From the IMG/VR virus record IMGVR_UViG_3300028558_000016, positions 1 through 64,000 of that record: 64,000 nt of DNA. The stretch is one strand, 5' to 3'. The notes below the pieces were generated by a model that saw only the letters and a list, made by a program, of their open reading frames with translations, had not been told where the DNA came from and did no database searches. This document shows, piece after piece, positions 1 through 64,000 of this stretch. The translations under genes were made by a program, and so were the position numbers. How positions within the stretch are numbered: position 1 is the stretch's first letter; each line of letters begins with the position of its first letter.

Positions 1-308
1 TAAGTGCCCTCTTCTAAATCTAAGAATTTGTTCCAGGACCTAATAAGTCCCTCTATGTTGTCCTTGCCGACACTGTTTGCACTATGGACGTTTATGTCCA
101 CGTTCCTGAGATCGTATTTCATCTCATGGATCATCCACTTGACGCAATCGTATCCTGTTGGTATTCCGTCTCCAAGGTCATGGTCGAATGACATTTCGTT
201 TGGAAGTCCTTTGTCAATTATAACATTCTTGAACTCCTCAAAGTTTCTCACTATGGTCCATCCCTCAAAAAATGGAATCCTTTCGTCATCCAAATATAGC
301 TTGTACAT
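1..308 (-). CDS. Cyclic-phosphate processing receiver domain protein (cREC-like); stop codon straddles window edge
   Basis: Not in the ORF track. Manual translation: MYKLYLDDERIPFFEGWTIVRNFEEF...EMSFDHDLGDGIPTGYDCVKW...VHSANSVG. The LYLDDxR, SFDHDLG and VHSAN motifs are typical of this RNA-repair-associated receiver family. Confidence 0.75.
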   Translation of the reverse strand, partial: MYKLYLDDERIPFFEGWTIVRNFEEFKNVIIDKGLPNEMSFDHDLGDGIPTGYDCVKWMIHEMKYDLRNVDINVHSANSVGKDNIEGLIRSWNKFLDLEEGT

Positions 309-309
309 C

Positions 310-495
310 TTATTCAGGTTTTAAATGCGGGAACAATTTATAAAAACGTTTCCATGCTGTCTTGCGGCATTTTTTAGGATACCTTATTTTGTTCCTATTA
401 TCTCCGCTGCTTCCAACATGTGTGTGCTTGTTATCGCGTCTGTCTGGTTTAGGCATTTGCTTATAACTCCACCATCTATGCCATCTCGATTCCAT
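310..495 (-). CDS. Small basic hypothetical protein
   Basis: 61 aa ORF packed between the HAD and cREC genes on the same strand; Arg/Lys/Trp-rich. Confidence 0.55.
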   Translation of the reverse strand: MESRWHRWWSYKQMPKPDRRDNKHTHVGSSGDNRNKIRYPKKCRKTAWKRFYKLFPHLKPE

Positions 496-496
496 A

Positions 497-1039
497 TTAA
501 TAATTTTTTAGCTTATGAATATCTTCAGGTCCGTTTAGCACAACCCAATCTCTGTCCTTAAACACAAAATGAATTGTAAGCTTTATGTCAGGCCTCTTCG
601 TCCACAGCTCAGTGAAATTCTCAATGTGTTCGATCATGTCATCAAAGAATTCTATCTCCTTAACGTCAGGATAATGCTCATCGATTATTCTTATCGCTCG
701 GTCAACCTTCTTTTTCCCGTCATACTTCAATGAATGGTGATGGAAATAAAGCTTGTTCTTCTCGAGTATTGGCATGATGTTTGGCTTTAGCCTATACATC
801 CTGTTTGTCAACACAACCTTTGCTGCAGTGTAATCCTCAGTTGCACGCATGTAATGAGGAAGTATACACTCCAACGGTTTAATGTTGAATTCAGGCATGA
901 GGCTTTCCCATCTACCCCACCAACCATTATGAGGATATGGAACACCTTTAATCCTCTCGTATTCCTTCTTCCCTTCATCGGGAAGAGGAACATCGAGAAG
1001 AGTGCCGTCCATGTCAAATATGTAAAGTTTTGTTATCAT
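497..1039 (-). CDS. HAD-family phosphatase, Swiss Army Knife RNA-repair-like HAD
   Basis: N-terminal FDMDGT motif, GWWG segment, C-terminal FFDD motif; adjacent to an RNA ligase. Confidence 0.75.
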   Translation of the reverse strand: MITKLYIFDMDGTLLDVPLPDEGKKEYERIKGVPYPHNGWWGRWESLMPEFNIKPLECILPHYMRATEDYTAAKVVLTNRMYRLKPNIMPILEKNKLYFHHHSLKYDGKKKVDRAIRIIDEHYPDVKEIEFFDDMIEHIENFTELWTKRPDIKLTIHFVFKDRDWVVLNGPEDIHKLKNY

Positions 1040-1065
1040 TTATTTCTATTTACTAATTTACTAAA

Positions 1066-2487
1066 TTAAACAATTACATTATAGCCTTTGATCAAATCGT
1101 TGTACAATTCTTTACCATCGAAATCCATCATGTATCTCTTAGAGCTTTTTGGACCTCCGATGAAATCAAAGAAGAACCCTTGGTGCTTCTTCAACTTTCT
1201 TTCTACAACAAATCTCATTACTTTTGCTGCCAACTTCTTTCTCAAGTTGGTCGCAGTTTCATCGCCTCTGTCGGAAGCACATTCTCTTATAGAAGATATT
1301 TCATCACGAGTGAATCCCAGCTTCTCAAAATCAACTGTGTCGATCTCAGCGATGTCTTTCACGTGAGTCAATCCAAGCTTAGCAAGAACATCTGCTCTCA
1401 AACCTCTCGATTCAAAAGTGATTGCATCCTTGTGCTTTCTGTATTCAATGAACTCCTCGTAAGTGGAAATTTCAGAAGTCAACTTGTCAATTTCTTTTAA
1501 AGTTCTCTTCCATCCTTCTTGCAAGTGTTCAATCTCTTCTCCTCTTCCTGGGAAAGTCGCCTTGTATTCGTTCACGTTGTCCTCACCAGATCTAACGATG
1601 TCGATCAATCTCCAGAACGCAGTTGAGTCCTTGAAGAAGTGGATTGCACAGTAAGCTGGATTCTTCATTTTTACACGAGGGTATCCAAACTCAGTATGCT
1701 TTCCATAATCACAAACAACATAACCTTCCTCACGGTAAGTCATGCCATCGAAAGACTCTTTCAATTTATCTGGAGAAGAATTCAATGCAAGAGTTGGAGC
1801 CATTGGCACACCAAGATCTTTTGATATAATCTCAAGATCAACGAAAGAAACTTCTTCCAAAGTATCAAGCTTTCTTGCACCCAACAAATAGACAGCACTG
1901 TCTTGGTGTGGTGTAACAACAATGTTGTACTTAGTACAAAGCTCAAACGCCAAAGTATATCCATCATATTTCTTAAACAAAGCTTTTACCCACTCAGTTC
2001 TAAGATCACAATGTTCCATCATTCTCACATCGTCATCTTCTCTCTTAACAGTCTCCATGAAAGCGTGAACGAACAAATCCGAGAATGTTCCTCCAAGCTT
2101 AGTATAGTGAAAGTTATCCACATCACCTTCTCCGTTAGCAGTTCCAGTTGTTCCGAAGCAAACTTCTCCTGTAACGTAATCAGTGTAAACGTGAATCATT
2201 GTTCCATCCATCTTTTTGAAGATCCTTGCAGACTCCCAGTTTATAGGTGCTGCGTGTCCTTCTCCAAGGTTGAAGAATTTTCTGAATGCAATGGACATAA
2301 CTCTCCAAGTATCTTTCTCAACTACAAGTCCTCTCGCATCTCTAACTTCCTCGTTAGTGAAGTTGGATTCGATAGAATCGTACTTAAGCAATACCTTGTG
2401 AGGATAGTCCTTGTGCTTCAATTTGAAGTCAGCAAGAGTCTTCTCAAGACCGTGCTCTTTTAGGTATTTTGTTATTGCGAGTTCCAT
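1066..2487 (-). CDS. rnl1: T4 Rnl1-like RNA ligase with C-terminal extension
   Basis: EVRDARGLVVE, AFRKFFNLGE, motif I KMDGT, AFEL, EEGYVV, RVKMK. Confidence 0.85.
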   Translation of the reverse strand: MELAITKYLKEHGLEKTLADFKLKHKDYPHKVLLKYDSIESNFTNEEVRDARGLVVEKDTWRVMSIAFRKFFNLGEGHAAPINWESARIFKKMDGTMIHVYTDYVTGEVCFGTTGTANGEGDVDNFHYTKLGGTFSDLFVHAFMETVKREDDDVRMMEHCDLRTEWVKALFKKYDGYTLAFELCTKYNIVVTPHQDSAVYLLGARKLDTLEEVSFVDLEIISKDLGVPMAPTLALNSSPDKLKESFDGMTYREEGYVVCDYGKHTEFGYPRVKMKNPAYCAIHFFKDSTAFWRLIDIVRSGEDNVNEYKATFPGRGEEIEHLQEGWKRTLKEIDKLTSEISTYEEFIEYRKHKDAITFESRGLRADVLAKLGLTHVKDIAEIDTVDFEKLGFTRDEISSIRECASDRGDETATNLRKKLAAKVMRFVVERKLKKHQGFFFDFIGGPKSSKRYMMDFDGKELYNDLIKGYNVIV

Positions 2488-2498
2488 TTCAAATATGA

Positions 2499-3023
2499 TT
2501 AGTAATGTTTACTTTTTCTTTTCTTTTTTCTACAAACAAGGTCAGCAGCGCAAGAAGCCGCGTAGGCATCTGGCTTTGATCTTACCCTGTATCCGGCAGC
2601 TCTTATGAATCCCATTCCAGAATCGTAAGCAATGTTGCTTTTCCATCTTGGATTTGGATTCAAGTCAAGGTCGATGTCAACAAGCTTCTCCATTGGAGAA
2701 ATTCTTGCATAAACCCCTTCAAGCTCCTTTTCAAGGTATTCGCCAACAGCGAAAGCTCGTTCAACTTCGCCCCAAAGCTTTGAATACATGTCCTTAGCTC
2801 TTGGAACGTTGTCAATACTGAAAATGTAGTGGGCACCTGCACCAACGTGGTATACAAGAACAACCGTTGCATAACGTGTCTTGTTTTTTTGATGCTCGGA
2901 GTCACATCCAACATAGATGCGGATTCCGTTTGGTGATGTGGACATGTGAGTCTTGATGTATTCCCTCATGTAGATACCGAGGTCATCAATGAATGCACCG
3001 CCAAATTTTTTAAAGTTTTTCAT
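2499..3023 (-). CDS. RNase H-like YkuK/DUF458 family protein
   Basis: IYVGCDS, GAGAHYIF, KLWGEV, DIDLDLN and KPDAYAASCAAD motifs. Confidence 0.8.
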   Translation of the reverse strand: MKNFKKFGGAFIDDLGIYMREYIKTHMSTSPNGIRIYVGCDSEHQKNKTRYATVVLVYHVGAGAHYIFSIDNVPRAKDMYSKLWGEVERAFAVGEYLEKELEGVYARISPMEKLVDIDLDLNPNPRWKSNIAYDSGMGFIRAAGYRVRSKPDAYAASCAADLVCRKKKRKSKHY

Positions 3024-3139
3024 TTTCGTTTCTCCTTTCTCTGTGTGTTTGTTTTAACAGCATAAAAGAGAGAAACACACGTCTCAAAATTATACCGGTT
3101 TTTATCGGTTTGTTTCTGAGAACGCGTTTGGAAACTAAT

Positions 3140-3337
3140 CTAATTCATTTCGAACCATCTTCGTTTAAACATTATTCTCAGCCTCGCGTAAGTACGAAGT
3201 CGCGACCATTTAAAATAGACGCTTTTTGTAGTCCTATTTGACCCTCGCGGGGAAACATGACCACATCTTTTTATTAGAATGTGTTCTGCACATTTTAAAT
3301 CTTCAAACTCCTTCATATTACAATCTTTAAAGTCCAT
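3140..3337 (-). CDS. Hypothetical protein
   Basis: 65 aa ORF co-oriented with neighbours; no motif recognised. Confidence 0.45.
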   Translation of the reverse strand: MDFKDCNMKEFEDLKCAEHILIKRCGHVSPRGSNRTTKSVYFKWSRLRTYARLRIMFKRRWFEMN

Positions 3338-3355
3338 TTAATATTATATATCATT

Positions 3356-3646
3356 TTAAAATAATCCATTCTCGAGTATGTCAACGTGTTTCTTCAAAAC
3401 ATCTCCGTGACAACTTGACGGTTTGCACCAACATCCTAAAGTTTTTCCTTTTAATTCTCCCAATCGATCCATCAGGTCTTTATTGTTCAAAAGGTATTCC
3501 TCGTATTTTTCAATTGCTTCCTTTCTCGAGGAAACCTTAAACTCAGCAAGAGTTCCCTCTTTATGAGAATAAGGATTTCCCCAAATGGAAGGACGTCCAA
3601 TATAGACGTCGTACTTATCTTTCTTACAGTGGACAACTTTACACAT
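3356..3646 (-). CDS. DUF4326 domain protein
   Basis: VVHCKK..DVYIGRPSIWGNPY...LKGKTLGCWCKP..CHGDVL. Confidence 0.85.
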   Translation of the reverse strand: MCKVVHCKKDKYDVYIGRPSIWGNPYSHKEGTLAEFKVSSRKEAIEKYEEYLLNNKDLMDRLGELKGKTLGCWCKPSSCHGDVLKKHVDILENGLF

Positions 3647-3657
3647 TAATTAATTTC

Positions 3658-4347
3658 TTATGCGTGCAGCTGTCTAATGTTTCCCTTGTACAACTCCTTG
3701 ATGGTTATTTTTCTTCCTGTTACGTGATCAAGAACAAAACCATCCTGTTCTCTGTAAGTTCTTCTCTTGTCGTTTCTGTTTCCATAACCGATTTGATTGA
3801 ACCTCGTCTCTTTCACCTTGGCACCTATCGCACCATCATTAATGTCCTTGAGCCTTTCTTCAAGTCGTGCCCAAGCAGTCTCTTCATTTTTTTCTCTGGT
3901 CCTGTGCTCTTCAACTCTCACTATCATTCCAGTTGGAATATGAGTCAACACGCAAACAGTTTCTACCTTGTTTCGGTTTTGACCGCCGTTACCAGATCCA
4001 CGAGTGTACTTTCGATGCACGTCGTTTCTATTTAAGACAAATTTTGGTTGGGAGTTTTCTTCCATTACAGCTACCGTCACGGTGCTGGTCTGTACTCTTC
4101 CTCTCTTTTCAGTTGGAGGAACTCTTTGCCATCTATGTCCGCCTGATTCGTTCTCAAAGAACTTCCTGACTCCGTTTCCAGTCAGTCATAGCGAGACATA
4201 ACCTGGCATTCAGTGTTCTACTGCAGAAGCAAATTGATTGATGCTTGCGGCCTTTTGATAAATGTCCGCCATTTCATTGACGAGGAGCTTTGCATCTTCT
4301 CCTCCTTCTGCTGCTCGAATTTCGAGCTTGATCTTTTCTGTTTTCAT
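3658..4347 (-). CDS. Short class I peptide chain release factor (RF1/PrfH-like, 229 aa) with two in-frame TGA codons (4210-4212, 4186-4188)
   Basis: Manual translation from ATG 4347: [22 protein letters not shown]...[52 protein letters not shown]...TRGSGNGGQNRNKVET. The RF motifs EIRAxxGG, ESGGHRxQRVP (PxT) and GGQ lie in one frame; the track ORF 3658..4080 is only the 3' part. Confidence 0.85.
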
Positions 4348-4427
4348 TTTTTATTCGGGTTTATATTTAAAAATTAAGTACACTCGCCTTTCAACCGAGA
4401 TTAAGGAATACGGAATTTCTTCCATGC

Positions 4428-5015
4428 CTACTTAAGTTTCTTTTTCTTTGTCAATTCTATTAATTTCTCTCTTGCCAATTGTTGTTCAACATAATCAGCG
4501 ATAATTACTATAGTTGAATCGCTTATCCACATGTGGCTTCTTCCGTTCACAGTAAGAGAAAAATCTCCATCACTTGGATCAAGAACAACCTCTGTTATCT
4601 TCTTGATTGGATTGTGCTTCTCTTTATCTTTCGCATCTCGTTCTAACGAGAATTTTGCCATTATGTCGCTGTTCCATTTCTTTGCATTTTTCTTGCTTTC
4701 TCCGGTGTAATTGAAATACTCAACATATTCTTTCAAAGGATTTCCTCCGTTTGCATTATTCAAACCACCTTTTAAAGTGTTTGCGTCTTCCATAATGACG
4801 TTTAAGTTTGTCCAGTCCTTCACCTTCTTCCAATTCTTATTCACATACACCTTCGCACATTCAGCAACTATTTGCATTGCTGCAATGTGTTGTCTATATT
4901 CGTTGTAGAAATTAGATGTCACAGAAAATTTTGAAGATTGCACTGTCTTTTCGTTTTCCTTGTCAGTCATCGAAACCGGGCGCATCATCATTCCATATAT
5001 CTCATTCTTTTTCAT
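4428..5015 (-). CDS. Hypothetical protein
   Basis: 195 aa ORF with phage-like codon composition. Confidence 0.7.
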   Translation of the reverse strand: MKKNEIYGMMMRPVSMTDKENEKTVQSSKFSVTSNFYNEYRQHIAAMQIVAECAKVYVNKNWKKVKDWTNLNVIMEDANTLKGGLNNANGGNPLKEYVEYFNYTGESKKNAKKWNSDIMAKFSLERDAKDKEKHNPIKKITEVVLDPSDGDFSLTVNGRSHMWISDSTIVIIADYVEQQLAREKLIELTKKKKLK

Positions 5016-5271
5016 CTTCTTTTATTGTTAGGTCGATTTCTACTATCTTCCATGTCAAACATTCTTCGAGATTCTCCACAAAAACAGGATGAACCTGATT
5101 ATCTCCTTTTTCTTTTCTCAACCAAACACCTTTGTTCCATTGAGAAACCCACCAGCCTATAGTTCCATCTGGTGCTTTAACTTTAATTTTATTTAAACCG
5201 CCAAATCCTTCAGGAAGATCAGCAATGGTTTTTATCTCCTTGCCTTCAAGAATTATCTTTTTGTTTTTCAT
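5002..5271 (-). CDS. Hypothetical protein
   Basis: 89 aa ORF directly downstream of the last tRNA. Confidence 0.65.
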   Translation of the reverse strand: MKNKKIILEGKEIKTIADLPEGFGGLNKIKVKAPDGTIGWWVSQWNKGVWLRKEKGDNQVHPVFVENLEECLTWKIVEIDLTIKEDEKE

Positions 5272-5297
5272 AAAAGTAAATGTAATAAAAAATTTTG

Positions 5298-5370
5298 AGC
5301 CGATGACAGGGATCGAACCTGCGACCTCCTCTTTACGAAAGAGGCGCTCTACCAGCTGAGCTACATCGGC
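5298..5370 (-). tRNA. tRNA-Thr(CGT)
   Basis: GCCGATG acceptor, GCTC/GAGC D-stem, CCTCT-TTCGTAA-AGAGG anticodon arm, GCAGG-TTCGATC-CCTGT T-arm. Confidence 0.95.
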
Positions 5371-5374
5371 AAAT

Positions 5375-5457
5375 GAAACCGAGCTTTTATTTAGGGACTT
5401 AAGGCAGGTTGCTCTGCTCTGATATTTGCCCAGGAGAATCTTACTCCTATCGGTTTC
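5375..5457 (-). ncRNA. Candidate structured small RNA (element D) in the tRNA array
   Basis: 8-bp closing stem GAAACCGA/TCGGTTTC enclosing the hairpins TAGGAG/CTCCTG and GGCA/TGCC. Confidence 0.4.
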
Positions 5458-5547
5458 TCATGGCTTGTCGTCCTGAAACATTTTGTATACAAGCCAACCC
5501 ATCACAATAACTGCAATGACAATAACTATGTAACAAAATATATCCAT
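5458..5547 (-). CDS. 29-aa single-TM micropeptide
   Basis: Manual translation MDIFCYIVIVIAVIVMGWLVYKMFQDDKP*, lying between RNA genes. Confidence 0.45.
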   Translation of the reverse strand: MDIFCYIVIVIAVIVMGWLVYKMFQDDKP

Positions 5548-5548
5548 G

Positions 5549-5634
5549 TGCAGTAGGTGAGATTCGAACTCACAACCCCCTGATTGGAAGTCAGGTGCTC
5601 TATGCTTTCGCGTCCAATTAGGAGCTACTACTGC
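5549..5634 (-). tRNA. Atypical tRNA with TCC (Gly) anticodon, enlarged D-loop, Lys/Arg-like body
   Basis: GCAGTAG/CTACTGC acceptor with A73, 21-nt D-loop containing GC-GAAA-GC, anticodon arm CCTGA-CTTCCAA-TCAGG. Confidence 0.8.
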
Positions 5635-5660
5635 AAGTGCGAACTTTCCATCGCATTAAT

Positions 5661-5720
5661 TGGAGCAACCTCAGTTAACTGATTCGCATTTCTGCGAGGG
5701 GGGAGTTAACCTCTGGTTGC
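5661..5720 (-). ncRNA. CCA-ended hairpin RNA (element A)
   Basis: GCAACC..GTTAAC..TCGCA-GAAA-TGCGA..GTTAAC..GGTTGC-T-CCA. Confidence 0.6.
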
Positions 5721-5725
5721 GTAAT

Positions 5726-5773
5726 TGGAGCCGAGGGGCCGTTCTCCAACGGTGAGTTCCCTTTCAACTCGGC
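5726..5773 (-). ncRNA. CCA-ended hairpin RNA (element B)
   Basis: GCCGAG..GGG..CCGTT-GGAG-AACGG-CCC-CTCGGC-T-CCA. Confidence 0.6.
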
Positions 5774-5778
5774 ATGTG

Positions 5779-5869
5779 CGGGGAAGATTGGAATCGAACC
5801 AATTAGTTTGATTTGCAGAAGACATTCTTTTTAAACAGAATGGTGCTCAGCCACCCGAGCATCTTCCCC
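5779..5869 (-). tRNA. Aberrant tRNA (Cys GCA-like remnant) with inserted hairpin; possible pseudo-tRNA
   Basis: GGGGAAG/CTTCCCC acceptor, GCTC/GAGC D-stem, ATTGG-TTCGATT-CCAAT T-arm. The central region has a CATTCT/AGAATG hairpin followed by CT-GCA-AA-TCAAA-CTA. Confidence 0.6.
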
Positions 5870-5874
5870 TTTTA

Positions 5875-6057
5875 TTATTTTCTCTTTCTCTCTTCGTCTA
5901 AATATCTATCATGTTCGTCTTTTGAATAGATCTCATAGTAACCACATTTTACTTTGTAATAAAATGGTGACATGTATTTCCATTCCTTGTTAACATCAAT
6001 GAATTTAGATTTTTCTAAAATCTGATTTTCCTCATCCGTCGGTTTGATTGTAATCAT
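5875..6057 (-). CDS. Hypothetical protein
   Basis: Track ORF 5875..6120; the in-frame ATG at 6057 (MITIKPT...) is the likelier start. Confidence 0.5.
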   Translation of the reverse strand: MITIKPTDEENQILEKSKFIDVNKEWKYMSPFYYKVKCGYYEIYSKDEHDRYLDEERKRK

Positions 6058-6195
6058 CGTTTTGTTTTTAGTTATTAAATAGGATGGGAAAACTTTAAGC
6101 GATAGTCTTTCGACAGGCAAGTTATTTTTTCATCGATGATTGATCAAGTCACCTCAAAATAAAATACTTTTCTACACTTCAGCACTTTCCCTCTG

Positions 6196-6268
6196 AGCGG
6201 AAAACGGGGCTCGAACCCGCGACCTTAACCTTGGCAAGGTTACGCTCTACCAACTGAGCTATTTCCGC
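6196..6268 (-). tRNA. tRNA-Gly(GCC)
   Basis: GCGGAAA acceptor, U73, TAACC-TTGCCAA-GGTTA; canonical cloverleaf. Confidence 0.95.
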
Positions 6269-6269
6269 A

Positions 6270-6400
6270 TGGTGCAGTGTAATTAAAAGGGTTGGACTTA
6301 TCTTCCATTCGTCAATGGCTCTTACCAACTTTCGATGTCACGATTAATTTTAAGCGCAAAACGATTCTATTGTCGAATTTTCTATTTGCGCCGACACTGC
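6270..6400 (-). ncRNA. 131-nt multi-stem RNA with 7-bp acceptor-like stem and ACCA end (element C)
   Basis: GCAGTGT/ACACTGC-A-CCA closing; internal stems GCGCAAA/TTTGCGC, AATTAA/TTAATT, GTTGG/CCAAC, CCATT-GACG-AATGG. Confidence 0.6.
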
Positions 6401-6407
6401 ATTTTTG

Positions 6408-6480
6408 AGCGGGAGACGAGGTTCGAACTCGCGACCTATAGCTTGGAAGGCTATCGCTCTACCAACTGAGCTACTCCCGC
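6408..6480 (-). tRNA. tRNA-Gly(TCC)
   Basis: GCGGGAG acceptor, U73, ATAGC-CTTCCAA-GCTAT; canonical. Confidence 0.95.
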
Positions 6481-6518
6481 GTGCGGACATTGTTTCGGGT
6501 ACAACGTCCAAAACCTAA

Positions 6519-6592
6519 TGGGGCCAGGATCGAACTCGCGTCCGACGAATGGAAGCTAATGAGGCCATCCAAACCGCTCATTATCGCCTGGC
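6519..6592 (-). ncRNA. 74-nt CCA-ended tRNA-like RNA lacking canonical arms (element E)
   Basis: GCCAGG/CCTGGC-C-CCA closing, TAATGAG/CTCATTA hairpin, GAGTTCGATC T-loop-like motif without a T-stem. Confidence 0.55.
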
Positions 6593-6645
6593 ATTTGTTG
6601 ATGATACACAACATTATATACCGACTGTATAAAAATGTTTTAATG

Positions 6646-6718
6646 TGACCCCGGTGGGGATCGAACCCACAACCACCTGATTAAGAGTCAGGAGCTCCAC
6701 CAATTGAGCTACAGAGTC
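6646..6718 (-). tRNA. tRNA-Lys(CTT)
   Basis: GACTCTG/CGGGGTC acceptor, CCTGA-CTCTTAA-TCAGG. Confidence 0.95.
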
Positions 6719-6748
6719 ATTTTGTTGATGCAATACGTCAAAGATCGT

Positions 6749-6973
6749 TCATTTCATGAAAAGATGTTTAATTCTTTCCATATCTACTTCAATAGTTTTA
6801 ATGTTCAACTTCTCTCCAGTCTTTTTAAAATGATCATACCAAAGTCTAACCTTTTCAGATTTTATTATCTGACCATTATAATTTTTCCTTTTCAACCATT
6901 CCTTTCCAAAATATAAAATTCGTTTTTCTGTTATTCTCGAATTCATTATATGTTTAAAAACTTTTTCAATCAT
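6749..6973 (-). CDS. Hypothetical protein within the tRNA array
   Basis: 74 aa ORF fitting exactly between two tRNAs. Confidence 0.55.
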   Translation of the reverse strand: MIEKVFKHIMNSRITEKRILYFGKEWLKRKNYNGQIIKSEKVRLWYDHFKKTGEKLNIKTIEVDMERIKHLFMK

Positions 6974-6974
6974 G

Positions 6975-7059
6975 TAGCGCTGGTGAGACTCGAACTCACA
7001 CTACCGTTAAGGAACCCGCTTATGAGGCGGGCACAATTACCACATCTGTTCACAGCGCT
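6975..7059 (-). tRNA. tRNA with CAT anticodon on a class II (long variable arm) scaffold
   Basis: AGCGCTG/CAGCGCT, A73, CCCGC-CTCATAA-GCGGG, 15-nt variable region, GTGAG-TTCGAGT-CTCAC. Confidence 0.85.
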
Positions 7060-7101
7060 ATCTCGTCTGCTTCTTTGTAGGCCCCGTACTATATCTACAA
7101 A

Positions 7102-7371
7102 TCATTTGGTGGGGCTGTCGGAAACAGCAGACTTTACTTTATTTTCTTTCTTATACGTCTTCAAGAATTCCAAAGCATTTTGCAATTCTTCGACCCTGTT
7201 CTTGTTAGAAGGAATGCTTCCATTTGCCTGTCTAACAGTCATCGGATCCGATGACGATAAATTCTTTTCAAAGAACTCTAAATTTCTTTCTTCCATTAAG
7301 AGTCTTTCTCTTAATAATTTTGCCACGTATGGCATCGGATCATATTGTCCTCTTTCTTCTTGTGTCTTCAT
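7102..7371 (-). CDS. Hypothetical protein within the tRNA array
   Basis: 89 aa ORF starting 2 nt after the CCA of the upstream tRNA. Confidence 0.6.
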   Translation of the reverse strand: MKTQEERGQYDPMPYVAKLLRERLLMEERNLEFFEKNLSSSDPMTVRQANGSIPSNKNRVEELQNALEFLKTYKKENKVKSAVSDSPTK

Positions 7372-7372
7372 T

Positions 7373-7464
7373 TGGTGCGCCCGGAGGGATTCGAACCCCC
7401 GTTGGTGTTATTCACACGTCTGATTAAAAGTCAGGACCATTCGGCCAGCTATGGGAACGGACGC
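7373..7464 (-). tRNA. tRNA with TTT (Lys) anticodon and long variable arm
   Basis: GCGTCCG/CGGGCGC-A-CCA, CTGA-CTTTTAA-TCAG, V-arm GTGT-GAATA-ACAC, GGGGG-TTCGAAT-CCCTC. Confidence 0.85.
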
Positions 7465-7478
7465 ATTTGTTTTTATTG

Positions 7479-7552
7479 TGCGCCCGGTTGGGTTCGAACC
7501 AACGACCCCCTGATTAAAAGTCAGGTGCATCTACCAGCTGAGCTACGAGCGC
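7479..7552 (-). tRNA. tRNA-Lys(TTT)
   Basis: GCGCTCG/CGGGCGC, CCTGA-CTTTTAA-TCAGG; canonical. Confidence 0.95.
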
Positions 7553-7774
7553 AAATATTTGGATATGGAAATCCTCTTGCATCTCGTATTTCAGCGAGAT
7601 GCCTTTACCGTTTATATTTCATTTTAGTTTTCATTATCATTATATTTTTTAAAAGAACAGAATACGTTTTTTACCTTTTCATTAAAATTGAAATGCTCGT
7701 TAGAGCTTGTTTGTTTTGCTGTACGTATTCTTTTTTCTTTTTAATTTCTACCACCATTCAGGATGCTTTTGTTT

Positions 7775-7880
7775 TGGCAAAGATTGGATTCGAACCAATG
7801 ACCTCTCGTTTACTTTCCTTAACAATGTTTCCATTGACGGGGATTTCAGGCGAGCGCTCTACCAACTGAGCTACTTATCC
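7775..7880 (-). tRNA. tRNA-Phe(GAA) with a 33-nt insertion after position 37 (intron-like)
   Basis: Standard D- and T-arms. Anticodon arm CTCG-C-CT-GAA-A-[33 nt including CAATG-GAAA-CATTG]-A-A-CGAG; the acceptor stem has two mismatches. Confidence 0.7.
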
Positions 7881-7908
7881 TTTTGTAATGCTGCATGCAT
7901 CCTTTTTG

Positions 7909-7981
7909 AGCCGAGAACCGGGGTCGAACCGGTGACCTTCCGCTTACAAGGCGGGTGCTCTACCAACTGAGCTATCTCGGC
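7909..7981 (-). tRNA. tRNA-Thr(TGT)
   Basis: GCCGAGA/TCTCGGC, CCCGC-CTTGTAA-GCGGA. Confidence 0.95.
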
Positions 7982-7984
7982 AAT

Positions 7985-8119
7985 TTACAAATATTCGTTC
8001 TTGTTACACTCAAAAAACAAAACCCACAACTCGTGAATTCTCTCATTCACTTCATCATTTCCATTTTGTCTCTTGTTTAACAAAGACATCAATTCGTTTA
8101 CTATGTCATCCTTTTTCAT
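7985..8119 (-). CDS. 44-aa hypothetical protein between Thr tRNAs
   Basis: Manual translation MKKDDIVNELMSLLNKRQNGNDEVNERIHELWVLFFECNKNEYL*. Confidence 0.45.
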   Translation of the reverse strand: MKKDDIVNELMSLLNKRQNGNDEVNERIHELWVLFFECNKNEYL

Positions 8120-8122
8120 TTG

Positions 8123-8195
8123 AGCCTACAACCGGGATCGAACCGGTCACCTCATCCTTACCAAGGATGTGTTCTACCAACTGAACTATGTGGGC
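8123..8195 (-). tRNA. tRNA-Thr(GGT)
   Basis: GCCCACA/TGTAGGC, CATCC-TTGGTAA-GGATG. Confidence 0.95.
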
Positions 8196-8317
8196 AATGT
8201 CTCCGATCGTAAAAATAATCTCTCAAATATTATCAAGATCATTTCCATTCTTTATTAAGCGGTCGGACACGCTACTACTAAATCCAAAAGTTGCAACTTC
8301 TGAATTTTTCATCTTTG

Positions 8318-8413
8318 AAGCGGGAGTGAGATTCGAACTCACGTTCTCTTTCGAGTTGAGGCTTATGAGGCCCTGCTGGCGTTTTGCAACTTCCATCTCC
8401 AGTCGATCCCGCA
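8318..8413 (-). tRNA. Initiator-like tRNA(CAT) with expanded D-loop and a V-arm
   Basis: T1:T72 mismatch plus GCGGGA/TCCCGC, D-stem CTGG/CCAG with long loop, GGGC-CTCATAA-GCCT, V-arm CTC-GAAA-GAG. Confidence 0.75.
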
Positions 8414-8419
8414 ATGTGT

Positions 8420-8541
8420 GCCGCTTCCTGGACCCTATCACCAGGATTTTCTTTGGACTACAGAAGAGAGATTCGCCAATTTTTTTCCATAGAATTAAAC
8501 CATATACGGCGCTTTTCTACACTCTCAACTTTCGCAAGCGG
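8420..8541 (-). ncRNA. Candidate structured RNA (element F)
   Basis: Closing CCGCT/AGCGG; internal GAGAG/CTCTC, CGCCG/TGGCG and TCCTGG/CCAGGA stems. Confidence 0.4.
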
Positions 8542-8552
8542 ACTTTTATTTG

Positions 8553-8624
8553 TAGCGGGAGATGGATTCGAACCACCGACCTCAGGGTTATGAGCCCTGC
8601 GAGCTACCCCTGCTCTATCCCGCA
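8553..8624 (-). tRNA. tRNA-fMet(CAT)
   Basis: 1:72 mismatch, three consecutive G-C pairs in the anticodon stem (CAGGG-CTCATAA-CCCTG), A73. Confidence 0.95.
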
Positions 8625-8631
8625 ATATTTA

Positions 8632-8747
8632 TTGGAACGCATACCAACTTCGCAAGAAGTTTCGGGTCAACAGTGACTCTTGTCAAGCTGCCTCCTACAT
8701 GATTGATCAAGCTCCATTCTTTCAGGGAGCACCATGGGCGGTTCCAA
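8632..8747 (-). ncRNA. Candidate structured RNA (element G), first RNA after the attenuator
   Basis: TTGGAAC/GTTCCAA closing; GCTCC/GGAGC, TGAC/GTCA and AACTT/AAGTT hairpins. Confidence 0.45.
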
Positions 8748-8782
8748 TTTTTTAATTTCAATAATTTCTTCAAAGAACAAGA

Positions 8783-8814
8783 CAAAAAAAATCCCAAACG
8801 TTTGGTTTGGGATT
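8783..8814 (-). terminator. Intrinsic terminator of the leader (attenuator)
   Basis: AATCCCAAAC-CAAAC-GTTTGGGATT 10-bp stem running into a U8 tract (the first two U also close the stem). Confidence 0.9.
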
Positions 8815-8837
8815 CGTAATTTCGTTATTAGTTAACG

Positions 8838-8933
8838 TCATTCGCACATCCCAAAACACATAGGCTTACCTTTCCCAGTTTTCGTGGTAGTAGTTGTACC
8901 TGTAGTTATTTTGAATATTTGTTGCGAATTCAT
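8838..8933 (-). CDS. Attenuator leader peptide (31 aa; Thr/Gly/Lys/Met/Cys/Phe-rich)
   Basis: ATG 8933 gives MNSQQIFKITTGTTTTTKTGKGKPMCFGMCE-TGA. It has 8 Thr codons using all four ACN; TTTGGGAT in codons 27-29 is complementary to ATCCCAAA in the terminator 5' arm. Confidence 0.8.
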   Translation of the reverse strand: MNSQQIFKITTGTTTTTKTGKGKPMCFGMCE

Positions 8934-8989
8934 GACGTTTTAATTTGTTATTCTACTCTATATACTTATCTTTGTTTCAATTTCTTTTA

Positions 8990-8997
8990 CAAATGTA
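8990..8997 (-). promoter_or_regulatory. Bacteroidota sigma70-type -7 element upstream of the leader
   Basis: TACATTTG matches TAnnTTTG, about 55 nt upstream of the leader ATG. Confidence 0.65.
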
Positions 8998-9094
8998 GAA
9001 CTTTTTTTAATAGCTTTAAAATAAATTTTTCGATGTGTGATTATTTATTCCATTGAAACTCACGTAATCTATTGAAAACTAATAGAATATAAGC

Positions 9095-9340
9095 TTAAAA
9101 TTTTGTGAATAATTTTATGATTGTATCCTTTGGATTGAATGGTTTTTCGATTGAATTGTAAGAAACGTAACTTACCTTTAAAACTTTTTCATTTTCTTTT
9201 ATGACAACGTTGCCATCAAGATCTGAATAATAAATTGCTTTTTCTGTTTCAACCTTAACACCAGTTAATGGCTCTTTTGTTTTGTTATCTACAAATAGAA
9301 TATTAAAAATCAATGATGAAGCAATAAATAGAATTTTCAT
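9095..9340 (-). CDS. CarboxypepD_reg-like domain protein with signal peptide
   Basis: VDNKTKEPLTGVKV...SDLDGN...VSYVSY pattern typical of Bacteroidota. Confidence 0.6.
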   Translation of the reverse strand: MKILFIASSLIFNILFVDNKTKEPLTGVKVETEKAIYYSDLDGNVVIKENEKVLKVSYVSYNSIEKPFNPKDTIIKLFTKF

Positions 9341-9439
9341 TGGAATTTACGTTTGTTTTATCTATGTTAAGTTTTTGAGTATTTTCGTATTAAATCATAC
9401 TTGTTAACATTATGATAATATATAAATAAACTATTCTTA

Positions 9440-9775
9440 ATGATGAAAAATATACTACTCATAGCATTCATTCTTATGAGCTCATTCGTGTTAGCTCAGA
9501 AGAAATTTGAAAAGAAATTCACAAATGGTTTGATCGAAGAAACAGGATTCTTTGACAAGACTGGTTTGAAAGACAGCGTGTGGATCTCTTACAATGAAAA
9601 AGGAATTCTAATAGGAGAAGGACACTTCTCACACGGAATTAAAACAGGAATCTGGAAGACCTTCTATGAAGACGGTAAAATAATGTTTGAGATACCTTAT
9701 GTAGAAGGACACAAAAAAGGAGAAGGCAAACAATTCAGCCAAGAAGGAGAATTGATTGCCTCTAAAGATTATTAA
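9440..9775 (+). CDS. MORN-variant repeat (YwqK-like) secreted protein
   Basis: Signal peptide, then repeats of G.W..Y.E.G. Confidence 0.7.
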   Translation: MMKNILLIAFILMSSFVLAQKKFEKKFTNGLIEETGFFDKTGLKDSVWISYNEKGILIGEGHFSHGIKTGIWKTFYEDGKIMFEIPYVEGHKKGEGKQFSQEGELIASKDY

Positions 9776-10374
9776 AATATTTTGTGAATAACTTTATTTT
9801 CTAACTTGTCTCTTACCAACGCAGCCTTCTCATATTCTTCTTTGTAAACAAAGATCTCCATGAGCGTTTTCATTTGAACATCTGATAAAAGCTTCTGTCC
9901 TTCTAATGCTGTTGTGACTATTCGGTCTGCAACAAATATGTGAAAGTCATCCATGGTAGGATCATACCCATCCATTAAACATCCTTGATAGAAAGCAAAT
10001 CCTATTTGTGGATCCACAATCATGCACTGTTCAAACTTCTCTATTTTTTTCAGGTATCCCTCGAAATGATCTTCGCCATCGTCGATTTCAGCATCGATTT
10101 CAGCATCAATGTTATTATCTGGAATATCTGAAAAAACAAATGAAGGGAGAAAATCTTTTTTCGTAAAAAATAAATTAGAAAAAGCAAGTCCCCATTCTCC
10201 AGCCTTCATGTTAGCGACGTCTTTCATCGCTCTTATTAAACTCCATCCCTTTATGGGTTCTCCGTAAATCAAAAACTCATCCATGCACCTTGTTAGGTTA
10301 TTTTTGCGGGCCGCTAACCTCTGAATCGAGGTTGGAACTCGCTGTGCCAGATATTGGATTATCTGGATTTCCAA
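9772..10374 (-). CDS. Hypothetical protein with C-terminal UVR-like motif
   Basis: KEEYEKAALVRDKL at the C-terminus. Confidence 0.55.
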   Translation of the reverse strand: MEIQIIQYLAQRVPTSIQRLAARKNNLTRCMDEFLIYGEPIKGWSLIRAMKDVANMKAGEWGLAFSNLFFTKKDFLPSFVFSDIPDNNIDAEIDAEIDDGEDHFEGYLKKIEKFEQCMIVDPQIGFAFYQGCLMDGYDPTMDDFHIFVADRIVTTALEGQKLLSDVQMKTLMEIFVYKEEYEKAALVRDKLENKVIHKIF

Positions 10375-10531
10375 ACATTAGGAAAAACCCATAGTCCTTA
10401 TCAATGATTTCTGGCAGGACATCCAATGGATTAAAATCCTCGAATGTATCTTCGTTAACTGTAACGTTTTGTTCTAATCTTGCCTTTTTAATTTCTTTAG
10501 ACATTTCATTAGATTTCTTATTGCTGCTCAT
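10298..10531 (-). CDS. Hypothetical protein
   Basis: 77 aa ORF that overlaps the downstream ORF start; boundaries uncertain. Confidence 0.45.
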   Translation of the reverse strand: MSSNKKSNEMSKEIKKARLEQNVTVNEDTFEDFNPLDVLPEIIDKDYGFFLMFGNPDNPISGTASSNLDSEVSGPQK

Positions 10532-10546
10532 AGTATTTATCTTTAA

Positions 10547-10903
10547 TTATGACGTAATTTCTCCAGTTTTCATTCTGTCCAAGCTGTCAATGGCTGCTAT
10601 TGCAACTGCGGCAACCTGTATAAGCTCATCTCTGTAATTTTTGATGTCTCCTTCAAGGATGGCTTTAGAAACCTCTCCAAACTCTTCCCCTAATATGGCA
10701 TTCCATTTTAAAGGATCATGATTCTGTTGTCCCCATTTTCTTTCTTGTTTTATTCTTTCTTGCAGAACTTCCATAAGGATGGGAACGTTTATGTCTGTTA
10801 TTCCCTGAACATATTCTAAATCTGTGTCCTTGACGTTTAATTGATATTTGGAAACTATTTGGTTTCCTCCTACCGGAATGTTTATGTCTAAAATTGTGTT
10901 CAT
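10547..10903 (-). CDS. MazG-like nucleotide pyrophosphohydrolase
   Basis: QERKWGQQNH..ILGEEFGEVSKAI..YRDELIQVAAVA. Confidence 0.8.
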   Translation of the reverse strand: MNTILDINIPVGGNQIVSKYQLNVKDTDLEYVQGITDINVPILMEVLQERIKQERKWGQQNHDPLKWNAILGEEFGEVSKAILEGDIKNYRDELIQVAAVAIAAIDSLDRMKTGEITS

Positions 10904-10907
10904 TGTA

Positions 10908-11900
10908 TTATGGATTTAAAATTTTCTGTACGTTAAAACAAAGACTCAATAAACAAACTATCGGGTCAATCACCAAATGTCTTTTCGATTGATGGTCTGC
11001 TGTGGTTATAAGAATATTAGGAACAAACTTAGTTCTTTCTGGATGTTTCTCTTTTAACCAATGTATGAATTCAGTTCCAATTTTTCCCATCACATCTTCT
11101 ACCATCGAAGAATAATTTGACATGATGAACTCATAATTGTCTATTGGGTTTGGTTTTCCAGCAAGAATCTTGTAAAGCTCTTCAAAGTCCCAATTCATTT
11201 CTTTTACTTTATCCTTGGTTATCTTCTTTATTCCTTGGATGTCGAATGATTGTATCTTGTTTAAGATGGATCTCATGTCAGGAAAATTCCTGTCAACCAA
11301 TTCTTGCAAAGCTTCTGGTTCTGCTGTAATTCCTATCTTATCAAGGATGTGAGTAATCCTTTTTTTCCATTCAGCCCTTACCTCATTCTCTTCTTGCTTG
11401 TTTGCAAAGTCAAAACTAATGCACTCAAATCTCGATTGAATGGATTCAGGAATCTTATTGATGTAATTACAAGTCGCAATGAACCTGCAATTCTTAGCGT
11501 ACTTTTCTATCGTTGCTCTTAATGCCTTGAAGAATTGATCAGAAGCTCCATCTATCTCATCCAATATGATTACTTTGATTGGAAGTCCATTGTCCTGCAT
11601 TGGTGCATTAGGATTAATCTCCTCTTCAAAATCTATTGCAATGCTCGAACAGAAATCAGTTATCTTCGTTCTGATGACGTCAACGCTTGATTCGTCAGAC
11701 ACATTTATGTACATGTTAGGAGATCCTGCAATCAGTACTTTTGCGGCAGATGTTTTACCTGTCCCAGGAGATCCGTACAGAAGAACGTTCTGCATCAATC
11801 TTCCATTTCCAAGAGAGGTTCTAACTCTCTCAGTCAATATCAAATGTTCAAACCTTTTAGGCCTGAGTTTCTCCGTTAGTAAGTCCTGTACTGTTGCCAT
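10908..11900 (-). CDS. Sliding clamp loader subunit (T4 gp44/RFC-like)
   Basis: TEKLRPK, GSPGTGKT, ILDEID, FIATCN, IQSRF, FPDMRS. Confidence 0.92.
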   Translation of the reverse strand: MATVQDLLTEKLRPKRFEHLILTERVRTSLGNGRLMQNVLLYGSPGTGKTSAAKVLIAGSPNMYINVSDESSVDVIRTKITDFCSSIAIDFEEEINPNAPMQDNGLPIKVIILDEIDGASDQFFKALRATIEKYAKNCRFIATCNYINKIPESIQSRFECISFDFANKQEENEVRAEWKKRITHILDKIGITAEPEALQELVDRNFPDMRSILNKIQSFDIQGIKKITKDKVKEMNWDFEELYKILAGKPNPIDNYEFIMSNYSSMVEDVMGKIGTEFIHWLKEKHPERTKFVPNILITTADHQSKRHLVIDPIVCLLSLCFNVQKILNP

Positions 11901-12288
11901 TTATTTCTTTATATTTTAAAATTATTAAATCTATATTTTTCGCTAATTCATCTTCTAAATTGCTTTCAAATACTATTGCCATGTTCTCGCAATATTTTCT
12001 GTAATTGTCTGCAAGAACTCCGGTCTCACACCAAGCTTTACATGATTCATAAAGCTCAATTATATCTGAATTAGGAATGTAATCCAGCACACCGTATCTG
12101 TCCTTATTAATATTATTCAAGTCTACCAACATTGTTTTTGCTGTGAATGTATCTTTCATTATCTTGCTTGCTGTGGCATCAATATTTGCTGCGGCTTCAG
12201 CCATCGTCTTGTCATCACCAAGCAAAACAGCCATTACTTGTTCCTGAGCATCCTGAAAGATCTTTTTTATTTTTTCTTCTTTTGTCAT
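11857..12288 (-). CDS. Hypothetical protein
   Basis: 143 aa ORF with ATGA overlap with the sigma gene. Confidence 0.6.
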   Translation of the reverse strand: MTKEEKIKKIFQDAQEQVMAVLLGDDKTMAEAAANIDATASKIMKDTFTAKTMLVDLNNINKDRYGVLDYIPNSDIIELYESCKAWCETGVLADNYRKYCENMAIVFESNLEDELAKNIDLIILKYKEINGNSTGLTNGETQA

Positions 12289-12914
12289 ATTTTTCTTCTT
12301 TCGTATTTCTTTCTAACTTTTTTAATATTTAACAGTACGTTTCTCTCTTCATCTATCATACGTTCCAGAACAGAATAAGACACTCCAAGTTCTTTTGCCA
12401 TGCTTGTTTTAGTCACATCTCCTTCTTCTCTTAATAATATTTTTAATGCTATAAACTTAGAGTCGTTTTTAATCTTGTATTTTGCTATGTCGAGTTTGTC
12501 TAATGACGTGTCATACTCTTTCATCATTAAATTTTTGATTTGAAATGGAACGTTTGAATCTATTCCAGCATATCTTCTGTAAATAGACAAGGTTTCATTT
12601 CCAGATAAATGCAAATTTATTTCATTACATCTATCATACTTAATATCATTCTTTATCCATTGAAGACATTCCATGTATGCTATAGTATGAAGCCATGTTG
12701 TAAATTTTGATTTCGTCTTATCGAATCCAGTCCGGTATAATATTAATTTTAAAAAAGTCTGTGATACAATGTCATCCGCTGCTATTGAACCAACTTTTTT
12801 AGAAGCAAATCTTTTAATTCTTGGTCCAAATATCAAAAATGCGTCTTCTATTAATTCAGATTTTTCGGAAATATTTTCCTGTATGTTTAATATTTTAAGC
12901 TTTTCATTCTTCAT
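12285..12914 (-). CDS. ECF-like RNA polymerase sigma factor
   Basis: ADDIVSQTFLKL, FDKTKSKFTTWLHTIA (region 2), C-terminal HTH MAKELGVS. Confidence 0.8.
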   Translation of the reverse strand: MKNEKLKILNIQENISEKSELIEDAFLIFGPRIKRFASKKVGSIAADDIVSQTFLKLILYRTGFDKTKSKFTTWLHTIAYMECLQWIKNDIKYDRCNEINLHLSGNETLSIYRRYAGIDSNVPFQIKNLMMKEYDTSLDKLDIAKYKIKNDSKFIALKILLREEGDVTKTSMAKELGVSYSVLERMIDEERNVLLNIKKVRKKYERRKI

Positions 12915-13272
12915 TCTTCATCAAGAAAACGTAATGCAATCTGTAATCTTCTACTTCGTTTTTCTCATTCAATGATCCAGTCCCCAATGGTTCTATCTTG
13001 TAACCGTTCATCATCAATTCATTGAACATTTGTCCTCTCGCATCAGAGAAAGGTCTTACCTCTGCGTAAATACCTTCTTGGTCCATGCTTATGTCAGCAA
13101 ATCCACAAGTACTGTCTCCGTTTAATGGAACATCAAATACTGGAATTTTATACTGATCTGTTAGAATGTCTAACGAGCAAAACATTTGTTTTGGTAATTC
13201 AGACACTTCGTGGTGCAAGTAAATTCTTCCATTCTGATTCTCTTTTCCAAATTCAATCAATGTTACTTTCAT
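12904..13272 (-). CDS. Prohead-protease (gp21/S77)-like protein, apparently degenerate
   Basis: ENQNGRIY motif, ARGQMF..L, LGTGSL, DYRL; the catalytic His and Ser motifs are not seen. Confidence 0.45.
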   Translation of the reverse strand: MKVTLIEFGKENQNGRIYLHHEVSELPKQMFCSLDILTDQYKIPVFDVPLNGDSTCGFADISMDQEGIYAEVRPFSDARGQMFNELMMNGYKIEPLGTGSLNEKNEVEDYRLHYVFLMKNEE

Positions 13273-13290
13273 TTTTTAAGAAAGTTATTT

Positions 13291-14475
13291 TTATATTGCA
13301 ATAGGCGCTTTAATCGCCGGGTGACTTTTGTATCCAACAAATTCAAAGTTCTCATACTTATATTCAATGATATGACCATTGTCACCATGCAAAGAGCTAT
13401 AAACTGTAGGTGGTTTTTTAAGTCTAAGCTTACATAATTCCATTGGCTCTCTATTTAATTGTTCATCGACTTGATCGAAATGATTTACGTATATGTGACA
13501 GTCTCCTCCGTTAAATACAAGCTCCTCAGGAACCATATTAACAGACTGAGCAATCATTTCCAATAACAATCCATAAGAAGCAATATTAAATGGCAATCCC
13601 AAAAACAAATCAACTGAACGTTGTTGCCACATTAGTGATATAGCACGTTTAGGAACATTCTGTTGGTCCAATTCAAAATCTTTCCAATCACTTTTATCTC
13701 CAGCCCAATTTTTAATGAACCACTCATTTCTTTCTTCTGTACTCATCTCACGCGTCCAACATTGGAATCCATAATGACATGGAGGAAGAAGCATCTTGTC
13801 TATCTCGGCAACGTTCCATGCATTCACCATCAATCGTCTTGAGTCTGGATTAGTCTTTAAGTCCTGTATCAAACGAAGTATTTGATCATACCACAGAGAA
13901 CCAAAGTCTTCTTTACCGGTATCTTCGTCCTCGTAATGCAACCATCCCTGCCACTGTCTCCATTGTTTTCCATAAACTGGTCCAAGCTCTCCCCATACAT
14001 CAGAAAATGAATCACGTGAAGCTGCAAACAATCCACTCAATTCGGATTCTTTTATTTTTTCAACAAACTCTTCTAATGTTAACGGAGGATGTTTTTCCAA
14101 TTGTTCTCTAATATATTTCACTGACATTGCATCTTCGGTTGTATCGGCTCTTCTAATAGAAGCCTCTAAGTCTTCTTTTAATTTTTCATGATGCTTCATG
14201 TAATTCTGCCAAGGCCATTCATTCCAAATGTTAACTCCATTGTCGACGAGATATTTTATGTTGTGTCCTCCTTGAAGGAACCACAGCAATTCATGGATGA
14301 CGCTTTTAGTGTGAATCTTCTTTGTCGTTAACAATGGAAATCCATCTTGCATGTTGAACTTTAAAGTTCGACCAAAAACAGAAACTGTTCCAGTTCCGGT
14401 TCTGTCAGATTTTCTAACTCCTTTTTCTCTAACTTCTTTTAAAAGATCGAGATATGCTTTATCTGTGTTGTTCAT
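13291..14475 (-). CDS. thyA: Thymidylate synthase with insertions
   Basis: DRTGTGT, FPLLTTKK, LGPVYGKQWR, NPDSRRL, LPPCH, QRSVDLFLGLPFNIASY. Confidence 0.97.
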   Translation of the reverse strand: MNNTDKAYLDLLKEVREKGVRKSDRTGTGTVSVFGRTLKFNMQDGFPLLTTKKIHTKSVIHELLWFLQGGHNIKYLVDNGVNIWNEWPWQNYMKHHEKLKEDLEASIRRADTTEDAMSVKYIREQLEKHPPLTLEEFVEKIKESELSGLFAASRDSFSDVWGELGPVYGKQWRQWQGWLHYEDEDTGKEDFGSLWYDQILRLIQDLKTNPDSRRLMVNAWNVAEIDKMLLPPCHYGFQCWTREMSTEERNEWFIKNWAGDKSDWKDFELDQQNVPKRAISLMWQQRSVDLFLGLPFNIASYGLLLEMIAQSVNMVPEELVFNGGDCHIYVNHFDQVDEQLNREPMELCKLRLKKPPTVYSSLHGDNGHIIEYKYENFEFVGYKSHPAIKAPIAI

Positions 14476-14753
14476 GTTTTCTGCTTTTCTTTTTCTTTTC
14501 TATACGCTTTCCAAAATTCTCGGTCTTCTTCTTCCTCTTCAGGTGTAAGTTTCCTTTTTGATTTAAACTTCTTTTCTTCTAATGGAGGATTATTATCCAG
14601 TTCTTCTTTTTCTTCCAATGTTTTACGAGCATCTTTTTCTGCATCACTAAGCGCTGGAGTCTCATAAAATATTTTCTGATAGGTTTTATTTGCAGCTTCC
14701 GCTTTGTCCTCGTAAAATTTACGCATGAGTTCCTCAGCTAACTCGGTTTTCAT
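14472..14753 (-). CDS. Hypothetical protein
   Basis: 93 aa, ATGA overlap. Confidence 0.6.
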   Translation of the reverse strand: MKTELAEELMRKFYEDKAEAANKTYQKIFYETPALSDAEKDARKTLEEKEELDNNPPLEEKKFKSKRKLTPEEEEEDREFWKAYRKEKEKQKT

Positions 14754-15034
14754 TATTGCTCAGTGCTCATTAAAAAATTCACAGACTCAATAACCTTTCT
14801 GAATCCCTCGATTGTGTTTATTTTCTTTGAATACGCAATTGGACGAGCATGCATTATTTGTGTCTTCTCGTCCCACAATAAAATTGAAGTGTAATCATTT
14901 CCGTTTGGACCACTGATTGTATATTTTCCCCAGCCCCAAACGTTTCCTAATATAGGATCGTTCTCTTCAAAGAATCCTATGCAATTAAGAAATCTGTAGT
15001 CCACCGGGTTTTTGTTGTATTCGTATGTTGCCAT
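14753..15034 (-). CDS. Hypothetical protein
   Basis: 93 aa, coupled to neighbours. Confidence 0.6.
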   Translation of the reverse strand: MATYEYNKNPVDYRFLNCIGFFEENDPILGNVWGWGKYTISGPNGNDYTSILLWDEKTQIMHARPIAYSKKINTIEGFRKVIESVNFLMSTEQ

Positions 15035-15035
15035 T

Positions 15036-15896
15036 TTAAAATAATGTATGTATTGTTGGTTTAGTTTCTTTTTCGTTTATTACGTCAAAATTGTTAAAGA
15101 ACACTTCCTGGTTCTCAGTCTCATTTCTTCTTAATGGAGATATGTTTTGCAACATCTTAGTGTTGTACATATTCCATCCCAAAGCATCGTGAGTGTCACA
15201 AGCTATGTCAGTGTAAATAACACTTCCCTTTAATGGCTTAATTAAATCTATAAACTTGATCAAGTCATCTTCCTTTGAATACGTCTTTTGGTATCCAACC
15301 TCGCTTCTTACAAAATATGGTGGATCGAGAAAGAACAAAGAATCTTTTGTGTCGTTCTCTTTTATAACATCAACATAATCCTTGGAAACTATCTCAACGT
15401 TTAAATTCAAACGTCTATTAAGCTCTTTGAACGTTGGTTCATCCACGACAAAGAATCTGTTTCCATAAGATTGATTGAATCCATTAGGTCCAATCCTAAC
15501 GAGAGAGTTGATACATGAGTTCATAAGAAAATGGAACATGAAACCTTCAGTCACCAAGTCTTTGTTCTTCCCAAAGTATTCCTCGTTGAACCAATTTCTG
15601 AAATTGTAATAAGATTCCTTGTTTGATTTAATGTCACCAAATTTATTGAATACATCTTCTTTGATGGAAATATATTGGCTGTAAGTTCCGTCTCTAAAAG
15701 ATTTTACGGAATTGATCACGTGTGGATTTACATCGTTGATCACATATTTCTCGTATTCCTTTGTGAGGTTAAAGAATATTGCGCCTGAACCAAAGAAAGG
15801 TTCGACGTAAGTCTTCTTGTCCAACGCAGATGTTATCGCATTGAACTTCTCAATGAAGTGTATCTTTGAGCCTGCATATCGAGAAAATCTGTTCAT
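15036..15896 (-). CDS. dam: DNA adenine methyltransferase (Dam/D12 class)
   Basis: YAGSK, YVEPFFGSGAIF, INDVN, FLDPPY. Confidence 0.9.
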   Translation of the reverse strand: MNRFSRYAGSKIHFIEKFNAITSALDKKTYVEPFFGSGAIFFNLTKEYEKYVINDVNPHVINSVKSFRDGTYSQYISIKEDVFNKFGDIKSNKESYYNFRNWFNEEYFGKNKDLVTEGFMFHFLMNSCINSLVRIGPNGFNQSYGNRFFVVDEPTFKELNRRLNLNVEIVSKDYVDVIKENDTKDSLFFLDPPYFVRSEVGYQKTYSKEDDLIKFIDLIKPLKGSVIYTDIACDTHDALGWNMYNTKMLQNISPLRRNETENQEVFFNNFDVINEKETKPTIHTLF

Positions 15897-15937
15897 TACT
15901 TATTATATTAGCAATGAATGATCATGTTTCTAAAAAT

Positions 15938-15962
15938 AAAAAAGCCGCATTGCTGCGGCTTT
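15938..15962 (-). terminator. Intrinsic terminator
   Basis: AAAGCCGCA-GCAA-TGCGGCTTT followed by a T-run on the minus strand. Confidence 0.8.
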
Positions 15963-16090
15963 CTACGCTGATGTACATTCAGCTTCTAAGAACAGTTGTC
16001 TGACCATCTAAAGAGCACTCAGATAAATCTGTGCGCATGAATATCAGACCATTTCACCTATTATTGCAAGGTTTCAGGTAATCATAGTTC

Positions 16091-16885
16091 TTATTTTCTT
16101 TTTAGCACCCATAAGCAATTTCTTGCTTCTTCAGGGAAGAATGGTGCCATGATGTTTGCAACTAAATTTGAGTCATAATATTCTCTCAAACCGTCGAACA
16201 TCTTTTTTTGCCAATCATTTAATTTTGGCTTGTAGTGTGTTTGAGAAGCGAAAGTACCATACTTCTTTTCGATGGTGAAATATTTCTCAATGTGTGCTTG
16301 CAATTCTTTATGATCGAACTCATGCACAGCTTCTCCTCTTCCATCGCCTGAGTCATAAGTGTGATTTCCTGCTGCTCCAACCTTCTCATCATAATTTGGT
16401 GTAGATAAGTAATAAGTAGCATCATCGTTTCCGCATGCTCTGAAGTTCTCCAAGAAAGTGTCGATGTTTTGTTTTCCAACATGCTCAGCAACTTCAAACG
16501 AAATTACCTTGTCTGCTTGGATCTTGTCGTATGGGAACTTGTCAACGATCAAGTCAACCGCATGGAATTCTGCCCAAGGCACCCCAGCGAAATGCTCTCT
16601 TGCTGATTCAATGGTCTTCTTGCGAATATCCATTCCAACATACTTCTTGCATTTGAATTTATTTCTGTAGAATACCTCAAGAAGGCTTCCACCACCGCAA
16701 CCGAAATCTGCGATTGTTTCTCCTATTGTCGCTTGGTTTAATACATGCGTCCAACGAAGGTAATGTGCGAATTGATCTCTATGATAAACGTGCTTTTCAA
16801 AAGACGTTTGAGGATCAAGATCTGTTGTGTTGTATTTGCTCTTCTTTTTGGAAACAACAGCTTCCGTGTTTTCTTCTTTGCTCAT
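16091..16885 (-). CDS. Class I SAM-dependent methyltransferase
   Basis: IADFGCGGG, YVGMDI, SFEVAEHV, YLSTPN. Confidence 0.9.
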   Translation of the reverse strand: MSKEENTEAVVSKKKSKYNTTDLDPQTSFEKHVYHRDQFAHYLRWTHVLNQATIGETIADFGCGGGSLLEVFYRNKFKCKKYVGMDIRKKTIESAREHFAGVPWAEFHAVDLIVDKFPYDKIQADKVISFEVAEHVGKQNIDTFLENFRACGNDDATYYLSTPNYDEKVGAAGNHTYDSGDGRGEAVHEFDHKELQAHIEKYFTIEKKYGTFASQTHYKPKLNDWQKKMFDGLREYYDSNLVANIMAPFFPEEARNCLWVLKRK

Positions 16886-16967
16886 GGTAATTGATAGGTT
16901 TATTTTGCTAAATTAATAAAAATATATGATAACAGAAAGTATATTTTTCGAACAGTTTTACGAACAT

Positions 16968-17186
16968 TTATTCATCTATTTTGACGTCTCTCATTGTGAT
17001 TATCATGTACAAGGCCCAACCGACAACAGGCACATAGAACCATAGCCACCAGGAATTCCAAAATGCCACTGCGAGCACTGCTGGAATGATGCTACAACAA
17101 AATGCAAAAATTAATAATGCTAAAAGCTTTAATATCAGTTTCATGTTGTTTTTATTGTTGTTCTGTTTATGTTGTACTGAATCCAA
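16968..17186 (-). CDS. Small membrane protein
   Basis: Two hydrophobic segments; the start is probably the internal MKLIL. Confidence 0.55.
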   Translation of the reverse strand: MDSVQHKQNNNKNNMKLILKLLALLIFAFCCSIIPAVLAVAFWNSWWLWFYVPVVGWALYMIITMRDVKIDE

Positions 17187-18034
17187 GCAAGTGCCGCTTC
17201 TGGAATATCATCTATTATAGTTTGGCCTCTTTCTATTGCATCGTGAACTTCCAACATTTTAGGTGTCATTTTTCCTTTTTCATCGATCAAATCAATTACT
17301 ATTTCTGGAATGAAATCCTCATAGAATCCAACCAACAACATGTCTTCAACCACACTGAAATTCCTTTCGTATAGGTGCATTGAATTTACTTGATGCGTGT
17401 ATTTTCCAAGCTCAAGATCAGGATATTCCTTCTTTAATAAATGATACATCTGTTGTTGGAGCATAGTAAAGAATGCAACATCTGTTGGAAGACCAAGTAT
17501 TGCATCATTCGATCTCATCATCAAAGTGAAATCAAGCTTATTCTCTCTTATGTGAAATATTCCATTCAATGTGCAAACGAAATCCTTGTTTGCAAAATGC
17601 TGATGCGTAGGAAGGTTGAAGTGCATCAATGCTTGTCGAGTGTCTCTGTCTCTTTTTAAAGATTCGTAAGCCCATTCCCACTGAGTCATTCCATGTTCGT
17701 TCTTAGTATTGAACAATAAATGCCCGTATGCGCTGTTAACAGTTCCATCTGGATTTGCGATGTCCTTCCAGAATTTTGCATACTTCTGAATGTATTCCAA
17801 ATCATTTCTTCCAGCGAAATAGAACACAAGCTCTGCAGCAATGTATTTGTATTGTGAACCTCTTATTGAATTCCTGTACAGACCTGACATTGGATTTTCA
17901 ATCTCAAGCGTGACATTTAAAATCTCATTTATCTTCTGATCTCTTGGTGCACAAACATATTCAGGATTTGTCGATAAATCCTTTAAAAGATCTTTGTATA
18001 CTTTTGCAAACGATTCTCCTTTATAGCTTCTCAT
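17141..18034 (-). CDS. Thymidylate synthase-family paralogue, dCMP hydroxymethylase-like
   Basis: NSAYG, DTRQA, catalytic VCT, MRSND, and LPTDVAFF (Asp where ThyA has Asn). Confidence 0.8.
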   Translation of the reverse strand: MRSYKGESFAKVYKDLLKDLSTNPEYVCAPRDQKINEILNVTLEIENPMSGLYRNSIRGSQYKYIAAELVFYFAGRNDLEYIQKYAKFWKDIANPDGTVNSAYGHLLFNTKNEHGMTQWEWAYESLKRDRDTRQALMHFNLPTHQHFANKDFVCTLNGIFHIRENKLDFTLMMRSNDAILGLPTDVAFFTMLQQQMYHLLKKEYPDLELGKYTHQVNSMHLYERNFSVVEDMLLVGFYEDFIPEIVIDLIDEKGKMTPKMLEVHDAIERGQTIIDDIPEAALAWIQYNINRTTIKTT

Positions 18035-18657
18035 TTCTTCACTTTCTTTGGTTTCTTCACTTTCTTTGGTTTCTTCACTTTCTTTGGTTTCTTCACTTTC
18101 TTTGATTTAAACATCTTAAGATTAATTCCAATATTTTTTACTTCCTTAACAATGGAATCTGCTACATCGTACACATCTCCTTCTACAATCTCGTAGTGTA
18201 TATGGTTTTGGTCGAGATAATTTATTATTTTAGCATCAACAATTTTTGCCTGTTTGAGGGTTTGAGTTCTGCCGTTTGGATTATAATCTTTTCTTCTGTT
18301 TATGTAATAATTTACATTCTTGAATTTCTTATGTTCTGACAGAATTAATTTCTTAAAATCGTGATTGTCTTCTGGGCAATAAATCGATGAATGCAAAAGC
18401 GGAGCATCTGTTATCACAACTTCTAATTTGCCATCTAATCTTTGTAATCGATGTAATTGTTTTCCAAAAATGTATATTTGATGTTCGAGTTTCTTTAAGC
18501 TTTCTTCCCACACGATGTCCTTTGCATATTCAAGAGACATCTCGCAATCAATTCCAAGCATTTTAAGTTTCACGAAAAGAAGAGCGCATAACGTACTCTT
18601 GCCGCTTCCTGGCCCTGCGAAGAGATTAACTACCAATGTTTTCTTTTTTATCGCCAT
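18031..18657 (-). CDS. P-loop NTPase / nucleotide kinase-like (AAA_28-like) with KKPKKV tail
   Basis: VNLFAGPGSGKST, EYAKD, ITDAPL, GRTQT. Confidence 0.75.
   Translation of the reverse strand: MAIKKKTLVVNLFAGPGSGKSTLCALLFVKLKMLGIDCEMSLEYAKDIVWEESLKKLEHQIYIFGKQLHRLQRLDGKLEVVITDAPLLHSSIYCPEDNHDFKKLILSEHKKFKNVNYYINRRKDYNPNGRTQTLKQAKIVDAKIINYLDQNHIHYEIVEGDVYDVADSIVKEVKNIGINLKMFKSKKVKKPKKVKKPKKVKKPKKVKK
18035..18106. repeat. 18-bp tandem repeat x4 encoding KKPKKV
   Basis: Unit TTCTTCACTTTCTTTGGT; the last copy has one substitution. Confidence 0.95.
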
Positions 18658-18695
18658 GAAAATTATATGGCCTTCTGCGGCATTGGTTTCAAACT

Positions 18696-18721
18696 AAAAA
18701 CCCACCAATTAAGGTGGGTTT
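18696..18721 (-). terminator. Intrinsic terminator
   Basis: AAACCCACC/GGTGGGTTT stem plus T-run on the minus strand, downstream of the portal gene. Confidence 0.75.
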
Positions 18722-18944
18722 CAAATTGTTTAACCGACTTATTATGGGTGATTCTCTTATTGACATATTCCCCAACATCATAGTCCGTAGATAGTCCGGT
18801 TAATTATCTTCCGTTACTGTAAACTATTTCATAGCTCAAGTAATATCTCTTTCTTACTTTTTTAGGTTTGGCCTGTTTCCTATTAACTGAACAACAAGCA
18901 AAACTAATTATCATAATCAACAATAAAAACTTTTTCATTATAGT

Positions 18945-20549
18945 TTATAGTTTAAATGCTTCTTCTTCTCCACCGCCTGCTCCTTCTCCACCTTCTTTCT
19001 TCTTGGAACCTTCACCTTCATCACCTGTTCCTTCGTGATCGTCGTTCCAATACTTCTGATTTTTTTCGATCTGTCCTTGTGACAAGTACATGTATTCCTC
19101 AATCAAGAATTTAGGATGGAAATAAGGTTTCTCTTCACCATTTCTTATTGTAGTTAAATCTTTTAATCCCGTGATGAACTCAGCTGACTTGCCAAGCAAA
19201 TCCATTTCTTTAGTTCTCTCAAACACGTTGTCCTTGTTAAACCTAACACCAACTTGAGATTTAAACATCTCATCGTCCATTAAGTCTGGAAAATCAAGAA
19301 TCATTTGCAAATATAAAGGCTTGGTCATAACCTCTTGGAAAATAGATCTCAACCTGTTGATGAATTTAGAAAAACGAATTTCCTCTCTGTCAACATTCTC
19401 AGAACCCATTTGCCATTGACCACCACCGTTTGCTCTGTCGAAACGAGCAACTGGAATTTTAGAGTCAATCCTTAATTTGTTTTCAAAGTACGCGAGAGCT
19501 TCCATGTTAGAAAGATCTGGACCTTCACCACCGATAACTTGAATATCTGTTTGCTCACCATTCTTAGATGGGAACATGTAGTTTTTATAGAACTGAATAT
19601 TTGGTCTTCCGTTGATGAATAACTCACCTGAATCGTAATCCAATCTAACGTCCTCTTTATAGATGGACATTAATTCTCCTAAAGACTCTCTCGCCTTTTG
19701 TGGAGACTTAGAACCAATAGGAACAACCATCTTCAACCTGAACGATGAGTTCATTACGTTCCAAATGATTCTCGTGTGTTCCATGATCCTCAATAAATTG
19801 AAGGATCTTATTAATCTTTCTACATAAGAAATTCTTGAAATGGAATTTCCCTTTGCGTATGAAATATAAATGATCTGAGAGTCATAAAGCTTTCTCTTCA
19901 AGTGAACGTCTTCCTCGTGCTGGTACCAAACGCTCTTGAATGTTCCATCAGGTTGCTTTTCTACTGCAGGCCTGATCGTGGTTGCATCAATCTCTTTGAA
20001 ACCAATTATCTTGCTTCCGTCCTCGTTGTAGATGATCTCAAATGCAAGGAATCCGTCCACCATTAATTGATAGAACAATTGCCATGCAGTGATGTCATCG
20101 TTGAAATGCCAATAAGAATAAATTCTCTTGAAGTTATCCTCGTATGCTTCTTTAACGTCATCATTGACGTCCTCGTTTATTGGGGTTTGATAACAGAAGA
20201 ATTGTCTTTCATCTTGGATGATTGCCTCATCTGTTATTGTATCAAGAATCCATTGGATCTCTCCATTCATAGAGAACTTCCTTAAGAATTCTCTTCTCGA
20301 TTTGTAGTCTTTGTCGAAATAAGCAATATACTTTTTTACAGTAGTATCACTCATTGCCAATGAATACATCATCGCTTCATCACCAATAACTCCTTGCTTA
20401 AGGAATTTAGATTCAGTTGTTCCAACCGCTTGGGAGTTCTTTACGACCATGTCGTCGTACCTCACTCCGAGGTTTGCGATTTCTCTAACTCTCGATTGGA
20501 TGTTATTGAATAGGGTGTTGTTTGTAATACGGTCAAGAAAACCGGCCAT
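18945..20549 (-). CDS. Portal protein (T4 gp20-like)
   Basis: 534 aa; YVERLIRSFNLLRIME, FPSKNGEQTDI..IGG, REEIRFSKFINRLR. Confidence 0.88.
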   Translation of the reverse strand: MAGFLDRITNNTLFNNIQSRVREIANLGVRYDDMVVKNSQAVGTTESKFLKQGVIGDEAMMYSLAMSDTTVKKYIAYFDKDYKSRREFLRKFSMNGEIQWILDTITDEAIIQDERQFFCYQTPINEDVNDDVKEAYEDNFKRIYSYWHFNDDITAWQLFYQLMVDGFLAFEIIYNEDGSKIIGFKEIDATTIRPAVEKQPDGTFKSVWYQHEEDVHLKRKLYDSQIIYISYAKGNSISRISYVERLIRSFNLLRIMEHTRIIWNVMNSSFRLKMVVPIGSKSPQKARESLGELMSIYKEDVRLDYDSGELFINGRPNIQFYKNYMFPSKNGEQTDIQVIGGEGPDLSNMEALAYFENKLRIDSKIPVARFDRANGGGQWQMGSENVDREEIRFSKFINRLRSIFQEVMTKPLYLQMILDFPDLMDDEMFKSQVGVRFNKDNVFERTKEMDLLGKSAEFITGLKDLTTIRNGEEKPYFHPKFLIEEYMYLSQGQIEKNQKYWNDDHEGTGDEGEGSKKKEGGEGAGGGEEEAFKL

Positions 20550-20566
20550 GCGTTGTTTCGTTTATT

Positions 20567-21310
20567 TTATGCCGCTCCAGTTTGAGAGTCTTTAAAATCC
20601 TTCTGCTTCTTTTTAATTTCTTCCTTCTTTCTATCAGCAGAATTCTTAAGCTTCTCATTGAGGTTAACCTCAGGTGGATTCGTCATTCTTTTTATATATT
20701 CGTTGTATATCTCCTTAGGCTGTTTTCCAGTTATTCCTCTCGTGTACAAAGGTATCACAGAAACCCAGTCTTCATAGTCATATACAGCAGGACGCGCAAC
20801 GTTTCCTTTTTCGTATACAGAAAACGCTAATTGCCATCCTAATTTATCAAAAAGCTTCTTAGCGACATCGTAATTGAGTTTCAAGGCCTTTTTGCCTTTT
20901 CTTCCCTCGTTGATATTGGTTTGGTTTTCATTGATGTCCTTCTTGTATATTCTATACAATTGATCAAGGACGAACACCCTAATCTTTGGAGGCATCAGCA
21001 TGAAATCTATTCCAATCTCGTAAATTTTATTGTTTGCTTGACTCACCATCTGTCCGAGCGACAGCAATATTGGTCTCCTGTCGATCACAGGTCGTGCCTT
21101 GTTTGGAGTGTCTGTTGTGGCGTAAAGAAATGAATATATTTTTCCAGGAACAAAAAACTTCTCTTCAACCTTTTCCTTTCTTGGATGGTTGATCTTATCG
21201 TCCTTGGAATATTTGTCTATGTATAATTTAAAAGATTCGTCAGCCGCTTTGTCGAGGCCTCTTTTCTCATGTAAATAATCCTTCCAAATCTCAGAGGGTT
21301 TCTTCTCCAT
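20567..21310 (-). CDS. DNA end protector protein (T4 gp2-like)
   Basis: PGKIYSFLY, IDRRPILL, GIDFMLMPP; located next to portal and gp4. Confidence 0.6.
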   Translation of the reverse strand: MEKKPSEIWKDYLHEKRGLDKAADESFKLYIDKYSKDDKINHPRKEKVEEKFFVPGKIYSFLYATTDTPNKARPVIDRRPILLSLGQMVSQANNKIYEIGIDFMLMPPKIRVFVLDQLYRIYKKDINENQTNINEGRKGKKALKLNYDVAKKLFDKLGWQLAFSVYEKGNVARPAVYDYEDWVSVIPLYTRGITGKQPKEIYNEYIKRMTNPPEVNLNEKLKNSADRKKEEIKKKQKDFKDSQTGAA

Positions 21311-21932
21311 TTAGTTGTTGTACATTTGTTTGATCGTCGTGTCTGTCGCTTGCTTCAGATAATGTTCTTGGGAATTTATATTTTCCAGCATAGAAATCAT
21401 CGAATGCCATTCTCATCTTTCTTGCACATTCTATTGGAGATACATTTCCAACTCCAGTTCCAAGACCTGACATAACAACGCTGTTTATGGATTCATTCTT
21501 TCTCACTGCGAGAAATACTGCTCTTGCTGCAAGATATACGTTAGCCGACATTCTTGTTGCAGTAGCCAATCCCATGGAAACTCTCATTGTTGGAGCTGAT
21601 ATAAGATAAGGAAAATCCTTGTGATCTGTTGGAACTGTCAAAGACTGTCCAACCAATAATTCCCCGTCAAATTCGTCTACAATTTTTTGTTGAACTCTTT
21701 GCATCACATGCCATCCAAGTTCTTGCGAAAGATAGAAATCAATTCCACCATTCATGAATCCAAAACTGTTCGCTGGACTAACTATTGCATCGCATGGAAT
21801 ATCGAATATTGAACCTTTGTGAAAGATGAATTCCACTTTTGTCCCATCATAAATCGAAGTTTCTACATCTGAGAATGCTTCCTTCCAAGCTTCCACCATC
21901 GGTCCGCTTATGTCTGCTAATACTATTTTCAT
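21291..21932 (-). CDS. Macro domain protein (Appr-1''-p processing / ADP-ribosylhydrolase)
   Basis: DAIVSPANSFGFMNGGID, LISAPTMRV, SGLGTGVG. Confidence 0.9.
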   Translation of the reverse strand: MKIVLADISGPMVEAWKEAFSDVETSIYDGTKVEFIFHKGSIFDIPCDAIVSPANSFGFMNGGIDFYLSQELGWHVMQRVQQKIVDEFDGELLVGQSLTVPTDHKDFPYLISAPTMRVSMGLATATRMSANVYLAARAVFLAVRKNESINSVVMSGLGTGVGNVSPIECARKMRMAFDDFYAGKYKFPRTLSEASDRHDDQTNVQQLNGEETL

Positions 21933-21936
21933 ACCG

Positions 21937-21944
21937 CTAATATA
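21937..21944 (-). promoter_or_regulatory. Putative host-sigma -7 element (TATATTAG)
   Basis: TAGTATATTAG lies 4 nt before the macro-domain ATG; similar elements at 43055-43062 and 61597-61604. Confidence 0.4.
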
Positions 21945-22196
21945 CTAAATATTTCTGACATTTGACAATGTCTTTATAGGTCCATATAGTATTGGATATG
22001 CACCAATTACGTTTCCGTATTTGTCTTTATGGGCCTCTTCTTCCTTTAGGAAATTCTGGTATTCCTCTTCCGACATAGGTTCCAAATCCAAATCTTCCAA
22101 GTCAGCCTTGACTGTCTCGTCGATCATCTCAAGCACAGCATTCTCGTATCTAATGTCGAGGATAACGTTCTGAACTGTATCAATGAAATTTTTCAT
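21945..22196 (-). CDS. Hypothetical protein
   Basis: 83 aa acidic ORF. Confidence 0.55.
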   Translation of the reverse strand: MKNFIDTVQNVILDIRYENAVLEMIDETVKADLEDLDLEPMSEEEYQNFLKEEEAHKDKYGNVIGAYPILYGPIKTLSNVRNI

Positions 22197-22208
22197 CTTT
22201 TATATTGT

Positions 22209-22739
22209 TTAGAATAGGAAATGTTCATCACACACTGCAAATTTACAACCTCTGTCTTCAGCAAACTTCTTTGCTGCAAGGAACTTAGCTCTGTTGATTA
22301 GAAGAGTTTTTAATTCTTGGTTGTATCTCTTCACCTTTTTGTCAGTTCTGTTTCCCTCGCTTATCATGTTACCCAACCTTGACAATTGTTCAGATGTTGG
22401 AACTTGCATTCCAGGCTTTATTTCAATTAGCCAAGACTGTGAACCGTCTTCCTTCTGAACTGTGATGTAAAAATCGACGTAGTAATTGTGCATGGCAGAT
22501 TGATACTGTCCATTGACAAGCTTTGCACAAGGATTGATGTATGGAATTGCAACTGGTTCTGAACTCCATTTAACGATGTTTGGATGTATGTCACACCAAA
22601 CCATGAAACGTTGTTCCCACATAGACCTGAAAATTATTTGGTTTGGATCACCTCTATATTTTCCAGGGTTAGTGGGTTTGAAATAACCTTGCTTGTAATT
22701 ACCGTTATGATTTGGCTTAAGATTCTTTATCTTATTCAT
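22209..22739 (-). CDS. Head completion nuclease (T4 gp4 / TnsA-N-like)
   Basis: QGYFKPTNPGKYRGDP, RSMWE, WSSEP, YYVDF, IEIKP. Confidence 0.9.
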   Translation of the reverse strand: MNKIKNLKPNHNGNYKQGYFKPTNPGKYRGDPNQIIFRSMWEQRFMVWCDIHPNIVKWSSEPVAIPYINPCAKLVNGQYQSAMHNYYVDFYITVQKEDGSQSWLIEIKPGMQVPTSEQLSRLGNMISEGNRTDKKVKRYNQELKTLLINRAKFLAAKKFAEDRGCKFAVCDEHFLF

Positions 22740-23098
22740 ATATTATATACCCCATCGTGGGATATAGAAAGCATTTGGCCAGCATCAGGGTGATGTAATT
22801 TTTTCCAACCTTTTGCCATTCCATTTTTTGCTATCTGAGAAAAATAAGCGAACGCATTTGGAATTTTACCAATTGCATACATCCTGTCTGGATCAAAGTT
22901 TTTCCAATACTTAAGAAGATCTTCTATCGCCGAAGCAACACAATCTTCTCTATCCATTGGATCTTTATACTTAAGTTTTTTCGACATTTCATTTGCAAGT
23001 CTTATGAACATGTCTACAGCTGCAGGAGTTAATTTTCCAGCTTTTTTAGATTCGACTATTTCTCTAATCAGATCAGAATTCTTTACGTAAATTGCCAT
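22736..23098 (-). CDS. Late-transcription sigma-like factor (T4 gp55-like)
   Basis: YVKNSDLIREI, REDCVASAIEDLLKYWKNFDP, NAFAYFSQIAKN. Confidence 0.7.
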   Translation of the reverse strand: MAIYVKNSDLIREIVESKKAGKLTPAAVDMFIRLANEMSKKLKYKDPMDREDCVASAIEDLLKYWKNFDPDRMYAIGKIPNAFAYFSQIAKNGMAKGWKKLHHPDAGQMLSISHDGVYNI

Positions 23099-23139
23099 CT
23101 TAATTGGATGGTTATTTTTGAGCGAGCTATAAAAGCAAA

Positions 23140-23162
23140 CCCGGATCGTGATGACCCGGGCT
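23140..23162 (-). terminator. Terminator-like hairpin with conserved loop
   Basis: GCCCGG-GTCATCACGAT-CCGGGT then TTGCTTTT; similar to 55377-55400. Confidence 0.55.
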
Positions 23163-23186
23163 CGAACTTTTTAAAAGATGTAAAAA

Positions 23187-26100
23187 TTATTTAGCTTCGT
23201 CGTCGGCTTTAGGCTCAGTAGATTTGTCGTCAACTGGAGCTTGTGCTGCGTCTTCTTTTGGTTCCAAAGTTTTTGCAAACTTTCTAATTTTTTCCTTTGC
23301 ATCTTCAATTGCTTTGCTTCCTTTTGTATTCTCGTCGTTAAGGAAAGTTTCAAGGTCTGCAATCTGCTGTAACACTGCTGCCACTTTAGAATCTGCATCG
23401 TCTCCACCATCCACTGGTTTTGCATCAGCCACGTTTAAATATTTCTTTGGAATTTCATTAACTCCGTCTTTAGGTTCCTTTAATTTGATTGCATCATCAT
23501 CTCCACTTGACGTGTAATTAGCTGCATCTATTTCCACTGTGTCTCCGGCCTTGAAAGGTCCGAGATCGATGGTTAATGTTGCTTGAACAAACATTGCTTC
23601 TTCCTTTTCTGTGTCTTGTCCTTCTTCACCTGGCGTTGCTGTTGTTGCTTCCTCGTTCTCGTATGCTCCAGGAGCTCCCATTCCTTCTTCGCTGTCTGCC
23701 GTAGCAGCATTTGCTGGATCCTCAATAGGTTTTTCGTTGTTTGTAATGTTCTGTTCGATTTCGTCTGCAACGTCTTCAAGATCTCCAAGAGCTCTTTCAA
23801 CTGTTTCACCGCCATCAAGCAGAATTGAAAATTCTTCATCATTTATAGCAGTCACTGTTCCATTCTGTCCGCTAACTTTGTCTTTTACTTTAGAGTCAAC
23901 TCTGATATTCTCAGAGATGGTATTTTTGTTTTCCTTTACTTCTGGTTCTTTATCACCGTCTTTTGCAACAACATCAATCACAACCGCGTCAGCATCTGCT
24001 GGAGCTTCTGATGTTCCAGCCGCAGCCGTTGCATCGTCAGTGTTATCTGCAGTTGGTGTGTTATCGACTGGAGCATCTGCTGGAGCTGCGTCAGTTGAAG
24101 ATGTAGGAATTTCTGCAGAAACTCCGCCAGGAATTACCTGAGCTGTATCTGCACCTGGTGTTAACACAGGAGTAGCTGGAGCTTCTTGACTAATAACATC
24201 TGCTGTTTGCATTGCTGCAGTTCCATTTTGTTGAGTACCTGCTGCACCTACAAAACCTGCATCCATTATTTGAGCGTCACCAGTTGCACCACCTGCATTT
24301 GCATCCATGTGGTCATTTCCTGGAATTCCTGTTGCAGCGGCTTGTGTACCTTCTGCACCAAGCAAACCGTTATCAACTACTGAAGTAGCAGAACCGGCTG
24401 GAGCTGTTGCCATGTTTTCTCCATCTGGAGTTCCTGTTGTATCTGCAGCTGTTGCTGTTCCTTCTGGTGTTGGAGGAGTATCTGTAACTTCTGCGTTTGC
24501 CTCTGGATCAGTATTGTCTGCTGGAGCATCAGTCGCAACGTTTGCTGCTTCTGCATCTTCAACATCATCTGCTGGAGCTGCCTTGTCATCTGCTGGTTCA
24601 GCATCTTCCTTTGGTTCTTCAGTTTCTTCGTCTTTTGGTTCTTCTTCCTCTTCTTCCTCATCATCACCGTTCTTTTCTATAACAGTTTCAAAGTTTTTAA
24701 GCTCATCACTTTTAGATTGCCATTGTGATTTAAGATTATTCAATTCGTTTTCGATCAAGGTTTTTGCATCAGCAATTTCTTTGATGTCAGCGTAAGAAGG
24801 ATCTTCTAAGATTGCTTTTTCAATCTTGTCAAGTTCTGCTTCAAGGATTTGGATGTTAGAAAGGACTGCGTCCATTTCACTTTCCATCATTGCTTTCTTC
24901 TTGAAGTCACCCTCAAGAAATTCTGCTAAGCTCTCAGACATGTTAAAGCTTAAAAATTCTTTAACCAAGTTTACAGTCTGTAAAGCATTTGCAGATACAA
25001 ATGAATTTTCATTCATAGATGGATTAACCTTGTTAATGTAGATCTTTCCGTTTGTTTTGAAAAGATAAGCACCAACTCCTTCAAACACGTTTGATAAAAC
25101 TGCTTTACCGTAATCGATTTCGCAAATGTTATCAAGGTTTTCGTATATGTTCATGGCAACGTTAGCCATGTTAGAAGTGTTTCTAAAAATAGTTTGCTGA
25201 GTGTGGAACATCAACTGAGAACCAAGTGTCGAAGGATCGATTTGTTTCTCGTTAACGAAGATTCTTTTCTCACCATCAAATCTAACCTTAGTGTTACCAA
25301 GATAAATCGTGATGTTTTCGTTTAATACTTTAACGTGTGGGTTGAAGAATGATTCGCATAATTCAAGAAATTCTTTTGGAAGTGCATTGATTTGCGCTTC
25401 TGTAAGTTTTTTGAATTTTCCTTCAGCTGCATGATAGAAGTTAGCACCAGCTTTGAACACTTGACCGTTTGTAGCTGCGTCAACGTGAACTGGAGAAACT
25501 ATTCTCTCAACTGAACAATTAGAATCTTTAACAGGAATGTTGAACTGAGTTCCCTTGCTGTTCTCCATTAACTGTAATCTGTTTGTAAGTTCCTTAACAT
25601 GTGGGTTGAACATGTAAGATTTCATTTCCTTAACAAGCTCGTGAACGCTCTTGTTATCTGAATATAACCATTCTGACATTCTGTTTGTGATGTCAGTGAA
25701 AAATCTCTTGTTGTCAGTAGACTTTATCGCATGGATAGTTTGTTGAACTTCAAGATCAGCTGCTTTTGAATTGATAGATTCTTGAATCTTCACTGTTGCA
25801 GCTTTAACTGTTGGGTCCCATTTGAATGGAGTGATCTGAGAAAGGAAATCACTTACTAATAAAAATTCAGAAGTGTTTTCTAATATAGATGACTCGAATT
25901 TAGCGAGAACATATTTTAAATTAGGGTGGCTTGCGATCTGACTTCCTTTAATTGCTTCGATTGATTCTCTAACGCAATAGTTGTCGATCTTTGATTTCTC
26001 TACAAATTTCTTTGCAGCAACATCATCAAGACCAGAAAGCTTTTCAAGGATAGCAGAATTTTCTGCAGCCTTTGCTTTGTTCTCATTTATAAGAGAGTTC

Positions 26101-26429
26101 TGAACGTGGTTTCCAACGTTAGAAACTTTCTTGTCTCTTCTTGTTGTATCCCAATTGTCAGAAAACCTTTGAGCAGCTTCCCTTGAGATTTGCGCCTCAA
26201 TGTCAGCGATGCTTTTTGAGTGTCCTTCTTTTTCATTTAACAATGAACCAACTTTAGAATCAACGTTAACGTAGTTCTTAAGATTGGTAAAAAGTGATTC
26301 AGCAATCATGTCTGTTGGATTGATGTCCTTGCCATCGGTTTCCTTTAGGAACGACTCGCAAACAGATTTAACCTCTTGCGAAGTAGTATTTTTTAGGAGG
26401 TCCTGGATCTTTTCTTTAAGATTTGCCAT
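23187..26429 (-). CDS. Large virion/prohead-associated protein with acidic low-complexity C-terminal half
   Basis: 1080 aa; late-type motif upstream; coiled coil plus Ala/Thr/Asp/Glu-rich region and a small SH3/KOW-like segment. Function inferred only. Confidence 0.6.
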   Translation of the reverse strand: MANLKEKIQDLLKNTTSQEVKSVCESFLKETDGKDINPTDMIAESLFTNLKNYVNVDSKVGSLLNEKEGHSKSIADIEAQISREAAQRFSDNWDTTRRDKKVSNVGNHVQNSLINENKAKAAENSAILEKLSGLDDVAAKKFVEKSKIDNYCVRESIEAIKGSQIASHPNLKYVLAKFESSILENTSEFLLVSDFLSQITPFKWDPTVKAATVKIQESINSKAADLEVQQTIHAIKSTDNKRFFTDITNRMSEWLYSDNKSVHELVKEMKSYMFNPHVKELTNRLQLMENSKGTQFNIPVKDSNCSVERIVSPVHVDAATNGQVFKAGANFYHAAEGKFKKLTEAQINALPKEFLELCESFFNPHVKVLNENITIYLGNTKVRFDGEKRIFVNEKQIDPSTLGSQLMFHTQQTIFRNTSNMANVAMNIYENLDNICEIDYGKAVLSNVFEGVGAYLFKTNGKIYINKVNPSMNENSFVSANALQTVNLVKEFLSFNMSESLAEFLEGDFKKKAMMESEMDAVLSNIQILEAELDKIEKAILEDPSYADIKEIADAKTLIENELNNLKSQWQSKSDELKNFETVIEKNGDDEEEEEEEPKDEETEEPKEDAEPADDKAAPADDVEDAEAANVATDAPADNTDPEANAEVTDTPPTPEGTATAADTTGTPDGENMATAPAGSATSVVDNGLLGAEGTQAAATGIPGNDHMDANAGGATGDAQIMDAGFVGAAGTQQNGTAAMQTADVISQEAPATPVLTPGADTAQVIPGGVSAEIPTSSTDAAPADAPVDNTPTADNTDDATAAAGTSEAPADADAVVIDVVAKDGDKEPEVKENKNTISENIRVDSKVKDKVSGQNGTVTAINDEEFSILLDGGETVERALGDLEDVADEIEQNITNNEKPIEDPANAATADSEEGMGAPGAYENEEATTATPGEEGQDTEKEEAMFVQATLTIDLGPFKAGDTVEIDAANYTSSGDDDAIKLKEPKDGVNEIPKKYLNVADAKPVDGGDDADSKVAAVLQQIADLETFLNDENTKGSKAIEDAKEKIRKFAKTLEPKEDAAQAPVDDKSTEPKADDEAK

Positions 26430-26453
26430 TTCTGATCGTGTTTATATTTTTAG

Positions 26454-26462
26454 TATATATCC
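26454..26462 (-). promoter_or_regulatory. Putative late promoter (GGATATATA)
   Basis: An RRATATATA motif recurs upstream of genes at 27388-27396, 34661-34669 and 61547-61555. Confidence 0.55.
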
Positions 26463-26489
26463 CCTAAACATTAGATTTTACCTAAAAGT

Positions 26490-27356
26490 TTATGGTTTGT
26501 ATGGTTTTATTGGATCGCCGTTGATGTCATAACCATACGGTCCCTTTAAATCCGGTTTCGGTTTGTTCTCATCCTGTTCAGCCGTTAATCCTGGAGCAGC
26601 TTCCGCGCTAAGTTTAGCAATGTAATCCACACCAGTATGTCCTGAAAGTCCACTAACCGAGAATATCTCATTTCCAATTCCATGGTCCATGACATTTCCT
26701 CTGAATCTCTCAGAAGGCTTGTCAAACACCGGCTGATAAGTCTCCATTTCCAAGGTGAACTTCATCATTATCTTGTTATCCTCACCATAAGAAAACGTCA
26801 CTGGTTTCTCAACGTTATAATCCTGAGAAAAACCAACCTGACACATTACTCTTAATCCCTTGAAATCTATTGCAAATATTGCAACCTTATAAAAGGTATC
26901 TATCGTCTGTTGAATTATTTTCAATGACTCAGTGTAAGTCGAACAAATAACTTCCACATCAAACAACAAGGTCAAAGGTATCGGATTTAAGTAAGCCGAA
27001 TAAGCTTTTAAAGTTCCATCAACTTCTTTATTGTATGTTCCTCTCACGAACTTGCTTGTCAAGGCTGCTGAGTTGATTGTCATCGAGGTCATGTTTATTA
27101 CTCCTCTTGGAACAGGATCAATGTTTCCTTCTGCAAATTGAGGACCGTCGCATTCCTGACCGTTCAATTGGTAGAAATCCTGCATGAACCTCTCATCATT
27201 ATACATGTATGGGAAAAATGGAACAGATACCTCCTGGACTTCGTCTGGACCTATCGTTTGATTGTAAACTATTCTCCTGTTTAGGAGGTTAAGAAGACCG
27301 ACAATTATATTCCTGTAAAGAACATCGTCGGAATTAAATTTCTCGTTGAATGCCAA
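26490..27356 (-). CDS. Tail completion / sheath stabilizer-like protein (T4 gp15-like)
   Basis: IIVGLLNLLN...VSVPF...VPRG...PIPLTLLFDVEV...IIQQTIDTF pattern. Confidence 0.6.
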   Translation of the reverse strand: MAFNEKFNSDDVLYRNIIVGLLNLLNRRIVYNQTIGPDEVQEVSVPFFPYMYNDERFMQDFYQLNGQECDGPQFAEGNIDPVPRGVINMTSMTINSAALTSKFVRGTYNKEVDGTLKAYSAYLNPIPLTLLFDVEVICSTYTESLKIIQQTIDTFYKVAIFAIDFKGLRVMCQVGFSQDYNVEKPVTFSYGEDNKIMMKFTLEMETYQPVFDKPSERFRGNVMDHGIGNEIFSVSGLSGHTGVDYIAKLSAEAAPGLTAEQDENKPKPDLKGPYGYDINGDPIKPYKP

Positions 27357-27387
27357 TGAAATAAGACGTTATTTTGCTCTTCAAATC

Positions 27388-27396
27388 TATATATCT
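27388..27396 (-). promoter_or_regulatory. Putative late promoter (AGATATATA)
   Basis: Recurrent motif about 30 nt upstream of the gp15-like ATG. Confidence 0.5.
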
Positions 27397-29066
27397 CAAG
27401 CTTTTTGGACTATTAGATTTGAAAAGTTATTTTTCTTTTCGATTTCAATTCTGTAATCGAACGTTTCGTTTGGAAGCTGCTGTATGTGTGATATGACAAA
27501 TGTGTTCAAACCGAGATCCTTAGATGTCTTTCCGAGTATCTTAAGTATGCCATATATTCCATCACTATCAACACCATCAAAGATCTCATCGAGGAACAAC
27601 AGGTTAATGCCTGGGAACCTCATCTTCATTAACCTAATGATTGCAATGAGAACAACAAAGTCAACCTTCTTGGTCTCTCCTCTGCTCAACGTGGCAATGC
27701 TTATGTCCTGTCCAAGATGTGTTATGGTCGCATTGAATTCCTCATCAAATATGACCTTGTAATCAAGATGCATCTCAGTCATCAACCTATAAATTTCGCC
27801 GTTCAAAGATGGAAGAATGGTCTTGATGGCCATTTGTTTAAGTCCTTTCTCTCCAAGTATCTCTTCAATTATCTTGTTCCAATTAAGCTTGTCCTCATTC
27901 TTTACCTTGTCAATTGTAGATTGCTTTATTTGATCTTCCATGTTGGTCACAATCTTTTTGATCGATTCCAATTGTTCGTCCTTTGGACCTGACGAAAGAT
28001 TTTTAAGCTCTGCTGAGAACGTGTTTATGTTGAATTTTATCTTAGACTCTTTTTCTATAAGACTTCTTTTTTCAGCATCGATTTCTTTTTCCTTCTCCTT
28101 CATCTCATTGAATGCTTTAGAGCTGTCTTCATAATCCTTGTTGGCAGTTCCCAATGCTGTAAGAAAATCATTCTTTACTGCATGGTGAAAATCTGTTGTT
28201 AAGTCTGATGCGCATGTTGGACATTTAGAATTGTCATACAATTTTAATTTTCCACTTATGTCCTGAACTGAATTGCGACTTGCATAAACCATGCTGTTTA
28301 GTTTATTCATCTCAGTCTTCAATTCTTTTTCCTTGTCAAGGAATTCTTGCATCTTGTTTTTGTGGAATTCCAAAAGATTTTTATACTTCTCAAGATTTGA
28401 AGTAACCTCATTTATTTTATCTCCAGAAACCTCTTGCAACTTCTTAGTTAGATTATCCAACTCATTCATGGAAGATTCAAGAGTCATTGTTTGTGATTGC
28501 ATCGATCTCACAATTGTGTCCAAGTTATCCTTGATCAATTTTGTTTGACCTTTTAAAAGCTCTCTCATTTGGTTAATGATGTGAAAGCCAAATATCTTAT
28601 CGACGATCTTTCTCTTATCATCGTTGCTCATCTTAAGAAAGCTTTTGAAATCATTAATGGAAATTGACACTATGTTATTAAAAACATGAAAAGGAATCTC
28701 TAATAATTCCTCTGTCAAATATTCCCTTGGGCCACGCATGTTTGCCTTGTCGTAAGGAACTCCATCAATCCACAGATTAATGAAGCTTGGATCAACACCG
28801 CTCTCAACAACAACTTCTTTATTCTTTGTTATGAGAGTTATTCTGACCCAAGCTTCTCCATTAATCCTATTTGGAATATCTTTGAGCTTCTTCCCGTCCA
28901 CCTTACCAAACAGACCGAATTTTATTGCTTCGCTTATGGTGGTTTTGCCAAAGCCGTTCTGTCCTACTACATGGAAGAAGCCAGATTGATCCCGAGGGAA
29001 CTCTATTACTTGAACCTTATTGCCGTAACTATTAAAGTTCTTGAATTCTAATTTGAGTATCTGCAT
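27396..29066 (-). CDS. Recombination endonuclease ATPase subunit (gp46 / SbcC-Rad50)
   Basis: FKNFNSYGN, GQNGFGKTT, zinc hook CPTC, LSRGE, LFLDEIFD. Confidence 0.93.
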   Translation of the reverse strand: MQILKLEFKNFNSYGNKVQVIEFPRDQSGFFHVVGQNGFGKTTISEAIKFGLFGKVDGKKLKDIPNRINGEAWVRITLITKNKEVVVESGVDPSFINLWIDGVPYDKANMRGPREYLTEELLEIPFHVFNNIVSISINDFKSFLKMSNDDKRKIVDKIFGFHIINQMRELLKGQTKLIKDNLDTIVRSMQSQTMTLESSMNELDNLTKKLQEVSGDKINEVTSNLEKYKNLLEFHKNKMQEFLDKEKELKTEMNKLNSMVYASRNSVQDISGKLKLYDNSKCPTCASDLTTDFHHAVKNDFLTALGTANKDYEDSSKAFNEMKEKEKEIDAEKRSLIEKESKIKFNINTFSAELKNLSSGPKDEQLESIKKIVTNMEDQIKQSTIDKVKNEDKLNWNKIIEEILGEKGLKQMAIKTILPSLNGEIYRLMTEMHLDYKVIFDEEFNATITHLGQDISIATLSRGETKKVDFVVLIAIIRLMKMRFPGINLLFLDEIFDGVDSDGIYGILKILGKTSKDLGLNTFVISHIQQLPNETFDYRIEIEKKNNFSNLIVQKA

Positions 29067-29076
29067 TTTATTTTTA

Positions 29077-29583
29077 TTAAGAGCCTAACACTTCTCCATC
29101 TTTATCCCATGTAAATTCATTCACAGGTAAATGTTTATTACATCCTGTACAAAATGTGGCACCATAGAATTTTGGATCTCTTGCATAGGTCTCAGACAAT
29201 TCTCTTCCCATTGAAGTTAATGCACCACAACCACCAAAATGTGTTTTCCTGTCAATGATGGCTTGAACTTCTTTTTGAGTGACATATCTCGCATACATGT
29301 GATGACCTTCAGGATATTTAATATAACCGCCATATCCATTTTCTTTGGTGTAATGATCATTCTTTGGATATTCTTCATCGTCGATTTTAATTAATCTACC
29401 AATAAGTCTACCTTCTCCATCTCTTTCTATCTTTGTACCTTGGTGCACATAAGCATCTCTGTGAGGTCTAATAAAACCTTTTGCACGTTCTTCTTCTGAC
29501 AAAATTAAATAGCATGTATTTTGTCCTGTTTCTTTTTGTCCATTCTTTAAGCATGGATCATTTCTATCCGTTGTTAATCCCAT
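29077..29583 (-). CDS. Conserved phage hypothetical protein with CxxC motif
   Basis: GCGALT..SETYARDPKFYGATFCTGC. Confidence 0.65.
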   Translation of the reverse strand: MGLTTDRNDPCLKNGQKETGQNTCYLILSEEERAKGFIRPHRDAYVHQGTKIERDGEGRLIGRLIKIDDEEYPKNDHYTKENGYGGYIKYPEGHHMYARYVTQKEVQAIIDRKTHFGGCGALTSMGRELSETYARDPKFYGATFCTGCNKHLPVNEFTWDKDGEVLGS

Positions 29584-29594
29584 TTTATATTGTT

Positions 29595-30077
29595 TTATTT
29601 TTGTATAACAAGCGAAGCTTTAACTCCAATTGACACTAATTTTTCAATTGCTTTTTCCGCTTCTTTTGTGAATTTTTTTATTTCTTTACTTTCATCAGCG
29701 AATGATAAATAATAATGGTCTTCAGAACCACATCCTTCATAATCCCATTCATCATAGAGATACTTTAATCCCAGTATGGTTTGTGGATCACTTGGCTCAT
29801 TACAAATAATATCTTGAATCAGAGGCAGTATAGCTTTTGTTTTTTCAGAACAATATGCTCCATGTTCATCTATGCTCACATTGCTAAAGCTTTTTAATTC
29901 TTTAATGAAGAATTTAAAAAAGTTTTTATCAAATTTTTCTGAAGAGAATGCATCTTTCAAACGATTCATTTGTTCTTCATCCAAATTTTCTGTTATTAAA
30001 GCTTCTAATTGTTTTACGTTTTCTTTATTCAATTCAATATCCTTATTGAATGTGAAATTCATGTCTCTTGCTGGCAT
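29595..30077 (-). CDS. Hypothetical protein
   Basis: Track ORF runs to 30182; ATG at 30077 follows the gp47 stop directly. Confidence 0.6.
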   Translation of the reverse strand: MPARDMNFTFNKDIELNKENVKQLEALITENLDEEQMNRLKDAFSSEKFDKNFFKFFIKELKSFSNVSIDEHGAYCSEKTKAILPLIQDIICNEPSDPQTILGLKYLYDEWDYEGCGSEDHYYLSFADESKEIKKFTKEAEKAIEKLVSIGVKASLVIQK

Positions 30078-30078
30078 A

Positions 30079-31179
30079 TTACATTTGTTGATAAATTTGT
30101 TGTTCAGTCTTGTGATATAATTTGGAAACAAAGTCATACAGCTTAGTTTTGGTATCGTCTTCGTATGGAAGAGTCTCCACATATTCTTTTGCGAATTTCA
30201 ATAAATCGAAATTTGTATCTTGAAATTCCTCGCTCGTTGGCATCTCATCTTGATCACCAAGCAATGGATGGAAATCTATTCTTCTATAACTGCCATCAAG
30301 AAGATCCATGAAAATATTTATTGGAGCTTTCAATGCTTGTTCTCCATCAATATAAATATCCACAAAATTATTCTTGAACACCTGATTCAATCTGCTTGGA
30401 GACATCTCAATTACATCCGTGAATTTCATCTTAATGAATTTAGGAGAATAATTATTTTCCCAATACGTTTCATTCTCAGTTGTCAAGTCAAGCATCGTCA
30501 CTCCTTTTTGATTTCCGAGATCACTTCTTGTTAATTGATATGGAGAACCAAGCATGTTAACATTCTTAATCTTCTGAGCATAGTGAATGTGTCCTGAGTA
30601 TACAGTCTTAAACACATCGAAGTTATCGATGTTACAACCTTCAGTTATGTCAGTGAACTTATTAAATTTCAATCCTTGTATGTCAGCGTGACACAGCAAA
30701 TAATCGTGACCTTTGCCTGTATTTTCGACGCATTCATTTTCGGCAGCATGGTCTTTTCTCCATGGCATTGCCAAGAATTTCTTCTGACCTATTTGCAAAG
30801 TTTCTGGTTCCTCATATATGAATATGTTTGGAATCCATTTCAATGATTTTAAAGAATTAATCTCATTGCTTGTCTTAGCCCAGATGTCGTGATTTCCAAG
30901 AATTATTATTATTCCATCTTTAAATATCTCTGAAAGCTTTTCAAAAATATTAACTCCCATACAAAGCACTTTTAAATTGATTGCATTCCTGCTATCAAAA
31001 ATATCACCAAGAACAAGAAGAACATCTCCCTGTTGGTAATTCTTTTTTACAAGTGGAATGAAAAACCTATCGAAATAGTTTTCTTGGATGTCCTGCCATT
31101 CTTGTGAATTGGAGCGAACTCCAAAATGCAAGTCAGTAAGCATCCAACATCTTTTTGCATGCGAGAAATCTTTTTTCAT
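30079..31179 (-). CDS. Recombination endonuclease nuclease subunit (gp47 / SbcD-Mre11)
   Basis: TDLHFG, LGDIFD, LGNHD, LCHAD, SGHIH metallophosphoesterase motifs. Confidence 0.93.
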   Translation of the reverse strand: MKKDFSHAKRCWMLTDLHFGVRSNSQEWQDIQENYFDRFFIPLVKKNYQQGDVLLVLGDIFDSRNAINLKVLCMGVNIFEKLSEIFKDGIIIILGNHDIWAKTSNEINSLKSLKWIPNIFIYEEPETLQIGQKKFLAMPWRKDHAAENECVENTGKGHDYLLCHADIQGLKFNKFTDITEGCNIDNFDVFKTVYSGHIHYAQKIKNVNMLGSPYQLTRSDLGNQKGVTMLDLTTENETYWENNYSPKFIKMKFTDVIEMSPSRLNQVFKNNFVDIYIDGEQALKAPINIFMDLLDGSYRRIDFHPLLGDQDEMPTSEEFQDTNFDLLKFAKEYVETLPYEDDTKTKLYDFVSKLYHKTEQQIYQQM

Positions 31180-31821
31180 TTAAAATAGTCTATTAATCTT
31201 CTTCTTGGACAGCATTTTATATTTGTCCTCGAGTTCGTTTATTAATTGTTCCTTCATTTTTAAACCAGCAATTTCATAAACTCTCTCGTAAGAGACGTCC
31301 ATGAATTCAGCAATACAAATAAACATGTCAATCGTTGTGAAATTATTTCCATCAAGTCCCTTGTAAAGGTCATTGAATATGAACGGTTGTAATTCCTTTG
31401 AAAACTTTTTATCAAGCGGAAGATTTCCCCATTGGCTTTCTTTGAAAACTTGAACGGTCATCTCGAGAATTTTCTTCTTCTCCATGTAATCTTCCATGTT
31501 ATAGCAATCATCGAGAATTGAATCAGCATATCCTGTTTCTATCTTGATGTCAGGAAATCTTTCTGGATCGATGTTTCCTGTATTGAAATCATTTCCAAAA
31601 ATCTTATCTCTCTTCTTCTCTTCTTCTTTCTTCTTTACTACTACTTCTACTTTCTTAGGTTCCTTTTTAATTCCAACCATCTCGTCATCGAACACTGCTA
31701 CATTTTTCTTCTTTTTGCCTTTAGGCTTCACCTTTGATGTTTTCTTAGGTATCGCTTTAGGTTCAACCTTCTTCTTCGGAGTCTTTTTCATAGTACATGA
31801 GGTTATTTTCTTTTTATACAA
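31180..31821 (-). CDS. Hypothetical protein
   Basis: 213 aa with Lys-rich N-terminus. Confidence 0.65.
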   Translation of the reverse strand: MYKKKITSCTMKKTPKKKVEPKAIPKKTSKVKPKGKKKKNVAVFDDEMVGIKKEPKKVEVVVKKKEEEKKRDKIFGNDFNTGNIDPERFPDIKIETGYADSILDDCYNMEDYMEKKKILEMTVQVFKESQWGNLPLDKKFSKELQPFIFNDLYKGLDGNNFTTIDMFICIAEFMDVSYERVYEIAGLKMKEQLINELEDKYKMLSKKKINRLF

Positions 31822-31840
31822 AAGGTTAGCTCATTTGTTT

Positions 31841-32395
31841 CTAAGGATTAAGCTCTCCTATTTTAACCAAATACTCAGTTCTGTGCTTGCAAAATGCCTT
31901 TTCGTCAAATTCATAAACTGAATCTTTTGGAAGGTGCGGTTCTATCATGTGTTTTAATATCCTATACCACAAAATTTCTCTTCCAGCCTGTACATCGATT
32001 TCAAATCTTTTTGGGGCATTAGTTCTTATCCAATTTTTAACTTTGTCATCCAATCTAAACATGAATGGAAGTCCTGTTGTTTTTAATGTTGGAAATGCAT
32101 TTAAAAATATCCAGGTTCCATTATCTATGTTATCAAGACAATGTTGAGTTATTTCATCTCCACATTTAACATCAACTTTGAATTCAGCTAAATTAAGACC
32201 AAGAAATCTAAAATCACCATTTACCAAGTTATATTGACGACTTTCATCATCACCCTCAATCACAATAAATCGTAAAATTCCTCCTTTGTTTGGAATTATT
32301 TGTTTTTCAAGAGCCAAACGAAATATTTCTTCGCCAATATTACCTTTTGCTACTCTTTCCTTAAATTCCGGCTTCTTGTTTTCCTTTTCCACCAT
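31841..32395 (-). CDS. Putative PD-(D/E)xK nuclease-like protein
   Basis: GNIGEEIF ... GDFRF ... VDVK arrangement. Confidence 0.45.
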   Translation of the reverse strand: MVEKENKKPEFKERVAKGNIGEEIFRLALEKQIIPNKGGILRFIVIEGDDESRQYNLVNGDFRFLGLNLAEFKVDVKCGDEITQHCLDNIDNGTWIFLNAFPTLKTTGLPFMFRLDDKVKNWIRTNAPKRFEIDVQAGREILWYRILKHMIEPHLPKDSVYEFDEKAFCKHRTEYLVKIGELNP

Positions 32396-32798
32396 GTTCG
32401 ATGTATTGTTTGATTCCTAAAATAAATGCAGTGAAGCTATCGAATTCAATAGCCCAAGATCCTTTTCCTTCTGGCAAATGCCAATCAATAAAACAGTGAA
32501 ACATTGCGTCTTCTTGCATCATTACTTCCACTCTGTGATCTTGACAGAATTTGAATATGTCGTCGAAGTCGAAGTTCTTCTTAGCATCTAAGAAACTCAT
32601 TGCTCTAATGTACTCCCTGTACTTCTCAGCATCTCCAGGCATTACCTGAGGTGTATCATTGGCTTTATCAAGCTCTTCAGCTTCTTTTCCATCTTGAATT
32701 ATAGACTCAAGACTTATTCCGCATTTATAACAAATGTACATTCCTTGTTTGTCATTTGTCAATTCATGCTTGCATACATTAATATTCGACTCTTCCAT
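32361..32798 (-). CDS. Hypothetical protein with N-terminal Zn-ribbon-like motif
   Basis: CKH...CYKCG. Confidence 0.55.
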   Translation of the reverse strand: MEESNINVCKHELTNDKQGMYICYKCGISLESIIQDGKEAEELDKANDTPQVMPGDAEKYREYIRAMSFLDAKKNFDFDDIFKFCQDHRVEVMMQEDAMFHCFIDWHLPEGKGSWAIEFDSFTAFILGIKQYIEHGGKGKQEAGI

Positions 32799-32961
32799 GA
32801 AGCAAATAGGTTAGTGGGTTCTTAAATATGTTCAAAATTCTTCTTCCTAAAGAATTTTTTGAAATTATGGTCACTCCTGTTTTGTTTGGAGAAGTTCCAA
32901 ATTTAGTTTCTGTTTGAGGATATTGTTCCTCGTGCTCAGGTAAAATGTGTTTATGTTCCAT
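32779..32961 (-). CDS. Hypothetical protein
   Basis: 60 aa ORF. Confidence 0.5.
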   Translation of the reverse strand: MEHKHILPEHEEQYPQTETKFGTSPNKTGVTIISKNSLGRRILNIFKNPLTYLLHGRVEY

Positions 32962-32976
32962 AGTGTTATAGTTAAA

Positions 32977-34287
32977 TTATTCCATTCCTCCTTCAATTAT
33001 CGGTGTAGGATCTTCTGTTATCCTCATGTGTGAGTAATCAATGTCAAACATCTTAGAACAGTTCTTGTATCCCTCGTCACGATTCGCAAGAACCTTTAAT
33101 TTGTATTTTCTGTTCATCAACATTGTTGGATCTTGTATGATACCAAACATCAAATCCACTGTTGCAACTAATGCAGAAGACTCAGAAGCTGCGGCCATGT
33201 TCATATCGCTTGAATCGAATGCAGATTGTTTAACTTGAGTTACAGAAACAACTGCCCAATTATTCGTCTGCGCCATTGCTCTAACATCCTCAGCGATTTG
33301 CTTGATCTTCATGTAAGTATTTTCTGAGTTTGGATTTCTCCAGTTTCTCATGATGTTCAAGTAATCAATAATGACCATCTTGAATTTAATTCCTTTTCTT
33401 TCTTCTGTTCTTCTTAAGTAATTCTCGATGTCCACAACAGATGCAGTTGATGTTGGAAATTCTTTTACCATTAATTGGCCAGGAAGAATTAATCCACCGC
33501 CTCCAGAAAGATTATTGATTTTATGTTTGATGAAGTCTGTGTCTGTGGCTGCTTTCTTGTATTCATCCATCTTGATGTTGATGAGATTAGAACCAAGTCT
33601 TTTAATGTATTTTGCTTCAGCCATTTCCAAACTTATCACAGCCACATTGTGTCCACTTAAAACTGCTTGAGCTGCGATATTTGCAAGCCAGATAGATTTA
33701 CCAACTTTAGCTTGACCAAGAAGAACGGTTAAAGTCTTTGCTGCAAATCCACCATCTGCAACCTTGTCCATAAAATTATAACCAGTGGAAAATGTGTTGT
33801 ATGTAGGTTGTCTGTGTTTGTCTGCATCAAAGAAATCAGAACCTTCGTCAAATTCAAAATCAAGGCTGTTTCTTGTTGTGATGATGCTCTTTGCCTGTAT
33901 GATTACTTCCTTAATGTTCTCGCTGTTGACGGTTGTGGTCTTTAAATAATCCACAAGGTCCATGGTGGAAATATCGAGATTCTTATATTCGATGAAGGTC
34001 TCAGTATTTTCCTTCATCCACTCGTCATCGTATTCTTTGAGATTCACATCCCACACGGTGTCGAGCTGATCGAGGCTAATGTCTTTTTCGAGGTTTTTGA
34101 TCTTGACAAGTTCTTTGACTTGTGCTGCTGTTGGAACTTGTTTGTACTTGGAGTAAAATTCTTTTATTGGTGGAATTAATTTCTTTAAGATGCTATTGTC
34201 AAAGAACCTGTGGTTCACTGCATCCAAGTACGGGGCGTTGTTGATAATGTTGTGGAAGAAAATCTTCTCTAAGTGTGGGTTAACCAT
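32977..34287 (-). CDS. Replicative DNA helicase (T4 gp41 / DnaB-like)
   Basis: FSTGYNFMD, GQAKVGKS, SLEMAE, VKEFPT, IIDYLNIM, VTQV. Confidence 0.93.
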   Translation of the reverse strand: MVNPHLEKIFFHNIINNAPYLDAVNHRFFDNSILKKLIPPIKEFYSKYKQVPTAAQVKELVKIKNLEKDISLDQLDTVWDVNLKEYDDEWMKENTETFIEYKNLDISTMDLVDYLKTTTVNSENIKEVIIQAKSIITTRNSLDFEFDEGSDFFDADKHRQPTYNTFSTGYNFMDKVADGGFAAKTLTVLLGQAKVGKSIWLANIAAQAVLSGHNVAVISLEMAEAKYIKRLGSNLINIKMDEYKKAATDTDFIKHKINNLSGGGGLILPGQLMVKEFPTSTASVVDIENYLRRTEERKGIKFKMVIIDYLNIMRNWRNPNSENTYMKIKQIAEDVRAMAQTNNWAVVSVTQVKQSAFDSSDMNMAAASESSALVATVDLMFGIIQDPTMLMNRKYKLKVLANRDEGYKNCSKMFDIDYSHMRITEDPTPIIEGGME

Positions 34288-34347
34288 TTTGCTTGAACGT
34301 ATTTATTTGTTCAAGTTGTACCCAAATCTTTTAAATTCGTTTCGAAA

Positions 34348-34656
34348 TTATAACTTAGATTGCTCCTTTGAAAGAGCTTGCATGGCTTGCGCTTCTTTCT
34401 GCATAGAAGCTGCTTGCATAGATGTTAGCTTTGCGATAGTAGTGAGCAGAGCGCTCTTCTCCTGTGTCTTCTGGAATAACTTTTTATTGGTGGCATCAAT
34501 CTTCGACATCTTGCTTCTTGCTATCTTGATTTGGTCCAAATATTGGGATTGCTTCTTCTGCTCGTTTTCAACGTCAATAGCTTTAGATTGAACTGCTTCA
34601 TTGACACTTTCGTGCACGGGTTCAAAAAACTCATTAAACGGTTTGATGTTATTCAT
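34348..34656 (-). CDS. Putative internal head protein (KxF/LxE N-terminal motif family)
   Basis: Starts MNNIKPFNEFFE; GAATATATA motif 5 nt upstream. Confidence 0.55.
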   Translation of the reverse strand: MNNIKPFNEFFEPVHESVNEAVQSKAIDVENEQKKQSQYLDQIKIARSKMSKIDATNKKLFQKTQEKSALLTTIAKLTSMQAASMQKEAQAMQALSKEQSKL

Positions 34657-34660
34657 GCAT

Positions 34661-34669
34661 TATATATTC
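34661..34669 (-). promoter_or_regulatory. Putative late promoter (GAATATATA)
   Basis: Identical to 61547-61555. Confidence 0.55.
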
Positions 34670-34672
34670 CAA

Positions 34673-35263
34673 TCACTTGGAAAAATCTGCAATTTCCGAG
34701 ATTGTCTTAACTATTCCCTTGATGGCTGGATTATCGAGAATGGTCCAGTTGTATTTGGTGTAATTGTTTGATACCATAAAGGTTGGAATTCCTATGCTTA
34801 TTGCATCCAGAACACCGTGAGGAGCATCGTCCACCCAAAAATCAATCTGCTTGGAAATCATAACCGACTTCTTCGATTGATCAACTCCAACCACATGAAT
34901 GTCCTTAATTTCCGGATAAAGCCTGTTTACCATCTTTATCGTACTTTCGCTCAATGACTCAGCTCTTGCAGTTATCAAAATAATTTCATGTCCTTGTTCA
35001 GTCCACTTCTTGATCGTTTCTTGACTCTGTTCTATTGGACGCGCTTGATCACACATGTGAGAAGGATCCATGAAGTATTCCATTATCTTGTTTCTGAGAT
35101 CTTCAGGAAAGTTTAAATGGTTCCATCGAGTAACATCCTTGTTGTGGATTGCATAGCCCAAGTCTTTAGCGGCGATTGCTGCCGCATGGGTTTCGATAAG
35201 AGTAGAATCAAGGTCTACTCCGATTTTATATCTTCTTTTTGTATCTCTATTTTTTCTTCCCAT
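34673..35263 (-). CDS. HAD 5'(3')-deoxyribonucleotidase (NT5C-like)
   Basis: IGVDLDSTL, ITAR, WVDDAP. Confidence 0.8.
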   Translation of the reverse strand: MGRKNRDTKRRYKIGVDLDSTLIETHAAAIAAKDLGYAIHNKDVTRWNHLNFPEDLRNKIMEYFMDPSHMCDQARPIEQSQETIKKWTEQGHEIILITARAESLSESTIKMVNRLYPEIKDIHVVGVDQSKKSVMISKQIDFWVDDAPHGVLDAISIGIPTFMVSNNYTKYNWTILDNPAIKGIVKTISEIADFSK

Positions 35264-35595
35264 TTTTCCTCCTTCTCTTCCTCTTCCGAGAGAGCTTCAA
35301 AATCCACTACTTCGACGTCTATATTTCCAACGACATATCGTTCGAGCTTCTTCTTTGCATAGAAGTAACCATTGGCTGGTATTTGAATGTGGAACACGCT
35401 GTCGCATGTTGCCATTCCATCTTTATCTCTGATGGCGAGCTTAAAGTGCATGTTATAGATCTTTTCAGGAGAATTCTTTGCCTCTACTTTTACTTTTTTG
35501 GCTTTGTATCTCTTGATCTTCCATTCTCTCACCTTTCTTATAATCTTCCCAAAGAGCAGATTTACAAGAAATTTATCTAAATCAACTACGGTCAT
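35215..35595 (-). CDS. Hypothetical protein
   Basis: 126 aa ORF. Confidence 0.55.
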   Translation of the reverse strand: MTVVDLDKFLVNLLFGKIIRKVREWKIKRYKAKKVKVEAKNSPEKIYNMHFKLAIRDKDGMATCDSVFHIQIPANGYFYAKKKLERYVVGNIDVEVVDFEALSEEEEKEEKWEEKIEIQKEDIKSE

Positions 35596-35616
35596 GCTTG
35601 TTTTATTAAAGAGATT

Positions 35617-36051
35617 TTAAATTGTTACTCCTTCATATACTTCTTCCGTTTCTTCATACACATTAACTTCTTTGATGACTTTAATACTTTCGATAGAAAT
35701 CCTAACTGTCATTGGATTTTTCTCTTTCTTCTCATCGGCGAATTCATTACAGGCTTCGTGAATGTGGCTAATCATTTCCTGTGTTGGTTTTTCTTTAAAG
35801 AATAATTCAAAAGCATTAGCATCAGTTGGACATGTTTGAACAGGTCCCCAATTTCCGTCATCACATAATCTTCTTTCCATTCTCTTTTCAAACTCTTCTC
35901 TCACTTCTGCTGATTGATAGAATCTCCTGTTTATTCCAGCCTCGCATTCGCCAATTTGTCCTGTGACAAATGCACATAATTCTTTTTCAAAATTTGTGGC
36001 GAACGTGTTTGTTGAAATCAACACCCGATATTTTATTTCTTCTTTTCTCAT
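35617..36051 (-). CDS. Hypothetical protein
   Basis: 144 aa, ATGA overlap. Confidence 0.6.
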   Translation of the reverse strand: MRKEEIKYRVLISTNTFATNFEKELCAFVTGQIGECEAGINRRFYQSAEVREEFEKRMERRLCDDGNWGPVQTCPTDANAFELFFKEKPTQEMISHIHEACNEFADEKKEKNPMTVRISIESIKVIKEVNVYEETEEVYEGVTI

Positions 36052-36497
36052 GACAATATAGTTTTTACGATTGAACTCAATTCTTTTCCATCATATTGAC
36101 CGTCGTGATTTGCTTTGAAGTATGCCATTACTTTTCCCATGCCATCTTTTCCTATCGCATTGTCGGCAACAAATTTCTTAACTGTGGATTCCATGTCATC
36201 TTTAGACATCTGTGTTGGTTGAACCTTTCCAAGATATTCATTGATTATCGACAATTCAACTTCTTCCTTCTTAGCAAGTTCTTCATTTCCTGCCTTTTTG
36301 AATTGTTCAATGCTGTCCATTCTCATCTTAACAAGAGGCTTCAATGCCTTTGCATAATTGATGTCCTGACCAGGATTTTCCTTTTCAAATTTATCAATGG
36401 CTCCCTTAACGGCTCTGACTGCTTCGAGCTTGGATGTATTCTTTTCTTTCATCGCAGTCTTCAAGTCCTCAAGAACTTCAGTCTTTAGATTTTCCAT
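36048..36497 (-). CDS. GatB/YqeY domain protein
   Basis: LKTAMKEK...VKMRMDSIEQFKKAGNEELAKKE...MGKVM. Confidence 0.9.
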   Translation of the reverse strand: MENLKTEVLEDLKTAMKEKNTSKLEAVRAVKGAIDKFEKENPGQDINYAKALKPLVKMRMDSIEQFKKAGNEELAKKEEVELSIINEYLGKVQPTQMSKDDMESTVKKFVADNAIGKDGMGKVMAYFKANHDGQYDGKELSSIVKTILS

Positions 36498-36748
36498 TAT
36501 TCCTTAATTGTTTTAATTGTTTTCTTAACTTCTTTAATAGTGCTTCTCGTCTTATCCCAAATAGAAGTGGTGTCAGGCTTAACCGGTTTTATCACCGTAT
36601 CATTCTTTTTAGATTCCTTGTAAAGGCTTATCCCTCCTTTAACTCCATCACGAATGAGAGTTCCAGCTTCATGTGCTACTCCGTCAGTTTCGACCTTTAC
36701 GCAAGAAGATAAAAACAAAATTGATGAAATTGTTATTATTATTTTCAT
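36497..36748 (-). CDS. Putative lipoprotein
   Basis: Lipobox-like LFLSSC after a hydrophobic stretch. Confidence 0.55.
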   Translation of the reverse strand: MKIIITISSILFLSSCVKVETDGVAHEAGTLIRDGVKGGISLYKESKKNDTVIKPVKPDTTSIWDKTRSTIKEVKKTIKTIKE

Positions 36749-36754
36749 GTCTTC

Positions 36755-37486
36755 TTATTTTATTGTGTTTGGATATTTCATTTTTAATCCTCTCATTGCC
36801 TCAACCAATTTCTTTGTTATCAAATAGTTTCTGTACCATTTATCATCGGCCGGAACTATATTCCATTTAACGTCGCACTTCTTGAATATTTTTTCGTACA
36901 CTTCCATATAATTGTCCCACTTCTTTGCTTCGGCCAAATCATTTGAATTGTACTTCCACTTCTTTTCGAGATTCGTAAATCTCTCTTTAAATCTCTCTTT
37001 CTGTTCACCCTTTGAAATGTGCAAATAAAATTTAAGAACTACCGTTCCGTTATCTTGCAACATATTTTCAAAGTCATTAATGTGATCATATCGTTTTTCA
37101 ATTTCCTTTTTGTCGAACAGCTTGTGCACAGTCGGAACTAAGATGTCTTCATAGTGAGAACGATTAAACATTCCAACTTGTCCTTTTGATGGAGTGTTCT
37201 GACTTATTCTCCACAGAAAACCTTTTGATGATTCAAACTCTGTTGGAGCTTTAAATGCATGAACATAACATGCCATAGGAAAAAGTCCTCTGTATAACGA
37301 GACGACACTTCCATCTTTTCCCGAAGCATCCATTCCTTGAAACACTATCAAGATTGAATGTTTTTCTTCTGCCCTCATTACCGTATGGAGTGCTCTTAAT
37401 TCATTTAGCAGCTCGTCGGTTTTTTTAAGAATATCTTTCTTAGAAAGATTCTTTGGTGCTTTTGTTGATAACTTAATTAGGTCCAT
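36755..37486 (-). CDS. ppk2: Polyphosphate kinase 2 family protein
   Basis: FQGMDASGKDG, FKAPT, FNRSHYEDILVP, KFYLHISK, VPADDKWYR. Confidence 0.93.
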   Translation of the reverse strand: MDLIKLSTKAPKNLSKKDILKKTDELLNELRALHTVMRAEEKHSILIVFQGMDASGKDGSVVSLYRGLFPMACYVHAFKAPTEFESSKGFLWRISQNTPSKGQVGMFNRSHYEDILVPTVHKLFDKKEIEKRYDHINDFENMLQDNGTVVLKFYLHISKGEQKERFKERFTNLEKKWKYNSNDLAEAKKWDNYMEVYEKIFKKCDVKWNIVPADDKWYRNYLITKKLVEAMRGLKMKYPNTIK

Positions 37487-37504
37487 ATTACTTCTTCTTT
37501 TAGT

Positions 37505-37777
37505 TTACGTTTTATCTCTTTCATCTTTTACCGTCATGAATTCGTGTGCCCAATTTTGTTTATATTCTCCACATGGGCAAACCCATCCATCCTTTGTTGC
37601 TATGAGCTTTCCATCATTTGCACATACGCTTCTTGTTCTTTCTTTAAATTTTCCGTTCTCATCTTCCTGTTCTTTCATTTGACCAATGCAAGTGAAAGGA
37701 TGAAATCTACCTTTCGCTTGATATTCATTCAATGCTTCTACTTGTTCATCCGTGAACGGCGCTTTTATCTGTTCCAT
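37505..37777 (-). CDS. Conserved phage hypothetical protein
   Basis: QVEALNEYQ..FHPFTC...LIATKDGWVCPC..YKQNWAH. Confidence 0.65.
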   Translation of the reverse strand: MEQIKAPFTDEQVEALNEYQAKGRFHPFTCIGQMKEQEDENGKFKERTRSVCANDGKLIATKDGWVCPCGEYKQNWAHEFMTVKDERDKT

Positions 37778-37986
37778 TTGTCAAGTTTATATTTTTCGGT
37801 TAACCATCCTTTTAAAAACCACCCTGTAAAATATCCGCCAATTCCCGACATAATCCATCCGAGCCACATTGGATCTATTGGAGTTGCTATCACAAAAAGC
37901 GTAGCAATCAGAAATAGGAAAAACATATTTTTATATTGCCACTTCATTTTTTTAATTCGTTTGCAAATATTTGACGTTGAGCCCAA
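37765..37986 (-). CDS. Small membrane protein
   Basis: Hydrophobic ORF; start probably at MKWQY. Confidence 0.5.
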   Translation of the reverse strand: MGSTSNICKRIKKMKWQYKNMFFLFLIATLFVIATPIDPMWLGWIMSGIGGYFTGWFLKGWLTEKYKLDKWNR

Positions 37987-38972
37987 TGTCCATGTTTTAT
38001 CTCAAATCCTTTGCTAACGAACTTAGCAACTGATTTTCTGAATTCACCATAGGAAAATTCATCGGCAATCCTTATAACATATCCCTCACATTTATTTCCA
38101 TCAATCTCTGATTTAAACAATGTTTTTATTTTTTCTTCATCGAATATTCCTCTGTATAAAACTGGAACTGTATTAAGCCCAAGAAGCTCAGCATATTCTA
38201 AGGTCTCATCCCATGATAGACAAACATTCTTTTCGTTCCACATAGAAAACATGTAAAAATAACTTTCGAGATTCTTGTATGGAATTGTGTGTATTGCATA
38301 CATGTCCTCTCCACACAATCTCCATCCTTCAGGAATTTCATAAGCAATCTTTCCCCAAAGACCTTTCACCCATTTCTTAGATGGGTGAGAATTGTGTTCA
38401 AGAGATCTTGCGTGAATGTGATCTCTGTACATGGAAGTATTTTCCCCATCCAGCTTCACAGTCACAACAACTTCTTTTCCTTCAAAATGTTTTGTTGATT
38501 CTAATTTTCTGTCATCCTTGGTCATCTTCTCAGTCCATGGAAGATGCATTGTTCTCGGATATTTGACATACTTTGAAAACAGATCCAACACCTTTCCTTG
38601 CTCGAGAATCTTTTGGACTGACTCATCATAGAACAGTTCTCCTCTCACCCTTGTTCCATTCGGCATGATTAAATTTCCCCATTTGTCGTAGGTATAATCA
38701 TTGTCGTTGTACAGGTGTGATGGTAACACGACTTCCTTGATGCCCGTTGCCTCTCTGATTTCTTCGCAGGAAAGGGTGGTCTGTTCTGCCTCTATATGAT
38801 GCGTTTGACAAAGAGACGCACCGTTAGATAGGTAGTAACCTCCATCATCGAATAACCTTCTTTCAATTATGTGATGAGCATCTTTTGCTGGTTGTTTGCA
38901 TATAACACATTGATGGGAATCCCTTTTAAAGACTCCCTCTCTGAATTCATCTCGTGTTAATAGCTTTTCCAT
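37944..38972 (-). CDS. RNA ligase family protein with N-terminal HNH-like domain
   Basis: N-terminus CVIC..DAHHI..NGASLC..HH; C-terminus KYPRTMHLPW, KLDGEN, GEDMY, EGYVIR, AKFV. Confidence 0.8.
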   Translation of the reverse strand: MEKLLTRDEFREGVFKRDSHQCVICKQPAKDAHHIIERRLFDDGGYYLSNGASLCQTHHIEAEQTTLSCEEIREATGIKEVVLPSHLYNDNDYTYDKWGNLIMPNGTRVRGELFYDESVQKILEQGKVLDLFSKYVKYPRTMHLPWTEKMTKDDRKLESTKHFEGKEVVVTVKLDGENTSMYRDHIHARSLEHNSHPSKKWVKGLWGKIAYEIPEGWRLCGEDMYAIHTIPYKNLESYFYMFSMWNEKNVCLSWDETLEYAELLGLNTVPVLYRGIFDEEKIKTLFKSEIDGNKCEGYVIRIADEFSYGEFRKSVAKFVSKGFEIKHGHWAQRQIFANELKK

Positions 38973-38990
38973 TACTCATTATTTTTCCAA

Positions 38991-39215
38991 TTAGCCTCCG
39001 ATGCAACCACATTCTTCCTCGTCTTGATCGGACGTCAAAATCGTTTTAGGAAATTCACCACGAACACGTGTATAATTAACTTCTTTGGATCTTGTTCCTT
39101 CTCTCCAAGATTTTCCATTAGGACCAACCCTGTACCAGAATATTGACTGTGCCGCAAATAATCCTGCTGACATTGTCACAATTAATATGGAAATAAAAAA
39201 TATGTTCTTTTTCAT
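38991..39215 (-). CDS. Hypothetical secreted protein
   Basis: Signal-peptide-like N-terminus. Confidence 0.5.
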   Translation of the reverse strand: MKKNIFFISILIVTMSAGLFAAQSIFWYRVGPNGKSWREGTRSKEVNYTRVRGEFPKTILTSDQDEEECGCIGG

Positions 39216-39222
39216 AATAAAA

Positions 39223-40044
39223 TTAATCTATATCAGTTGAATTCCAATTTCTTTTCGTAAATCTGTTTCTGTATCTTCTCAAATGATTTGGACTTCCAAT
39301 TCCGGCGTGCCATATAAATGTTATTCCAGTTAATACTCCGGCCAAAGCAAGATTGGCTATTATTCCAAGAATAAACAATGGAGCCCAATTCATCAACGCT
39401 GTAATTGTGGAGAACATAATGAAGAATGAAGCGAATTTAAACCAGCCCCAATGCAAACTTGTTTCTCTTACAGCTCCGATAATTCTACGGAAAATAGTAA
39501 AATCTTTTCCCCATTTGTGAACGAGAGCATACATGTCACCTTCGTTGGTGCTCATTTTATAGAACATCACAGGATCAACCGGCGGTGGATCTGGTCTCTC
39601 ATCCAAATTAAATGCTTTAGATGGAGCCATAATATAAAGATTGTTATTGGCTTCATAACTCTGTGCATTGATATTCTTTTCCTTAAAGAATTCCAAAATA
39701 GTTTTTCCAAGTGTTGGCTCAATTGCACCCTTGTAACGTTTTGATGAAAGAAATCTTAAACCGTATTTAATACAAGTGCTTTCTATTTCCTCATAGGTAA
39801 AAACCTTTGAACCAAGTTCTTCCTCCTTTTTGGTTCTTACCATGTTAACACCAACCTTCTTTTCCACTTCTCTTATGTTGAAGTCCAAACCAGCTTCTCT
39901 GAGAATGTTTCTCTCTTCAACTGCAGAGGTTTCCATTAAAAGCTTAATTGGTTCTTTCTTTTCTTGTGCTGTGTCAAAGGATTCTTTTCTTGCTTTGACC
40001 AAGTTTTTTTCAATTGTATTTGCCATGTTATTAATTTTATTCAA
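39223..40044 (-). CDS. Hypothetical membrane protein
   Basis: 273 aa with two C-terminal TM segments. Confidence 0.65.
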   Translation of the reverse strand: MNKINNMANTIEKNLVKARKESFDTAQEKKEPIKLLMETSAVEERNILREAGLDFNIREVEKKVGVNMVRTKKEEELGSKVFTYEEIESTCIKYGLRFLSSKRYKGAIEPTLGKTILEFFKEKNINAQSYEANNNLYIMAPSKAFNLDERPDPPPVDPVMFYKMSTNEGDMYALVHKWGKDFTIFRRIIGAVRETSLHWGWFKFASFFIMFSTITALMNWAPLFILGIIANLALAGVLTGITFIWHAGIGSPNHLRRYRNRFTKRNWNSTDID

Positions 40045-40363
40045 TTTGACTTATGGAACGATAGATCAATCCGGTGAAAAAGCTTGCGATGCAAACAATG
40101 CAAAACCAAGAGATGGCGAAATCAAATGGAATAAGTCCAAATGTAAGTCTAAGCTTATCGAAGTAGAAAGATAAAATTAAAAGAGATGGATAAAAGCTAA
40201 AGCAATATGGACATGAAAATAGTTCACCAAAAAATTCACTATTTGATTCTATTTTAGTTCTTAATGGTTTAAAGAACTTCGTCTTTGTCACAGTCAACGC
40301 TATTACTGACACTGCCATGGAAATTATCACAAGGTAGTATAAAGGGCTTAATATCCAATTCAT
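40037..40363 (-). CDS. DUF1360-like membrane protein
   Basis: FFKPLR....GELFSCPYC. Confidence 0.7.
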   Translation of the reverse strand: MNWILSPLYYLVIISMAVSVIALTVTKTKFFKPLRTKIESNSEFFGELFSCPYCFSFYPSLLILSFYFDKLRLTFGLIPFDFAISWFCIVCIASFFTGLIYRSISQIE

Positions 40364-40367
40364 AACT

Positions 40368-40631
40368 TTATTTTTTCGAAAAACACCCGCAGGCGTTGAA
40401 ACTCTTTTTTACAGAACCTACTGCATTGGAAACAACCGAATAAATTCCTGCAATGGTTGCATTCTTTTCATCCTGTTTCGCTCTTGTTATTGCACCTTCC
40501 ATGTTCTTCATGAAGTCTTGAACATCTGGAATCTCTTCCACCTCTTGCTCATCTTCATCAGAATCACTTCCAAATGTTTTATTTTTAGGGCCTTTGAAAT
40601 CAAAAGCACTTTTTGTTTTCTTTTCAAACAT
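40368..40631 (-). CDS. Hypothetical protein
   Basis: 87 aa ORF. Confidence 0.55.
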   Translation of the reverse strand: MFEKKTKSAFDFKGPKNKTFGSDSDEDEQEVEEIPDVQDFMKNMEGAITRAKQDEKNATIAGIYSVVSNAVGSVKKSFNACGCFSKK

Positions 40632-40632
40632 G

Positions 40633-41127
40633 TTACAGTTCCCTTTCTATGTAATCGGCAATCTCAGTGAATGATTTCTTTTGAGTATCATTCATGTCCA
40701 TTAAACCATCTGCTATGTGACTCATTTCATGATCTTCTCTCAAAAGAGATGGAACTTTTTCAAATCTTTCTGGAATGTTTCCGCCAGCTCTTCTAACCTT
40801 ATCGTTAGAATATCCAGCTACTTTAGCAGCAACTCCAAGAACGCAAAATCCCCACTCCTGTTTTGCACCCATTTCCATTTCCGTCTTGGTATGCTTTCTG
40901 GCAAGGCTTCCATCGATCTGTTCAAATTTTCCAGATCTTAAAGCTTCTAACCATTTCTTTTTAAATACAGGAGGAAGCTTTCCTTCTTTAGATTTTTTGA
41001 TCTCAGCATCCAACTTCTTCATTATATTTCCAACTCCAGCAGGTTTATCAAGCTGGACACCTACCACATTAGAACTCTTCTTATGCGGTGACAGTGGCTT
41101 TTTCTTTAGTTGTACTTGCGCTGACAT
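40633..41127 (-). CDS. Conserved phage hypothetical protein
   Basis: KWLEALRSGKFEQ..G.L.....FCVLGV.....ND....SF.EIADYIE. Confidence 0.7.
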   Translation of the reverse strand: MSAQVQLKKKPLSPHKKSSNVVGVQLDKPAGVGNIMKKLDAEIKKSKEGKLPPVFKKKWLEALRSGKFEQIDGSLARKHTKTEMEMGAKQEWGFCVLGVAAKVAGYSNDKVRRAGGNIPERFEKVPSLLREDHEMSHIADGLMDMNDTQKKSFTEIADYIEREL

Positions 41128-42688
41128 TTTCCTTTATTTTTATTGGGGTTATGTTTTTAATCTTATCGTTTTGTTCTGTCTGCAATTCATAGGCCAAATC
41201 CTCGAAATGGTGCTGGTGGTTCATCCTTGAGTTCTGTTTGAATGATTTCAATATTGAATCAGTCACATCATCAATGGTAACACCAGATGGTTTCTTTTTG
41301 TTTCCTTCCAAATCTCTGTTTATAGCAGAGGTGATTGACTCATTGACGATGGAAGCAATCATGGCTCCATTTATGATATGAGACATGCAGAAATCCATGT
41401 TAGAACCACTTTCCAATTCTATCTGGTACAGACGTAATGTTTTATCAAACACGAGCTGTGCGGCACTCTTAGAGATTTTCTTTGCATCAATGGTTGCAGA
41501 TGCACATGGAACTTTTTTCAAGTTGAGGTTGAATATCATTTCAACACTTTCCTGTGTTGGACGTGGAACTTTAATCTTCTTGTCAATACGTCCTTCGCGT
41601 ATTACTGCACTGTCCAACATGTCAGGTCTGTTTGTAGTCAATATTACAATTGCAGAGCTTTCATCAAGACCGTCCATTTCAGTAAGGAACTGAGGAACTA
41701 TCGTCTTGTCAACATCACTGCTTTTTCCTGAACCTCTTTTGCTTAGGATTGCTTCTGCTTCATCAATGAAGATTATTGCAGGACATCCGGTATTCTTTTT
41801 GTATTCGCGAGCTGATGCAAATATTCCACGAATTCTTTCTTCGCTTGCGCCAACGTACATGTTTAAAATTTCAGGACCTTTGATGTAAATAAATCCTGAC
41901 TCTTCTGTTTTGTATAACTCTGCAATGGATGAAGCAACAGCTTTTCCAATCATCGTCTTACCGTTACCTGGAGGTCCCCATAACAAAATACCCTTTGTTG
42001 GTTTTCTTCCATATTCAGAAAATAATTCTTTATATTTTATAGGATGCTCAATTGCTTCCTGCATGCTCTTCTTCACATCTTCAAGACCACCAATATCTGC
42101 CCAGGTAACTCCTGTTTTGGAAGTGAACACATATTGACCTTGATTTTTTCCAAGGTTCTTCATGATCAATGTTCCAGACTCATCGAGAATAACACGACAT
42201 CCTTTTTCCAATTTTTGTTTTGGATCTTTTGGATTTTGATCGCTGAACAATCCGGTTAAAACAATTCTAACACTTCCGTTAGCATCTATTTCCGCGTGAT
42301 GGTCATCAAGAATATCTTTAATGATCACGGTCATTCCATAACTAACTCCGTCGGTTTTTTCAACTATTCCAACACCGGCTTTAGTTGTCACCAATTTAAC
42401 GGTGTCACCAACCTTTAGTTTAAGAAGGTCTTTTTGCTTTTTAGTGTAAAGAACTTCTATGCGTTTGTTGTCATAGATCAACACGCAAGTGTCTTCTTTA
42501 TGTTTTGCACTTGGAAGATAATCTTCATCATTAGCTTCCTTTGGCATGGTGATTCTCTTATCGAGAGCTATCACAATTCCATAGGTAAATGATTGATCAA
42601 AAATTCCGCGCAAGTAATCTTGCTGCTGTGCGATAATTTCTTTTGCCTGTTCAAGGACTTCAGATGTTGCTGGCGTTTTACCTGACAT
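41081..42688 (-). CDS. AAA+ ATPase of the proteasome-associated ARC/Mpa type
   Basis: Coiled coil plus OB-like N-terminus; TWADIGGL, GPPGNGKT, IKGPEILNMYVGASE, FIDEAE..RGSGKSSDVDKTIVPQFLTEMDG, TTNRPD..D.A..REGRID. Confidence 0.8.
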   Translation of the reverse strand: MSGKTPATSEVLEQAKEIIAQQQDYLRGIFDQSFTYGIVIALDKRITMPKEANDEDYLPSAKHKEDTCVLIYDNKRIEVLYTKKQKDLLKLKVGDTVKLVTTKAGVGIVEKTDGVSYGMTVIIKDILDDHHAEIDANGSVRIVLTGLFSDQNPKDPKQKLEKGCRVILDESGTLIMKNLGKNQGQYVFTSKTGVTWADIGGLEDVKKSMQEAIEHPIKYKELFSEYGRKPTKGILLWGPPGNGKTMIGKAVASSIAELYKTEESGFIYIKGPEILNMYVGASEERIRGIFASAREYKKNTGCPAIIFIDEAEAILSKRGSGKSSDVDKTIVPQFLTEMDGLDESSAIVILTTNRPDMLDSAVIREGRIDKKIKVPRPTQESVEMIFNLNLKKVPCASATIDAKKISKSAAQLVFDKTLRLYQIELESGSNMDFCMSHIINGAMIASIVNESITSAINRDLEGNKKKPSGVTIDDVTDSILKSFKQNSRMNHQHHFEDLAYELQTEQNDKIKNITPIKIKENVSASTTKEKATVTA

Positions 42689-42708
42689 AATGGTTGGTTT
42701 TTAATTTA

Positions 42709-43029
42709 TTATACTTTTGTTTTTTCTTTTTTGCTTGTTACGTAAAATGCTGCCAATTGATCCTCAGGACTTCCTAATACAGCTTTTAAAATCTCCAAAA
42801 CATTTGAAACTGCTTCAGATGGAGATTTTACATCCTTGTCTTGAAACCAAGCTTCTTTTTCATCCTCATCTCCTCTTCCACCAATCGCTTTGGACATTAT
42901 TTCTTTTGGACCCTTTACTTTTAAAGTATGATCATCTCCACATTCTATGGTAATCATTCCTTCATCGGAATCCGGATTAGTTCTTATTGAATAAAGAACT
43001 CCTGTTGAATTTGTTGTTACTTTTATCAT
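42709..43029 (-). CDS. Hypothetical protein
   Basis: 106 aa ORF. Confidence 0.6.
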   Translation of the reverse strand: MIKVTTNSTGVLYSIRTNPDSDEGMITIECGDDHTLKVKGPKEIMSKAIGGRGDEDEKEAWFQDKDVKSPSEAVSNVLEILKAVLGSPEDQLAAFYVTSKKEKTKV

Positions 43030-43054
43030 TTTATTACTTCTTTCTTCAGTTGAG

Positions 43055-43062
43055 CAAATATA
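43055..43062 (-). promoter_or_regulatory. Bacteroidota sigma70-type -7 element
   Basis: TATATTTG matches TAnnTTTG, upstream of 43029. Confidence 0.55.
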
Positions 43063-43115
43063 CTAATTTTTTGAAACTTAGAAAAATTATTTGAATCATT
43101 TCTGGGGCATTGATA

Positions 43116-43715
43116 TTAACTACTTACTGCAATATCTGCAGCCATATTTTTTAGAATGCTCGAAATTACATCTTCGCCAATTAGATTTATCTCACCTATG
43201 ATTAGGTCATATTCTTTTTTGGTGATACTCTTCTTAGCTTTGGCCTTATTTATTTTACTTATCAACGCATTTACCTTTTTATCTCCTTCGGTCTTTTCCT
43301 TCTCTGATTTTTGATGATCTGGATTTTCCAATAAACTGTATCTTATATCATGGATATTAGCCATGAATGTTTTTACCGGAGAAGGAACAACATCGCCTTT
43401 CTCAGTGAGAACCCTAACACATGCATCAGCCATATCAATGATGATGTTCTGATTTGTTGTTATTATTCTGAATTCATCTTTCGATGGATTTTGGACAATT
43501 CTCGACACAATTGTTTTCAGTTGGTTGATAGGTAATTCTCTTTCAGGAAAAAGATATGTGGTCTTTGTGAAAGGAATTATTTTTTCCAATTGCTCATACG
43601 TGTGATAAGGAGCAACAAGACATTTAATGATCTTACCTTCGTAAAGCATCTTCGATGTTTCCATTTCTTCCTTGGAAAGATCAAATAAATTAGGTTTAAT
43701 TTTCGGACTTGCCAT
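43116..43715 (-). CDS. Hypothetical protein
   Basis: 199 aa ORF. Confidence 0.65.
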   Translation of the reverse strand: MASPKIKPNLFDLSKEEMETSKMLYEGKIIKCLVAPYHTYEQLEKIIPFTKTTYLFPERELPINQLKTIVSRIVQNPSKDEFRIITTNQNIIIDMADACVRVLTEKGDVVPSPVKTFMANIHDIRYSLLENPDHQKSEKEKTEGDKKVNALISKINKAKAKKSITKKEYDLIIGEINLIGEDVISSILKNMAADIAVSS

Positions 43716-43716
43716 A

Positions 43717-44574
43717 TTACTTTATTAATGTTTTAATTTTAACGCTTGGTGTTTGATACTTCAACCATTCATTCAATTTCCTTCTGATTGGTTTGCATTC
43801 GATTATTTCTTCTTTCTCTTGTTCAGATTCAGCTATCTTGTTTCTATATTCTTTCTTTTTAGTTTCATCTGTATTAATCTCAATTCCTCTTTTTGCCAAT
43901 TTAATTATTTGATCACAGATGTCAATACTTTTTTCATCTTCTTTTAATCCATTCTCTGACTCAACAAGACATTTTTTAACTGTCTGATTTTCTGTATACC
44001 AACTTCTTCCTTTGATCCATTTTATCTCATGCGCGGTAAATGGCATCTTTCCAGGCTTAGGTCTTTTTGCTTTGGAAACTTTATAGTAATCTTCCTCGAG
44101 ATTAACCATCTCTTCCAATTCCTTTTCATTTCGTTTTAACCACTTTGCGTATTCTTCCATGAACTCCAAGTTCTTGGCAAGAACCTTATACGATGGATGT
44201 ATTGCATTATACAATTCAGTTCTGTCTTCTTCTGGTTCTTCTTTAAGAATCCCAAGATAAAAACGAACATTGGTTAAATATCTTCCCTTGTGTCGAGAAA
44301 ATTTTCCATCAGTACCATCATCTTCCCATACATTATATCCCTTCGTTGGAACATAAAATATGTTTGATTCAGGATGTCCCAATGATCCTCCAGTATCACA
44401 TGCCTTAACAAGGCCTTCCTCGATTAATTCATCAAGATATTGTGTATGGAGATCTGAAAATTTTTCACCTCCAAGGACCTTGACAATCCCAGAAAGGCCT
44501 TGTCCCATTTTCTTTTGAACATCAACGACAAGTTGATATACTTCTTCTTTTGTTATAATTTTATCCTCTTTCAT
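43717..44574 (-). CDS. Hypothetical protein
   Basis: 285 aa ORF. Confidence 0.65.
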   Translation of the reverse strand: MKEDKIITKEEVYQLVVDVQKKMGQGLSGIVKVLGGEKFSDLHTQYLDELIEEGLVKACDTGGSLGHPESNIFYVPTKGYNVWEDDGTDGKFSRHKGRYLTNVRFYLGILKEEPEEDRTELYNAIHPSYKVLAKNLEFMEEYAKWLKRNEKELEEMVNLEEDYYKVSKAKRPKPGKMPFTAHEIKWIKGRSWYTENQTVKKCLVESENGLKEDEKSIDICDQIIKLAKRGIEINTDETKKKEYRNKIAESEQEKEEIIECKPIRRKLNEWLKYQTPSVKIKTLIK

Positions 44575-44977
44575 GAGACATTAATTTTTCTAATCCTTGT
44601 TTTGTTCCATCTTCATCTTTCCATTTTTGGAATTCTGCCAATTTATCTGGAGTGCTAATATCAGCATCAGATACCATTTGAAAGAATTCTTTTTCAGAAG
44701 CAAATCCTAATTGAGCAACCAATTCTTCAATCTCTTTATTTGGAGAAAGTCCAGGTTCATGTGAACTTCCATCTTTGTTGATAGTTATGGTCTCATTGAT
44801 CTTTTGCATGTTAACTCTATCATACTTCTTTTTAATCTCTTCAAGATCATCATCAGGCATAACGTATACAGGATAATCATCATAATCAAATGTATCACAT
44901 ACGGAAATAACATGCGTTGCACCTTTTTCCTTTGCGGTGGCTATCCACCGGTCTACATCTTTTCTACTTGCTGCCAT
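44561..44977 (-). CDS. Hypothetical protein
   Basis: 138 aa ORF. Confidence 0.65.
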   Translation of the reverse strand: MAASRKDVDRWIATAKEKGATHVISVCDTFDYDDYPVYVMPDDDLEEIKKKYDRVNMQKINETITINKDGSSHEPGLSPNKEIEELVAQLGFASEKEFFQMVSDADISTPDKLAEFQKWKDEDGTKQGLEKLMSHERG

Positions 44978-44994
44978 TTTATTTTATATTTATA

Positions 44995-46665
44995 TTACCA
45001 ATCTCCTGAAGCACCACCGCCGGATGAACTTCCACCGCCAAAATCTGAACTTGAACTTGAAGATGAACTGCTCGAAGAACTTGAGCTTGACATTGATGAA
45101 TACAATGCTGCTTGTCTTCTTCTTTCTTCTTCGGCTTCTTCCTCTCTTTTCCTTCTTCGTTTTCTTTCCTCTTCTTCGATGTCATCGTCAGCTTTACGTT
45201 TAACAGAATCAAGATCACTTATTAAAGCATACATCTCGCTGTAAGCAATCAATGGATTATTTGCTTCTCTGTACATTGCTGCTTTAGATTCAACCGTTCT
45301 AAATTTTGATTTAGTCGTGGATGAAACGTCACTATTTCCAATTCTTCGTTTAACATCATTAAGCAATGAATTTATTCTGCTTCTATTGGTTGATACATAT
45401 TTAACTGCATCAGATATTTTGTTTAACCTATCGTCGACAACTTTTAAGTGACCTTTTATTTCTCTTTCTGAGGTTTGAATCGAATGAAAATTCATCTTAC
45501 ATTCATCGTACTTTTCCATTGTAGACTCATTGATCTTATGTTGTAACTTCAATAAGGCATTATGCATATCGCTAAGCTTATTAATAAGCATCTTTTCTGG
45601 AAAGGCAATCTCAATAACACTGCTTGAATAGGTTGAAACCATTCTGGTGTAATTGGCATTGGTGTTCGTTATCGCTGCATTAATTTCCTGTGTGGTCTTG
45701 TAATAAGAATTGATGGAAGCTTTCAGAGTATTAAACTCTGTAAATCTAACATAAACAGCTCTTATAGATTCCAATAACGCAGATGAAATATTACGTATCA
45801 AAAGCTGTTCAGACTCCATCGACTCGATAGAAAGATTTCTTTGCGTAAGCAAATCATCCAATTTTCTTTTAGCCTCGTCATATTTGCTTAAGTCTGCAGT
45901 GAACACTGTTTTATTTTCCTTAGCCCACGCCAGCATCTTATTGTAATCATTTATAGAACTGTTATTATCGGATGTTAGTTTTTCCAATTTCATCTTCTTT
46001 TCTCTGGCCTCAGCAGCAATCTTCTCCTTTTTCCTTTTGTCAGTTATGTATAACACGATTAATGCAGCAATTGCAGCTCCTATAATTCCAAACCACGTGA
46101 AGAAAGTTACAAGACCATCGTTGAATGCTTGTTTGTCTTTTTCCATTTGTTCGGCCTGTTTTCTTTTAAGGTCTTTTCTTTCTTGCCACGACAACGGTCC
46201 AAGCTTCGTAGTGAAATCGTCTATGAGAGCATTAAAACCTGCTGTATAATTTTTCTGCTTAAGAAATGGAACCAATTTAGATTGTGCCTCGGTTCTTGCA
46301 TAACCATCCGTGATATATTCCTCAAGACCATCACCAACCTCTATTCTCCATTTTCTATCCGTAACAGATATGAGCATCAACAATCCATTGTTTAATTCTT
46401 TGGTTCCTATCCCCCATGCTCTAAATAACTCATTAGAATAAGAATCAACATCCTTGCCATCAAGAGACATAATAGTAACAATGGTCATTTCAATGGAAGA
46501 TTTATTTTTAAAATCTCTTATCTTCTTATCGAGAAGAGGTTCATCTGCATCATCGATGACATTTGCGAAATCGTTGACATACGTGTCAGTCTTATGCTCA
46601 GGCAAAGTCTGAGAATAAGTGTTCATCCATAAAATGGAAATAAATAGTACTAATGCTTTTTTCAT
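44995..46665 (-). CDS. TPM domain membrane protein with coiled coil and Ser/Gly-rich tail
   Basis: YVNDFANVI, WGIGTKELNNGLLMLIS, RIEVGDGLE, TM segment, C-terminal FGGGSSSGGGASGDW. Confidence 0.88.
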   Translation of the reverse strand: MKKALVLFISILWMNTYSQTLPEHKTDTYVNDFANVIDDADEPLLDKKIRDFKNKSSIEMTIVTIMSLDGKDVDSYSNELFRAWGIGTKELNNGLLMLISVTDRKWRIEVGDGLEEYITDGYARTEAQSKLVPFLKQKNYTAGFNALIDDFTTKLGPLSWQERKDLKRKQAEQMEKDKQAFNDGLVTFFTWFGIIGAAIAALIVLYITDKRKKEKIAAEAREKKMKLEKLTSDNNSSINDYNKMLAWAKENKTVFTADLSKYDEAKRKLDDLLTQRNLSIESMESEQLLIRNISSALLESIRAVYVRFTEFNTLKASINSYYKTTQEINAAITNTNANYTRMVSTYSSSVIEIAFPEKMLINKLSDMHNALLKLQHKINESTMEKYDECKMNFHSIQTSEREIKGHLKVVDDRLNKISDAVKYVSTNRSRINSLLNDVKRRIGNSDVSSTTKSKFRTVESKAAMYREANNPLIAYSEMYALISDLDSVKRKADDDIEEEERKRRRKREEEAEEERRRQAALYSSMSSSSSSSSSSSSSSSDFGGGSSSGGGASGDW

Positions 46666-47168
46666 GCTTCTTCTGTTTTTATTTCATCCTCATTTGTATA
46701 TGGATCTTCAACTCCGGCGTTGAGGATGTCTATCGCCTTCATTATTTCTTTATACCACTTAATTATTTTGGTGAGATGATAGTGTTTGAATTTAGTTCCG
46801 TCAAAATTAGGAACTATCTTCTCCATCATCTTCTCCTTATCGTCATTTGACAGATTTTCGAATCCATCAAGTTCTTCTCTTGTTATCTGTTTAGCATCTT
46901 CCATTGTTATCAAATTATCGATAACGCTTTCAAGACTACGTTCTCCACCAATCAAGAAAATCTTATATTCATCAATGGCAGCAACTTCCGAAACTTTTGC
47001 AGTAGTTATTTGTTTTTCATTCAAAAGACTTTGCGCACGACACATTGTCGGAGAACTTCCCTTAAACACCCACAATCCGGATTTTCCTTTTATTGTGATT
47101 AGATTTTTAATTTCAAATGGTTCCATCTTATCTTTGTTTAAATATTGTAATCTTAAACTTATGCACAA
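46662..47168 (-). CDS. DUF5606-like protein
   Basis: ITIKGKSGLW..., VPNFDGTKF...KIIKWY; family typical of Bacteroidota. Confidence 0.65.
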   Translation of the reverse strand: MCISLRLQYLNKDKMEPFEIKNLITIKGKSGLWVFKGSSPTMCRAQSLLNEKQITTAKVSEVAAIDEYKIFLIGGERSLESVIDNLITMEDAKQITREELDGFENLSNDDKEKMMEKIVPNFDGTKFKHYHLTKIIKWYKEIMKAIDILNAGVEDPYTNEDEIKTEEA

Positions 47169-47370
47169 AATATATTGACATGAATATTCTCAATAGAGGA
47201 AAGCCATACCCATAATATGGAAAATTAGAATTATAACTCGATGGTCCAAAAACCAAATAAGAAAATACCGACACTATAATTGTTAGCACAAGGTAAAATG
47301 CAATGAACATGATTAGCCAGTTCACTATAAACACTCTTGATTTAGACCACGTTACTTCTATCTTTTTCAT
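47128..47370 (-). CDS. Small membrane protein
   Basis: Hydrophobic 80 aa ORF. Confidence 0.5.
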   Translation of the reverse strand: MKKIEVTWSKSRVFIVNWLIMFIAFYLVLTIIVSVFSYLVFGPSSYNSNFPYYGYGFPLLRIFMSIYFVHKFKITIFKQR

Positions 47371-47552
47371 TATTGTGCAACTAAAGACTTCTCATGAAAT
47401 CTTGATTTATAATACGACATCTTTTTTCCTTTGTCATTGATGACGAAAACCTTGTTTTCTTCTTCTCCGAGTATTTCATAATTATTTCCAACTGTTAGGT
47501 CCGCATGCGAATTATGCTCGCACACCATCATTTTTTTCTGTTTCGTTTTCAT
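47370..47552 (-). CDS. Small SH3-like hypothetical protein
   Basis: LTVGNNYEI....V.VINDKG....Y..SRF. Confidence 0.55.
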   Translation of the reverse strand: MKTKQKKMMVCEHNSHADLTVGNNYEILGEEENKVFVINDKGKKMSYYKSRFHEKSLVAQ

Positions 47553-48546
47553 TTTGTTTAAGTTTGTTTTTTAGTTCGGACAATGCTGGTAAATCTCCCA
47601 GCGTCGTTTTTTCTTTTTTAAATAATGAGCCTTTCACTATATCCCATATAACAACATTCAACCTCGACATCTTCTTTTTCCATATTGAAAACATCAATGA
47701 TGAATATTGACAGGTCTTAAAGTGGTCTATTGTTTCTTGTTGTGTTGGAAATTCCTTATATTGCGATTTGATCAATTCAGATACTCTGTCATATTCAGCA
47801 AGACATTCTTTTTCTTTACCTTTTCCCCAATTAGGAACGTCTCTTTTTCTTTCTTCTATTAAGGATGGGTCAAGCACGGTATAAACAGTGTGATAGATGG
47901 AAGAATAAACAGCAAACACATCGGTTCCTTTAAATCGTATCTTCCTGTAGCTTTTTGAATTGGAAATAATATGAACCGTTTCAGAATGAAGCATGACATT
48001 ATCTCTGAAATCTGCGTATTCAGCAAGAGTCATATCAAGCGAATATCTTTCCTTCATTCGTTGTATTACGTGGTTAGCGTGATCGAGATTCCAATCATGG
48101 ATTTTTCCTTGCCTTTTCGCTTCAAACTCTTTCATGTGCAATGAACCCTTCTTAGTATTGCACACCATGCACATAGGCTGAAGATTTTCCAATTCATTAG
48201 AACCTCCTTTTGAACGAGCAGTCACATGATCCTTTGTGATCATTACTTCTCTTCCAAATGCATCTTTTCCATATAAGTTGAAATGCCAATTGTTGTATTT
48301 GTTTCTTCCATTACCAGGAGTCTTTTCAAGTGCAAAGTATTCTCCTTGTGTTGGACAACATGGACATTTAACTCCCTTGTGCTTAAACACTTTATAACCA
48401 AGAAGGCCTGACAAAACGTCAAAGCCTTCAAAGTTCTTTATTTTATGATCGGTATCAACGTTAGAGTCTGCTTCAACCCAGTCTAATACTGTTTTGATGT
48501 CATATACTCCTTGGCGTTTTAAACCACTGTTTGTCTTGGCAACCAT
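47512..48546 (-). CDS. HNH endonuclease domain protein
   Basis: TKDHVTARSKGGSNELENLQPMCMVCNTKKG. Confidence 0.85.
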   Translation of the reverse strand: MVAKTNSGLKRQGVYDIKTVLDWVEADSNVDTDHKIKNFEGFDVLSGLLGYKVFKHKGVKCPCCPTQGEYFALEKTPGNGRNKYNNWHFNLYGKDAFGREVMITKDHVTARSKGGSNELENLQPMCMVCNTKKGSLHMKEFEAKRQGKIHDWNLDHANHVIQRMKERYSLDMTLAEYADFRDNVMLHSETVHIISNSKSYRKIRFKGTDVFAVYSSIYHTVYTVLDPSLIEERKRDVPNWGKGKEKECLAEYDRVSELIKSQYKEFPTQQETIDHFKTCQYSSLMFSIWKKKMSRLNVVIWDIVKGSLFKKEKTTLGDLPALSELKNKLKQNENETEKNDGVRA

Positions 48547-48549
48547 GTT

Positions 48550-49146
48550 TTACTTGATATTGAATTCCACGTCAGGGGAATTCTGTGCGTTAGAATTTGC
48601 TTTAAAATAATCTTTGCGTGAATATCCAAATGCACCAGCCCAAACATTTTTTGGAAACACCTTGATGTATTTGTTATACTCAACAACGGTCTTGTTGAAA
48701 TCTTTACGTGATATTGTTATCCTGTTTTCAGTTCCAGCAATTTCGCTTTGTAAATTTAAAAATTGTTGATCAGCTTTTAAATTTGGATATTGTTCTGCAA
48801 CAACCATCAAACGTCCCAATGAACTGGAAAGTTGTGTTTGTGCGGCTTCAAATTGAGCAATGCTTTCTGAATTTAATTTAGATGGATCGATTGTCACCTT
48901 TGTTGCATTTGCTCTTGCTTCAATAACGGCTGTCAATGTTGACTTTTCGAAATTTGCATAAGCCTCAACGGTCTTAACGAGCTTTGGAATTAAATCCATT
49001 CTGCGTTGATATTGTGTTTGGACGTCTCCCCAACTTTGATCGACTGTTTCTTCCTTTGTTGCCATGTTGTTGAAACTTGTGCAACCATTCATAAAGATGA
49101 GTATTGACACAAATCCAATGATTCCTATTGTGATGTATTTTTTCAT
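48550..49146 (-). CDS. lemA: LemA family protein
   Basis: N-terminal TM; WGDVQTQYQRRMDLIP, EQYPNLKAD, ENRITISRKDFN. Confidence 0.93.
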   Translation of the reverse strand: MKKYITIGIIGFVSILIFMNGCTSFNNMATKEETVDQSWGDVQTQYQRRMDLIPKLVKTVEAYANFEKSTLTAVIEARANATKVTIDPSKLNSESIAQFEAAQTQLSSSLGRLMVVAEQYPNLKADQQFLNLQSEIAGTENRITISRKDFNKTVVEYNKYIKVFPKNVWAGAFGYSRKDYFKANSNAQNSPDVEFNIK

Positions 49147-49210
49147 GTTATTTGTTTTGGTTTATCTATGATTTAATTGTAAATATACTAACTTCTTTTC
49201 TAAAATAAAA

Positions 49211-49573
49211 CTACTTCCTAAATCGCTTGAACCTATCTAATACCTTGAGACTTCCTGATAATAAGACAGACAATAAAACCAAGGCTATTCCTGCGATGAA
49301 AAACTCTTTCGCGGCAACCATCATCTCAAGCATCCAAAATATATTCATGGCCAACCAACAGTTAACTGCCATTGAAATGGAAATATTTCCAGCATCAGGT
49401 TTTTCAAATGCTGATGCAACTCCGGTTAGAACAGTTGGAATGATTAAAAATGTAGCAATCTTAATCTCATCAAACATCCACAATGAGTCCATCGAAAACC
49501 ATAAAATGGAATTTGAAGCCTCAAGCCACATGAATATTTTATTCCTCGTTCCTTGTTCCATAATAACGATCAA
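49211..49573 (-). CDS. Membrane protein
   Basis: Four hydrophobic segments. Confidence 0.65.
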   Translation of the reverse strand: MIVIMEQGTRNKIFMWLEASNSILWFSMDSLWMFDEIKIATFLIIPTVLTGVASAFEKPDAGNISISMAVNCWLAMNIFWMLEMMVAAKEFFIAGIALVLLSVLLSGSLKVLDRFKRFRK

Positions 49574-50631
49574 TTGCCCGTGGTGCCATCCATGGCTTCA
49601 ATATTTGGTTCAGACGATTCTCTACTCTCTTCAGAAACGTCGATAATTTTGTCATTTGGTTTTTCATGCTTTTTTGGTTTGTTAGATTGTACAATATTTA
49701 ACGGAGTTGCTTTCACCCAAGTTCCATTTTCAAGCTGAGTGCATAAACTCTTCTTTACATAAATTGTTGTTTTGTGATCAAGCTTAACAGGAACCTTTTC
49801 TTCCTTCACAAGTCTCTGTTGGAATTCCTTCATCGTCTTAGGACTGTTAGCTTTAATTTCCTCGAGCTTCTTTTGTCTTTCCTCTGCGGCTTCTTTATTC
49901 TTCTTAGCTGCAAGCAATTTCTTCGAAGAAATTGCCATCTTCTTTGCGTTCTCTGCTCTTTTTGCTTTTTCTATTTTTTCCTTTTCTACTTTCTTTTCTG
50001 CCATCACAGCGAGAACTATTTCACGTTTTTGTTTCTTTTCTGCTTCTTTTTTCTCTCTTTCAATAGTTCGTTTTTTTCTATTTTCTTCCTTGATAGCATC
50101 CTTCTTTTTCTTTTCAACTGCTTTTTTCTCTTTTTCAATCACTCGGTTTTTTCTATTCTCTTTGTCGGTGATTTCTTTTTGTTCCTTTTTAATTAATTTC
50201 TTTTTTGCTTGTTCAAAGCGATCGTCTCTTTCTTTCACAAAAATATCATAACGCCACTTGCGAATCAATTTCAGATCATTGTAATCATCGAACTTTCCAT
50301 TCTTATACACGAGCATGTGTTTATTAGAGAAAGTACCATTCTTAGCATTCCATTTATCGAGATGATATTTAGCTTGATTCTTTCCTCTTCCACCACCCTC
50401 GATCTTTTGATTTCTTTTGGATATTTCTTTTGGATCAGGAAGCCTTCTTTTGGCCCATACTGCTTTCTTTTCGGCGTCAGTTCTAACCAAACCAAGTTCA
50501 GACATTCTTCTTTTAATTACTCTATGCGTCAGGCCGGTTCCAGCTGAAAGCTGGAAACCGTTCATTGTCTTGTAATTATCTCGAATGAATGAATCTTGTT
50601 TACGAGTAATTTTAGTTTTATTTGGGCTCAT
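49570..50631 (-). CDS. Lys/Glu-rich coiled-coil protein with N-terminal HTH-like segment
   Basis: FIRDNYKTM....LS...G.....IKRRMSELGL; long charged helix. Confidence 0.55.
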   Translation of the reverse strand: MSPNKTKITRKQDSFIRDNYKTMNGFQLSAGTGLTHRVIKRRMSELGLVRTDAEKKAVWAKRRLPDPKEISKRNQKIEGGGRGKNQAKYHLDKWNAKNGTFSNKHMLVYKNGKFDDYNDLKLIRKWRYDIFVKERDDRFEQAKKKLIKKEQKEITDKENRKNRVIEKEKKAVEKKKKDAIKEENRKKRTIEREKKEAEKKQKREIVLAVMAEKKVEKEKIEKAKRAENAKKMAISSKKLLAAKKNKEAAEERQKKLEEIKANSPKTMKEFQQRLVKEEKVPVKLDHKTTIYVKKSLCTQLENGTWVKATPLNIVQSNKPKKHEKPNDKIIDVSEESRESSEPNIEAMDGTTGN

Positions 50632-52043
50632 TATTTTACTTTTGCTTTAGTCAAACCTTTTGCGGCAGCTTCTATTTCTTGTATTGATTGAAGAGAGTCA
50701 CAAGTTGTTTTGTCATCTCTCAATGTTTTAAATACAGGATGCAATAAAGAATAATTTCCAGCTGAGTCGGATGATAATCCACAACACTTAACTTCAAGTA
50801 TCATTCCTTCAAGCTTCTTTTGGTTCTTAGTAATATACTCCATCATCGCTTCATCTATTCCGGTAGGACGTGTAAACACTTTTCCATCAGATGACTCGGC
50901 GTTCACGGAAGAAATAACGTTAGCATTTTTTCCTGTTCCGTAATTGAAACCAACAATTTTCAAATCAACATCCATTTCCAATTTCATCTTCACCTGCCAA
51001 TTTGGTTTACCATCTTTCCAGGTTCCCATTGATGCTTTAAGTATTGTTCCCTCTTGTCCAGTGTTAAGATTTTCCTGGAAGTGGATCATTGCTTCCTCGA
51101 AAGAATAAACCTTCTTTGTGGCAATGAATGAAACCATAGAAGGTTTAACCTTCTTCATAAGAGCTGACAAATTAACTAATCTGTCATGGTATGGAACAGA
51201 GCACTCAGCGTCAAAATATTCATCAACGGTTATGGTGTCCCAAACAGTGAAGCGAATTGCATTCAACGCTTCTCTATATGTCATGCCATGTTTCTTTTCA
51301 AACTTAGTTGTTTCTTCTACTATGCTTTCGCCGGCATTTCTTTTATCTCCAATGCTTACCAATGAAGCAACAATTCCATTGCTAATATAACGAGTAACTC
51401 CGTCGATAGTTAATTCACCGTTAAGAACGCAGTCATCAAACTTTTTTAGTTCTTCAACAAACTTTGCACCATCGAGAATTGTGGCATTTCCGCCACGACT
51501 TTCCAATTCAACTTCGCCACCACGTATGATTGCATTTGCATAACGACCATCCATTTTAATTTGGCTATAAGCATATCCCTTGTTTGATTTATCCTCGAAT
51601 ATTGCTTTACCTAATTTCTCGCTAAAAGCTTTTGCACCCATGTAAGGAGTATCTTCAATCAATTTAGGAAAGATCTTATTTATGTTTGTGGTTCCCATAC
51701 CAAGCTTACAATCCTTTTCAATTATTCGCTCTATAATATAAGCATCCTCTTTTGTAACAGATGAAAGCACTTTTGCTAAATGGTTTACGGCATCATGACC
51801 AGTTTTTTTCCTGTCAGATAACAGTGACAATGATTTAACGGCTGCTTCCAAATCTAATACAGGAGAAGTTGGAGTATCATAATCAGGAATTTGTTTGATA
51901 AAGAATTTAATTCTTTTTGAGTTTGCCAAGTACAGAACTTCTTTCAAAAGAGAGTTTGACTTGTAAGAAGAAAGAATTTCCATCTTCTTGTTGCTTCCTG
52001 GCTCGGAAGATATTTCGTTGAATATTGATTTGATTTTTGTCAT
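50631..52043 (-). CDS. ATP-dependent DNA ligase (T4 gp30-like)
   Basis: KMDGRY, LNGEL, FTVWD, EGTILK, VKMK, C-terminal OB domain with HPVF. Confidence 0.92.
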   Translation of the reverse strand: MTKIKSIFNEISSEPGSNKKMEILSSYKSNSLLKEVLYLANSKRIKFFIKQIPDYDTPTSPVLDLEAAVKSLSLLSDRKKTGHDAVNHLAKVLSSVTKEDAYIIERIIEKDCKLGMGTTNINKIFPKLIEDTPYMGAKAFSEKLGKAIFEDKSNKGYAYSQIKMDGRYANAIIRGGEVELESRGGNATILDGAKFVEELKKFDDCVLNGELTIDGVTRYISNGIVASLVSIGDKRNAGESIVEETTKFEKKHGMTYREALNAIRFTVWDTITVDEYFDAECSVPYHDRLVNLSALMKKVKPSMVSFIATKKVYSFEEAMIHFQENLNTGQEGTILKASMGTWKDGKPNWQVKMKLEMDVDLKIVGFNYGTGKNANVISSVNAESSDGKVFTRPTGIDEAMMEYITKNQKKLEGMILEVKCCGLSSDSAGNYSLLHPVFKTLRDDKTTCDSLQSIQEIEAAAKGLTKAKVK

Positions 52044-52078
52044 AGGTTTTGTTTTACTGATGATTATTGCTAATTTAA

Positions 52079-52390
52079 TTATTTAATTTTATTTTCTTCT
52101 GTTTTTATTTCAACCCAACCAACGTGGTCACATTTAAATGGTTTGCCGTTTCTAACTATCACATCGCCAACAGATGTTGAACGGCACGGTTGTTTCTTTG
52201 CTGTGATGTTTTTATTGAGCGTCCACGAATAATCTATATTTTGCGTTGACTCAAATGCTTCGTCGAGATCCATTGTTTCTGGTCCTTCTGCAACGAGTTC
52301 AAAATTTTTATCGTTGAATTCTTGATCATCTCCGAAACCGAAATTAGGTTTCTTTGCGTGATATACTTTTATGTTTTTGTTTTCTTCCAT
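52079..52390 (-). CDS. Hypothetical protein (RSTSVGD motif)
   Basis: LDEAFESTQN..SW.....RSTSVGDVI. Confidence 0.65.
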   Translation of the reverse strand: MEENKNIKVYHAKKPNFGFGDDQEFNDKNFELVAEGPETMDLDEAFESTQNIDYSWTLNKNITAKKQPCRSTSVGDVIVRNGKPFKCDHVGWVEIKTEENKIK

Positions 52391-52393
52391 TTT

Positions 52394-52870
52394 TTATGAT
52401 TTTAATTTAAGTTTTAATTGGGGGGTTATTTGATTTTTAGTGTGTTTACAAGATGGATAATTTGTGCATCCCATGAACAAGTGTGTGGTTTTGTTATTCT
52501 CTCTTATAACGAGAACACCACTACAATTTTTTTCAGGACACTTATGGTCTCTCACATGTCTGTATAATTCTCTACAACGTTCTTTTGTATTCTTAAGAGC
52601 TGATGCAGTTCTATGAACTCTCTTTTCAAGCTTCAATATTCTTTGTTCCTTGTTGTCATAAATGAAACAACGTATTGCATCAGAACCTTTTTGCCTGCTA
52701 ACGCTTTCTCCAACACCTATGGTTGAATAAACACGAATTTCCAATTCTGTATTCTTAATAGGGAATTTAAAAACTCTCTCAAAAGTTCCATCGATTTTAA
52801 CCTCTGTGAACTTCATGATGTCCATTAGCTTTTTAAAATCGGTATAAGTTATTTGTACGTATTTGCTCAT
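52394..52870 (-). CDS. Protein with C-terminal topoisomerase-type C4 zinc ribbon
   Basis: CPEKNCSGVLVIR.....FMGCTNYPSC. Confidence 0.75.
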   Translation of the reverse strand: MSKYVQITYTDFKKLMDIMKFTEVKIDGTFERVFKFPIKNTELEIRVYSTIGVGESVSRQKGSDAIRCFIYDNKEQRILKLEKRVHRTASALKNTKERCRELYRHVRDHKCPEKNCSGVLVIRENNKTTHLFMGCTNYPSCKHTKNQITPQLKLKLKS

Positions 52871-52871
52871 T

Positions 52872-53273
52872 TTAAAATTTCAATATTTTAGTGTGAAAAT
52901 TAACTGTATCTATATTGAACGCGTCTTGCATTCCTCTCCATTGAAATAAATTAAATTCAGTTTGTATATCTTTAGGCAAATCTTTGAAAGTAACTTCTTT
53001 AAAGGAATGTTCCAATAAATCTGAACGCATTCTTGTTGTTATAAATTCAAAACTCATATCACCACCGGTAATAATTCGTTCATTCTGCATATACACTCTC
53101 ATGTCGCATTTGCCGGCATTATCTGTGCATAGATAATGGAATTCGGCCGCCTTTTCTCTTTGAAAAGAAGCATCAGTCATTTGCACGTAATGACTAAAAT
53201 ATATCTTAGCCTTACTGTGTTTGATTGTTATTTCTCCGCAAATTAAATTGCTTGGTATGGTTTGTCTTTTCAT
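52872..53273 (-). CDS. Hypothetical protein
   Basis: 133 aa ORF. Confidence 0.6.
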   Translation of the reverse strand: MKRQTIPSNLICGEITIKHSKAKIYFSHYVQMTDASFQREKAAEFHYLCTDNAGKCDMRVYMQNERIITGGDMSFEFITTRMRSDLLEHSFKEVTFKDLPKDIQTEFNLFQWRGMQDAFNIDTVNFHTKILKF

Positions 53274-53281
53274 ATATTATC

Positions 53282-53734
53282 TTATCTTGTGATGTATTCG
53301 ATTATATTAGCAAGCATTGAAGCTCTGTCAGCAGGACTTGCATTTCTGTATGCTTCCTTAATTGGTTCTAATCTTTCTTTAAGAGGATTTTGATTTGACA
53401 CTCCTACTTGTTCCTTTTTACGTTTGATTGTTGTTTCAATTGCTTCTGAAGCTGTTCTCCATTCAGAAACTATTTTATAATCTTTTAAGAATCCTGATGG
53501 AATCATCTTCTTCGAAAAGTGAACAGTTTCTTTGTTGTTGGAAAATTCAACATCCAATATAGAACCAATTGCTCCACGAGAAAGCTTTGTATCATACAAA
53601 TTCAATTTGTCACTTATTTTTTCCTGTTCATCAATTTCATGATAACAATGCACTGGTTTTCCACCACCTGCAATTTTTACTCCTATGTAGACTAATCTAC
53701 CTTTGATTTTTTCGGTTGTTTCTGTTGTGCTCAT
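53282..53734 (-). CDS. Hypothetical protein
   Basis: 150 aa ORF. Confidence 0.6.
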   Translation of the reverse strand: MSTTETTEKIKGRLVYIGVKIAGGGKPVHCYHEIDEQEKISDKLNLYDTKLSRGAIGSILDVEFSNNKETVHFSKKMIPSGFLKDYKIVSEWRTASEAIETTIKRKKEQVGVSNQNPLKERLEPIKEAYRNASPADRASMLANIIEYITR

Positions 53735-55248
53735 TAGTTTAAGTTTAAATCGTTAATAGCTCTTTCAAGGAATGGCATTTTAGTTATATCTGAAATCCAA
53801 TCGCTAACATAAATCAAATTATTCTTAGCACGAGTTCTTGCAACATACATCAAGTTATATTCCTGAGCAATTTGCCAAGGTTGCATTGCATAAAATGCTG
53901 GACATAATTGTGCTTCAATAATAAACACGTTATCAGCTTCCAAACCTTTTGATTTGTGCATGGTGCTTAATATAATTCCTTTTGCATCTTCTGAGAAAAT
54001 TCTTGCGATAATATCTTTCATCTCGTCAGTAGATTTTGTCTTAGTCTCATTTGCGATGGCTCTAAGAGCACCAATCTTATCTGACATGTTAACCACTGTG
54101 GAAACTTTTTCAGCATCACGTGATGGATATAAAGCTTTAGTTTTTTCAACTAACTTTTTGTAATCTTTTTCAAGAGCATTGAATAAAGCATCTTGCGTTT
54201 TTGCTTTTGTCTTTTTAATCATGTTGGTTAAATTCTTTCCAATATCACCACCTTTGATTGTTGCCTTACGACCTTCTGAAATAAATTTCATGCACATTGC
54301 AACTAATGGACGTGTGTTACGACATAAAACGAAATCACCGTCTTGTATCTCTTTAAATGAACCAGCACGAACATTACCTTCTTTCGCAGTTGGTGAAGGA
54401 AGAATGTCAGCAACAATTTGTTGAGCATGCGTGATTATTTTTGAACCACAACGATAAGAAAATGATAAAGGAAGTTCAACAGTATTCGGTAAAAGAGTTC
54501 TTAAATTATTGAATGACTCAACATCAGCTCCAGCAAAACCATAGATGGATTGATTAGGATCTCCAACAGCAATCAAACGACCACCATTTGGGTCAACCAA
54601 CTTTTTCAACATCTCATGTTGAGCACGGTTTAAATCTTGACACTCATCGATAAAAACATTTTTAAATTTACGCAATTTCATTTGATTTGAAAAAGCTGGA
54701 AAATAAATCATATCTATGAAATCGAAAGTCTTGGTATCTTTTCTGCAAGCATAAAGAACTTCCTTGGCACGTTCAATCTCACCGTTCAACAATTCAATCT
54801 CATGCTTCTCGCAAAGCTCCATAACTTCAGCAAGCGATTGTGGTAACGCAAACCTAAACATGTCAACTAATTTTTCAACACGGTTTGAATACGCATCAAC
54901 TTCTTCCTCAGCAATTCCCCAAGATGGAATCATGGTTTGAATAATCTTGTAAACTTTGGACTCATCAACTGAAACATTCTTGAACTTGTACACAAGTTCC
55001 TTCATGCCCCAAGCGTGAAGCGTCGAAACTTTAACGTGACGTGGAACGCGAGCTTCCAATTCGCGAACGATGTCCTTGTTGAACGCAAGGAAAATAGTTA
55101 ACTCAGTCTCAGGTATTTTTTTCAACGCACGAACAATGGTTGTGGTTTTTCCACTTCCAGCTTTTGCATTGATCAGGATATTTCTTCTTCTTTGGTCTTC
55201 AATCTCATTGAAAATCGCAATTTGGAAATCTGAATCTTGAAAGGTCAT
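53734..55248 (-). CDS. UvrD/Rep-like SF1 helicase
   Basis: AKAGSGKTT, FIDECQD, VGDPNQSIYGF, LSTMHKSKGLE, YVARTRA. Confidence 0.93.
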   Translation of the reverse strand: MTFQDSDFQIAIFNEIEDQRRRNILINAKAGSGKTTTIVRALKKIPETELTIFLAFNKDIVRELEARVPRHVKVSTLHAWGMKELVYKFKNVSVDESKVYKIIQTMIPSWGIAEEEVDAYSNRVEKLVDMFRFALPQSLAEVMELCEKHEIELLNGEIERAKEVLYACRKDTKTFDFIDMIYFPAFSNQMKLRKFKNVFIDECQDLNRAQHEMLKKLVDPNGGRLIAVGDPNQSIYGFAGADVESFNNLRTLLPNTVELPLSFSYRCGSKIITHAQQIVADILPSPTAKEGNVRAGSFKEIQDGDFVLCRNTRPLVAMCMKFISEGRKATIKGGDIGKNLTNMIKKTKAKTQDALFNALEKDYKKLVEKTKALYPSRDAEKVSTVVNMSDKIGALRAIANETKTKSTDEMKDIIARIFSEDAKGIILSTMHKSKGLEADNVFIIEAQLCPAFYAMQPWQIAQEYNLMYVARTRAKNNLIYVSDWISDITKMPFLERAINDLNLN

Positions 55249-55376
55249 ATTATGGTCGGTTTTGATTTACTCTATAAAATTACTAAATTTTTATCATATA
55301 TAAAAATGATTGCATTAATAAATGGAAATCTAACCTATTGATAATCAATGAGTTACGTAAATACTTATTAACAAGA

Positions 55377-55400
55377 AAGCCCGATCGAATGACCGGGCTT
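55377..55400 (-). terminator. Terminator-like hairpin with conserved loop
   Basis: AAGCCCG-GTCATTCGAT-CGGGCTT then TCTT. Confidence 0.6.
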
Positions 55401-55427
55401 AAATTTAGATAAAAATGGAATGAATTA

Positions 55428-56333
55428 TCAGTCTAATGACTCTCCGCAAGATGGGCAGAATTTCCATGAAGATTTCTTCACTCGAGTGCGACATCCTGGA
55501 CAATATTGCCTTATGTCTTTTACCTCAACTGGTTTTTGAGATTCAGGTAGGAGCTTATATTCTTTTGATGTGAAATAATAAGTCTCGAAATCACCATAGT
55601 AACTCGAAAAGGATTGATCAGAGGTTGCTCCCTTTTCAATTCTGCCTGTTTCCAATGTGTTTGAATCCGCTGTTTGCGACATGTCACAATTATTGGTTGT
55701 TACGATTGGTGCAGATAATCCTGAAGTTGGCGTTGACGAACAATAAAAGCTGTTTGAACTCGCATTTCCTGTTGTTCCTGATGTAAAAAATCCACTTGAT
55801 ACACTGCTTGTTCCACTTAAACCGCTTGCAGTGCTAATTATGGTTGATGTGTTTGGAACGCATCCTCCAGTTGTTCCAAAGTAAATATTACTTGGTGCAA
55901 TGGTAATCGTTGGATTAATGTAGTACGGATAGTTTAAATAAGTGTAAGTTGGATAAACAGTCGTCAAATTTATGGCAGGAGTTTTCTCGTTGTAAAACTC
56001 AATTCTCACTTCACCATTCTTCTTGATTGCTTCCTTCACTTCCTTGGAATTCTCAACATTGTAAGTCTCAAACTGAAACTTTCTGTTGTCATCGAGGTAC
56101 CTTTCGAGATAAGATCTCTCTCCTGGTTTAATAACCAATAGGCTGCTTGAAATGGAATTTCCATTAATCAAGATCTTTGCTCCTATAGTTCTTGTCGTGG
56201 GATTAAAGAGTTCGATTTGAAACTCTTCTCCGTCTTTTATGAAGACGTTTTTGCCGTTGTAGATTTTCAAACGGCTTTTGTTCCTGCCGACAGACACATA
56301 GGCCTCCGGCAAGCTGTTGCTTGTGTAGTTCAT
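55428..56333 (-). CDS. Hypothetical protein with Ser/Thr-rich linker and C-terminal zinc ribbon
   Basis: YCPGC....WKFCPSCG at the C-terminus. Confidence 0.7.
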   Translation of the reverse strand: MNYTSNSLPEAYVSVGRNKSRLKIYNGKNVFIKDGEEFQIELFNPTTRTIGAKILINGNSISSSLLVIKPGERSYLERYLDDNRKFQFETYNVENSKEVKEAIKKNGEVRIEFYNEKTPAINLTTVYPTYTYLNYPYYINPTITIAPSNIYFGTTGGCVPNTSTIISTASGLSGTSSVSSGFFTSGTTGNASSNSFYCSSTPTSGLSAPIVTTNNCDMSQTADSNTLETGRIEKGATSDQSFSSYYGDFETYYFTSKEYKLLPESQKPVEVKDIRQYCPGCRTRVKKSSWKFCPSCGESLD

Positions 56334-56466
56334 GATTTTAACTTGCTATTTTTGATATTCGTGCTAATGTCTTCGTTGCCCGGGACAACTCAAAGGTATT
56401 TAAACCCAACACTAACCCGACGGTTAAATCACTTGTTATATAAATTCCAAATGGAATTGTTTCAAC

Positions 56467-56760
56467 TTATTTTTCTAATATTGAAATAATTCCCTTAACA
56501 TCTTTAGAGTCTTCCAAATAAGTAGCTTCTTTTCCAGAAGTCTTATGCTTAAACGTGTATTCCTGCTTATGACCGACCTTCTTAGAATCTTCCAATTCAA
56601 GAATATTCTTTGGATCTACTGAAATGAATGGTTCTTTCTTTTCATCGAAATATGCTTTGTGGTAACCATCTCTTCTCAATTGTCCACAAATCTGATTAAG
56701 AATCATGTCTGAGAAATTGGTTTGACTCTCGAAATCCTCAAATAATTTTACGTGTTTCAT
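56467..56760 (-). CDS. Putative internal head protein
   Basis: N-terminus MKHVKLFEDFE. Confidence 0.6.
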   Translation of the reverse strand: MKHVKLFEDFESQTNFSDMILNQICGQLRRDGYHKAYFDEKKEPFISVDPKNILELEDSKKVGHKQEYTFKHKTSGKEATYLEDSKDVKGIISILEK

Positions 56761-56761
56761 G

Positions 56762-58015
56762 TTATTCGTAAGAACATTGCTGAATGATCATGCGTTTTGC
56801 ATCACCCAAATCATCCACGTTCTTTAATATTTTTATAGCCTTCAATAAGGTTCTCATATTTAATTGAACCTTTTTATTAACCGCCGCAACACTTTTAATA
56901 GTGTTCAACGCTCCATTCTTCAAAGACATCGGTTCCTCAGGCATAACCTTTGGCATTAATTCCTCAATGTATTTAACCATGTCATCTGGAGACAATGCAA
57001 CTTCAAGAACAAAAGCTCTCGACTTGATTGCAGGGTCAATTTTCTTCTGAGGCAAGTTACTTAAGAATATTACTCTTCCATTAAAGTTAAAACTTCTTGG
57101 AACTGTTTCTCCTGTCGTAGGATCTTTAATCTCTCTTGCAACTTCCCATGTGATGTCTCTCTCAGATTCCTCAGAGTCAAGAGCACCTTTCAATATGTTT
57201 ATCGCGTTGTCATCCTTGAAAACGCTATCACAATCATCGTATATTATAAGCTTTCCATTATTTCTGTATAATGAAATGTACATTGCGGCCGCAGTAGTTT
57301 TACCTTTAACCTTGACCCAATCTTTTCCTTTTTCAAGTCCTGCCTTCTTGATCTCATCAGCAGTTATAAACGTCTTACCAACACCTGGACTTCCTGTAAC
57401 GAGCAAAGCCGGTTGGGTTCCATTAATAACCATCTTCACGTATCTTCTCAAATCATTGAAAATAGTTTTTGGATCTCCGTATTTGTATTCTGCGATGGTC
57501 TTGTCGATCTCATCTGCTTTCGCATCACCTGATTTCAATTCAGTTTTAGGAGTGTCAACCAAAGCTAATTTCTTTTTAGGATGTATCTTATATCCTGGAA
57601 TATTATCTGCTGTATGTGTTTTATCTTTAACAAGCTCATTAAGGCTTTCCTTAATCTCTCCAACGTGCGGATCCTTCATCAATTTTGGTATCAATGAAAT
57701 AACTTTATCCACATTTCCATCAACAACATACAATGTTGATTCAGGAGACGTTGATTTAGGAAGCCAAAAATCCACACTGTATAAAGTATTAGTGTCTGCA
57801 GTAAAGTTCAAAGAAAACGAATGTCCTTCCTTATCTGAAAATAAATAAGCTATCTGTTTAGGCTCAGGTCCATTTTCTCCTTCTCTATGCACTTCCTGGA
57901 AATCAGGAATATAATAAAGATTATCTCCAACAGTGTCCTTGACACTTTTAATTATGTCGCCCTGCGCTTGATTCGCTTCATATAACGATTCCCACAGTCT
58001 GAATTTTTTTATCAT
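56762..58015 (-). CDS. AAA+ ATPase with KxFxE-type N-terminal motif
   Basis: GSPGVGKT, IIYDDCD, FLSN, KSRAF; starts MIKKFRLWESL. Confidence 0.8.
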   Translation of the reverse strand: MIKKFRLWESLYEANQAQGDIIKSVKDTVGDNLYYIPDFQEVHREGENGPEPKQIAYLFSDKEGHSFSLNFTADTNTLYSVDFWLPKSTSPESTLYVVDGNVDKVISLIPKLMKDPHVGEIKESLNELVKDKTHTADNIPGYKIHPKKKLALVDTPKTELKSGDAKADEIDKTIAEYKYGDPKTIFNDLRRYVKMVINGTQPALLVTGSPGVGKTFITADEIKKAGLEKGKDWVKVKGKTTAAAMYISLYRNNGKLIIYDDCDSVFKDDNAINILKGALDSEESERDITWEVAREIKDPTTGETVPRSFNFNGRVIFLSNLPQKKIDPAIKSRAFVLEVALSPDDMVKYIEELMPKVMPEEPMSLKNGALNTIKSVAAVNKKVQLNMRTLLKAIKILKNVDDLGDAKRMIIQQCSYE

Positions 58016-59352
58016 TTTGTGTATTTGTCAAATTGTTTATCAAGGTCAGCTTTGCTTAAATCCTTTTTAAGCAAGTTTCCTTTTTCCTTATACTTGTAAA
58101 TCTGCACAGCAAAATCAATTAGACCAAACTGTAAAGTCTTTTGAGACATTTCCGGCTTAGCCTTTATTATCATTCCAAACAATGCGATTAAATCATTTTT
58201 CAAGTGATCAAACACTGCATCGTCTATTTTGTCTCCGATTGCTTCTTCTATAGTTCCTTTAGCCTCAGCGAAATTCTTTTTCACTTGCGTCATGTCGACT
58301 GTAACTTCAGGCTTTTTAGTCTCTTCCTTTTTTGCATCATCCTTCTTAACGTCATCGGTTGGAGTAGCGTCTGTTTTTGCTGTTGTGTCAGCCGCTTTTT
58401 CTTCCTTATTTCCTTTTGCGGCAAGAAGCAATTGATCAATGTAATTTATCTTCGATTGAATTAAATCAGAAGCGCTTTTAACCTTCTTGGAAATTTCATC
58501 AATCTCTTTTGCCTGTTGGTCCTTGTCGGAAGTTCTATTCTTGATGTTCTTGATGTCATCATCTTTTTGATCTTTCATCTTCTTCAATTCCTTTTCAAGG
58601 TAACTCAATATGTCGCTGAGCTTGTCAGCTGAAGTTGATTTCAACTTTTGTTGAATTTCAGAAATTGGTTTCGATAACAAATCCTTGATCTTGATTCCAG
58701 CAACAGATAAATCCTCATCCTCATCTGGTGTCTGATCAAATTTTCCAGAAGATACAGAGCCGTATTTCTCTTTGAACTCAGCATCTTTTTTTCTTGCAGC
58801 TTTTGCAGCCTTTTGTATTTCAGTATCAAACAGATCATGTAGAGTTGTATCGTCAGAAGATTTCTTGATCTCATCAAAAGATTCTCTTGCAGCTTCTTCA
58901 TCGACCTTTGCCTTCTTCATTTCCCAATAATCTTTTAGTCTTGTGCTGTCCTTGATTATGTTTGTTGCTTGTCTCGAGAGAGCATCATTAACGTCTTTTC
59001 TCTTCGTCTCGACTTGAGCCTGAAGTTTTTTAACTCTTTCCTTTTGCTCTTCATATTTCATTCTATCCACTGGATCTGATTTTGCTTCTCTTGAAAGAGC
59101 ATCAGCCTCAGCGAATCTTCCACGTGCATCCGCCCAATCAGTCCAATAGTCTAATTCGTTATCCTTATATTTTCTTAATATCTTATCGAGTTTTGAAACA
59201 GCTCCACCCAACATTCTTGAAAAGAAGTTTTTGATCGAAGATAAAACACCTTCGTCCAATTGCTCGGATTCATTCAAAGAGATTTTATATTCTCCTCTTT
59301 CAATGGCTCCAATGGAAAGACTCTCAAATAATTTGAATTTATCTATTATCAT
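58012..59352 (-). CDS. Putative internal head protein, coiled coil
   Basis: Starts MIIDKFKLFESL; LNESEQLDEG; charged helices. Confidence 0.6.
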   Translation of the reverse strand: MIIDKFKLFESLSIGAIERGEYKISLNESEQLDEGVLSSIKNFFSRMLGGAVSKLDKILRKYKDNELDYWTDWADARGRFAEADALSREAKSDPVDRMKYEEQKERVKKLQAQVETKRKDVNDALSRQATNIIKDSTRLKDYWEMKKAKVDEEAARESFDEIKKSSDDTTLHDLFDTEIQKAAKAARKKDAEFKEKYGSVSSGKFDQTPDEDEDLSVAGIKIKDLLSKPISEIQQKLKSTSADKLSDILSYLEKELKKMKDQKDDDIKNIKNRTSDKDQQAKEIDEISKKVKSASDLIQSKINYIDQLLLAAKGNKEEKAADTTAKTDATPTDDVKKDDAKKEETKKPEVTVDMTQVKKNFAEAKGTIEEAIGDKIDDAVFDHLKNDLIALFGMIIKAKPEMSQKTLQFGLIDFAVQIYKYKEKGNLLKKDLSKADLDKQFDKYTK

Positions 59353-59747
59353 TGTATGTTGAATAGTTTTTTAACCGTTTTTAATTTAGCAGGTCCAGCT
59401 TTAATATATCTTCCGATAGACTCCGGTCCTCTCTCGCTCATTATACCTTCTGCGCCATCTACTATTTTCTTTGCTATGGAAGTTAATGCTTCCCAATTGT
59501 TTACAACGTCAGCAGCATATTTCAATTTGCTTGGAATGTTTTCTGTTTGGCTTCCCATCAAATCGTTGATCTCCTTATTAAGAGCTTCCATGTCTCCCCA
59601 ATATCTGTCGTCCTTTGTAACTTCTCCGGACTCAGCGTAACCATCATACAAGTCAATAAGCTTTAACAAAGCATTATATCCTTGCATCGCTGTTGTTGTA
59701 TCTATTGCTTCATTAATAAAGCTCTCAAAAAGTTTGATGTGTTTCAT
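59349..59747 (-). CDS. Putative internal head protein
   Basis: Starts MKHIKLFESFINE. Confidence 0.6.
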   Translation of the reverse strand: MKHIKLFESFINEAIDTTTAMQGYNALLKLIDLYDGYAESGEVTKDDRYWGDMEALNKEINDLMGSQTENIPSKLKYAADVVNNWEALTSIAKKIVDGAEGIMSERGPESIGRYIKAGPAKLKTVKKLFNIQ

Positions 59748-60616
59748 TATACATTTTTAATTAGTTTCTCGAGAGACTTTTTGTTAACGACAAAACCATT
59801 TGGAGTGTTTTTTGTTTTGACCAAAACCATTCCATCTTCCAATTTTTCTCCTTGGTGATTTTTTTCAAGATCGACTATCTCAGCCTCTTGCTCATGCTTT
59901 TTAGCATCATGTCTCAACCACACTTGACCGACCTTTGCGTTAGCAGGATCATTTGCTTTTTTATCTTCCTCTTCTTTTTCCTTCACCTTAGCATCCTCGA
60001 TGGCTTTCTTTTCTTGTTCTTTCTTTTTCTTAAGGTCGTTAACTTCTTTTTCCAACTTATCAAGTTCTTCTTCACTTGCATATTTTTCAGCATCATCTAA
60101 TTTCTTTGTTGCCACGTCTTCTTGGATCTGAAGCAATTGCATTTGAGCGTAATTCTTAACGATGTCGCTCTTATCTTTGGTTAACATTTGTAGTTTTCCA
60201 TAGATTGCATCCTTCTTGCTTTTGCTTGCTTCTTCAATTGCTTGAATTGCTTTTTCAGCTCTGTTCACAAGCTCCTTGTTTCTTGGACTTTCTTTGTCAT
60301 CCAAATTAGCTTTGTATATTTTATCTCTTTCTCTTTTTGTCTTATCGTAAATTGATAATTGAACATCCTTGTATTCTGTTAGGACTGCGTCGATCTTCTT
60401 AAGAAGGTTTCCAGGAATTGCTCTAAGGACCTTTTCTTTTATCTTGCCGAACAATCCACCAATGATGTCACCGAGAATTCCTTCGTTGATCTTCTCAAGC
60501 TCCTCACGAGTAAATCCATTCTCCAATAACACGTCATCACTGATCGTGTCAATAGAATTTTCCAATATGATTGCAGCTTTTTCAAACTGTGCGAATGTTA
60601 GTTTCATCTTATTCAA
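59747..60616 (-). CDS. Putative internal head protein, paralogue-like to 58012..59352
   Basis: INEGILGDIIGGLFGK...LKKIDAVLTEYKD resembles LDEGVLSSIKNFFSR..SKLDKILRKYKD. Confidence 0.55.
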   Translation of the reverse strand: MNKMKLTFAQFEKAAIILENSIDTISDDVLLENGFTREELEKINEGILGDIIGGLFGKIKEKVLRAIPGNLLKKIDAVLTEYKDVQLSIYDKTKRERDKIYKANLDDKESPRNKELVNRAEKAIQAIEEASKSKKDAIYGKLQMLTKDKSDIVKNYAQMQLLQIQEDVATKKLDDAEKYASEEELDKLEKEVNDLKKKKEQEKKAIEDAKVKEKEEEDKKANDPANAKVGQVWLRHDAKKHEQEAEIVDLEKNHQGEKLEDGMVLVKTKNTPNGFVVNKKSLEKLIKNV

Positions 60617-60893
60617 TATTATATTTTATGGCCAACGACTTAATAGTCTTGCTGTCCTTTCCGTGATACTTCAAATGGAAAGTTATAATGCTTCTTATCA
60701 TCTCAAGATTCCTATTCTTAAAATCTGCGCTTTCCTCGCATTGCTTATCAAAGTCCTGAATTATTTTATCAAACGTCTCAGGGTATATGTTCAACAAAAT
60801 GTCTTTTGCAGAAACTCCTTCAAGACCAACTTCTTGGTAATGTTCAGACTCTGCGTTTGCACCATACTCGTTTAACTGCTTTATGAATTTCAT
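60609..60893 (-). CDS. Putative internal head protein
   Basis: Starts MKFIKQLNEY. Confidence 0.55.
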   Translation of the reverse strand: MKFIKQLNEYGANAESEHYQEVGLEGVSAKDILLNIYPETFDKIIQDFDKQCEESADFKNRNLEMIRSIITFHLKYHGKDSKTIKSLAIKYNIE

Positions 60894-61090
60894 GCTGAGA
60901 ATTTTTGTAATATTTCTATTAACTCTTTTGCTTGTTCTTTGTCTATGACTACCTGTTGAACAACATTTCCAAGGTCTTGTTGAACATAAAGAAATTTCTC
61001 AGTAACTTCCAATTGCAAATTGAGATTGGCAGCTGATGATTTGATGGTCTTCTTTTCTAAATCCTCGTTTAAGCTTTTTATGTATTTCAT
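60890..61090 (-). CDS. Putative internal head protein
   Basis: Starts MKYIKSLNED. Confidence 0.55.
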   Translation of the reverse strand: MKYIKSLNEDLEKKTIKSSAANLNLQLEVTEKFLYVQQDLGNVVQQVVIDKEQAKELIEILQKFSA

Positions 61091-61134
61091 TTGTGGTTGT
61101 TTTCTTGTTTTAAGTTTAGCATATAGGTCTTTTG

Positions 61135-61524
61135 TTATGCTCCCCTCTTTTTTAGAAACCCGGCCTTTAACTTTTCGAGATTCCTCTCTAACCTCCCTGA
61201 ATTATCGATCATTCCAGTAAACGAACCAGACTGTTCTTGCTTTTTAAGAGCACCAAGCATATTGTCGATGTTGCTCTTCATATTATTAATTGTTCTCATG
61301 GATTCAGAATCGAGGTTGTCGTATGACAACTTCAATGCAATAATCTCATCGCTCATTTCTGTCAATAACTGATGGATGTCAATTAAAGTTTTCTTTATCT
61401 TGGAAACCTTCTTTAGGTTGTCAGAAATCTCAAATCTGAACTTTGCTTTCTCAGGCGTAACTGCTTCGCTGAGAGGGGCTTGAAAGTCCTTTCCGAATTC
61501 TTCTAATGGCTTGATTCTCTTCAT
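61135..61524 (-). CDS. Putative internal head protein
   Basis: Starts MKRIKPLEEF; GAATATATA motif upstream. Confidence 0.55.
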   Translation of the reverse strand: MKRIKPLEEFGKDFQAPLSEAVTPEKAKFRFEISDNLKKVSKIKKTLIDIHQLLTEMSDEIIALKLSYDNLDSESMRTINNMKSNIDNMLGALKKQEQSGSFTGMIDNSGRLERNLEKLKAGFLKKRGA

Positions 61525-61546
61525 TCTGGATGATGTTACTTTGTTG

Positions 61547-61555
61547 TATATATTC
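61547..61555 (-). promoter_or_regulatory. Putative late promoter (GAATATATA)
   Basis: Heads the KxxKxF/LxE gene cluster. Confidence 0.55.
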
Positions 61556-61794
61556 GAAAATCACACTACTATGGTGACTATCTTATATATTTTTCGTATA
61601 TTAGCAAACGATGACCAAAAAGATAGTAAATCCAGACAATAAAAGCTCTAAGATTCAGGACTTAGGAGGCATATCTCCATTGACCAAAATCCAGAGCATA
61701 ACACGGTTCGACATCGTTACGAAGCCGCCGGTGGAACTTTCATCAGAACAAAATCCTTTAATTGAATATAAGAGAAATAGAATAAGAACAAACA

Positions 61795-62208
61795 GTGACA
61801 ACAACAGCGAAAATACTCGTCATAACGAGAGGGGTTCCCGGTGCGGGAAAGACCTCGTTCTGCCAGGACCTGGCGGGACCGGGAGCCGCTGTGATCGCTG
61901 CTGATGATTATTTCTATGACTCAAACGGCAAATACAGCTTCGATGCAACCAAACTTGGTTTAGCTCACGGTGACTGTAAAAGGAGATGTGAGGAAGCAAT
62001 GTTAGAAGGAATCAACGTATTCGTCAATAACACTTGCATCAAGGAACAAGAAATCACACCTTACAGAAAGCTTGCTGAAGAATATGGGTATAAAACCTAT
62101 GTCATTGTAGTTGAAAACAGACACGGAGGAACTAACCAACACGGCGTGCCTGAAGCAAAACTCCAAGAGATGGAGAGAAACCTAAAGAACAGCATAAAAC
62201 TTAGATAA
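61795..62208 (+). CDS. P-loop kinase (AAA_33 / polynucleotide kinase-like)
   Basis: RGVPGAGKT, AADDYF, VNNT, HGVP; GTG start. Confidence 0.8.
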   Translation: MTTTAKILVITRGVPGAGKTSFCQDLAGPGAAVIAADDYFYDSNGKYSFDATKLGLAHGDCKRRCEEAMLEGINVFVNNTCIKEQEITPYRKLAEEYGYKTYVIVVENRHGGTNQHGVPEAKLQEMERNLKNSIKLR

Positions 62209-62211
62209 AAG

Positions 62212-62236
62212 ACCGGCATTGTTTGCCGGTTTTTTT
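62212..62236 (+). terminator. Intrinsic terminator
   Basis: ACCGGCA-TTGTT-TGCCGGT followed by a T-run. Confidence 0.8.
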
Positions 62237-62249
62237 GTATATTTATATC

Positions 62250-62498
62250 ATGAAAAATGATAAAAGCGATATTCTTTTTTCTTTTATTCTTGGATGTTTT
62301 ATAACCATGATCATCTTAGCATGGACATCATGTAAACCAAAGCCAGAATTTTACATTAATGGAAAACCGTATTACACAAGAAGCGTTTGCGTCGAAAGCC
62401 ATCTTGAATTAAAATTCATGGGTGAACCAACGTTTGAAACAGAATGCGACAAATACAAAATTGATACAATTGAAATTAAACCAGAATGCCTGAAGTAG
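62250..62498 (+). CDS. Putative membrane-anchored/lipoprotein
   Basis: MKNDKSDILF... hydrophobic stretch then WTSC. Confidence 0.5.
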   Translation: MKNDKSDILFSFILGCFITMIILAWTSCKPKPEFYINGKPYYTRSVCVESHLELKFMGEPTFETECDKYKIDTIEIKPECLK

Positions 62499-62782
62499 TA
62501 GGAATATGTCCGATATGTGAAAGAGAAATGTGGAAGGGACCAACCATCGACAAGCATCACTTTACTCCAAAGTGTAGAGGTGGAAAAGAATCAGAATATC
62601 TACACAAGATATGTCACAGAAAAATCCATTCAATATGGACTGAGAAGGAATTAGAAAAAGAATTCAACGATCCAAACAAAGTAATAGCTCACCCTGAAAT
62701 GGAGAAATTCATTGCGTGGGTTCAAAAGAAGGATCCTGAATTCATGGATAAGAACGAACAACATAACAGAAAGAAAAGATGA
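62486..62782 (+). CDS. HNH endonuclease family protein
   Basis: CPICER....DKHHFTPKCRGG...LHKICHRKIH. Confidence 0.8.
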   Translation: MPEVVGICPICEREMWKGPTIDKHHFTPKCRGGKESEYLHKICHRKIHSIWTEKELEKEFNDPNKVIAHPEMEKFIAWVQKKDPEFMDKNEQHNRKKR

Positions 62783-63174
62783 CAAAGAAACCGCCAATAA
62801 CAAGCTACAAGATAAAGTGGATGGACAAGCCTGAAGCACACAACTATCCTGCAGCAGAATCTTATCTTGGATTAATTTATACTGCTGTGGAAGCAAAGAA
62901 ATTGTCCAAGGATTTGAAATCAAAGAAAGTAACCTACTTTAAAGCAAAGGACATATTCAGAGCTTCCAAATTATCTCTGCTTGGAATAAGCAACTCACAC
63001 GTCGAAAAGAATTATAAGAAGATTCGTGATGGAGAAAAGATTTCACCAATACTGCTTGTGAGAGATCGCAAAAACAGAATATTGATCGTGGCTGACGGTT
63101 ACCACAGGATGTGCGCAGTGTATCATTATGACGAAGATGTTTTAATACCATGCCAAATAACAAACGGAAAATGA
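62779..63174 (+). CDS. ParB/Srx-like domain protein
   Basis: ISPILLV....IVADGYHR. Confidence 0.65.
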   Translation: MTKKPPITSYKIKWMDKPEAHNYPAAESYLGLIYTAVEAKKLSKDLKSKKVTYFKAKDIFRASKLSLLGISNSHVEKNYKKIRDGEKISPILLVRDRKNRILIVADGYHRMCAVYHYDEDVLIPCQITNGK

Positions 63175-63932
63175 AAGATAAAAACGTAATAGAAATTAAG
63201 CCTCCGGCAATGTTAGGAAAATCAAAAGAGAGATTTGACATTTTTCTTGCAGGCTCAATAGAGAACGGAAAAGCAGAACCATGGCAAGAAGCATTGGTGC
63301 AAGAGTTAGAAAAAACAGTTAAGAGACCAATAGGAATATTCAATCCTCGAAGAGAAGATTGGGATCCTACATGGAAAGAAGGAAGCAAGGAATTGATTAA
63401 CCAAATAGAATGGGAAGTTGAACGTCTCGAACAATCGGATTTGATCGTAATGTATTTACAACCTGGAACAATCTCTCCAATCTCTCTTTGGGAGCTTGGT
63501 TGCTTCTGTAAAGATGTTTATGCAATGAGAAAAAGAATGATTGTTTTATGTCCTTCTGGATTTCATAGAAAAACAAACGTAGATGTTTACTGTCAATATT
63601 TTGACATCACAATGGCTAAGGACATGAAAGATCTTATTAAAAAGACGAAGCAAGAAATAAAAGATTGGGATCCGACGCTTGATGATAAGATGCATGAATT
63701 AGGTAAAAAAATTGCTGAACTCAGTACAAACACAAAAATAAAAGAACTGAAGAAATCTCTCAAAGAGTCAAGAAAGGATTACAACAAAGCAATGGAGATT
63801 TCGTTTCAAACAAGTGAAGAGAATAATTCCCTCAAAAAAGAAATAGAGAAGCTCAAAGGAGAGAAAAAGAAAATATATTTAAGATCTCAAAAACAAGTCA
63901 CCGAAATTCAAGAATTAAAAAAGAAGAAATAA
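63150..63932 (+). CDS. Nucleoside 2-deoxyribosyltransferase-like protein with coiled-coil tail
   Basis: IFLAGSIENG...WQ, FNPRR..WD, QIEWE, SPISLWELG. Confidence 0.8.
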   Translation: MPNNKRKMKDKNVIEIKPPAMLGKSKERFDIFLAGSIENGKAEPWQEALVQELEKTVKRPIGIFNPRREDWDPTWKEGSKELINQIEWEVERLEQSDLIVMYLQPGTISPISLWELGCFCKDVYAMRKRMIVLCPSGFHRKTNVDVYCQYFDITMAKDMKDLIKKTKQEIKDWDPTLDDKMHELGKKIAELSTNTKIKELKKSLKESRKDYNKAMEISFQTSEENNSLKKEIEKLKGEKKKIYLRSQKQVTEIQELKKKK

Positions 63933-64000
63933 TGGAATTCAAATTACCAAGCGAATGCATGGAGTGCAAGACTCCTATAACAAATCAAGGACACGTAAAA
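63932..64000 (+). CDS. Partial hypothetical protein (5' end)
   Basis: TAATG overlap; MEFKLPSECMECKTPITNQGHVK, runs off the window. Confidence 0.5.
   Translation, partial: MEFKLPSECMECKTPITNQGHVK

What the first reader, a model, noticed from the sequence alone, without database searches (positions are those of the whole stretch)
1..8997. Integrated phage translation-rescue region: sensor, replacement tRNAs, decoy-like RNAs, conditional RF and RNA repair
Seen: everything from the promoter at 8997 to the window start is co-oriented. The order is leader/attenuator, 14 tRNA-type genes plus about 7 structured RNAs, the UGA-gated release factor, DUF4326, an RNase H-like protein, Rnl1 ligase, a HAD phosphatase and a cyclic-phosphate receiver protein. 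I saw no strong terminator between the array and these genes. Established: T4 Pnk/Rnl1 heals and reseals PrrC-cut tRNA-Lys, and PrfH-like factors act in ribosome rescue. Inference: an inducible counter-defence unit against tRNA/ribosome-damaging abortive infection, combining replacement, repair and rescue.
Basis: inference. Interest (0 to 1): 0.85.

Follow-up and report, generated by a model that had tools for sequence, protein, structure and literature searches.

The report
Demand-sensing phage tRNA and release-factor island
In this huge soil phage, a short leader peptide and terminator appear to switch on a block of phage tRNA genes only when those same tRNAs run short; a stop-codon-gated release factor and an RNA-repair cassette follow, and both control devices recur across many huge phages.

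Summary
Everything from about 8997 down to position 1 lies on the minus strand:
- a promoter-like box
- a 31-codon leader ORF with an intrinsic terminator
- 14 tRNA-type genes
- a release factor with two in-frame TGA codons
- DUF4326, an RNase H-like protein, an Rnl1 ligase, a HAD phosphatase and a cREC domain cut by the contig end

**Sensor.** This is the strongest part. The leader is rich in Thr, Lys, Gly, Met, Ile and Asn, the amino acids served by the downstream tRNAs. Its 3' end can pair with the terminator's 5' arm. Matched leader/array pairs recur in unrelated huge phages (permutation z = 9.6) and precede seven sub-arrays of the complete genome LR745206.1.

**Release factor.** It is an RF1-type protein lacking domain 1, not PrfH. 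Of 75 non-redundant relatives, 69 carry either in-frame TGA or a prfB-like CTT-TGA/TAG +1 frameshift site.

**What is not supported.**
- "One operon" and "counter-defence" are not shown.
- The repair genes are syntenic only in the closest relative.
- A conserved structured element precedes the repair genes.
- No polynucleotide kinase gene was found.
- No RNA data exist.

Supply-and-demand control of translation explains the data as well as defence does.

The parts
8990..8997 (-). Promoter-like box TACATTTG (fits the Bacteroidota -7 consensus TAnnTTTG). It is followed by a leader region of about 60 nt that is nearly identical in L006.
   Evidence: It is one of only three such boxes on this strand in 9.3 kb, which by my own estimate is about the chance number, so this is consensus-level evidence only.
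8838..8933 (-). Leader ORF of 31 codons with a TGA stop. Codons 10-23 (8906-8865) are all Thr, Gly or Lys. In total 22 of 31 codons are Thr/Lys/Gly/Met/Ile/Asn.
   Evidence: Homologous leaders occur in L006 (5103-5198) and L025 (3868-3960).
8845..8860 (-). Antiterminator segment inside the 3' end of the leader ORF. It pairs with the 5' arm of the terminator.
   Evidence: duplex -11.7 kcal/mol, and the nascent RNA without the 3' arm folds into this pairing at -15.5; only 0.3% of shuffles do as well. L025 changes this segment and both terminator arms together.
8784..8815 (-). Intrinsic terminator of the attenuator: an 11-bp stem, a 5-nt loop and a T-run.
5297..8624 (-). tRNA array of 14 tRNA-type genes.
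- Met 8552-8624
- Met-like 8317-8413
- Thr GGU 8122-8195
- Thr UGU 7908-7981
- Ile-like with insert 7775-7880
- Lys UUU 7478-7552
- long Lys UUU 7373-7464
- long Met 6974-7059
- Lys CUU 6645-6718
- Gly UCC 6407-6480
- Gly GCC 6195-6268
- odd Asn-like 5778-5869
- Gly UCC-like 5548-5634
- Thr CGU 5297-5370

Small ORFs lie between them at 7985-8119, 7102-7371, 6749-6973 and 5875-6120.
6515..6600 (-). Conserved non-tRNA structured RNA: an acceptor-like stem enclosing two hairpins, followed by CCCA.
   Evidence: The alignment as a whole averages 86% identity to L006. The core is about 96% by my reading of it, with two compensatory changes in one hairpin. No Rfam family matches.
4428..5271 (-). Two ORFs of unknown function: orf89 (5271-5002) and orf195 (5015-4428).
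   Evidence: orf195 is 63% identical in L006. No family was found for either.
3658..4347 (-). RF1-type release factor without domain 1. It has in-frame TGA at 4212-4210 and 4188-4186, a PPT (PxT) motif and GGQ, and ends in TAA.
   Evidence: dN/dS is 0.085-0.10 across the part that holds the TGAs.
3140..3646 (-). DUF4326 protein (3646-3356) and orf65 (3337-3140).
   Evidence: DUF4326 lies beside the RF in four other loci.
3024..3125 (-). Conserved structured intergenic element with a TATAAT box. Its second hairpin covers the GGAG just ahead of the RNase H-like gene's start codon. It is a possible boundary or separate control point.
   Evidence: nearly identical to L006 over roughly 55 nt; folding z = -4.95 here and -6.2 in L006.
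3..3023 (-). RNA-repair cassette.
- RNase H-like PF04308, 3023-2499
- Rnl1-type RNA ligase, 2487-1066, with KMDG
- HAD (Swiss-army-knife type) phosphatase, 1039-497, with DMDGT
- cREC domain, 308-3, cut by the contig end
   Evidence: The same order occurs in L006.

Best explanation
The region is a translation-maintenance island made of three modules, each with its own control.

**1. Ribosome-mediated attenuator ahead of the tRNA array.**
- Transcription starts near 8990 and the 31-codon leader is translated.
- If charged Thr, Lys and Gly tRNAs (and also Met, Ile, Asn) are plentiful, the ribosome runs to the UGA stop. There it covers segment 8860-8845, the hairpin at 8815-8789 forms, and transcription ends.
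- If those tRNAs are scarce, the ribosome stalls in codons 10-23. The freed segment pairs with the terminator's 5' arm, and RNA polymerase reads on into the genes for those same tRNAs.
- The new tRNAs relieve the stall and close the loop.

**2. A UGA-gated release factor.**
- No terminator separates the array from orf89, orf195, the RF, DUF4326 and orf65, so they may share these transcripts.
- Full-length RF1-type factor without domain 1 is made only when ribosomes read through two UGA codons in leaky contexts (UGA-A and UGA-C).
- Its yield should therefore rise when RF2-dependent termination is slow.

**3. An RNA end-healing and sealing cassette.** The RNase H-like, Rnl1, HAD and cREC genes sit behind their own conserved structured leader.

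**Shown:** the sequence features, their conservation, and the match between leaders and arrays.
**Inferred:** stalling, antitermination, co-transcription, read-through and every enzyme activity.

The trigger could be host tRNA cleavage or simply codon demand during infection.
For: **Attenuator**
- The leader, terminator and antiterminator are present in the window, L006 and L025. L025 changes all three pairing segments together.
- Leader composition follows array content even where the arrays differ:
  - L004: Arg/Thr/Val/Ala/Gly/Pro
  - L043: Asn/His/Thr/Lys
  - L121: Arg/Met/Asp/Trp/Gln, and a second leader with Asn/Gln
  - L090: Pro/Ala/Trp/Arg
  - L133: His/Ile/Glu/Pro
- Shuffling the leader/array pairing gives 208 observed against 139 +/- 10, with a maximum of 179 in 5000 shuffles. 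With LR745206.1 added, it gives 269 against 159.5 +/- 11.4, z = 9.6.
- In LR745206.1, seven sub-arrays each have a matched leader and a terminator 7-100 nt (five of them within 25 nt) before the first tRNA.
- In most strong cases the antiterminator lies in the 3' part of the leader ORF.

**Release factor**
- TGA occurs at homologous sites in L001-L004 and L006.
- Classes among 75 non-redundant loci:
  - 40 with a frameshift site: CTTTGAN 33, CTTTAGC 7. Many carry an upstream GGAGG.
  - 29 with in-frame TGA. The next base is A (25) or C (14), never G or T.
  - 5 intact.
- dN/dS is about 0.09 across the TGAs.
- The rest of the window uses TGA as a stop codon, and the portal and other long genes are intact.

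**Transcription units**
- No other clean terminator was found on this strand.
- tRNA-Thr(CGU) lies upstream of the RF in six loci, with no terminator between them in the five checked.
Against: - There are no transcript or ribosome data.
- The promoter call rests on a consensus box found at about chance frequency, and a phage sigma-like gene lies nearby.
- L006's antiterminator scores weakly in one of the two tests.
- The window's terminator lies about 170 nt from the first tRNA, not the roughly 20 nt typical of LR745206.1.
- Two UGAs in series would give very little protein by plain leakiness. No tRNA(UCA) was found in the window or in LR745206.1.
- By its motifs the RF should not read UGA, so the gate would not be self-regulating in the prfB sense.
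- RF and repair genes are together only in the window and L006, with a weak case in L058.
Confidence: 0.6

Rival explanations
1. One inducible operon runs from 8997 to the window start, is built specifically against tRNA- or ribosome-cutting abortive infection, and joins replacement tRNAs, decoy RNAs, a PrfH-like rescue factor and repair enzymes.
For: - Everything is co-oriented and there is no clean internal terminator.
- The whole order is kept in L006.
- Lys, Thr and Asn tRNAs are, from my memory of the PrrC and PARIS literature (not checked in the papers listed), among the known targets of such nucleases.
- tRNA supply plus an RNA ligase, a HAD phosphatase and cREC is the counter-measure set described for jumbo phages (PMC7824862).
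- Expanded tRNA paralogues exist that could resist or soak up nucleases.
Against: - The RF is RF1-like with an intact codon-reading motif, not PrfH-like.
- The repair genes are not linked to the RF or to tRNA arrays in most relatives.
- A conserved structured element with a TATAAT box separates the repair genes.
- No kinase was found.
- In LR745206.1, attenuators precede arrays for nearly all amino acids, which points to general supply control rather than a response to one nuclease.
Confidence: 0.2
2. The in-frame TGAs are decoded as Trp by a phage-driven code switch using a suppressor tRNA. The RF would then be part of a late 'code change' programme like that of TGA-recoded gut phages.
For: - In several relatives the TGA sits exactly at the conserved Gly-Trp position of RF1 (L004, L007, L087, L099, L100, L102).
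- L099 has a tRNA(UCA) about 1.6 kb from its RF.
- RF1 together with a suppressor tRNA is the module reported for TGA-recoded Jade phages (bioRxiv 10.1101/2021.08.26.457843).
Against: - In the window, TGA ends 18 of 69 long ORFs, and no other gene needs read-through.
- The portal gene here and the terminase gene in L006 are intact in the standard code.
- No tRNA(UCA) was found in the window or in the 635-kb genome LR745206.1, whose RF has the same two TGAs.
- Forty relatives use a frameshift site instead, which needs no suppressor.
Confidence: 0.12
3. The RF gene is decaying. Only the C-terminal GGQ piece, starting at the internal Met near 4066, is made, and it acts as an ArfB-like codon-independent hydrolase. 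This matches the original annotation of the gene in LR745206.1.
For: - An internal ATG follows the TGAs.
- The published annotation of LR745206.1 calls only a 138-aa C-terminal CDS.
- The GGQ part has a weak ArfB match of 34.6 bits.
Against: - The part upstream of that Met is the best-conserved part of the gene, with dN/dS 0.085-0.10. It keeps PPTE and the domain-2 start motif in frame across the TGAs in lineages only 45-74% identical.
- The stops are always TGA and always followed by A or C.
- Forty relatives carry the prfB-type slippery site at the same place.
Confidence: 0.05

Closest known systems
Leader-peptide transcription attenuators of amino-acid operons (trpL, thrL, hisL, pheL; also pheM ahead of pheST)
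   Same: - A short ORF with a run of regulatory codons.
- An intrinsic terminator just downstream.
- An alternative pairing that a ribosome at the stop codon would block.
- The Thr-rich core resembles thrL.
   Different: - The controlled genes are tRNA genes, not biosynthetic or synthetase genes. The sensor therefore reads the decoding capacity that its own products supply.
- Each leader mixes several amino acids to match a mixed array.
- The device is phage-encoded and repeated along one genome.
- No such case turned up in four literature searches.
prfB (RF2) programmed +1 frameshift autoregulation
   Same: - A release-factor gene is interrupted by an RF2-specific UGA.
- Thirty-three of 75 non-redundant relatives carry the same CTT TGA N slippery site, many with an upstream GGAGG.
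   Different: - The window's gene needs read-through of two in-frame UGAs, not a frameshift.
- The site lies in domain 2, not at codon 26.
- The protein is RF1-like, so by its motifs it should not read UGA itself.
- Seven relatives use CTT TAG C, a stop never seen in prfB (PMC12421855). That survey also found no programmed recoding in bacterial prfA.
PrfH (RF-H) with RtcB, a ribosome rescue and RNA repair pair
   Same: - A release-factor paralogue without domain 1.
- It sits next to an RNA ligase, which fits the idea of coupling peptide release to RNA repair (PMC6514570).
   Different: - Sequence similarity is far closer to RF1 than to PrfH: 141 against 49.5 bits, and 104 against 49 bits in the PDB.
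- The PxT codon-reading motif is kept.
- The ligase is Rnl1, not RtcB.
- The linkage is not conserved.
T4 Pnkp/Rnl1 tRNA repair and jumbo-phage RNA repair sets (Rnl1/Rnl2, HAD, cREC, 2H)
   Same: - An Rnl1-family ligase with the KxDG lysine motif.
- A stand-alone Swiss-army-knife-type HAD phosphatase.
- A cREC domain, a linkage already described (PMC7824862).
   Different: - No polynucleotide 5' kinase domain turned up among the region's proteins.
- An RNase H-like PF04308 protein heads the cassette.
- The ligase has about 100 extra C-terminal residues.
- The HAD match is below the Pfam cut-off.
Code-change modules of stop-codon-recoded phages (suppressor tRNA + synthetase + RF)
   Same: - A phage-borne RF1-type gene lies among tRNA genes.
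- TGA is read as sense inside a gene.
   Different: - Only this one gene carries in-frame TGA.
- No suppressor tRNA was found.
- Structural genes use the standard code.

Membership tests
Leader-peptide transcription attenuator | Short translated ORF with clustered regulatory codons | tested here: met
   ORF 8933-8838. Codons 10-23 are all Thr, Gly or Lys. The frame and length are kept in L006. Translation itself was not tested.
Leader-peptide transcription attenuator | Intrinsic terminator between the leader and the regulated genes | tested here: met
   11-bp stem plus T-run at 8815-8784, about -14 kcal/mol.
Leader-peptide transcription attenuator | Mutually exclusive antiterminator that a ribosome at the stop codon would mask | tested here: met
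   Segment 8860-8845 pairs with the terminator's 5' arm at -11.7 kcal/mol and lies 5-22 nt before the stop codon. The pairing co-varies in L025, and the same layout appears in L004, L043, L075 and L121.
Leader-peptide transcription attenuator | Regulatory codons correspond to the function of the regulated genes | tested here: met
   Leader residues match the identities of the downstream tRNAs. Permutation z = 9.6 over 45 leader/array groups.
Leader-peptide transcription attenuator | Read-through rises when the cognate charged tRNA is limiting | not testable with these tools
   This needs reporter or in vitro assays. No RNA run holds the locus.
Release factor 1 (prfA) | PxT codon-recognition tripeptide and GGQ hydrolysis motif | tested here: met
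   PPT and GGQ are invariant in seven homologues. The best PDB and NCBIfam matches are RF1.
Release factor 1 (prfA) | Full four-domain architecture including N-terminal domain 1 | tested here: not met
   The match starts at about position 104 of the 347-position RF1 model. The score of 141 is below the cut-off of 400.
PrfH (RF-H) | Closest similarity to the PrfH family, loss of the stop-codon reading motif, and an RtcB neighbour | tested here: not met
   prfH scores 49.5 bits against a cut-off of 166.65, compared with 141 for RF1. PxT is kept. The neighbouring ligase is Rnl1. The only shared feature is the lack of domain 1.
prfB-type programmed +1 frameshift | CUU UGA N slippery site with an upstream Shine-Dalgarno-like element and a change of frame | tested here: not met
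   The window's gene stays in frame through both TGAs. The feature is met in 33 of 75 non-redundant relatives, and 7 more have CTT TAG C.
Stop-codon-recoded (code 4) phage | In-frame TGA in many genes and a tRNA(UCA) | tested here: not met
   Only the RF has internal TGA flanked by homology on both sides. No suppressor tRNA was found in the window or in LR745206.1.
T4-type tRNA healing and sealing pathway | Rnl1 ligase with the KxDG nucleotidyl-lysine motif | tested here: met
   PF09511 at 52.6 bits and PHROG 562 at 129.7 bits. KMDG aligns with KEDG of T4 Rnl1.
T4-type tRNA healing and sealing pathway | 3' end healing (phosphatase and/or cyclic phosphodiesterase) | tested here: inconclusive
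   HAD_SAK_1 scores 23.4 bits, below the cut-off of 25.6, but DMDGT is present. cREC_REC scores 95.5 bits but is truncated.
T4-type tRNA healing and sealing pathway | 5' polynucleotide kinase | tested here: not met
   No kinase domain turned up among the region's proteins that were scanned with Pfam, NCBIfam and PHROGs, or among the L006 neighbours scanned with Pfam. The rest of the 482-kb genome was not searched.

The most novel reading that the evidence does not exclude
Huge phages may run a modular, codon-by-codon supply control for translation.
- Each tRNA sub-array carries its own leader peptide that 'test-drives' the codons those tRNAs read. The array is transcribed only when decoding is slow.
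- A domain-1-less RF1 is gated by UGA read-through or a prfB-like frameshift, and so reports termination capacity.

Together these would form a virus-encoded translation homeostat. The same circuit would also fire automatically when host defences cleave tRNAs.
Probability: 0.5. Interest if true: 0.92.

Novelty: new variant of a known kind. Interest (0 to 1): 0.87.

Why it matters
Why phages carry tRNA genes, and how those genes are controlled, has been debated for decades between two views: codon supply and escape from tRNA-cutting defences.

**The attenuator.**
- A leader peptide that samples exactly the codons served by the downstream tRNAs would be direct, sequence-encoded evidence that the phage measures decoding speed and supplies tRNAs on demand.
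- I know of no other case where tRNA genes are under ribosome-mediated attenuation.
- It gives a simple, portable test system: a leader and terminator fused to a reporter.

**The release factor.**
- It shows that UGA-based recoding of a release-factor gene is not confined to prfB.
- It has arisen or been transferred into an RF1-type lineage in three forms. A 12,000-genome survey found no programmed recoding in bacterial prfA.

**Annotation.** Both devices also correct existing records. The RF of a published 635-kb genome is recorded only as its C-terminal piece.

Tried and rejected
- **Nearest DNA relatives.** A megablast of the region against the GenBank phage collection found nothing. Relatives came from protein-level searches instead.
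- **RNA evidence.** No RNA run holds this DNA. The single read-laying run could only confirm the sequence in four DNA runs.
- **Whole-genome TGA recoding.** Rejected.
- **Suppressor tRNA in the closest complete genome.** None was found among about 60 tRNAs. ARAGORN can miss odd tRNAs.
- **A dedicated leader just ahead of the tRNA-Thr(CGU)-RF pair in five loci.** None was found.
- **Function of orf195, orf89, orf65 and the small ORFs in the array.** Pfam, NCBIfam and PHROGs gave no credible family match for any of them, and the protein atlas, run on orf195 only, found none.
- **'Seven structured RNAs'.** Folding z-scores of most candidate stretches are unremarkable. Only 6515-6600, 7655-7733 and the element at 3024-3125 stand out.
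- **Selenocysteine insertion at the second TGA.** I considered this because a hairpin starts right after it. I did not pursue it, because the hairpin is also conserved coding sequence and the first TGA has none.
- **Burroughs and Aravind 2016 RNA-repair paper.** It is not held in the library.
- **Sequence beyond window position 1.** It exists in another assembly but could not be read.

Full report
**Source and context**

The window starts at position 1 of IMG/VR contig UViG_3300028558_000016 (482,156 bp) from a rhizosphere metagenome. Its GC content is 36%, and 61 of 69 long ORFs lie on the minus strand. TGA ends 18 of those 69 ORFs.

The release factor's closest relatives in GenBank are the 634-735 kb genomes of Al-Shayeb et al. 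2020 (PMC7162821). Genes upstream of the region include a clamp loader, a sigma-70-like factor, thymidylate synthases, methyltransferases and a T4-like portal. All of them are intact in the standard code.

**Checking the observation**

- a leader and terminator
- 14 tRNA-type genes
- two unknown ORFs
- the release factor with TGA at codons 46 and 54
- DUF4326 and orf65
- an RNase H-like PF04308 protein, an Rnl1 ligase and a HAD phosphatase
- a cREC domain cut by the contig end

The two TGAs are not assembly errors. Contigs from four DNA runs are identical over them.

The claim of about seven structured RNAs is only partly right. Most gaps in the array hold small ORFs. One non-tRNA RNA, at 6515-6600, is conserved with compensatory changes.

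**The sensor**

Between TACATTTG (8997-8990) and the first tRNA lie a 31-codon ORF (8933-8838) and the only clean terminator on this strand (8815-8784).

- Codons 10-23 of the ORF are all Thr, Gly or Lys. They use all four Thr codons, both Lys codons, and GGU and GGG.
- The array encodes Thr GGU, UGU and CGU, Lys UUU and CUU, and Gly GCC and UCC, together with Met, Ile-like and Asn-like genes.
- The last codons of the ORF (8860-8845) can pair with the terminator's 5' arm at -11.7 kcal/mol. The nascent RNA lacking the 3' arm folds that way.
- A ribosome sitting at the stop codon would cover this segment. A ribosome stalled in the Thr run would leave it free.

L006 keeps the ORF's length and frame. 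L025 has a homologous leader in which the segment and both terminator arms have changed together.

**Generality of the sensor**

A mechanical scan of 132 loci looked for a small ORF plus a terminator ahead of three or more tRNAs. It found leaders whose composition follows quite different arrays:
- L004: Arg, Thr, Val, Ala, Gly, Pro
- L043: Asn, His, Thr, Lys
- L121: Arg, Met, Asp, Trp, Gln, and separately Asn, Gln
- L090: Pro, Ala, Trp, Arg
- L133: His, Ile, Glu, Pro
- L075 and L087: Glu, Arg, Gly

Shuffling which array goes with which leader gave 139 +/- 10 against 208 observed, with none of 5000 shuffles reaching the observed value.

I then fetched the complete genome LR745206.1. Seven sub-arrays each have a terminator 7-100 nt (five within 25 nt) before the first tRNA and a matched leader. 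For example, a Gln-rich leader precedes three tRNA-Gln genes, and a Ser/Arg-rich leader precedes tRNA-Arg and tRNA-Ser. With these added, z = 9.6.

Four literature searches found no description of such a device.

**The release factor**

The protein matches RF1 from about model position 104 onward, so it lacks domain 1.

| Comparison | RF1 | RF2 | PrfH |
|---|---|---|---|
| NCBIfam (bits) | 141 | 78 | 49.5 |
| PDB (bits) | 104 | about 50 | 49 |

PPT (a PxT motif), the Gln and Thr that read the third stop-codon base, and GGQ are all conserved.

The part spanning the TGAs is under strong purifying selection, with dN/dS 0.085-0.10.

Among 75 non-redundant phage homologues:
- 29 have in-frame TGA. 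This is 39 codons, each followed by A or C. Those are, to my knowledge from E. coli work, the leaky contexts.
- 40 need a +1 shift at CTT TGA N (33) or CTT TAG C (7). Many have GGAGG upstream, as in prfB.
- 5 are intact.

In-frame TGA goes with low-GC phages and the frameshift site with high-GC phages. In some lineages the TGA replaces the conserved Trp of RF1, so Trp is the likely residue inserted.

Neither the window nor LR745206.1 encodes a detectable tRNA(UCA). The published annotation of LR745206.1 records only the C-terminal 138 residues, so the recoding had been missed. A recent survey found no programmed recoding in bacterial prfA (PMC12421855).

What the gate senses is inferred. By its motifs the factor should not read UGA. 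The gate would therefore report RF2 activity or UGA suppression rather than the factor's own level.

**One unit or several**

L006 (RF 74% identical) keeps the whole order apart from DUF4326 and orf89.

Other relatives do not keep it:
- No other window gene gave a tblastn hit in L001-L004.
- DUF4326 sits beside the RF in four other loci, the RNase H-like gene in one and Rnl1 in one.
- Fifty of 86 loci have tRNAs within 8 kb of the RF.
- tRNA-Thr(CGU) lies upstream of the RF in six loci, with no terminator between them in the five checked.

Between orf65 and the RNase H-like gene lies an element nearly identical to L006 over roughly 55 nt. It contains TATAAT, folds far better than shuffled sequence (z = -4.95 and -6.2), and covers the GGAG ahead of the start codon. 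I read this as a separate control point for the repair cassette.

No 5' kinase domain turned up among the region's proteins.

**Verdict**

- The sensor and the conditional release factor are real sequence features with wide comparative support. To my knowledge they are undescribed.
- The repair cassette is a known kind.
- The idea of a single counter-defence operon is not established. General supply-and-demand control of translation explains the same facts and fits the genome-wide spread of the attenuators better.
- All functional steps remain inferences until tested.

Noticed in passing
window 7373-7464 and 6974-7059 (-); L006 6650-6739; L025 5676-5866; L162 49293-49558: Lys(UUU/CUU) and Met(CAU) tRNAs with a long, base-paired variable arm sit beside normal-length tRNAs with the same anticodon. 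Seven long Lys tRNAs from four phages fold alike, and 17 of 25 pairs show compensatory changes. About 8% of tRNAs in these arrays (50 of 596) are 80 nt or longer without being Leu, Ser or Tyr.
   Followed up: partly
window 7775-7880 (-); L006 6128-6234: An Ile(GAU)-like tRNA (Rfam 51 bits) has a 33-nt insert in the anticodon loop that extends the arm into a rod capped by a GAAA hairpin. It is 92% identical in L006. It is too short for a group I intron. Al-Shayeb et al. also note an intron-bearing Ile tRNA in another huge phage.
   Followed up: partly
window 5548-5634 (-); L006 8746-8832; L025 4743-4832: A Gly(UCC)-type tRNA has a 21-nt D-loop. It is 92% identical between the window and L006, which is among the best-conserved elements of the array.
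   Followed up: partly
window 5778-5869 (-): A 92-nt tRNA-like gene is called Asn(GUU) by ARAGORN. It folds with an 8-nt anticodon loop and a long unpaired variable region, has a weak tRNA-Sec-model match, and has no counterpart in L006.
   Followed up: partly
window 6515-6600 (-); L006 8185-8265: A conserved small RNA shaped like a tRNA without a D-arm: an acceptor-like stem, two hairpins and a CCCA tail. No Rfam family matches it.
   Followed up: partly
L026, L028/L029, L030, L043, L050, L061, L097: Seven phage RF genes use CTT TAG C instead of CTT TGA N at the shift site. TAG is the RF1-specific stop and has never been seen in prfB. In these lineages the gate could be truly self-regulating.
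   Followed up: no
L099 10154-10225; L057 9488-9560 and 11962-12033; L102 14999-15077; L043 13891-13963: Suppressor-type tRNAs lie within a few kb of the RF gene in some relatives: UCA in L099, CUA in L057 and L102, and UUA in L043.
   Followed up: no
L156-L168 (LR745206.1), leaders at 342380, 343630, 365029, 366081, 387700, 406703, 407638: The seven tRNA-array leaders in this genome share an N-terminal pattern (MKTIN, MTT or MNTITN) and end shortly before a terminator that lies 7-100 nt (mostly about 20 nt) from the first tRNA.
   Followed up: partly
window 12285-12914 (-), 13291-14475 (-), 17141-18034 (-): A phage sigma-70-like factor and two thymidylate-synthase paralogues lie just upstream of the region. 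The sigma factor means that host promoter consensus may not apply here.
   Followed up: no
window 1: The window begins at the end of the IMG/VR contig. A Logan contig of one DNA run carries on for about 8 kb past it, so the remainder of the cREC gene and its neighbours exist but could not be read.
   Followed up: no
window 7655-7733 (-): An AT-rich stretch closed by a 9-bp long-range stem and holding two small hairpins (z = -3.5) lies in the 222-nt gap between the Ile-like and Lys tRNAs. Its function is unknown.
   Followed up: no

Follow-up and report, generated by a model that had tools for sequence, protein, structure and literature searches.

Conserved in-frame UGA codons in a phage RF1-like release factor gene and their possible role in sensing translation termination

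A release factor gene that is itself interrupted by stop codons raises the question of whether, and by what means, its full-length product is made. Such a gene lies in a 64-kb stretch of DNA (the window), which covers positions 1 to 64,000 of an IMG/VR contig of 482,156 bp. The best tblastn matches of the window were the 'huge phage' genomes, 634-735 kb in size, from Al-Shayeb et al. 2020 (PMC7162821); megablast of the locus against GenBank phages gave no match, although tblastn did detect relatives. Other products encoded in the window include a portal protein, an SbcC-like protein, a ligase and a thymidylate synthase. We analyzed the gene, its relatives and its genomic surroundings, and found that the two in-frame UGA codons belong to a widely conserved pattern, which probably reflects read-through that responds to the termination capacity of the host.

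The interrupted gene and its product

Translation of the window showed a single minus-strand frame of 230 codons, from ATG at 4345-4347 to TAA at 3658-3660 (Table 1). The initial annotation had described this frame as broken by just two TGA codons, codon 46 in the context TGA-A and codon 54 in the context TGA-C, and both the frame and the contexts were confirmed in the window sequence. There are no frameshifts or other lesions besides the two TGAs, and the in-frame stops are flanked on both sides by conserved, selected coding sequence in the same frame. The codons preceding them are CAC and CTA, and the conserved protein stays in frame 0. We also considered escape by frameshifting at either UGA and rejected it; the gene has neither a CTT before the stop with a downstream ORF in the +1 frame, as in a prfB-type cassette, nor an SD-like purine run 3 nt upstream of the UGAs, and the +1 frame closes within 11 codons.

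Table 1. Coordinates of the features of the release factor gene in the window
Feature	Position	Strand	Description
Whole gene, putatively recoded	3658..4347	-	Domain-1-less RF1-like release factor; 227 sense codons, 2 in-frame TGA and TAA
Codons 1-45, start ATG 4345-4347	4213..4347	-	RF1 domain 2, first strand and helix; PCRF match 6e-05
In-frame TGA no. 1, codon 46	4210..4212	-	Next base A (4209)
Codons 47-53, between both stops	4189..4209	-	Turn and second strand of β-hairpin
In-frame TGA no. 2, codon 54	4186..4188	-	Next base C (4185)
Codons 55-229	3661..4185	-	Remaining domain 2 (codon-recognition loop), domain 3 (GGQ), domain 4
PPT tripeptide (RF1-type PxT 'anticodon'), inside recognition loop	4111..4119	-	From translation
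GGQ peptidyl-tRNA hydrolysis motif	3979..3987	-	From translation
Local 6-bp hairpin CUGACU/AGUCAG, beginning at the base after TGA no. 2	4166..4185	-	Weak, clade-specific, relevance uncertain

The gene pieces before the first TGA and after the second were searched separately against Pfam and NCBIfam profiles. The results showed that the N-terminal piece matched Pfam PCRF (Table 1), and that codons 55-229 matched both PCRF (1.7e-09) and RF-1 (1.2e-21). Among the NCBIfam models, the latter piece scored best with prfA (4e-41, compared to 5e-22 for prfB and 3.5e-13 for prfH), with all three scores far under the equivalog cut-offs (141 bits against 400 for prfA; 49.5 bits against 166.65 for prfH, TIGR03072). 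The full-length homologue P0002, which is 71% identical, aligns through its residues 7-226 to residues 112-340 of E. coli RF1, that is, domains 2-4; the window protein accordingly begins at about RF1 residue 112, and the N-terminal domain 1 of about 105 residues is missing. The PPT of the window protein aligns with the PAT of E. coli RF1. With prfA as the best model, PCRF and RF-1 domains carrying GGQ, and a PxT tripeptide in an RF1-type recognition loop, the RF1-like identity proposed in the initial annotation was borne out. Judged by sequence, the protein is an RF1-derived truncated paralogue rather than an orthologue, and its predicted specificity is for UAA and UAG.

Residues E14, G15, G16, D18, K20 and Y30 of the N-terminal piece are invariant in the family, as are G120, G121 and Q122 of the GGQ motif in the family alignment (A1). 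In the AlphaFold model of P0002 (pLDDT 88.8), strands run from 40 to 47 and from 50 to 57, which puts all recoding sites of the family in one predicted β-hairpin; G49 is kept in 101 of 116 genes.

On one side, the gene is flanked by a tRNA cluster (5297-8624; 11 calls by ARAGORN and 11 by Rfam), and on the other by RNA-repair-type genes, which encode an Rnl1-type RNA ligase, an RNaseH-like protein, a DUF4326 protein and a product with a weak HAD_SAK_1 match just under the Pfam cut-off. The RNA ligase, 1.2 kb from the release factor gene, is of the T4 Rnl1 type and not RtcB. A weak, sub-threshold tRNA-Sec-like Rfam match was found at 5780-5869, with no UCA anticodon, and in a subclade of relatives a tRNA(CUA) lies 1-2.5 kb away from the release factor gene. 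In a search for conserved partner genes, tblastn with the window's neighbours revealed synteny with the closest relative alone, and when 2,335 flanking ORFs were clustered, no cluster was present in more than 18 of 145 loci.

The genetic code of the window was examined by greedy tiling under code 11, which gave 87 genes with 19,128 codons, covering about 90% of the 64 kb. The results showed that these genes end in TAA (59), TGA (22) or TAG (6), that 13 of the 22 TGA stops lie in ATGA overlaps, and that the tiled genes contain 221 TGG codons. When the window was scanned for other genes with an in-frame TGA, none was found; one other same-frame TGA pair, at 61655-62011 on the minus strand, was rejected as the antisense of a plus-strand P-loop kinase gene. 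The claims of the initial annotation that TGA is an ordinary terminator elsewhere in the window, and that the genome is not globally recoded, therefore hold. Stop-codon reassignment of the code 4 type, with many in-frame TGAs and TGA no longer a terminator, is not what the window shows. In the complete 634,780-bp relative LR745206.1, TGA ends 126 of 693 genes. A codon-usage scan of this genome was too noisy, with antisense frames scored as coding, and was replaced by tiling and tblastn; 23 ORFs shared with the window (5,718 aligned columns) contained no in-frame stops besides antisense artefacts of the release factor gene.

In-frame stops and frameshift cassettes among relatives

A protein collection contained 2,715 short RF1-like proteins (E <= 1e-10), falling into three length classes of about 135, about 175-185 and 225-229 aa. 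The full-length proteins among them display W at both columns that correspond to codons 46 and 54, where the DNA has TGA translated under code 4; their remaining Trp residues are TGG in the DNA. With an alignment of family members we retrieved 160 further loci, mapped by tblastn, and the homologue set comprised 145 unique genes from phage and metagenome contigs (116 colinear and 29 frameshift).

The homologue alignment suggested in the initial annotation showed TGA conserved at both columns in relatives and TGG never. Both TGAs are present in the homologue of LR745206.1 (68% identity), in an IMG/VR relative of 74% identity, in L001, L007/L025 and L104, and in the DNA encoding P0002 and P0079. 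LR756502 has the second TGA only and LR756504 the first only; LR756501 has the second together with another TGA five codons upstream of the first position. The relatives with TGA at the same two columns are of 46-74% identity, a shared-column pattern that, from the alignment, is far beyond chance.

Seventeen of the 116 unique colinear genes are free of in-frame stops; 57 contain a single one and 42 contain a pair. The 99 interrupted genes carry 133 TGA, 7 TAG and 1 TAA; thus 94% of the 141 in-frame stops are TGA, and all but 5 are located at columns 39-41 (46 TGA, 1 TAG), column 46 (22 TGA, no TAG) or column 54 (60 TGA, 5 TAG). In four genes (L044, L049, L122 and L126), TGA at column 46 is combined with TAG at column 54. 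Counting the frameshift genes as well, about 88% of the 145 genes have an in-frame stop or a frameshift cassette, and these signals span a local GC of 0.24 to 0.72.

The initial annotation had also supposed that Trp would fit at the two UGAs. This was not supported: TGG occurs at columns 46 or 54 in none of the 116 colinear genes (82 TGA to 0 TGG), and the sense residues found there are variable (E, D, T and N at column 46; E, L, N and R at column 54). At the true Trp columns 73 and 158, the counts for TGG are 75:1 and 34:0, together 109:1. The lack of TGG at columns 46 and 54 and its use at the true Trp columns suggest that TGA is kept at columns 46 and 54 as a stop signal and not as a synonym for Trp.

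The base after the stop was also strongly biased. In-frame TGA is followed by A in 81 cases, C in 47, G in 3 and T in none (A or C in 128 of 131), and at column 46 by A in 19 genes and C in 3. Genes with a stop at column 54 continue with C (39) or A (26) and never with G or T, whereas those with a sense codon there continue with G (33), A (11), T (4) or C (3) (Fisher p = 5e-19); columns 39, 41 and 46 show a significant effect as well. At the 126 genuine TGA terminators of LR745206.1, the next base is never C. UGA-C is known for poor termination, UGA-A is misread by tRNA-Trp, and read-through is least with U after the stop (PMC5289835). By this context rule, the window gene carries conserved stops in leaky contexts, as expected for read-through. 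No conserved RNA structure was found around the column-54 stop with RNAalifold on 40 homologues. In the window, the hairpin listed in Table 1 lies within the minimum-free-energy fold of 4100-4260 on the minus strand (161 nt; fold energy z = -1.8 compared to shuffles), and it is visible only in L001 and L025, the closest relatives.

A frame that requires a +1 shift is used for the N-terminal part at about 30 loci, corresponding to 29 unique genes. The junction sequences are CTT TGA C/A at 19 loci and CTT TAG C/T at 13. GC-rich members have GGAGG three bases upstream of the slippery codon, and AT-rich members have no SD element. The first shift site is located at columns 38-40, matching the in-frame TGA of other members and the canonical Trp of RF1; the second (site B), seen in AT-rich members, follows column 54 immediately, and the SD-less relatives that shift there have Cys at the codon aligned with column 54. 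In one gene (L086), an in-frame TGA occurs together with a shift site of the form CTT TAG C. UGA-type and UAG-type genes have the same recognition loop (PPT). Element for element, the cassette matches the prfB motif given by a 2025 survey that covered more than 12,000 genomes and found no evidence of frameshift regulation in prfA and never TAG among 8,164 prfB motifs (PMC12421855).

For codons 2-45, dN/dS was about 0.2 compared to L025 and about 0.07 compared to L001, and for codons 55-226 it was about 0.1; these low values show that purifying selection acts in one frame on both sides of the stops, and hence that both halves of the gene are translated in this frame. The initial annotation had named sense codons in relatives together with relaxed selection as the signs of a decayed or erroneous copy, and the opposite came out, with TGA kept and dN/dS of about 0.07-0.2. 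In a tree of the 145 unique genes (17 uninterrupted, 99 read-through and 29 frameshift) we counted at least 34 changes of recoding state, and in the AT-rich clade that holds the window gene 78 of 80 genes are recoded. On these comparisons, the recoding signals look like a selected control device and not like damage.

Two premature stops within nine codons can resemble gene decay, and the UGAs could in principle come from a pseudogene or from sequencing or assembly error. Independent assemblies at 62-74% identity have the same two TGAs, dN/dS on each side of the stops lies well under 1, the stops are nearly all TGA and confined to three small sites, and the window copy is otherwise free of lesions. 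We regard this reading as already refuted by the comparative sequence data and give it next to no weight.

Read-through and its alternatives

In the mechanism that we favour, full-length synthesis would require the ribosome to read through two UGAs in weak contexts (UGA-A and UGA-C), both placed within one β-hairpin at columns where the residues vary among relatives. At each UGA, host RF2 would compete with a near-cognate tRNA, most likely tRNA-Trp(CCA), so that output of the factor would go up when RF2-dependent termination is slow and would be very low when it is efficient; two UGA sites in series would make the response steeper. The device would be the read-through counterpart of the +1 frameshift autoregulatory cassette of prfB. 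We consider it probable that the output of the factor is set by programmed leaky read-through of UGA, in inverse relation to host RF2 activity. The most economical mechanism appears to be that a near-cognate tRNA reads the UGAs while competing with RF2, with the RF2 level as the likely controlling variable, and output should rise when UGA termination is slow. LR745206.1 encodes one tRNA-Trp(CCA), whose D stem has a U11-A24 pair, which we take to be the configuration of the Hirsh UGA suppressor; this is a lead only.

The weak UGA contexts, the relatives that combine UGA with UAG and the prfB-type cassettes of sister genes all fit a termination-sensing switch. A single suppressor tRNA cannot pass both UGA and UAG, but a general limitation of termination can. 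Since the factor is of the RF1 type by sequence, UGA-type members would report on RF2, a form of cross-regulation; a factor with PPT would not itself relieve UGA termination, so there would be no closed feedback loop for UGA-type genes. For UAG-type members, we infer that the signal would be RF1 activity, their own included, which would be autoregulation. Several points weigh against the switch. With RF2 fully active, passage through two successive UGAs would yield very little factor, and the 25% of window genes ending in TGA still depend on RF2. Among the 40 homologues, no conserved stimulatory RNA structure was found. The tRNA search covered 64 kb of the window's own 482-kb contig, and a suppressor tRNA may lie elsewhere in the genome.

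The last point leads to the strongest alternative, in which a phage tRNA that reads UGA, located beyond the window or unrecognised, is expressed at some stage and turns the gene on by a timed code switch, a scheme that has been put forward for stop-codon-recoded phages. Recoded phages with suppressor tRNAs and release factor genes exist, RF1 is present in TGA-recoded Jade phages, and the code-change genes of TGA-recoded phages are themselves reported to be written in standard code, which speaks against this alternative here (Borges et al. preprint). The window has several non-canonical tRNA-like genes, the tRNA(CUA) of the relatives' subclade lies close to the release factor gene, and the search spans 13% of the window's contig. 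However, no tRNA with a UCA anticodon was found by ARAGORN, which can overlook odd tRNAs such as the several held by the window, or by Rfam in the 64-kb window, and none among the 289 tRNAs found at 183 loci or the 59 in the complete double-TGA relative LR745206.1. In a pattern scan of IMG/VR for the anticodon arm of a tRNA-Trp with UCA, the window's contig was not among the matches listed. TGA terminates genes in the window and in this relative, is in frame in no other window gene and is not used at the true Trp columns. With an efficient suppressor, T and G would not need to be avoided so strictly behind the stop, and the combinations of UGA with UAG would require two suppressors. The suppressor tRNA that the initial annotation had offered as an alternative thus found no support in these searches, and we consider the timed code switch unlikely.

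Less probable still is that the UGAs are true stops, and that the products are a 45-residue N-terminal peptide and/or an internally initiated, ArfB-like GGQ protein. Gene callers give products of 135-140 aa for many members, the window has a 140-aa ORF from GTG 4080 with Met 95 as another possible internal start, and GGQ-only 'RF-1 domain' proteins are known in mycobacteriophages. Against this, codons 55-94, which include the codon-recognition loop, have no start codon after the second TGA, and they are among the best-conserved parts of the family and under purifying selection. Codons 1-45 encode a strand and a helix that are integral to domain 2, and the two parts of frameshift-type relatives can be joined only by recoding. 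Termination followed by re-initiation at the ATG after the first TGA was also rejected; relatives do not conserve this ATG, and 11 of 22 genes have AGA as the codon after the TGA. We therefore regard separate products as quite improbable.

That UGA encodes selenocysteine, for which it is the codon and to which the weak tRNA-Sec-like match would add, we hold to be extremely improbable, because that tRNA has no UCA anticodon, no conserved hairpin follows the UGAs, the residues commonly encoded by colinear genes with sense codons at columns 46 and 54 do not include Cys (site-B frameshift relatives excepted), TAG replaces TGA at column 54 in 5 genes, and a correctly spaced bacterial SECIS is impossible for both of two Sec codons that lie 8 codons apart.

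Leaky read-through as a sensor of RF2 remains our preferred reading for the window gene. For the family as a whole, we see about even chances that a widespread phage family of domain-1-less RF1-type factors is made only via recoding and acts as an on-demand back-up for termination. The routes would be read-through of an in-frame UGA (rarely UAG) or a +1 shift at CUU UGA C or CUU UAG C, and synthesis would be set by how well the RF2 and/or RF1 of the infected cell work.

Significance and comparison with known systems

Autoregulation of a release factor by recoding is a textbook case, and to our knowledge it has been thought confined to prfB. Our literature search found no description of recoding in phage RF1-like genes. 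The genes reported from huge phages include RF1 and RF2, and they were annotated with code 11, with only TAG recoding mentioned (Al-Shayeb et al., PMC7162821). If our reading is true, the members with a UAG frameshift would provide the first autoregulatory frameshift of the RF1 type, and the UGA read-through members, including the window gene, would be a new, read-through-based sensor of termination capacity. Phages would then monitor and top up the termination capacity of the infected cell, and simple read-through could implement the logic of prfB even in hosts without Shine-Dalgarno pairing. It would also mean that gene callers systematically mis-annotate the family as fragments of 135-180 aa or as code-4 proteins, and the sites would offer natural, tunable modules of UGA/UAG read-through and frameshifting for synthetic biology.

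Among known systems, the mycobacteriophage 'RF-1 domain peptide chain release factor' (ArfB-like) is likewise a phage-encoded GGQ-domain protein. However, its match covers only residues 62-113 of the C-terminal piece of the window protein, around GGQ; it has no match to the codon-recognition domain and no recoding. PrfH is a release factor homologue that is paired with RtcB2 in the rescue of damaged ribosomes. Like PrfH, the window protein has no domain 1, and its gene lies near an RNA ligase and RNA-repair-type genes; unlike in PrfH, the PxT loop is intact, the ligase is of the Rnl1 type, and the linkage is confined to the nearest relative.

The code-change modules of Jade, Lak and crAss-like phages resemble the locus in that a class-I release factor is encoded beside tRNA genes in large phages. 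In these modules of suppressor tRNA, aaRS and release factor, the release factor genes are reported to follow the standard code, and the recoded codon does not serve as a terminator. In contrast, the window release factor gene itself holds the in-frame stops, TGA is still a normal stop in the window genome, and a UCA tRNA was not found in the regions searched.

Read-through in the A1 gene of coliphage Qbeta extends a complete protein into a minor variant. As there, the window gene has an in-frame UGA followed by A or C, with what would be low-efficiency, zero-frame decoding by a normal tRNA. It differs from A1 in that read-through would be needed twice for any functional protein and that the stops are inside a folded domain.

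The closest parallel is prfB, the gene of RF2. As in prfB, a release factor gene has an early in-frame UGA set in a weak context, and its output would be inverse to termination efficiency; the likeness extends to 29 sister genes with the canonical cassette (CTT TGA C, with GGAGG 3 nt upstream in GC-rich members). Unlike prfB, the window gene stays in the zero frame and would depend on read-through and not on a shift, with two stops and without CTT or SD; its product is of the RF1 type, so that the UGA would report on another factor, RF2, and not on the product itself; and the cassette of its relatives also occurs with TAG.

Stop signals and recognition loops in relatives of the release-factor gene

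Among the relatives of the window's release-factor (RF) gene, we found a full prfB-type +1 frameshift cassette (GGAGG, 3 nt, CTT TGA C), at loci including L005, L010, L076, L083, L143, L150, L159 and L179, and also a variant in which TAG replaces TGA; the 2025 survey never found TAG in the prfB frameshift motif (PMC12421855). The relatives at L044, L049, L122, L126 and L086 have two kinds of stop to pass, an RF2-read TGA at column 46 or 41 of the family alignment (columns being codon positions) and an RF1-read TAG, located either at column 54 or in a CTT TAG C shift site. The family census further showed that SPT stands in place of the PPT tripeptide of the recognition loop in four TGA-type members, in which, under the tripeptide rule, discrimination at the second base could be weaker, and that the loop is shortened and without PxT in L005 and L010.

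tRNA genes of the window and its relatives

In LR745206.1, a complete relative genome that also carries the double TGA, we found that the D stem of tRNA-Trp(CCA) includes the pair U11-A24, as does that of the Hirsh UGA suppressor, and this tRNA may raise UGA read-through. Over the whole genome (L184-L196), the base after gene-terminal TGA was T in 53 cases, A in 50, G in 23 and C in none (n=126); in its RF gene, by contrast, C follows the second of the in-frame TGA codons.

At the loci of the subclade whose genes have TGA at both column 41 and column 54, the RF1-like gene is followed 1-2.5 kb downstream by a tRNA whose anticodon is CUA (amber suppressor), and tRNA-Cys often comes next. The presence of an amber suppressor and a predicted UAG-reading factor in one phage is an odd pairing.

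The tRNA-Phe(GAA)-like gene of the window contains an insert of about 33 nt immediately 3' of the anticodon, shorter than a group I intron would be. The five non-canonical tRNA-like genes comprise one with a UCC anticodon on a Lys-like body and a D loop of about 21 nt, one with a long variable arm and an anticodon loop of 8 nt (GTTTAAAA), two with a long variable arm and the anticodons UUU and CAU, and one with CAU and a big D-arm insert that both ARAGORN and Rfam missed; a UCA anticodon is present in none of the five.

Features of the window and of related loci
Feature	Position	Strand	Remark
Low-dS 5' part of RF gene	4213-4347		compared with L025
tRNA-Phe(GAA)-like gene	7775-7880	-	Rfam 51 bits; no ARAGORN call
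Non-canonical tRNA-like gene	5549-5634	-	
Non-canonical tRNA-like gene	5778-5869	-	
Non-canonical tRNA-like gene	7373-7464	-	
Non-canonical tRNA-like gene	6974-7059	-	
Non-canonical tRNA-like gene	8330-8420	-	
RNA-repair-type gene set	497-3646	-	adjoins RF gene and tRNA cluster
tRNA-Trp(CCA)	LR745206.1 343033-343104 (L190)		sole tRNA-Trp(CCA) of genome
CUA-tRNA subclade loci			L032, L040, L050, L052-L054, L056, L060, L064, L067, L125, L127, L135, L139

The 5' part and neighbours of the window RF gene

Compared with L025, the closest relative, the synonymous divergence (dS) of the window RF gene was 0.25 in codons 2-45, far below the 1.6 found elsewhere in the gene, which may reflect either recombination or added nucleotide-level constraint. 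The RNA-repair-type set beside the gene consists of a T4 Rnl1-type RNA ligase, an RNaseH-like protein, a DUF4326 protein and a HAD_SAK_1-like protein, the last a weak match slightly under the Pfam cut-off, and is common only to the window and its nearest relative. The arrangement of RF gene, RNA-repair-type set and tRNA cluster recalls the logic of PrfH-RtcB.

Follow-up and report, generated by a model that had tools for sequence, protein, structure and literature searches.

A conserved small reading frame ahead of a phage tRNA array as a candidate transcription attenuator responding to tRNA shortage

The window analyzed here, a stretch of 64,000 nucleotides from a giant T4-like phage, harbors on its minus strand a tRNA array (8624-5297) that is preceded by a small open reading frame composed mostly of a few codon families. 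A first-pass annotation had proposed that this reading frame mirrors the anticodons of the array and serves as a sensor for the depletion of several tRNAs, which raises the question whether, and how closely, leader and array are coupled. The order of elements, i.e., a promoter, a conserved small reading frame, an intrinsic terminator and then the tRNAs, corresponds to the anatomy of a leader-peptide attenuator. With a probability of about 0.5, we regard the locus as a ribosome-mediated transcription attenuator, by which transcripts starting at an early host-type promoter would either end or run on into the array.

Codon content and conservation of the leader

The leader reading frame (8838-8933, minus strand) comprises 31 codons followed by TGA and has homologous counterparts in 13 further variants. 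The annotated list of codons 6 to 30 exactly matched the minus-strand frame running from 8933 to 8838, and a recount placed 24 of these 25 codons within the proposed Thr, Gly, Lys, Met/Ile(ATA), Phe and Cys set (binomial 3e-11), with all four Thr codons and both codons for each of Lys, Phe and Cys being present. For Thr, Gly, Lys and Met codons together, 18 out of 30 in the leader compared to 24.2% across all phage codons (binomial 3e-5), so that in both counts, 3e-5 and 3e-11, the enrichment over genome codon usage was far above chance. The Phe and Cys codons of this leader are not conserved among the variants and have no sound matching tRNAs. The proposed stalling codons form a central block, codons 8-23 (8865-8912, minus strand), in which all 16 codons specify Lys, Ile(ATA), Thr or Gly, whereas the maximum number of codons of the set in any 16-codon window of the phage's real genes was 12 (15,589 windows). 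In codon enrichment, the leader ranked first among 202 small open reading frames in the window. Codons for Lys, Thr, Gly and Ile are frequent throughout the phage; Thr, Lys and Gly are the top three residues in just 0.35% of the 30-residue windows of its own proteins. Within the leaders, GGG accounts for 46% of the Gly codons (0.13% of all genome codons) and ATA for 72% of the Ile codons (35% genome-wide). The codon bias is frame-specific and not due to base composition: in all 13 variants tested, the set made up 47-65% of the codons in frame, but only 0-35% in nucleotide shuffles or in the other two frames.

To determine what is preserved at this position, 14 distinct leader variants from related metagenomic phages, in which a neighboring protein is 40-90% identical, were compared. 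All 14 maintain a frame of 28-33 codons from ATG to the same TGA, despite at least six length changes, each of which is a multiple of three. Thr, Lys, Gly, Met and ATA codons account for 86% of the central block compared to 31% of the flanks, and varying positions of the block are mostly occupied by Thr, Lys, Gly, Met or Ile. The first codon position, mostly A or G, was the least variable (entropy 0.59), and the second (0.81) was nearly as variable as the third (0.84). This pattern, together with the substitutions remaining within the set, indicates that composition rather than sequence is conserved in the central block. A GKGK-T-M core and the C-terminal Cys of the peptide are kept as sequence; the conserved core could point to a role of the peptide or of the RNA and counts against an attenuator. 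A profile of 13 leader peptides searched against 1.84 billion proteins exclusively matched the leader's own family at the same locus. By coincidence, the C-terminal end of an unrelated open reading frame with no tRNAs nearby also has an identical 10-residue T/K/G string, a further point against an attenuator. Taken together, the sequence comparisons support the leader as a conserved, frame-preserved element.

Promoter, terminator and predicted alternative RNA pairings

A Bacteroidota-type -7 promoter box (TAnnTTTG; 8990-8997, minus strand) would place the transcription start near 8985. It is the single copy of this motif on the minus strand between 11031 and 3092, with no further box inside the tRNA array, and 11 of the 14 variants, read by eye, have the box at the equivalent place. 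Shine-Dalgarno sequences precede only 6 of 58 phage genes, and the start context of the leader is the same as that of the phage's genes. The 5' untranslated region contains a 33-nt block (8948-8980, minus strand) that is identical in eight of the 14 variants, differs by one base in two more and is better conserved than the leader frame itself; its reverse complement represents a perfect TTTG-N19-TAnnTTTG promoter on the plus strand. Right behind the terminator, a conserved GTTCTTTGAA resembles the promoter and start region and could provide some variants with a second, weak promoter, which counts against the attenuator reading.

An intrinsic terminator with a stem of about 10 bp and a run of eight T (8784-8814, minus strand) follows the leader in all variants. 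In variant L015 its stem carries one compensatory C-G to U-A change, with segments 2, 3 and 4 altered consistently at one position. The 3' end of the reading frame (segment 2; 8834-8857, minus strand) includes a near-copy of the terminator 3' arm and represents a candidate antiterminator, as it may pair either with segment 1 or with the terminator 5' arm. In the minimum-energy fold, the region around the stop codon is paired with segment 1, the start-codon region (8923-8939, minus strand). The resulting 1:2 helix encloses the whole reading frame, but is predicted in just eight of 13 variants and partially in a ninth, and is therefore not universal. Immediately past the stop codon, a small weak hairpin (8823-8837, minus strand) occurs in 12 of 13 variants at -0.2 to -3.6 kcal/mol, which is marginal compared to shuffled sequences.

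Complementarity between the end of the reading frame and the terminator 5' arm with its flank was found in every variant and is achieved by different sequences in different variants. The predicted antiterminator duplex has -10 to -19 kcal/mol compared to -9 to -13 for the terminator hairpin, at p = 0.001-0.07 per variant in dinucleotide shuffles. In the folding model, a ribosome stalled within the block never gave a higher terminator probability than one at the stop codon (14/14 variants). However, at equilibrium the terminator still dominated under the stalled ribosome in several variants (about 0.9 in L019, L002, L025 and L017), and RNAalifold recovered the terminator alone; both findings count against attenuation. 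The 2:3 pairing showed weak covariation, another point against: 179 of 500 shuffles attained its score and 20 of 500 its number of double-change cells.

The tRNA array and its match to the leader

In the window, the first tRNA is separated from the terminator by a variable insert (8631-8748, minus strand), which is bounded by a conserved inverted repeat and is absent in seven relatives. In seven variants the first tRNA begins 11-40 nt past the T-tract, too close for a second promoter to fit in. The array itself, like the leader on the minus strand throughout, contains eight canonical tRNAs according to ARAGORN and Rfam: Thr with GGT (8122-8195), TGT (7908-7981) and, as last member, CGT (5297-5370), Gly with GCC (6195-6268) and TCC (6407-6480), Lys with TTT (7478-7552) and CTT (6645-6718), and one CAT tRNA (8552-8624), which is initiator-like with three G-C pairs in the anticodon stem and a 1:72 mismatch. 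The first-pass inventory was right for these eight and also for four atypical genes, namely two further CAT tRNAs, one with an insertion (8317-8413) and one of 86 nt (6974-7059; 46.5 bits), a second Lys(TTT) of 92 nt with an extra arm (7373-7464; ARAGORN and 28 bits) and a third Gly (TCC) with an expanded 20-nt D-loop (5546-5634; 31.8 bits). One of the CAT tRNAs may, as the first-pass annotation assumed, be an Ile2 tRNA that would serve ATA. The Phe and Cys entries of the inventory did not hold. In the presumed Phe tRNA (7775-7880; 51 bits, GAA/GAT ambiguous), conserved extra sequence of about 33 nt interrupts the anticodon loop, so that a 7-nt GAA loop is not displayed, and no Cys-GCA remnant was found, the sole tRNA remnant (6515-6583) having no readable anticodon. 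The array was also said to contain no other isotype, which is contradicted by a 92-nt gene (5778-5869) that ARAGORN calls Asn-GTT and that folds like a Sec/allo-tRNA whose 8-nt anticodon loop contains UUA.

Seven downstream arrays were long enough to be judged, and in six of them every recognizable tRNA belongs to the CAU, Thr, Lys or Gly family, apart from unusual members that bear inserts. At the level of anticodons, the proposed mirroring fails: variants L017 and L018 use GGT, GGC and ACC without GCC or GGT tRNAs, and several leaders lack AAG or ACG though CTT and CGT tRNAs are in the array. The arrays hardly differ among the relatives and so offer little variation with which leader codons could co-vary. 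In the seventh array (L002), CAT, Thr and Lys-TTT genes are lost or degraded. The leader of this variant is intact despite the decay, which counts against an attenuator.

Competing explanations and the proposed switch

The leader could instead be a small gene in its own right, or a small RNA of dual function, that has a separate promoter and terminator and encodes a peptide rich in T/K/G with an independent role. The tRNAs would then arise from constant leaky read-through or unrecognized phage promoters, and their match to the leader would be coincidental or indirect. The GKGK-T-M core and C-terminal Cys, a strong-looking terminator that forms at equilibrium in most modeled states, the L002 leader outlasting its array and a similar T/K/G string in an unrelated protein tail would fit such a gene. 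We consider it rather unlikely, as the second codon position is nearly as variable as the third, substitutions are confined to the set served by the array, homologues away from the locus are absent from the proteins searched, and such a dominance of Thr, Lys and Gly is rare in the phage's proteins; in addition, all variants show complementarity between the frame's 3' end and the terminator arm, and the tRNAs begin 11-40 nt behind the T-tract. An untranslated element, such as a protein- or tRNA-binding riboregulator, a tRNA-precursor processing signal or an insulator, within which the frame is incidental, appears improbable. It would account for the strong conservation of the 33-nt block, the predicted helices overlapping parts of the frame and the covariation in some RNA pairs, but not for a frame kept in 14/14 variants through triplet-multiple length changes, the strictly frame-specific codon enrichment or the gene-like start context; moreover, an Rfam search at the locus identified no riboswitch, T-box or leader family.

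A further question is what an attenuator would report. Thr, Lys, Met and Ile are aspartate-family amino acids, and the E. coli thr leader similarly senses Thr and Ile, as is textbook knowledge. The cause of stalling cannot be read from the sequence, and Lys, Thr, Gly and Ile codons are common in the phage. The attenuator might respond to general amino-acid or translation status, or to what the phage's own codons demand late in infection, and not to tRNA cleavage by host defense nucleases, a possibility we rate as less likely than not. Against it stands the position of the array among RNA-repair and ribosome-rescue genes: its neighbors encode an Rnl1-type ligase, a GGQ RF-1-domain (release-factor) protein and a weak HAD_SAK match, a relative encodes PNKP, and relatives have 2',5'-ligase-like genes. 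In T4, Rnl1 repairs PrrC-cut tRNA-Lys (PMC10264068). With these neighboring genes as its context, an anticodon nuclease might be the trigger of the array, and, more speculatively, the unusual inserts in several array tRNAs may block nuclease recognition. The tRNA shortage could be caused by anticodon nucleases, phage codon demand or starvation.

The proposed attenuator resembles the E. coli thr leader (thrL, Rfam Thr_leader), which is rich in Thr and Ile, and the multivalent ilv leaders in having a short reading frame that contains consecutive regulatory codons, a downstream intrinsic terminator whose 5' arm can pair with the end of the frame, a stop codon sited so that a terminating ribosome masks this segment, and, as proposed here, the sensing of more than one amino acid. 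Unlike these leaders, which control biosynthetic enzymes, it precedes tRNA genes in a phage, comprises five codon families, has a promoter of the Bacteroidota type and lacks a Shine-Dalgarno sequence, matches no Rfam leader in sequence or structure, and has a non-universal 1:2 helix spanning the whole frame. As in the pheM leader of the pheST operon and in T-boxes, a shortage of charged tRNA would raise a component that restores decoding capacity; those systems, however, control synthetases rather than tRNAs, and T-boxes bind uncharged tRNA directly without a reading frame. Phage tRNA genes act as counter-defense against tRNA cleavage by PrrC (with T4 Rnl1/Pnk), Retron Ec78 and PARIS (PMC10264068, PMC11555353, PMC11464382), and the present locus is similar in its phage-borne tRNAs, including Lys(UUU), the adjoining Rnl1-type RNA ligase and PNKP in relatives. 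These reports describe no sensor linking tRNA shortage to tRNA gene expression, nor did our literature search find a report of one.

Under the attenuator reading, RNA polymerase would start near 8985 and a ribosome would load on the leader. As long as there is ample charged tRNA for Thr, Lys, Gly, Met and Ile(ATA), the ribosome would proceed to the last codons or the TGA and cover segment 2 (3-18 nt upstream of the stop), so that the terminator forms and transcription stops ahead of the tRNAs. If any of the sensed tRNAs is scarce, the ribosome would stall within the central block of 16-19 codons, leaving segment 2 free to pair with the emerging terminator 5' arm and allowing the polymerase to enter the array. 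The newly made phage tRNAs would then relieve the stall and close a negative feedback loop. By its sequence, the locus thus looks like a switch by which this giant T4-like phage and its relatives would produce their own tRNAs only when tRNAs of the same families run short.

Leader ORF, promoter and terminator

The window comprises the first 64 kb of a metagenomic phage contig of 482 kb, IMG/VR record IMGVR_UViG_3300028558_000016. It harbors T4-like core genes (clamp loader, portal, SbcC-like nuclease subunit and Rnl1-type RNA ligase), and nearly all of its long ORFs are located on the minus strand. On this strand, a small ORF, here referred to as the leader (8933-8838), begins with ATG and encompasses 31 codons followed by a TGA stop codon; its codons are exactly those listed in the first-pass annotation. 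A canonical intrinsic terminator (8814-8784, minus strand), consisting of a roughly 10-bp stem followed by eight T, is positioned 23 nt 3' of the leader stop and separates the leader from the tRNA genes. The latter form the sole tRNA cluster in the window and occupy minus-strand positions 8624 to 5297.

The gene starts of the phage are A-rich and free of Shine-Dalgarno sequences, an SD-like motif occurring in only 6 of 58, which indicates a Bacteroidota-type host. A -7 box of the Bacteroidota type (TAnnTTTG) is present at 8997-8990 (minus strand) as the lone copy on this strand between 11031 and 3092, and its position predicts a transcription start near 8985 and a 5' UTR of about 50 nt. As read by eye from the sequences, the box is kept in 11 of the 14 distinct versions of the leader region that were recovered from IMG/VR, JGI, ENA and Logan assemblies, and a 33-nt block of the 5' UTR (8948-8980, minus strand) is identical in eight versions and one base off in two more. 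As in an attenuator, a short putative ORF, read from the sequence and kept as a reading frame, is thus located between the promoter and the tRNA genes, and its start context resembles that of the phage's own genes. An internal start (AAAGG-N7-ATG) was rejected because the phage does not use Shine-Dalgarno sequences and the corresponding ATG is GTG or GTA in two variants. Read-through of the TGA codon was likewise dismissed, as a conserved extension is absent beyond the stop. A hairpin following the stop codon is weak, scarcely above shuffles, and uncertain.

Further elements were observed around this unit. Within the conserved 33-nt block, a perfect Bacteroidota promoter (TTTG-N19-TAnnTTTG, 8944-8974) occurs on the plus strand and faces the -7 box of the leader, with start sites only a few nucleotides apart; by sequence, the two could form a competing face-to-face pair. 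No obvious conserved plus-strand gene was found downstream of it. A conserved GTTCTTTGAA at 8762-8771 (minus strand) is similar to the leader promoter and start region; it directly follows the T-tract in most close variants and might serve as a second, weak promoter or as a signal for processing. A variable insert (8631-8748, minus strand) separates the terminator from the first tRNA; it is 80-120 nt long across phages and is bounded by a conserved inverted repeat (TTGGAAC/GTTCCAA). Counterparts occur in the related metagenomic loci L003 (8544-8623), L002 (10180-10276), L025 (2763-2853) and L030 (3879-3956), and the insert is missing from seven relatives. Rfam gave no match to it; a structured RNA or a small mobile insertion is conceivable.

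Leader codons and the tRNA families of the array

ARAGORN and Rfam agree on eight canonical tRNAs in the array: an initiator-like CAT tRNA, Thr GGT/TGT/CGT, Lys TTT/CTT and Gly TCC/GCC. The atypical members include two further CAT genes, which have insertions or an extra arm, as well as a Lys-TTT gene of 92 nt and a Gly-TCC gene with a 20-nt D-loop. Five members in total bear insertions (7775-7880, 5546-5634, 7373-7464, 6974-7059 and 8317-8413, all minus strand): in one, about 33 nt that form a hairpin of their own are inserted into the anticodon loop, and the others have the 20-nt D-loop or extra arms. L003 has a nearly identical anticodon-loop insert, indicating that this insert is maintained; it might represent an intron, a decoy or an escape from tRNA nucleases. 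The gene interrupted by this insert had been taken for tRNA-Phe (GAA) and a single degenerate remnant for tRNA-Cys, and both assignments proved unsound. The accompanying claim that the array holds no other isotype was also incorrect, as a 92-nt gene at 5778-5869 (minus strand) is called Asn-GTT by ARAGORN and shows a weak Rfam match to tRNA-Sec. Its fold comprises an acceptor stem of 9 bp, a D arm with a 6-bp stem and a 4-nt loop, and an anticodon stem of 6 bp, and its 8-nt anticodon loop contains UUA. This modeled Sec- or allo-tRNA-like molecule might decode ochre or quadruplet codons; TAA leads among the stop codons of the window (40/58).

The match between the leader codons and the tRNA families of the array exceeds chance. 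Comparison with genome codon usage, which the first-pass annotation had proposed as a check, bore out the enrichment: in 46 long genes of the window, 24.2% of codons specify Thr, Gly, Lys or Met, as opposed to 18 of the 30 leader codons (binomial 3e-5), and the wider codon set, including Phe and Cys, covers 24 of 25 leader codons (3e-11). Among 202 small ORFs, the leader ranks first for enrichment of the codon set. In-frame values of 47-65% compare with 20-26% in nucleotide shuffles and 0-35% in the two other frames, so that the enrichment does not result from base composition. The signal is most pronounced in the central block (codons 8-23; 8865-8912, minus strand), in which all 16 codons specify Lys, Ile (ATA), Thr or Gly, whereas the maximum for any 16-codon window in the phage's own genes is 12. 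Here, ATA was counted as cognate via a putative link to a CAU tRNA carrying lysidine. ATA makes up 72% of the leader Ile codons compared to 35% genome-wide, and GGG 46% of the leader Gly codons compared to 0.13% of all genome codons.

Relatives were identified by means of a neighboring protein of 160-200 aa, conserved DNA words and a peptide profile. The synteny is constant, with clamp loader, small ORFs, UVR-motif protein, leader, terminator and tRNA array. When the peptides of 13 versions are pooled, Thr is the most frequent residue beyond the start (20.6%), followed by Lys (15.4%), Gly (13.4%), Ile (11.8%) and Met (6.2%), and Ala is absent. As in an attenuator, the codons cognate to the downstream tRNAs (CAU, Thr, Lys and Gly families) are clustered: 86% of the central block but 31% of the flanks fall into the set, the latter being close to background. 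Among deposited phage genomes no close relative was found, as a distant BLAST of the locus against INPHARED returned only generic tRNA matches. Searches with a promoter 26-mer and a 21-mer returned only three already-found lineages, and a family-wide pattern search added no new match among viral contigs and had none at all in genome contigs. Four matches to a stop-plus-terminator pattern (L011-L014) were rejected as due to chance. The sole match of a degenerate peptide-motif DNA search (L004, an unrelated viral contig) was also rejected; there, a larger, basic protein carries the identical ten-residue string TTTTKTGKGK (10057-10086, minus strand) at its C-terminus, and the vicinity is devoid of tRNAs, a reminder that low-complexity T/K/G strings recur.

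Seven arrays of relatives were long enough to be judged, and their gene order is largely conserved. In six of them, the recognizable tRNAs belong to the CAU, Thr, Lys and Gly families only, along with the same insert-bearing oddities; the eleven genes of the L031 array match those called in L003 by ARAGORN at default settings. The association of leader and array is thus stable across a clade in which the neighboring protein drops to about 50% identity, and this very uniformity leaves almost no variation for the proposed comparison of leader and array co-variation. Real variation is found in the seventh array, L002, where the first CAT genes, the Thr genes and Lys-TTT are lost or degraded while the leader and terminator are intact despite this loss. 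This is mild evidence against a tight coupling of leader and array, or else reflects recent decay. In L002, the first, initiator-like tRNA has shrunk to a minihelix of acceptor and T-arm (10270-10320), and the following genes are degenerate. Mirroring at the level of individual anticodons, as originally suggested, fails in relatives: the L017 and L018 leaders use GGT, GGC and ACC without GCC or GGT tRNAs, and several leaders lack AAG or ACG though CTT and CGT tRNAs are present.

Terminator, candidate antiterminator and alternative readings

In the minimum-energy fold of the window leader (z = -3.6 to -3.8), the terminator is formed and the start-codon region (segment 1) is base-paired to the region of the stop codon. 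Of 13 versions, eight are predicted to form the helix between segment 1 and the 3' end of the ORF (segment 2), and a ninth to form it in part. The last ORF codons hold a near-copy of the terminator 3' arm, so that the end of the ORF can pair with the terminator 5' arm. The resulting duplex, a candidate antiterminator, is found in every version at -10 to -19 kcal/mol compared to -9 to -13 for the hairpin (p = 0.001-0.07 versus shuffles, per version), with sequences and registers differing between lineages. Segment 2 lies 3-18 nt before the stop codon, a geometry that fits masking by a ribosome at this position. In L015, the same position is altered in segment 2 and in both the 5' and 3' arms of the terminator. 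In an equilibrium model, the terminator probability was 0.93-0.97 with the ribosome at the stop codon, and it was not higher in any of the 14 versions with the ribosome stalled in the block. The drop was often small, leaving about 0.9 in four versions and less than 0.5 in four. The distance from the T-tract to the first tRNA is 11-160 nt across versions; in seven it is 11-40 nt, which leaves no room for an independent promoter, and the tRNAs of these seven must therefore originate from read-through of the terminator.

This anatomy may be that of a classical leader-peptide attenuator placed before tRNA genes, to which we assign a probability of about 0.5. A ribosome reaching the stop codon would mask segment 2 and block the antiterminator, and read-through into the array would rise when cognate charged tRNAs are limiting. 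Stalling on the Thr/Lys/Gly/Met/Ile block would then switch on a replacement array for those same codon families. Two other explanations have to be weighed against attenuation. An untranslated RNA element, to which the conserved 5' UTR block and the terminator might belong, appears improbable, as an ATG-to-TGA frame of 28-33 codons is kept in all 14 versions and the several length changes are all multiples of three. The other explanation is a stand-alone small gene followed by a leaky terminator. Formal covariation for the segment 2 pairing is weak, and RNAalifold recovered the terminator alone from 13 variants. The residues of the block are not fixed, Thr, Lys, Gly, Met and Ile filling most variable positions, and variability is lowest at the first codon position and almost as high at the second as at the third. 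This pattern fits selection on the tRNAs called better than selection on the peptide sequence, although part of it arises because ANN codons are mutational neighbors. A profile of 13 leader peptides gave three matches among 1.84 billion proteins, all within the leader family, and thus no sign of a wider peptide family. We regard a stand-alone gene as less probable than attenuation but more probable than an untranslated element.

RNA-repair neighborhood and significance of a possibly regulated tRNA array

The array is located within an island of RNA-repair and ribosome-rescue genes. Its neighbors in the window (all minus strand) encode a GGQ RF-1-domain protein of 140 aa that aligns to the C-terminal half of RF1 (3658-4080), the Rnl1-type RNA ligase (1066-2487) and a weak HAD_SAK match (497-1039). 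In relatives, the arrays adjoin PNKP, PCRF and RF-1 pieces, and a 2',5'-RNA-ligase/Acb1-like gene (L017 11047-11958; L018 6228-6908 and 8476-8991). In this context, the proposed switch would plausibly be a conditional response to tRNA-cleaving host defenses, and nuclease cleavage, as suggested in the first-pass annotation, may be the trigger of tRNA shortage. T4 Rnl1 repairs tRNA-Lys cut by PrrC (PMC10264068), and Lys(UUU) is the only isotype of the array for which a nuclease precedent can be cited (PMC10264068).

The closest system in style is the E. coli thr leader, which is also rich in Thr and Ile; the present leader, instead, precedes tRNA genes. No match to Rfam Thr_leader, other curated leader families, T-box or riboswitch models was obtained on 8780-9000 (cmscan of 5200-9100, E up to 5), and neither leader-peptide attenuation of tRNA genes nor the regulation of a phage tRNA array was described in the full-text literature searched, which is incomplete in coverage. 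The proposed mechanism is a known one; its regulated target and its setting would be new. More tentatively than the anatomy itself, we propose that this may be the first leader-peptide attenuator gating tRNA genes, a closed-loop tRNA homeostat of a phage and plausibly a conditional answer to host defenses that cleave tRNAs.

Why phages carry tRNAs, and when these are expressed, is a long-standing question, and recent work has linked phage tRNAs to escape from tRNA-cleaving defenses while treating their supply as constitutive. To our knowledge, classical attenuation has so far been described for amino-acid and synthetase operons. If the proposed mechanism holds true, attenuation would extend to the tRNA genes themselves, and a virus would be shown to adjust its supply of tRNAs to demand, by means of a sensor that gauges tRNA availability via the ribosome and responds by producing the same tRNA families; both aspects would be new. 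The roughly 200 nt from promoter to terminator would, in addition, provide a compact part that could report on the availability of five tRNA families in Bacteroidota-type hosts.
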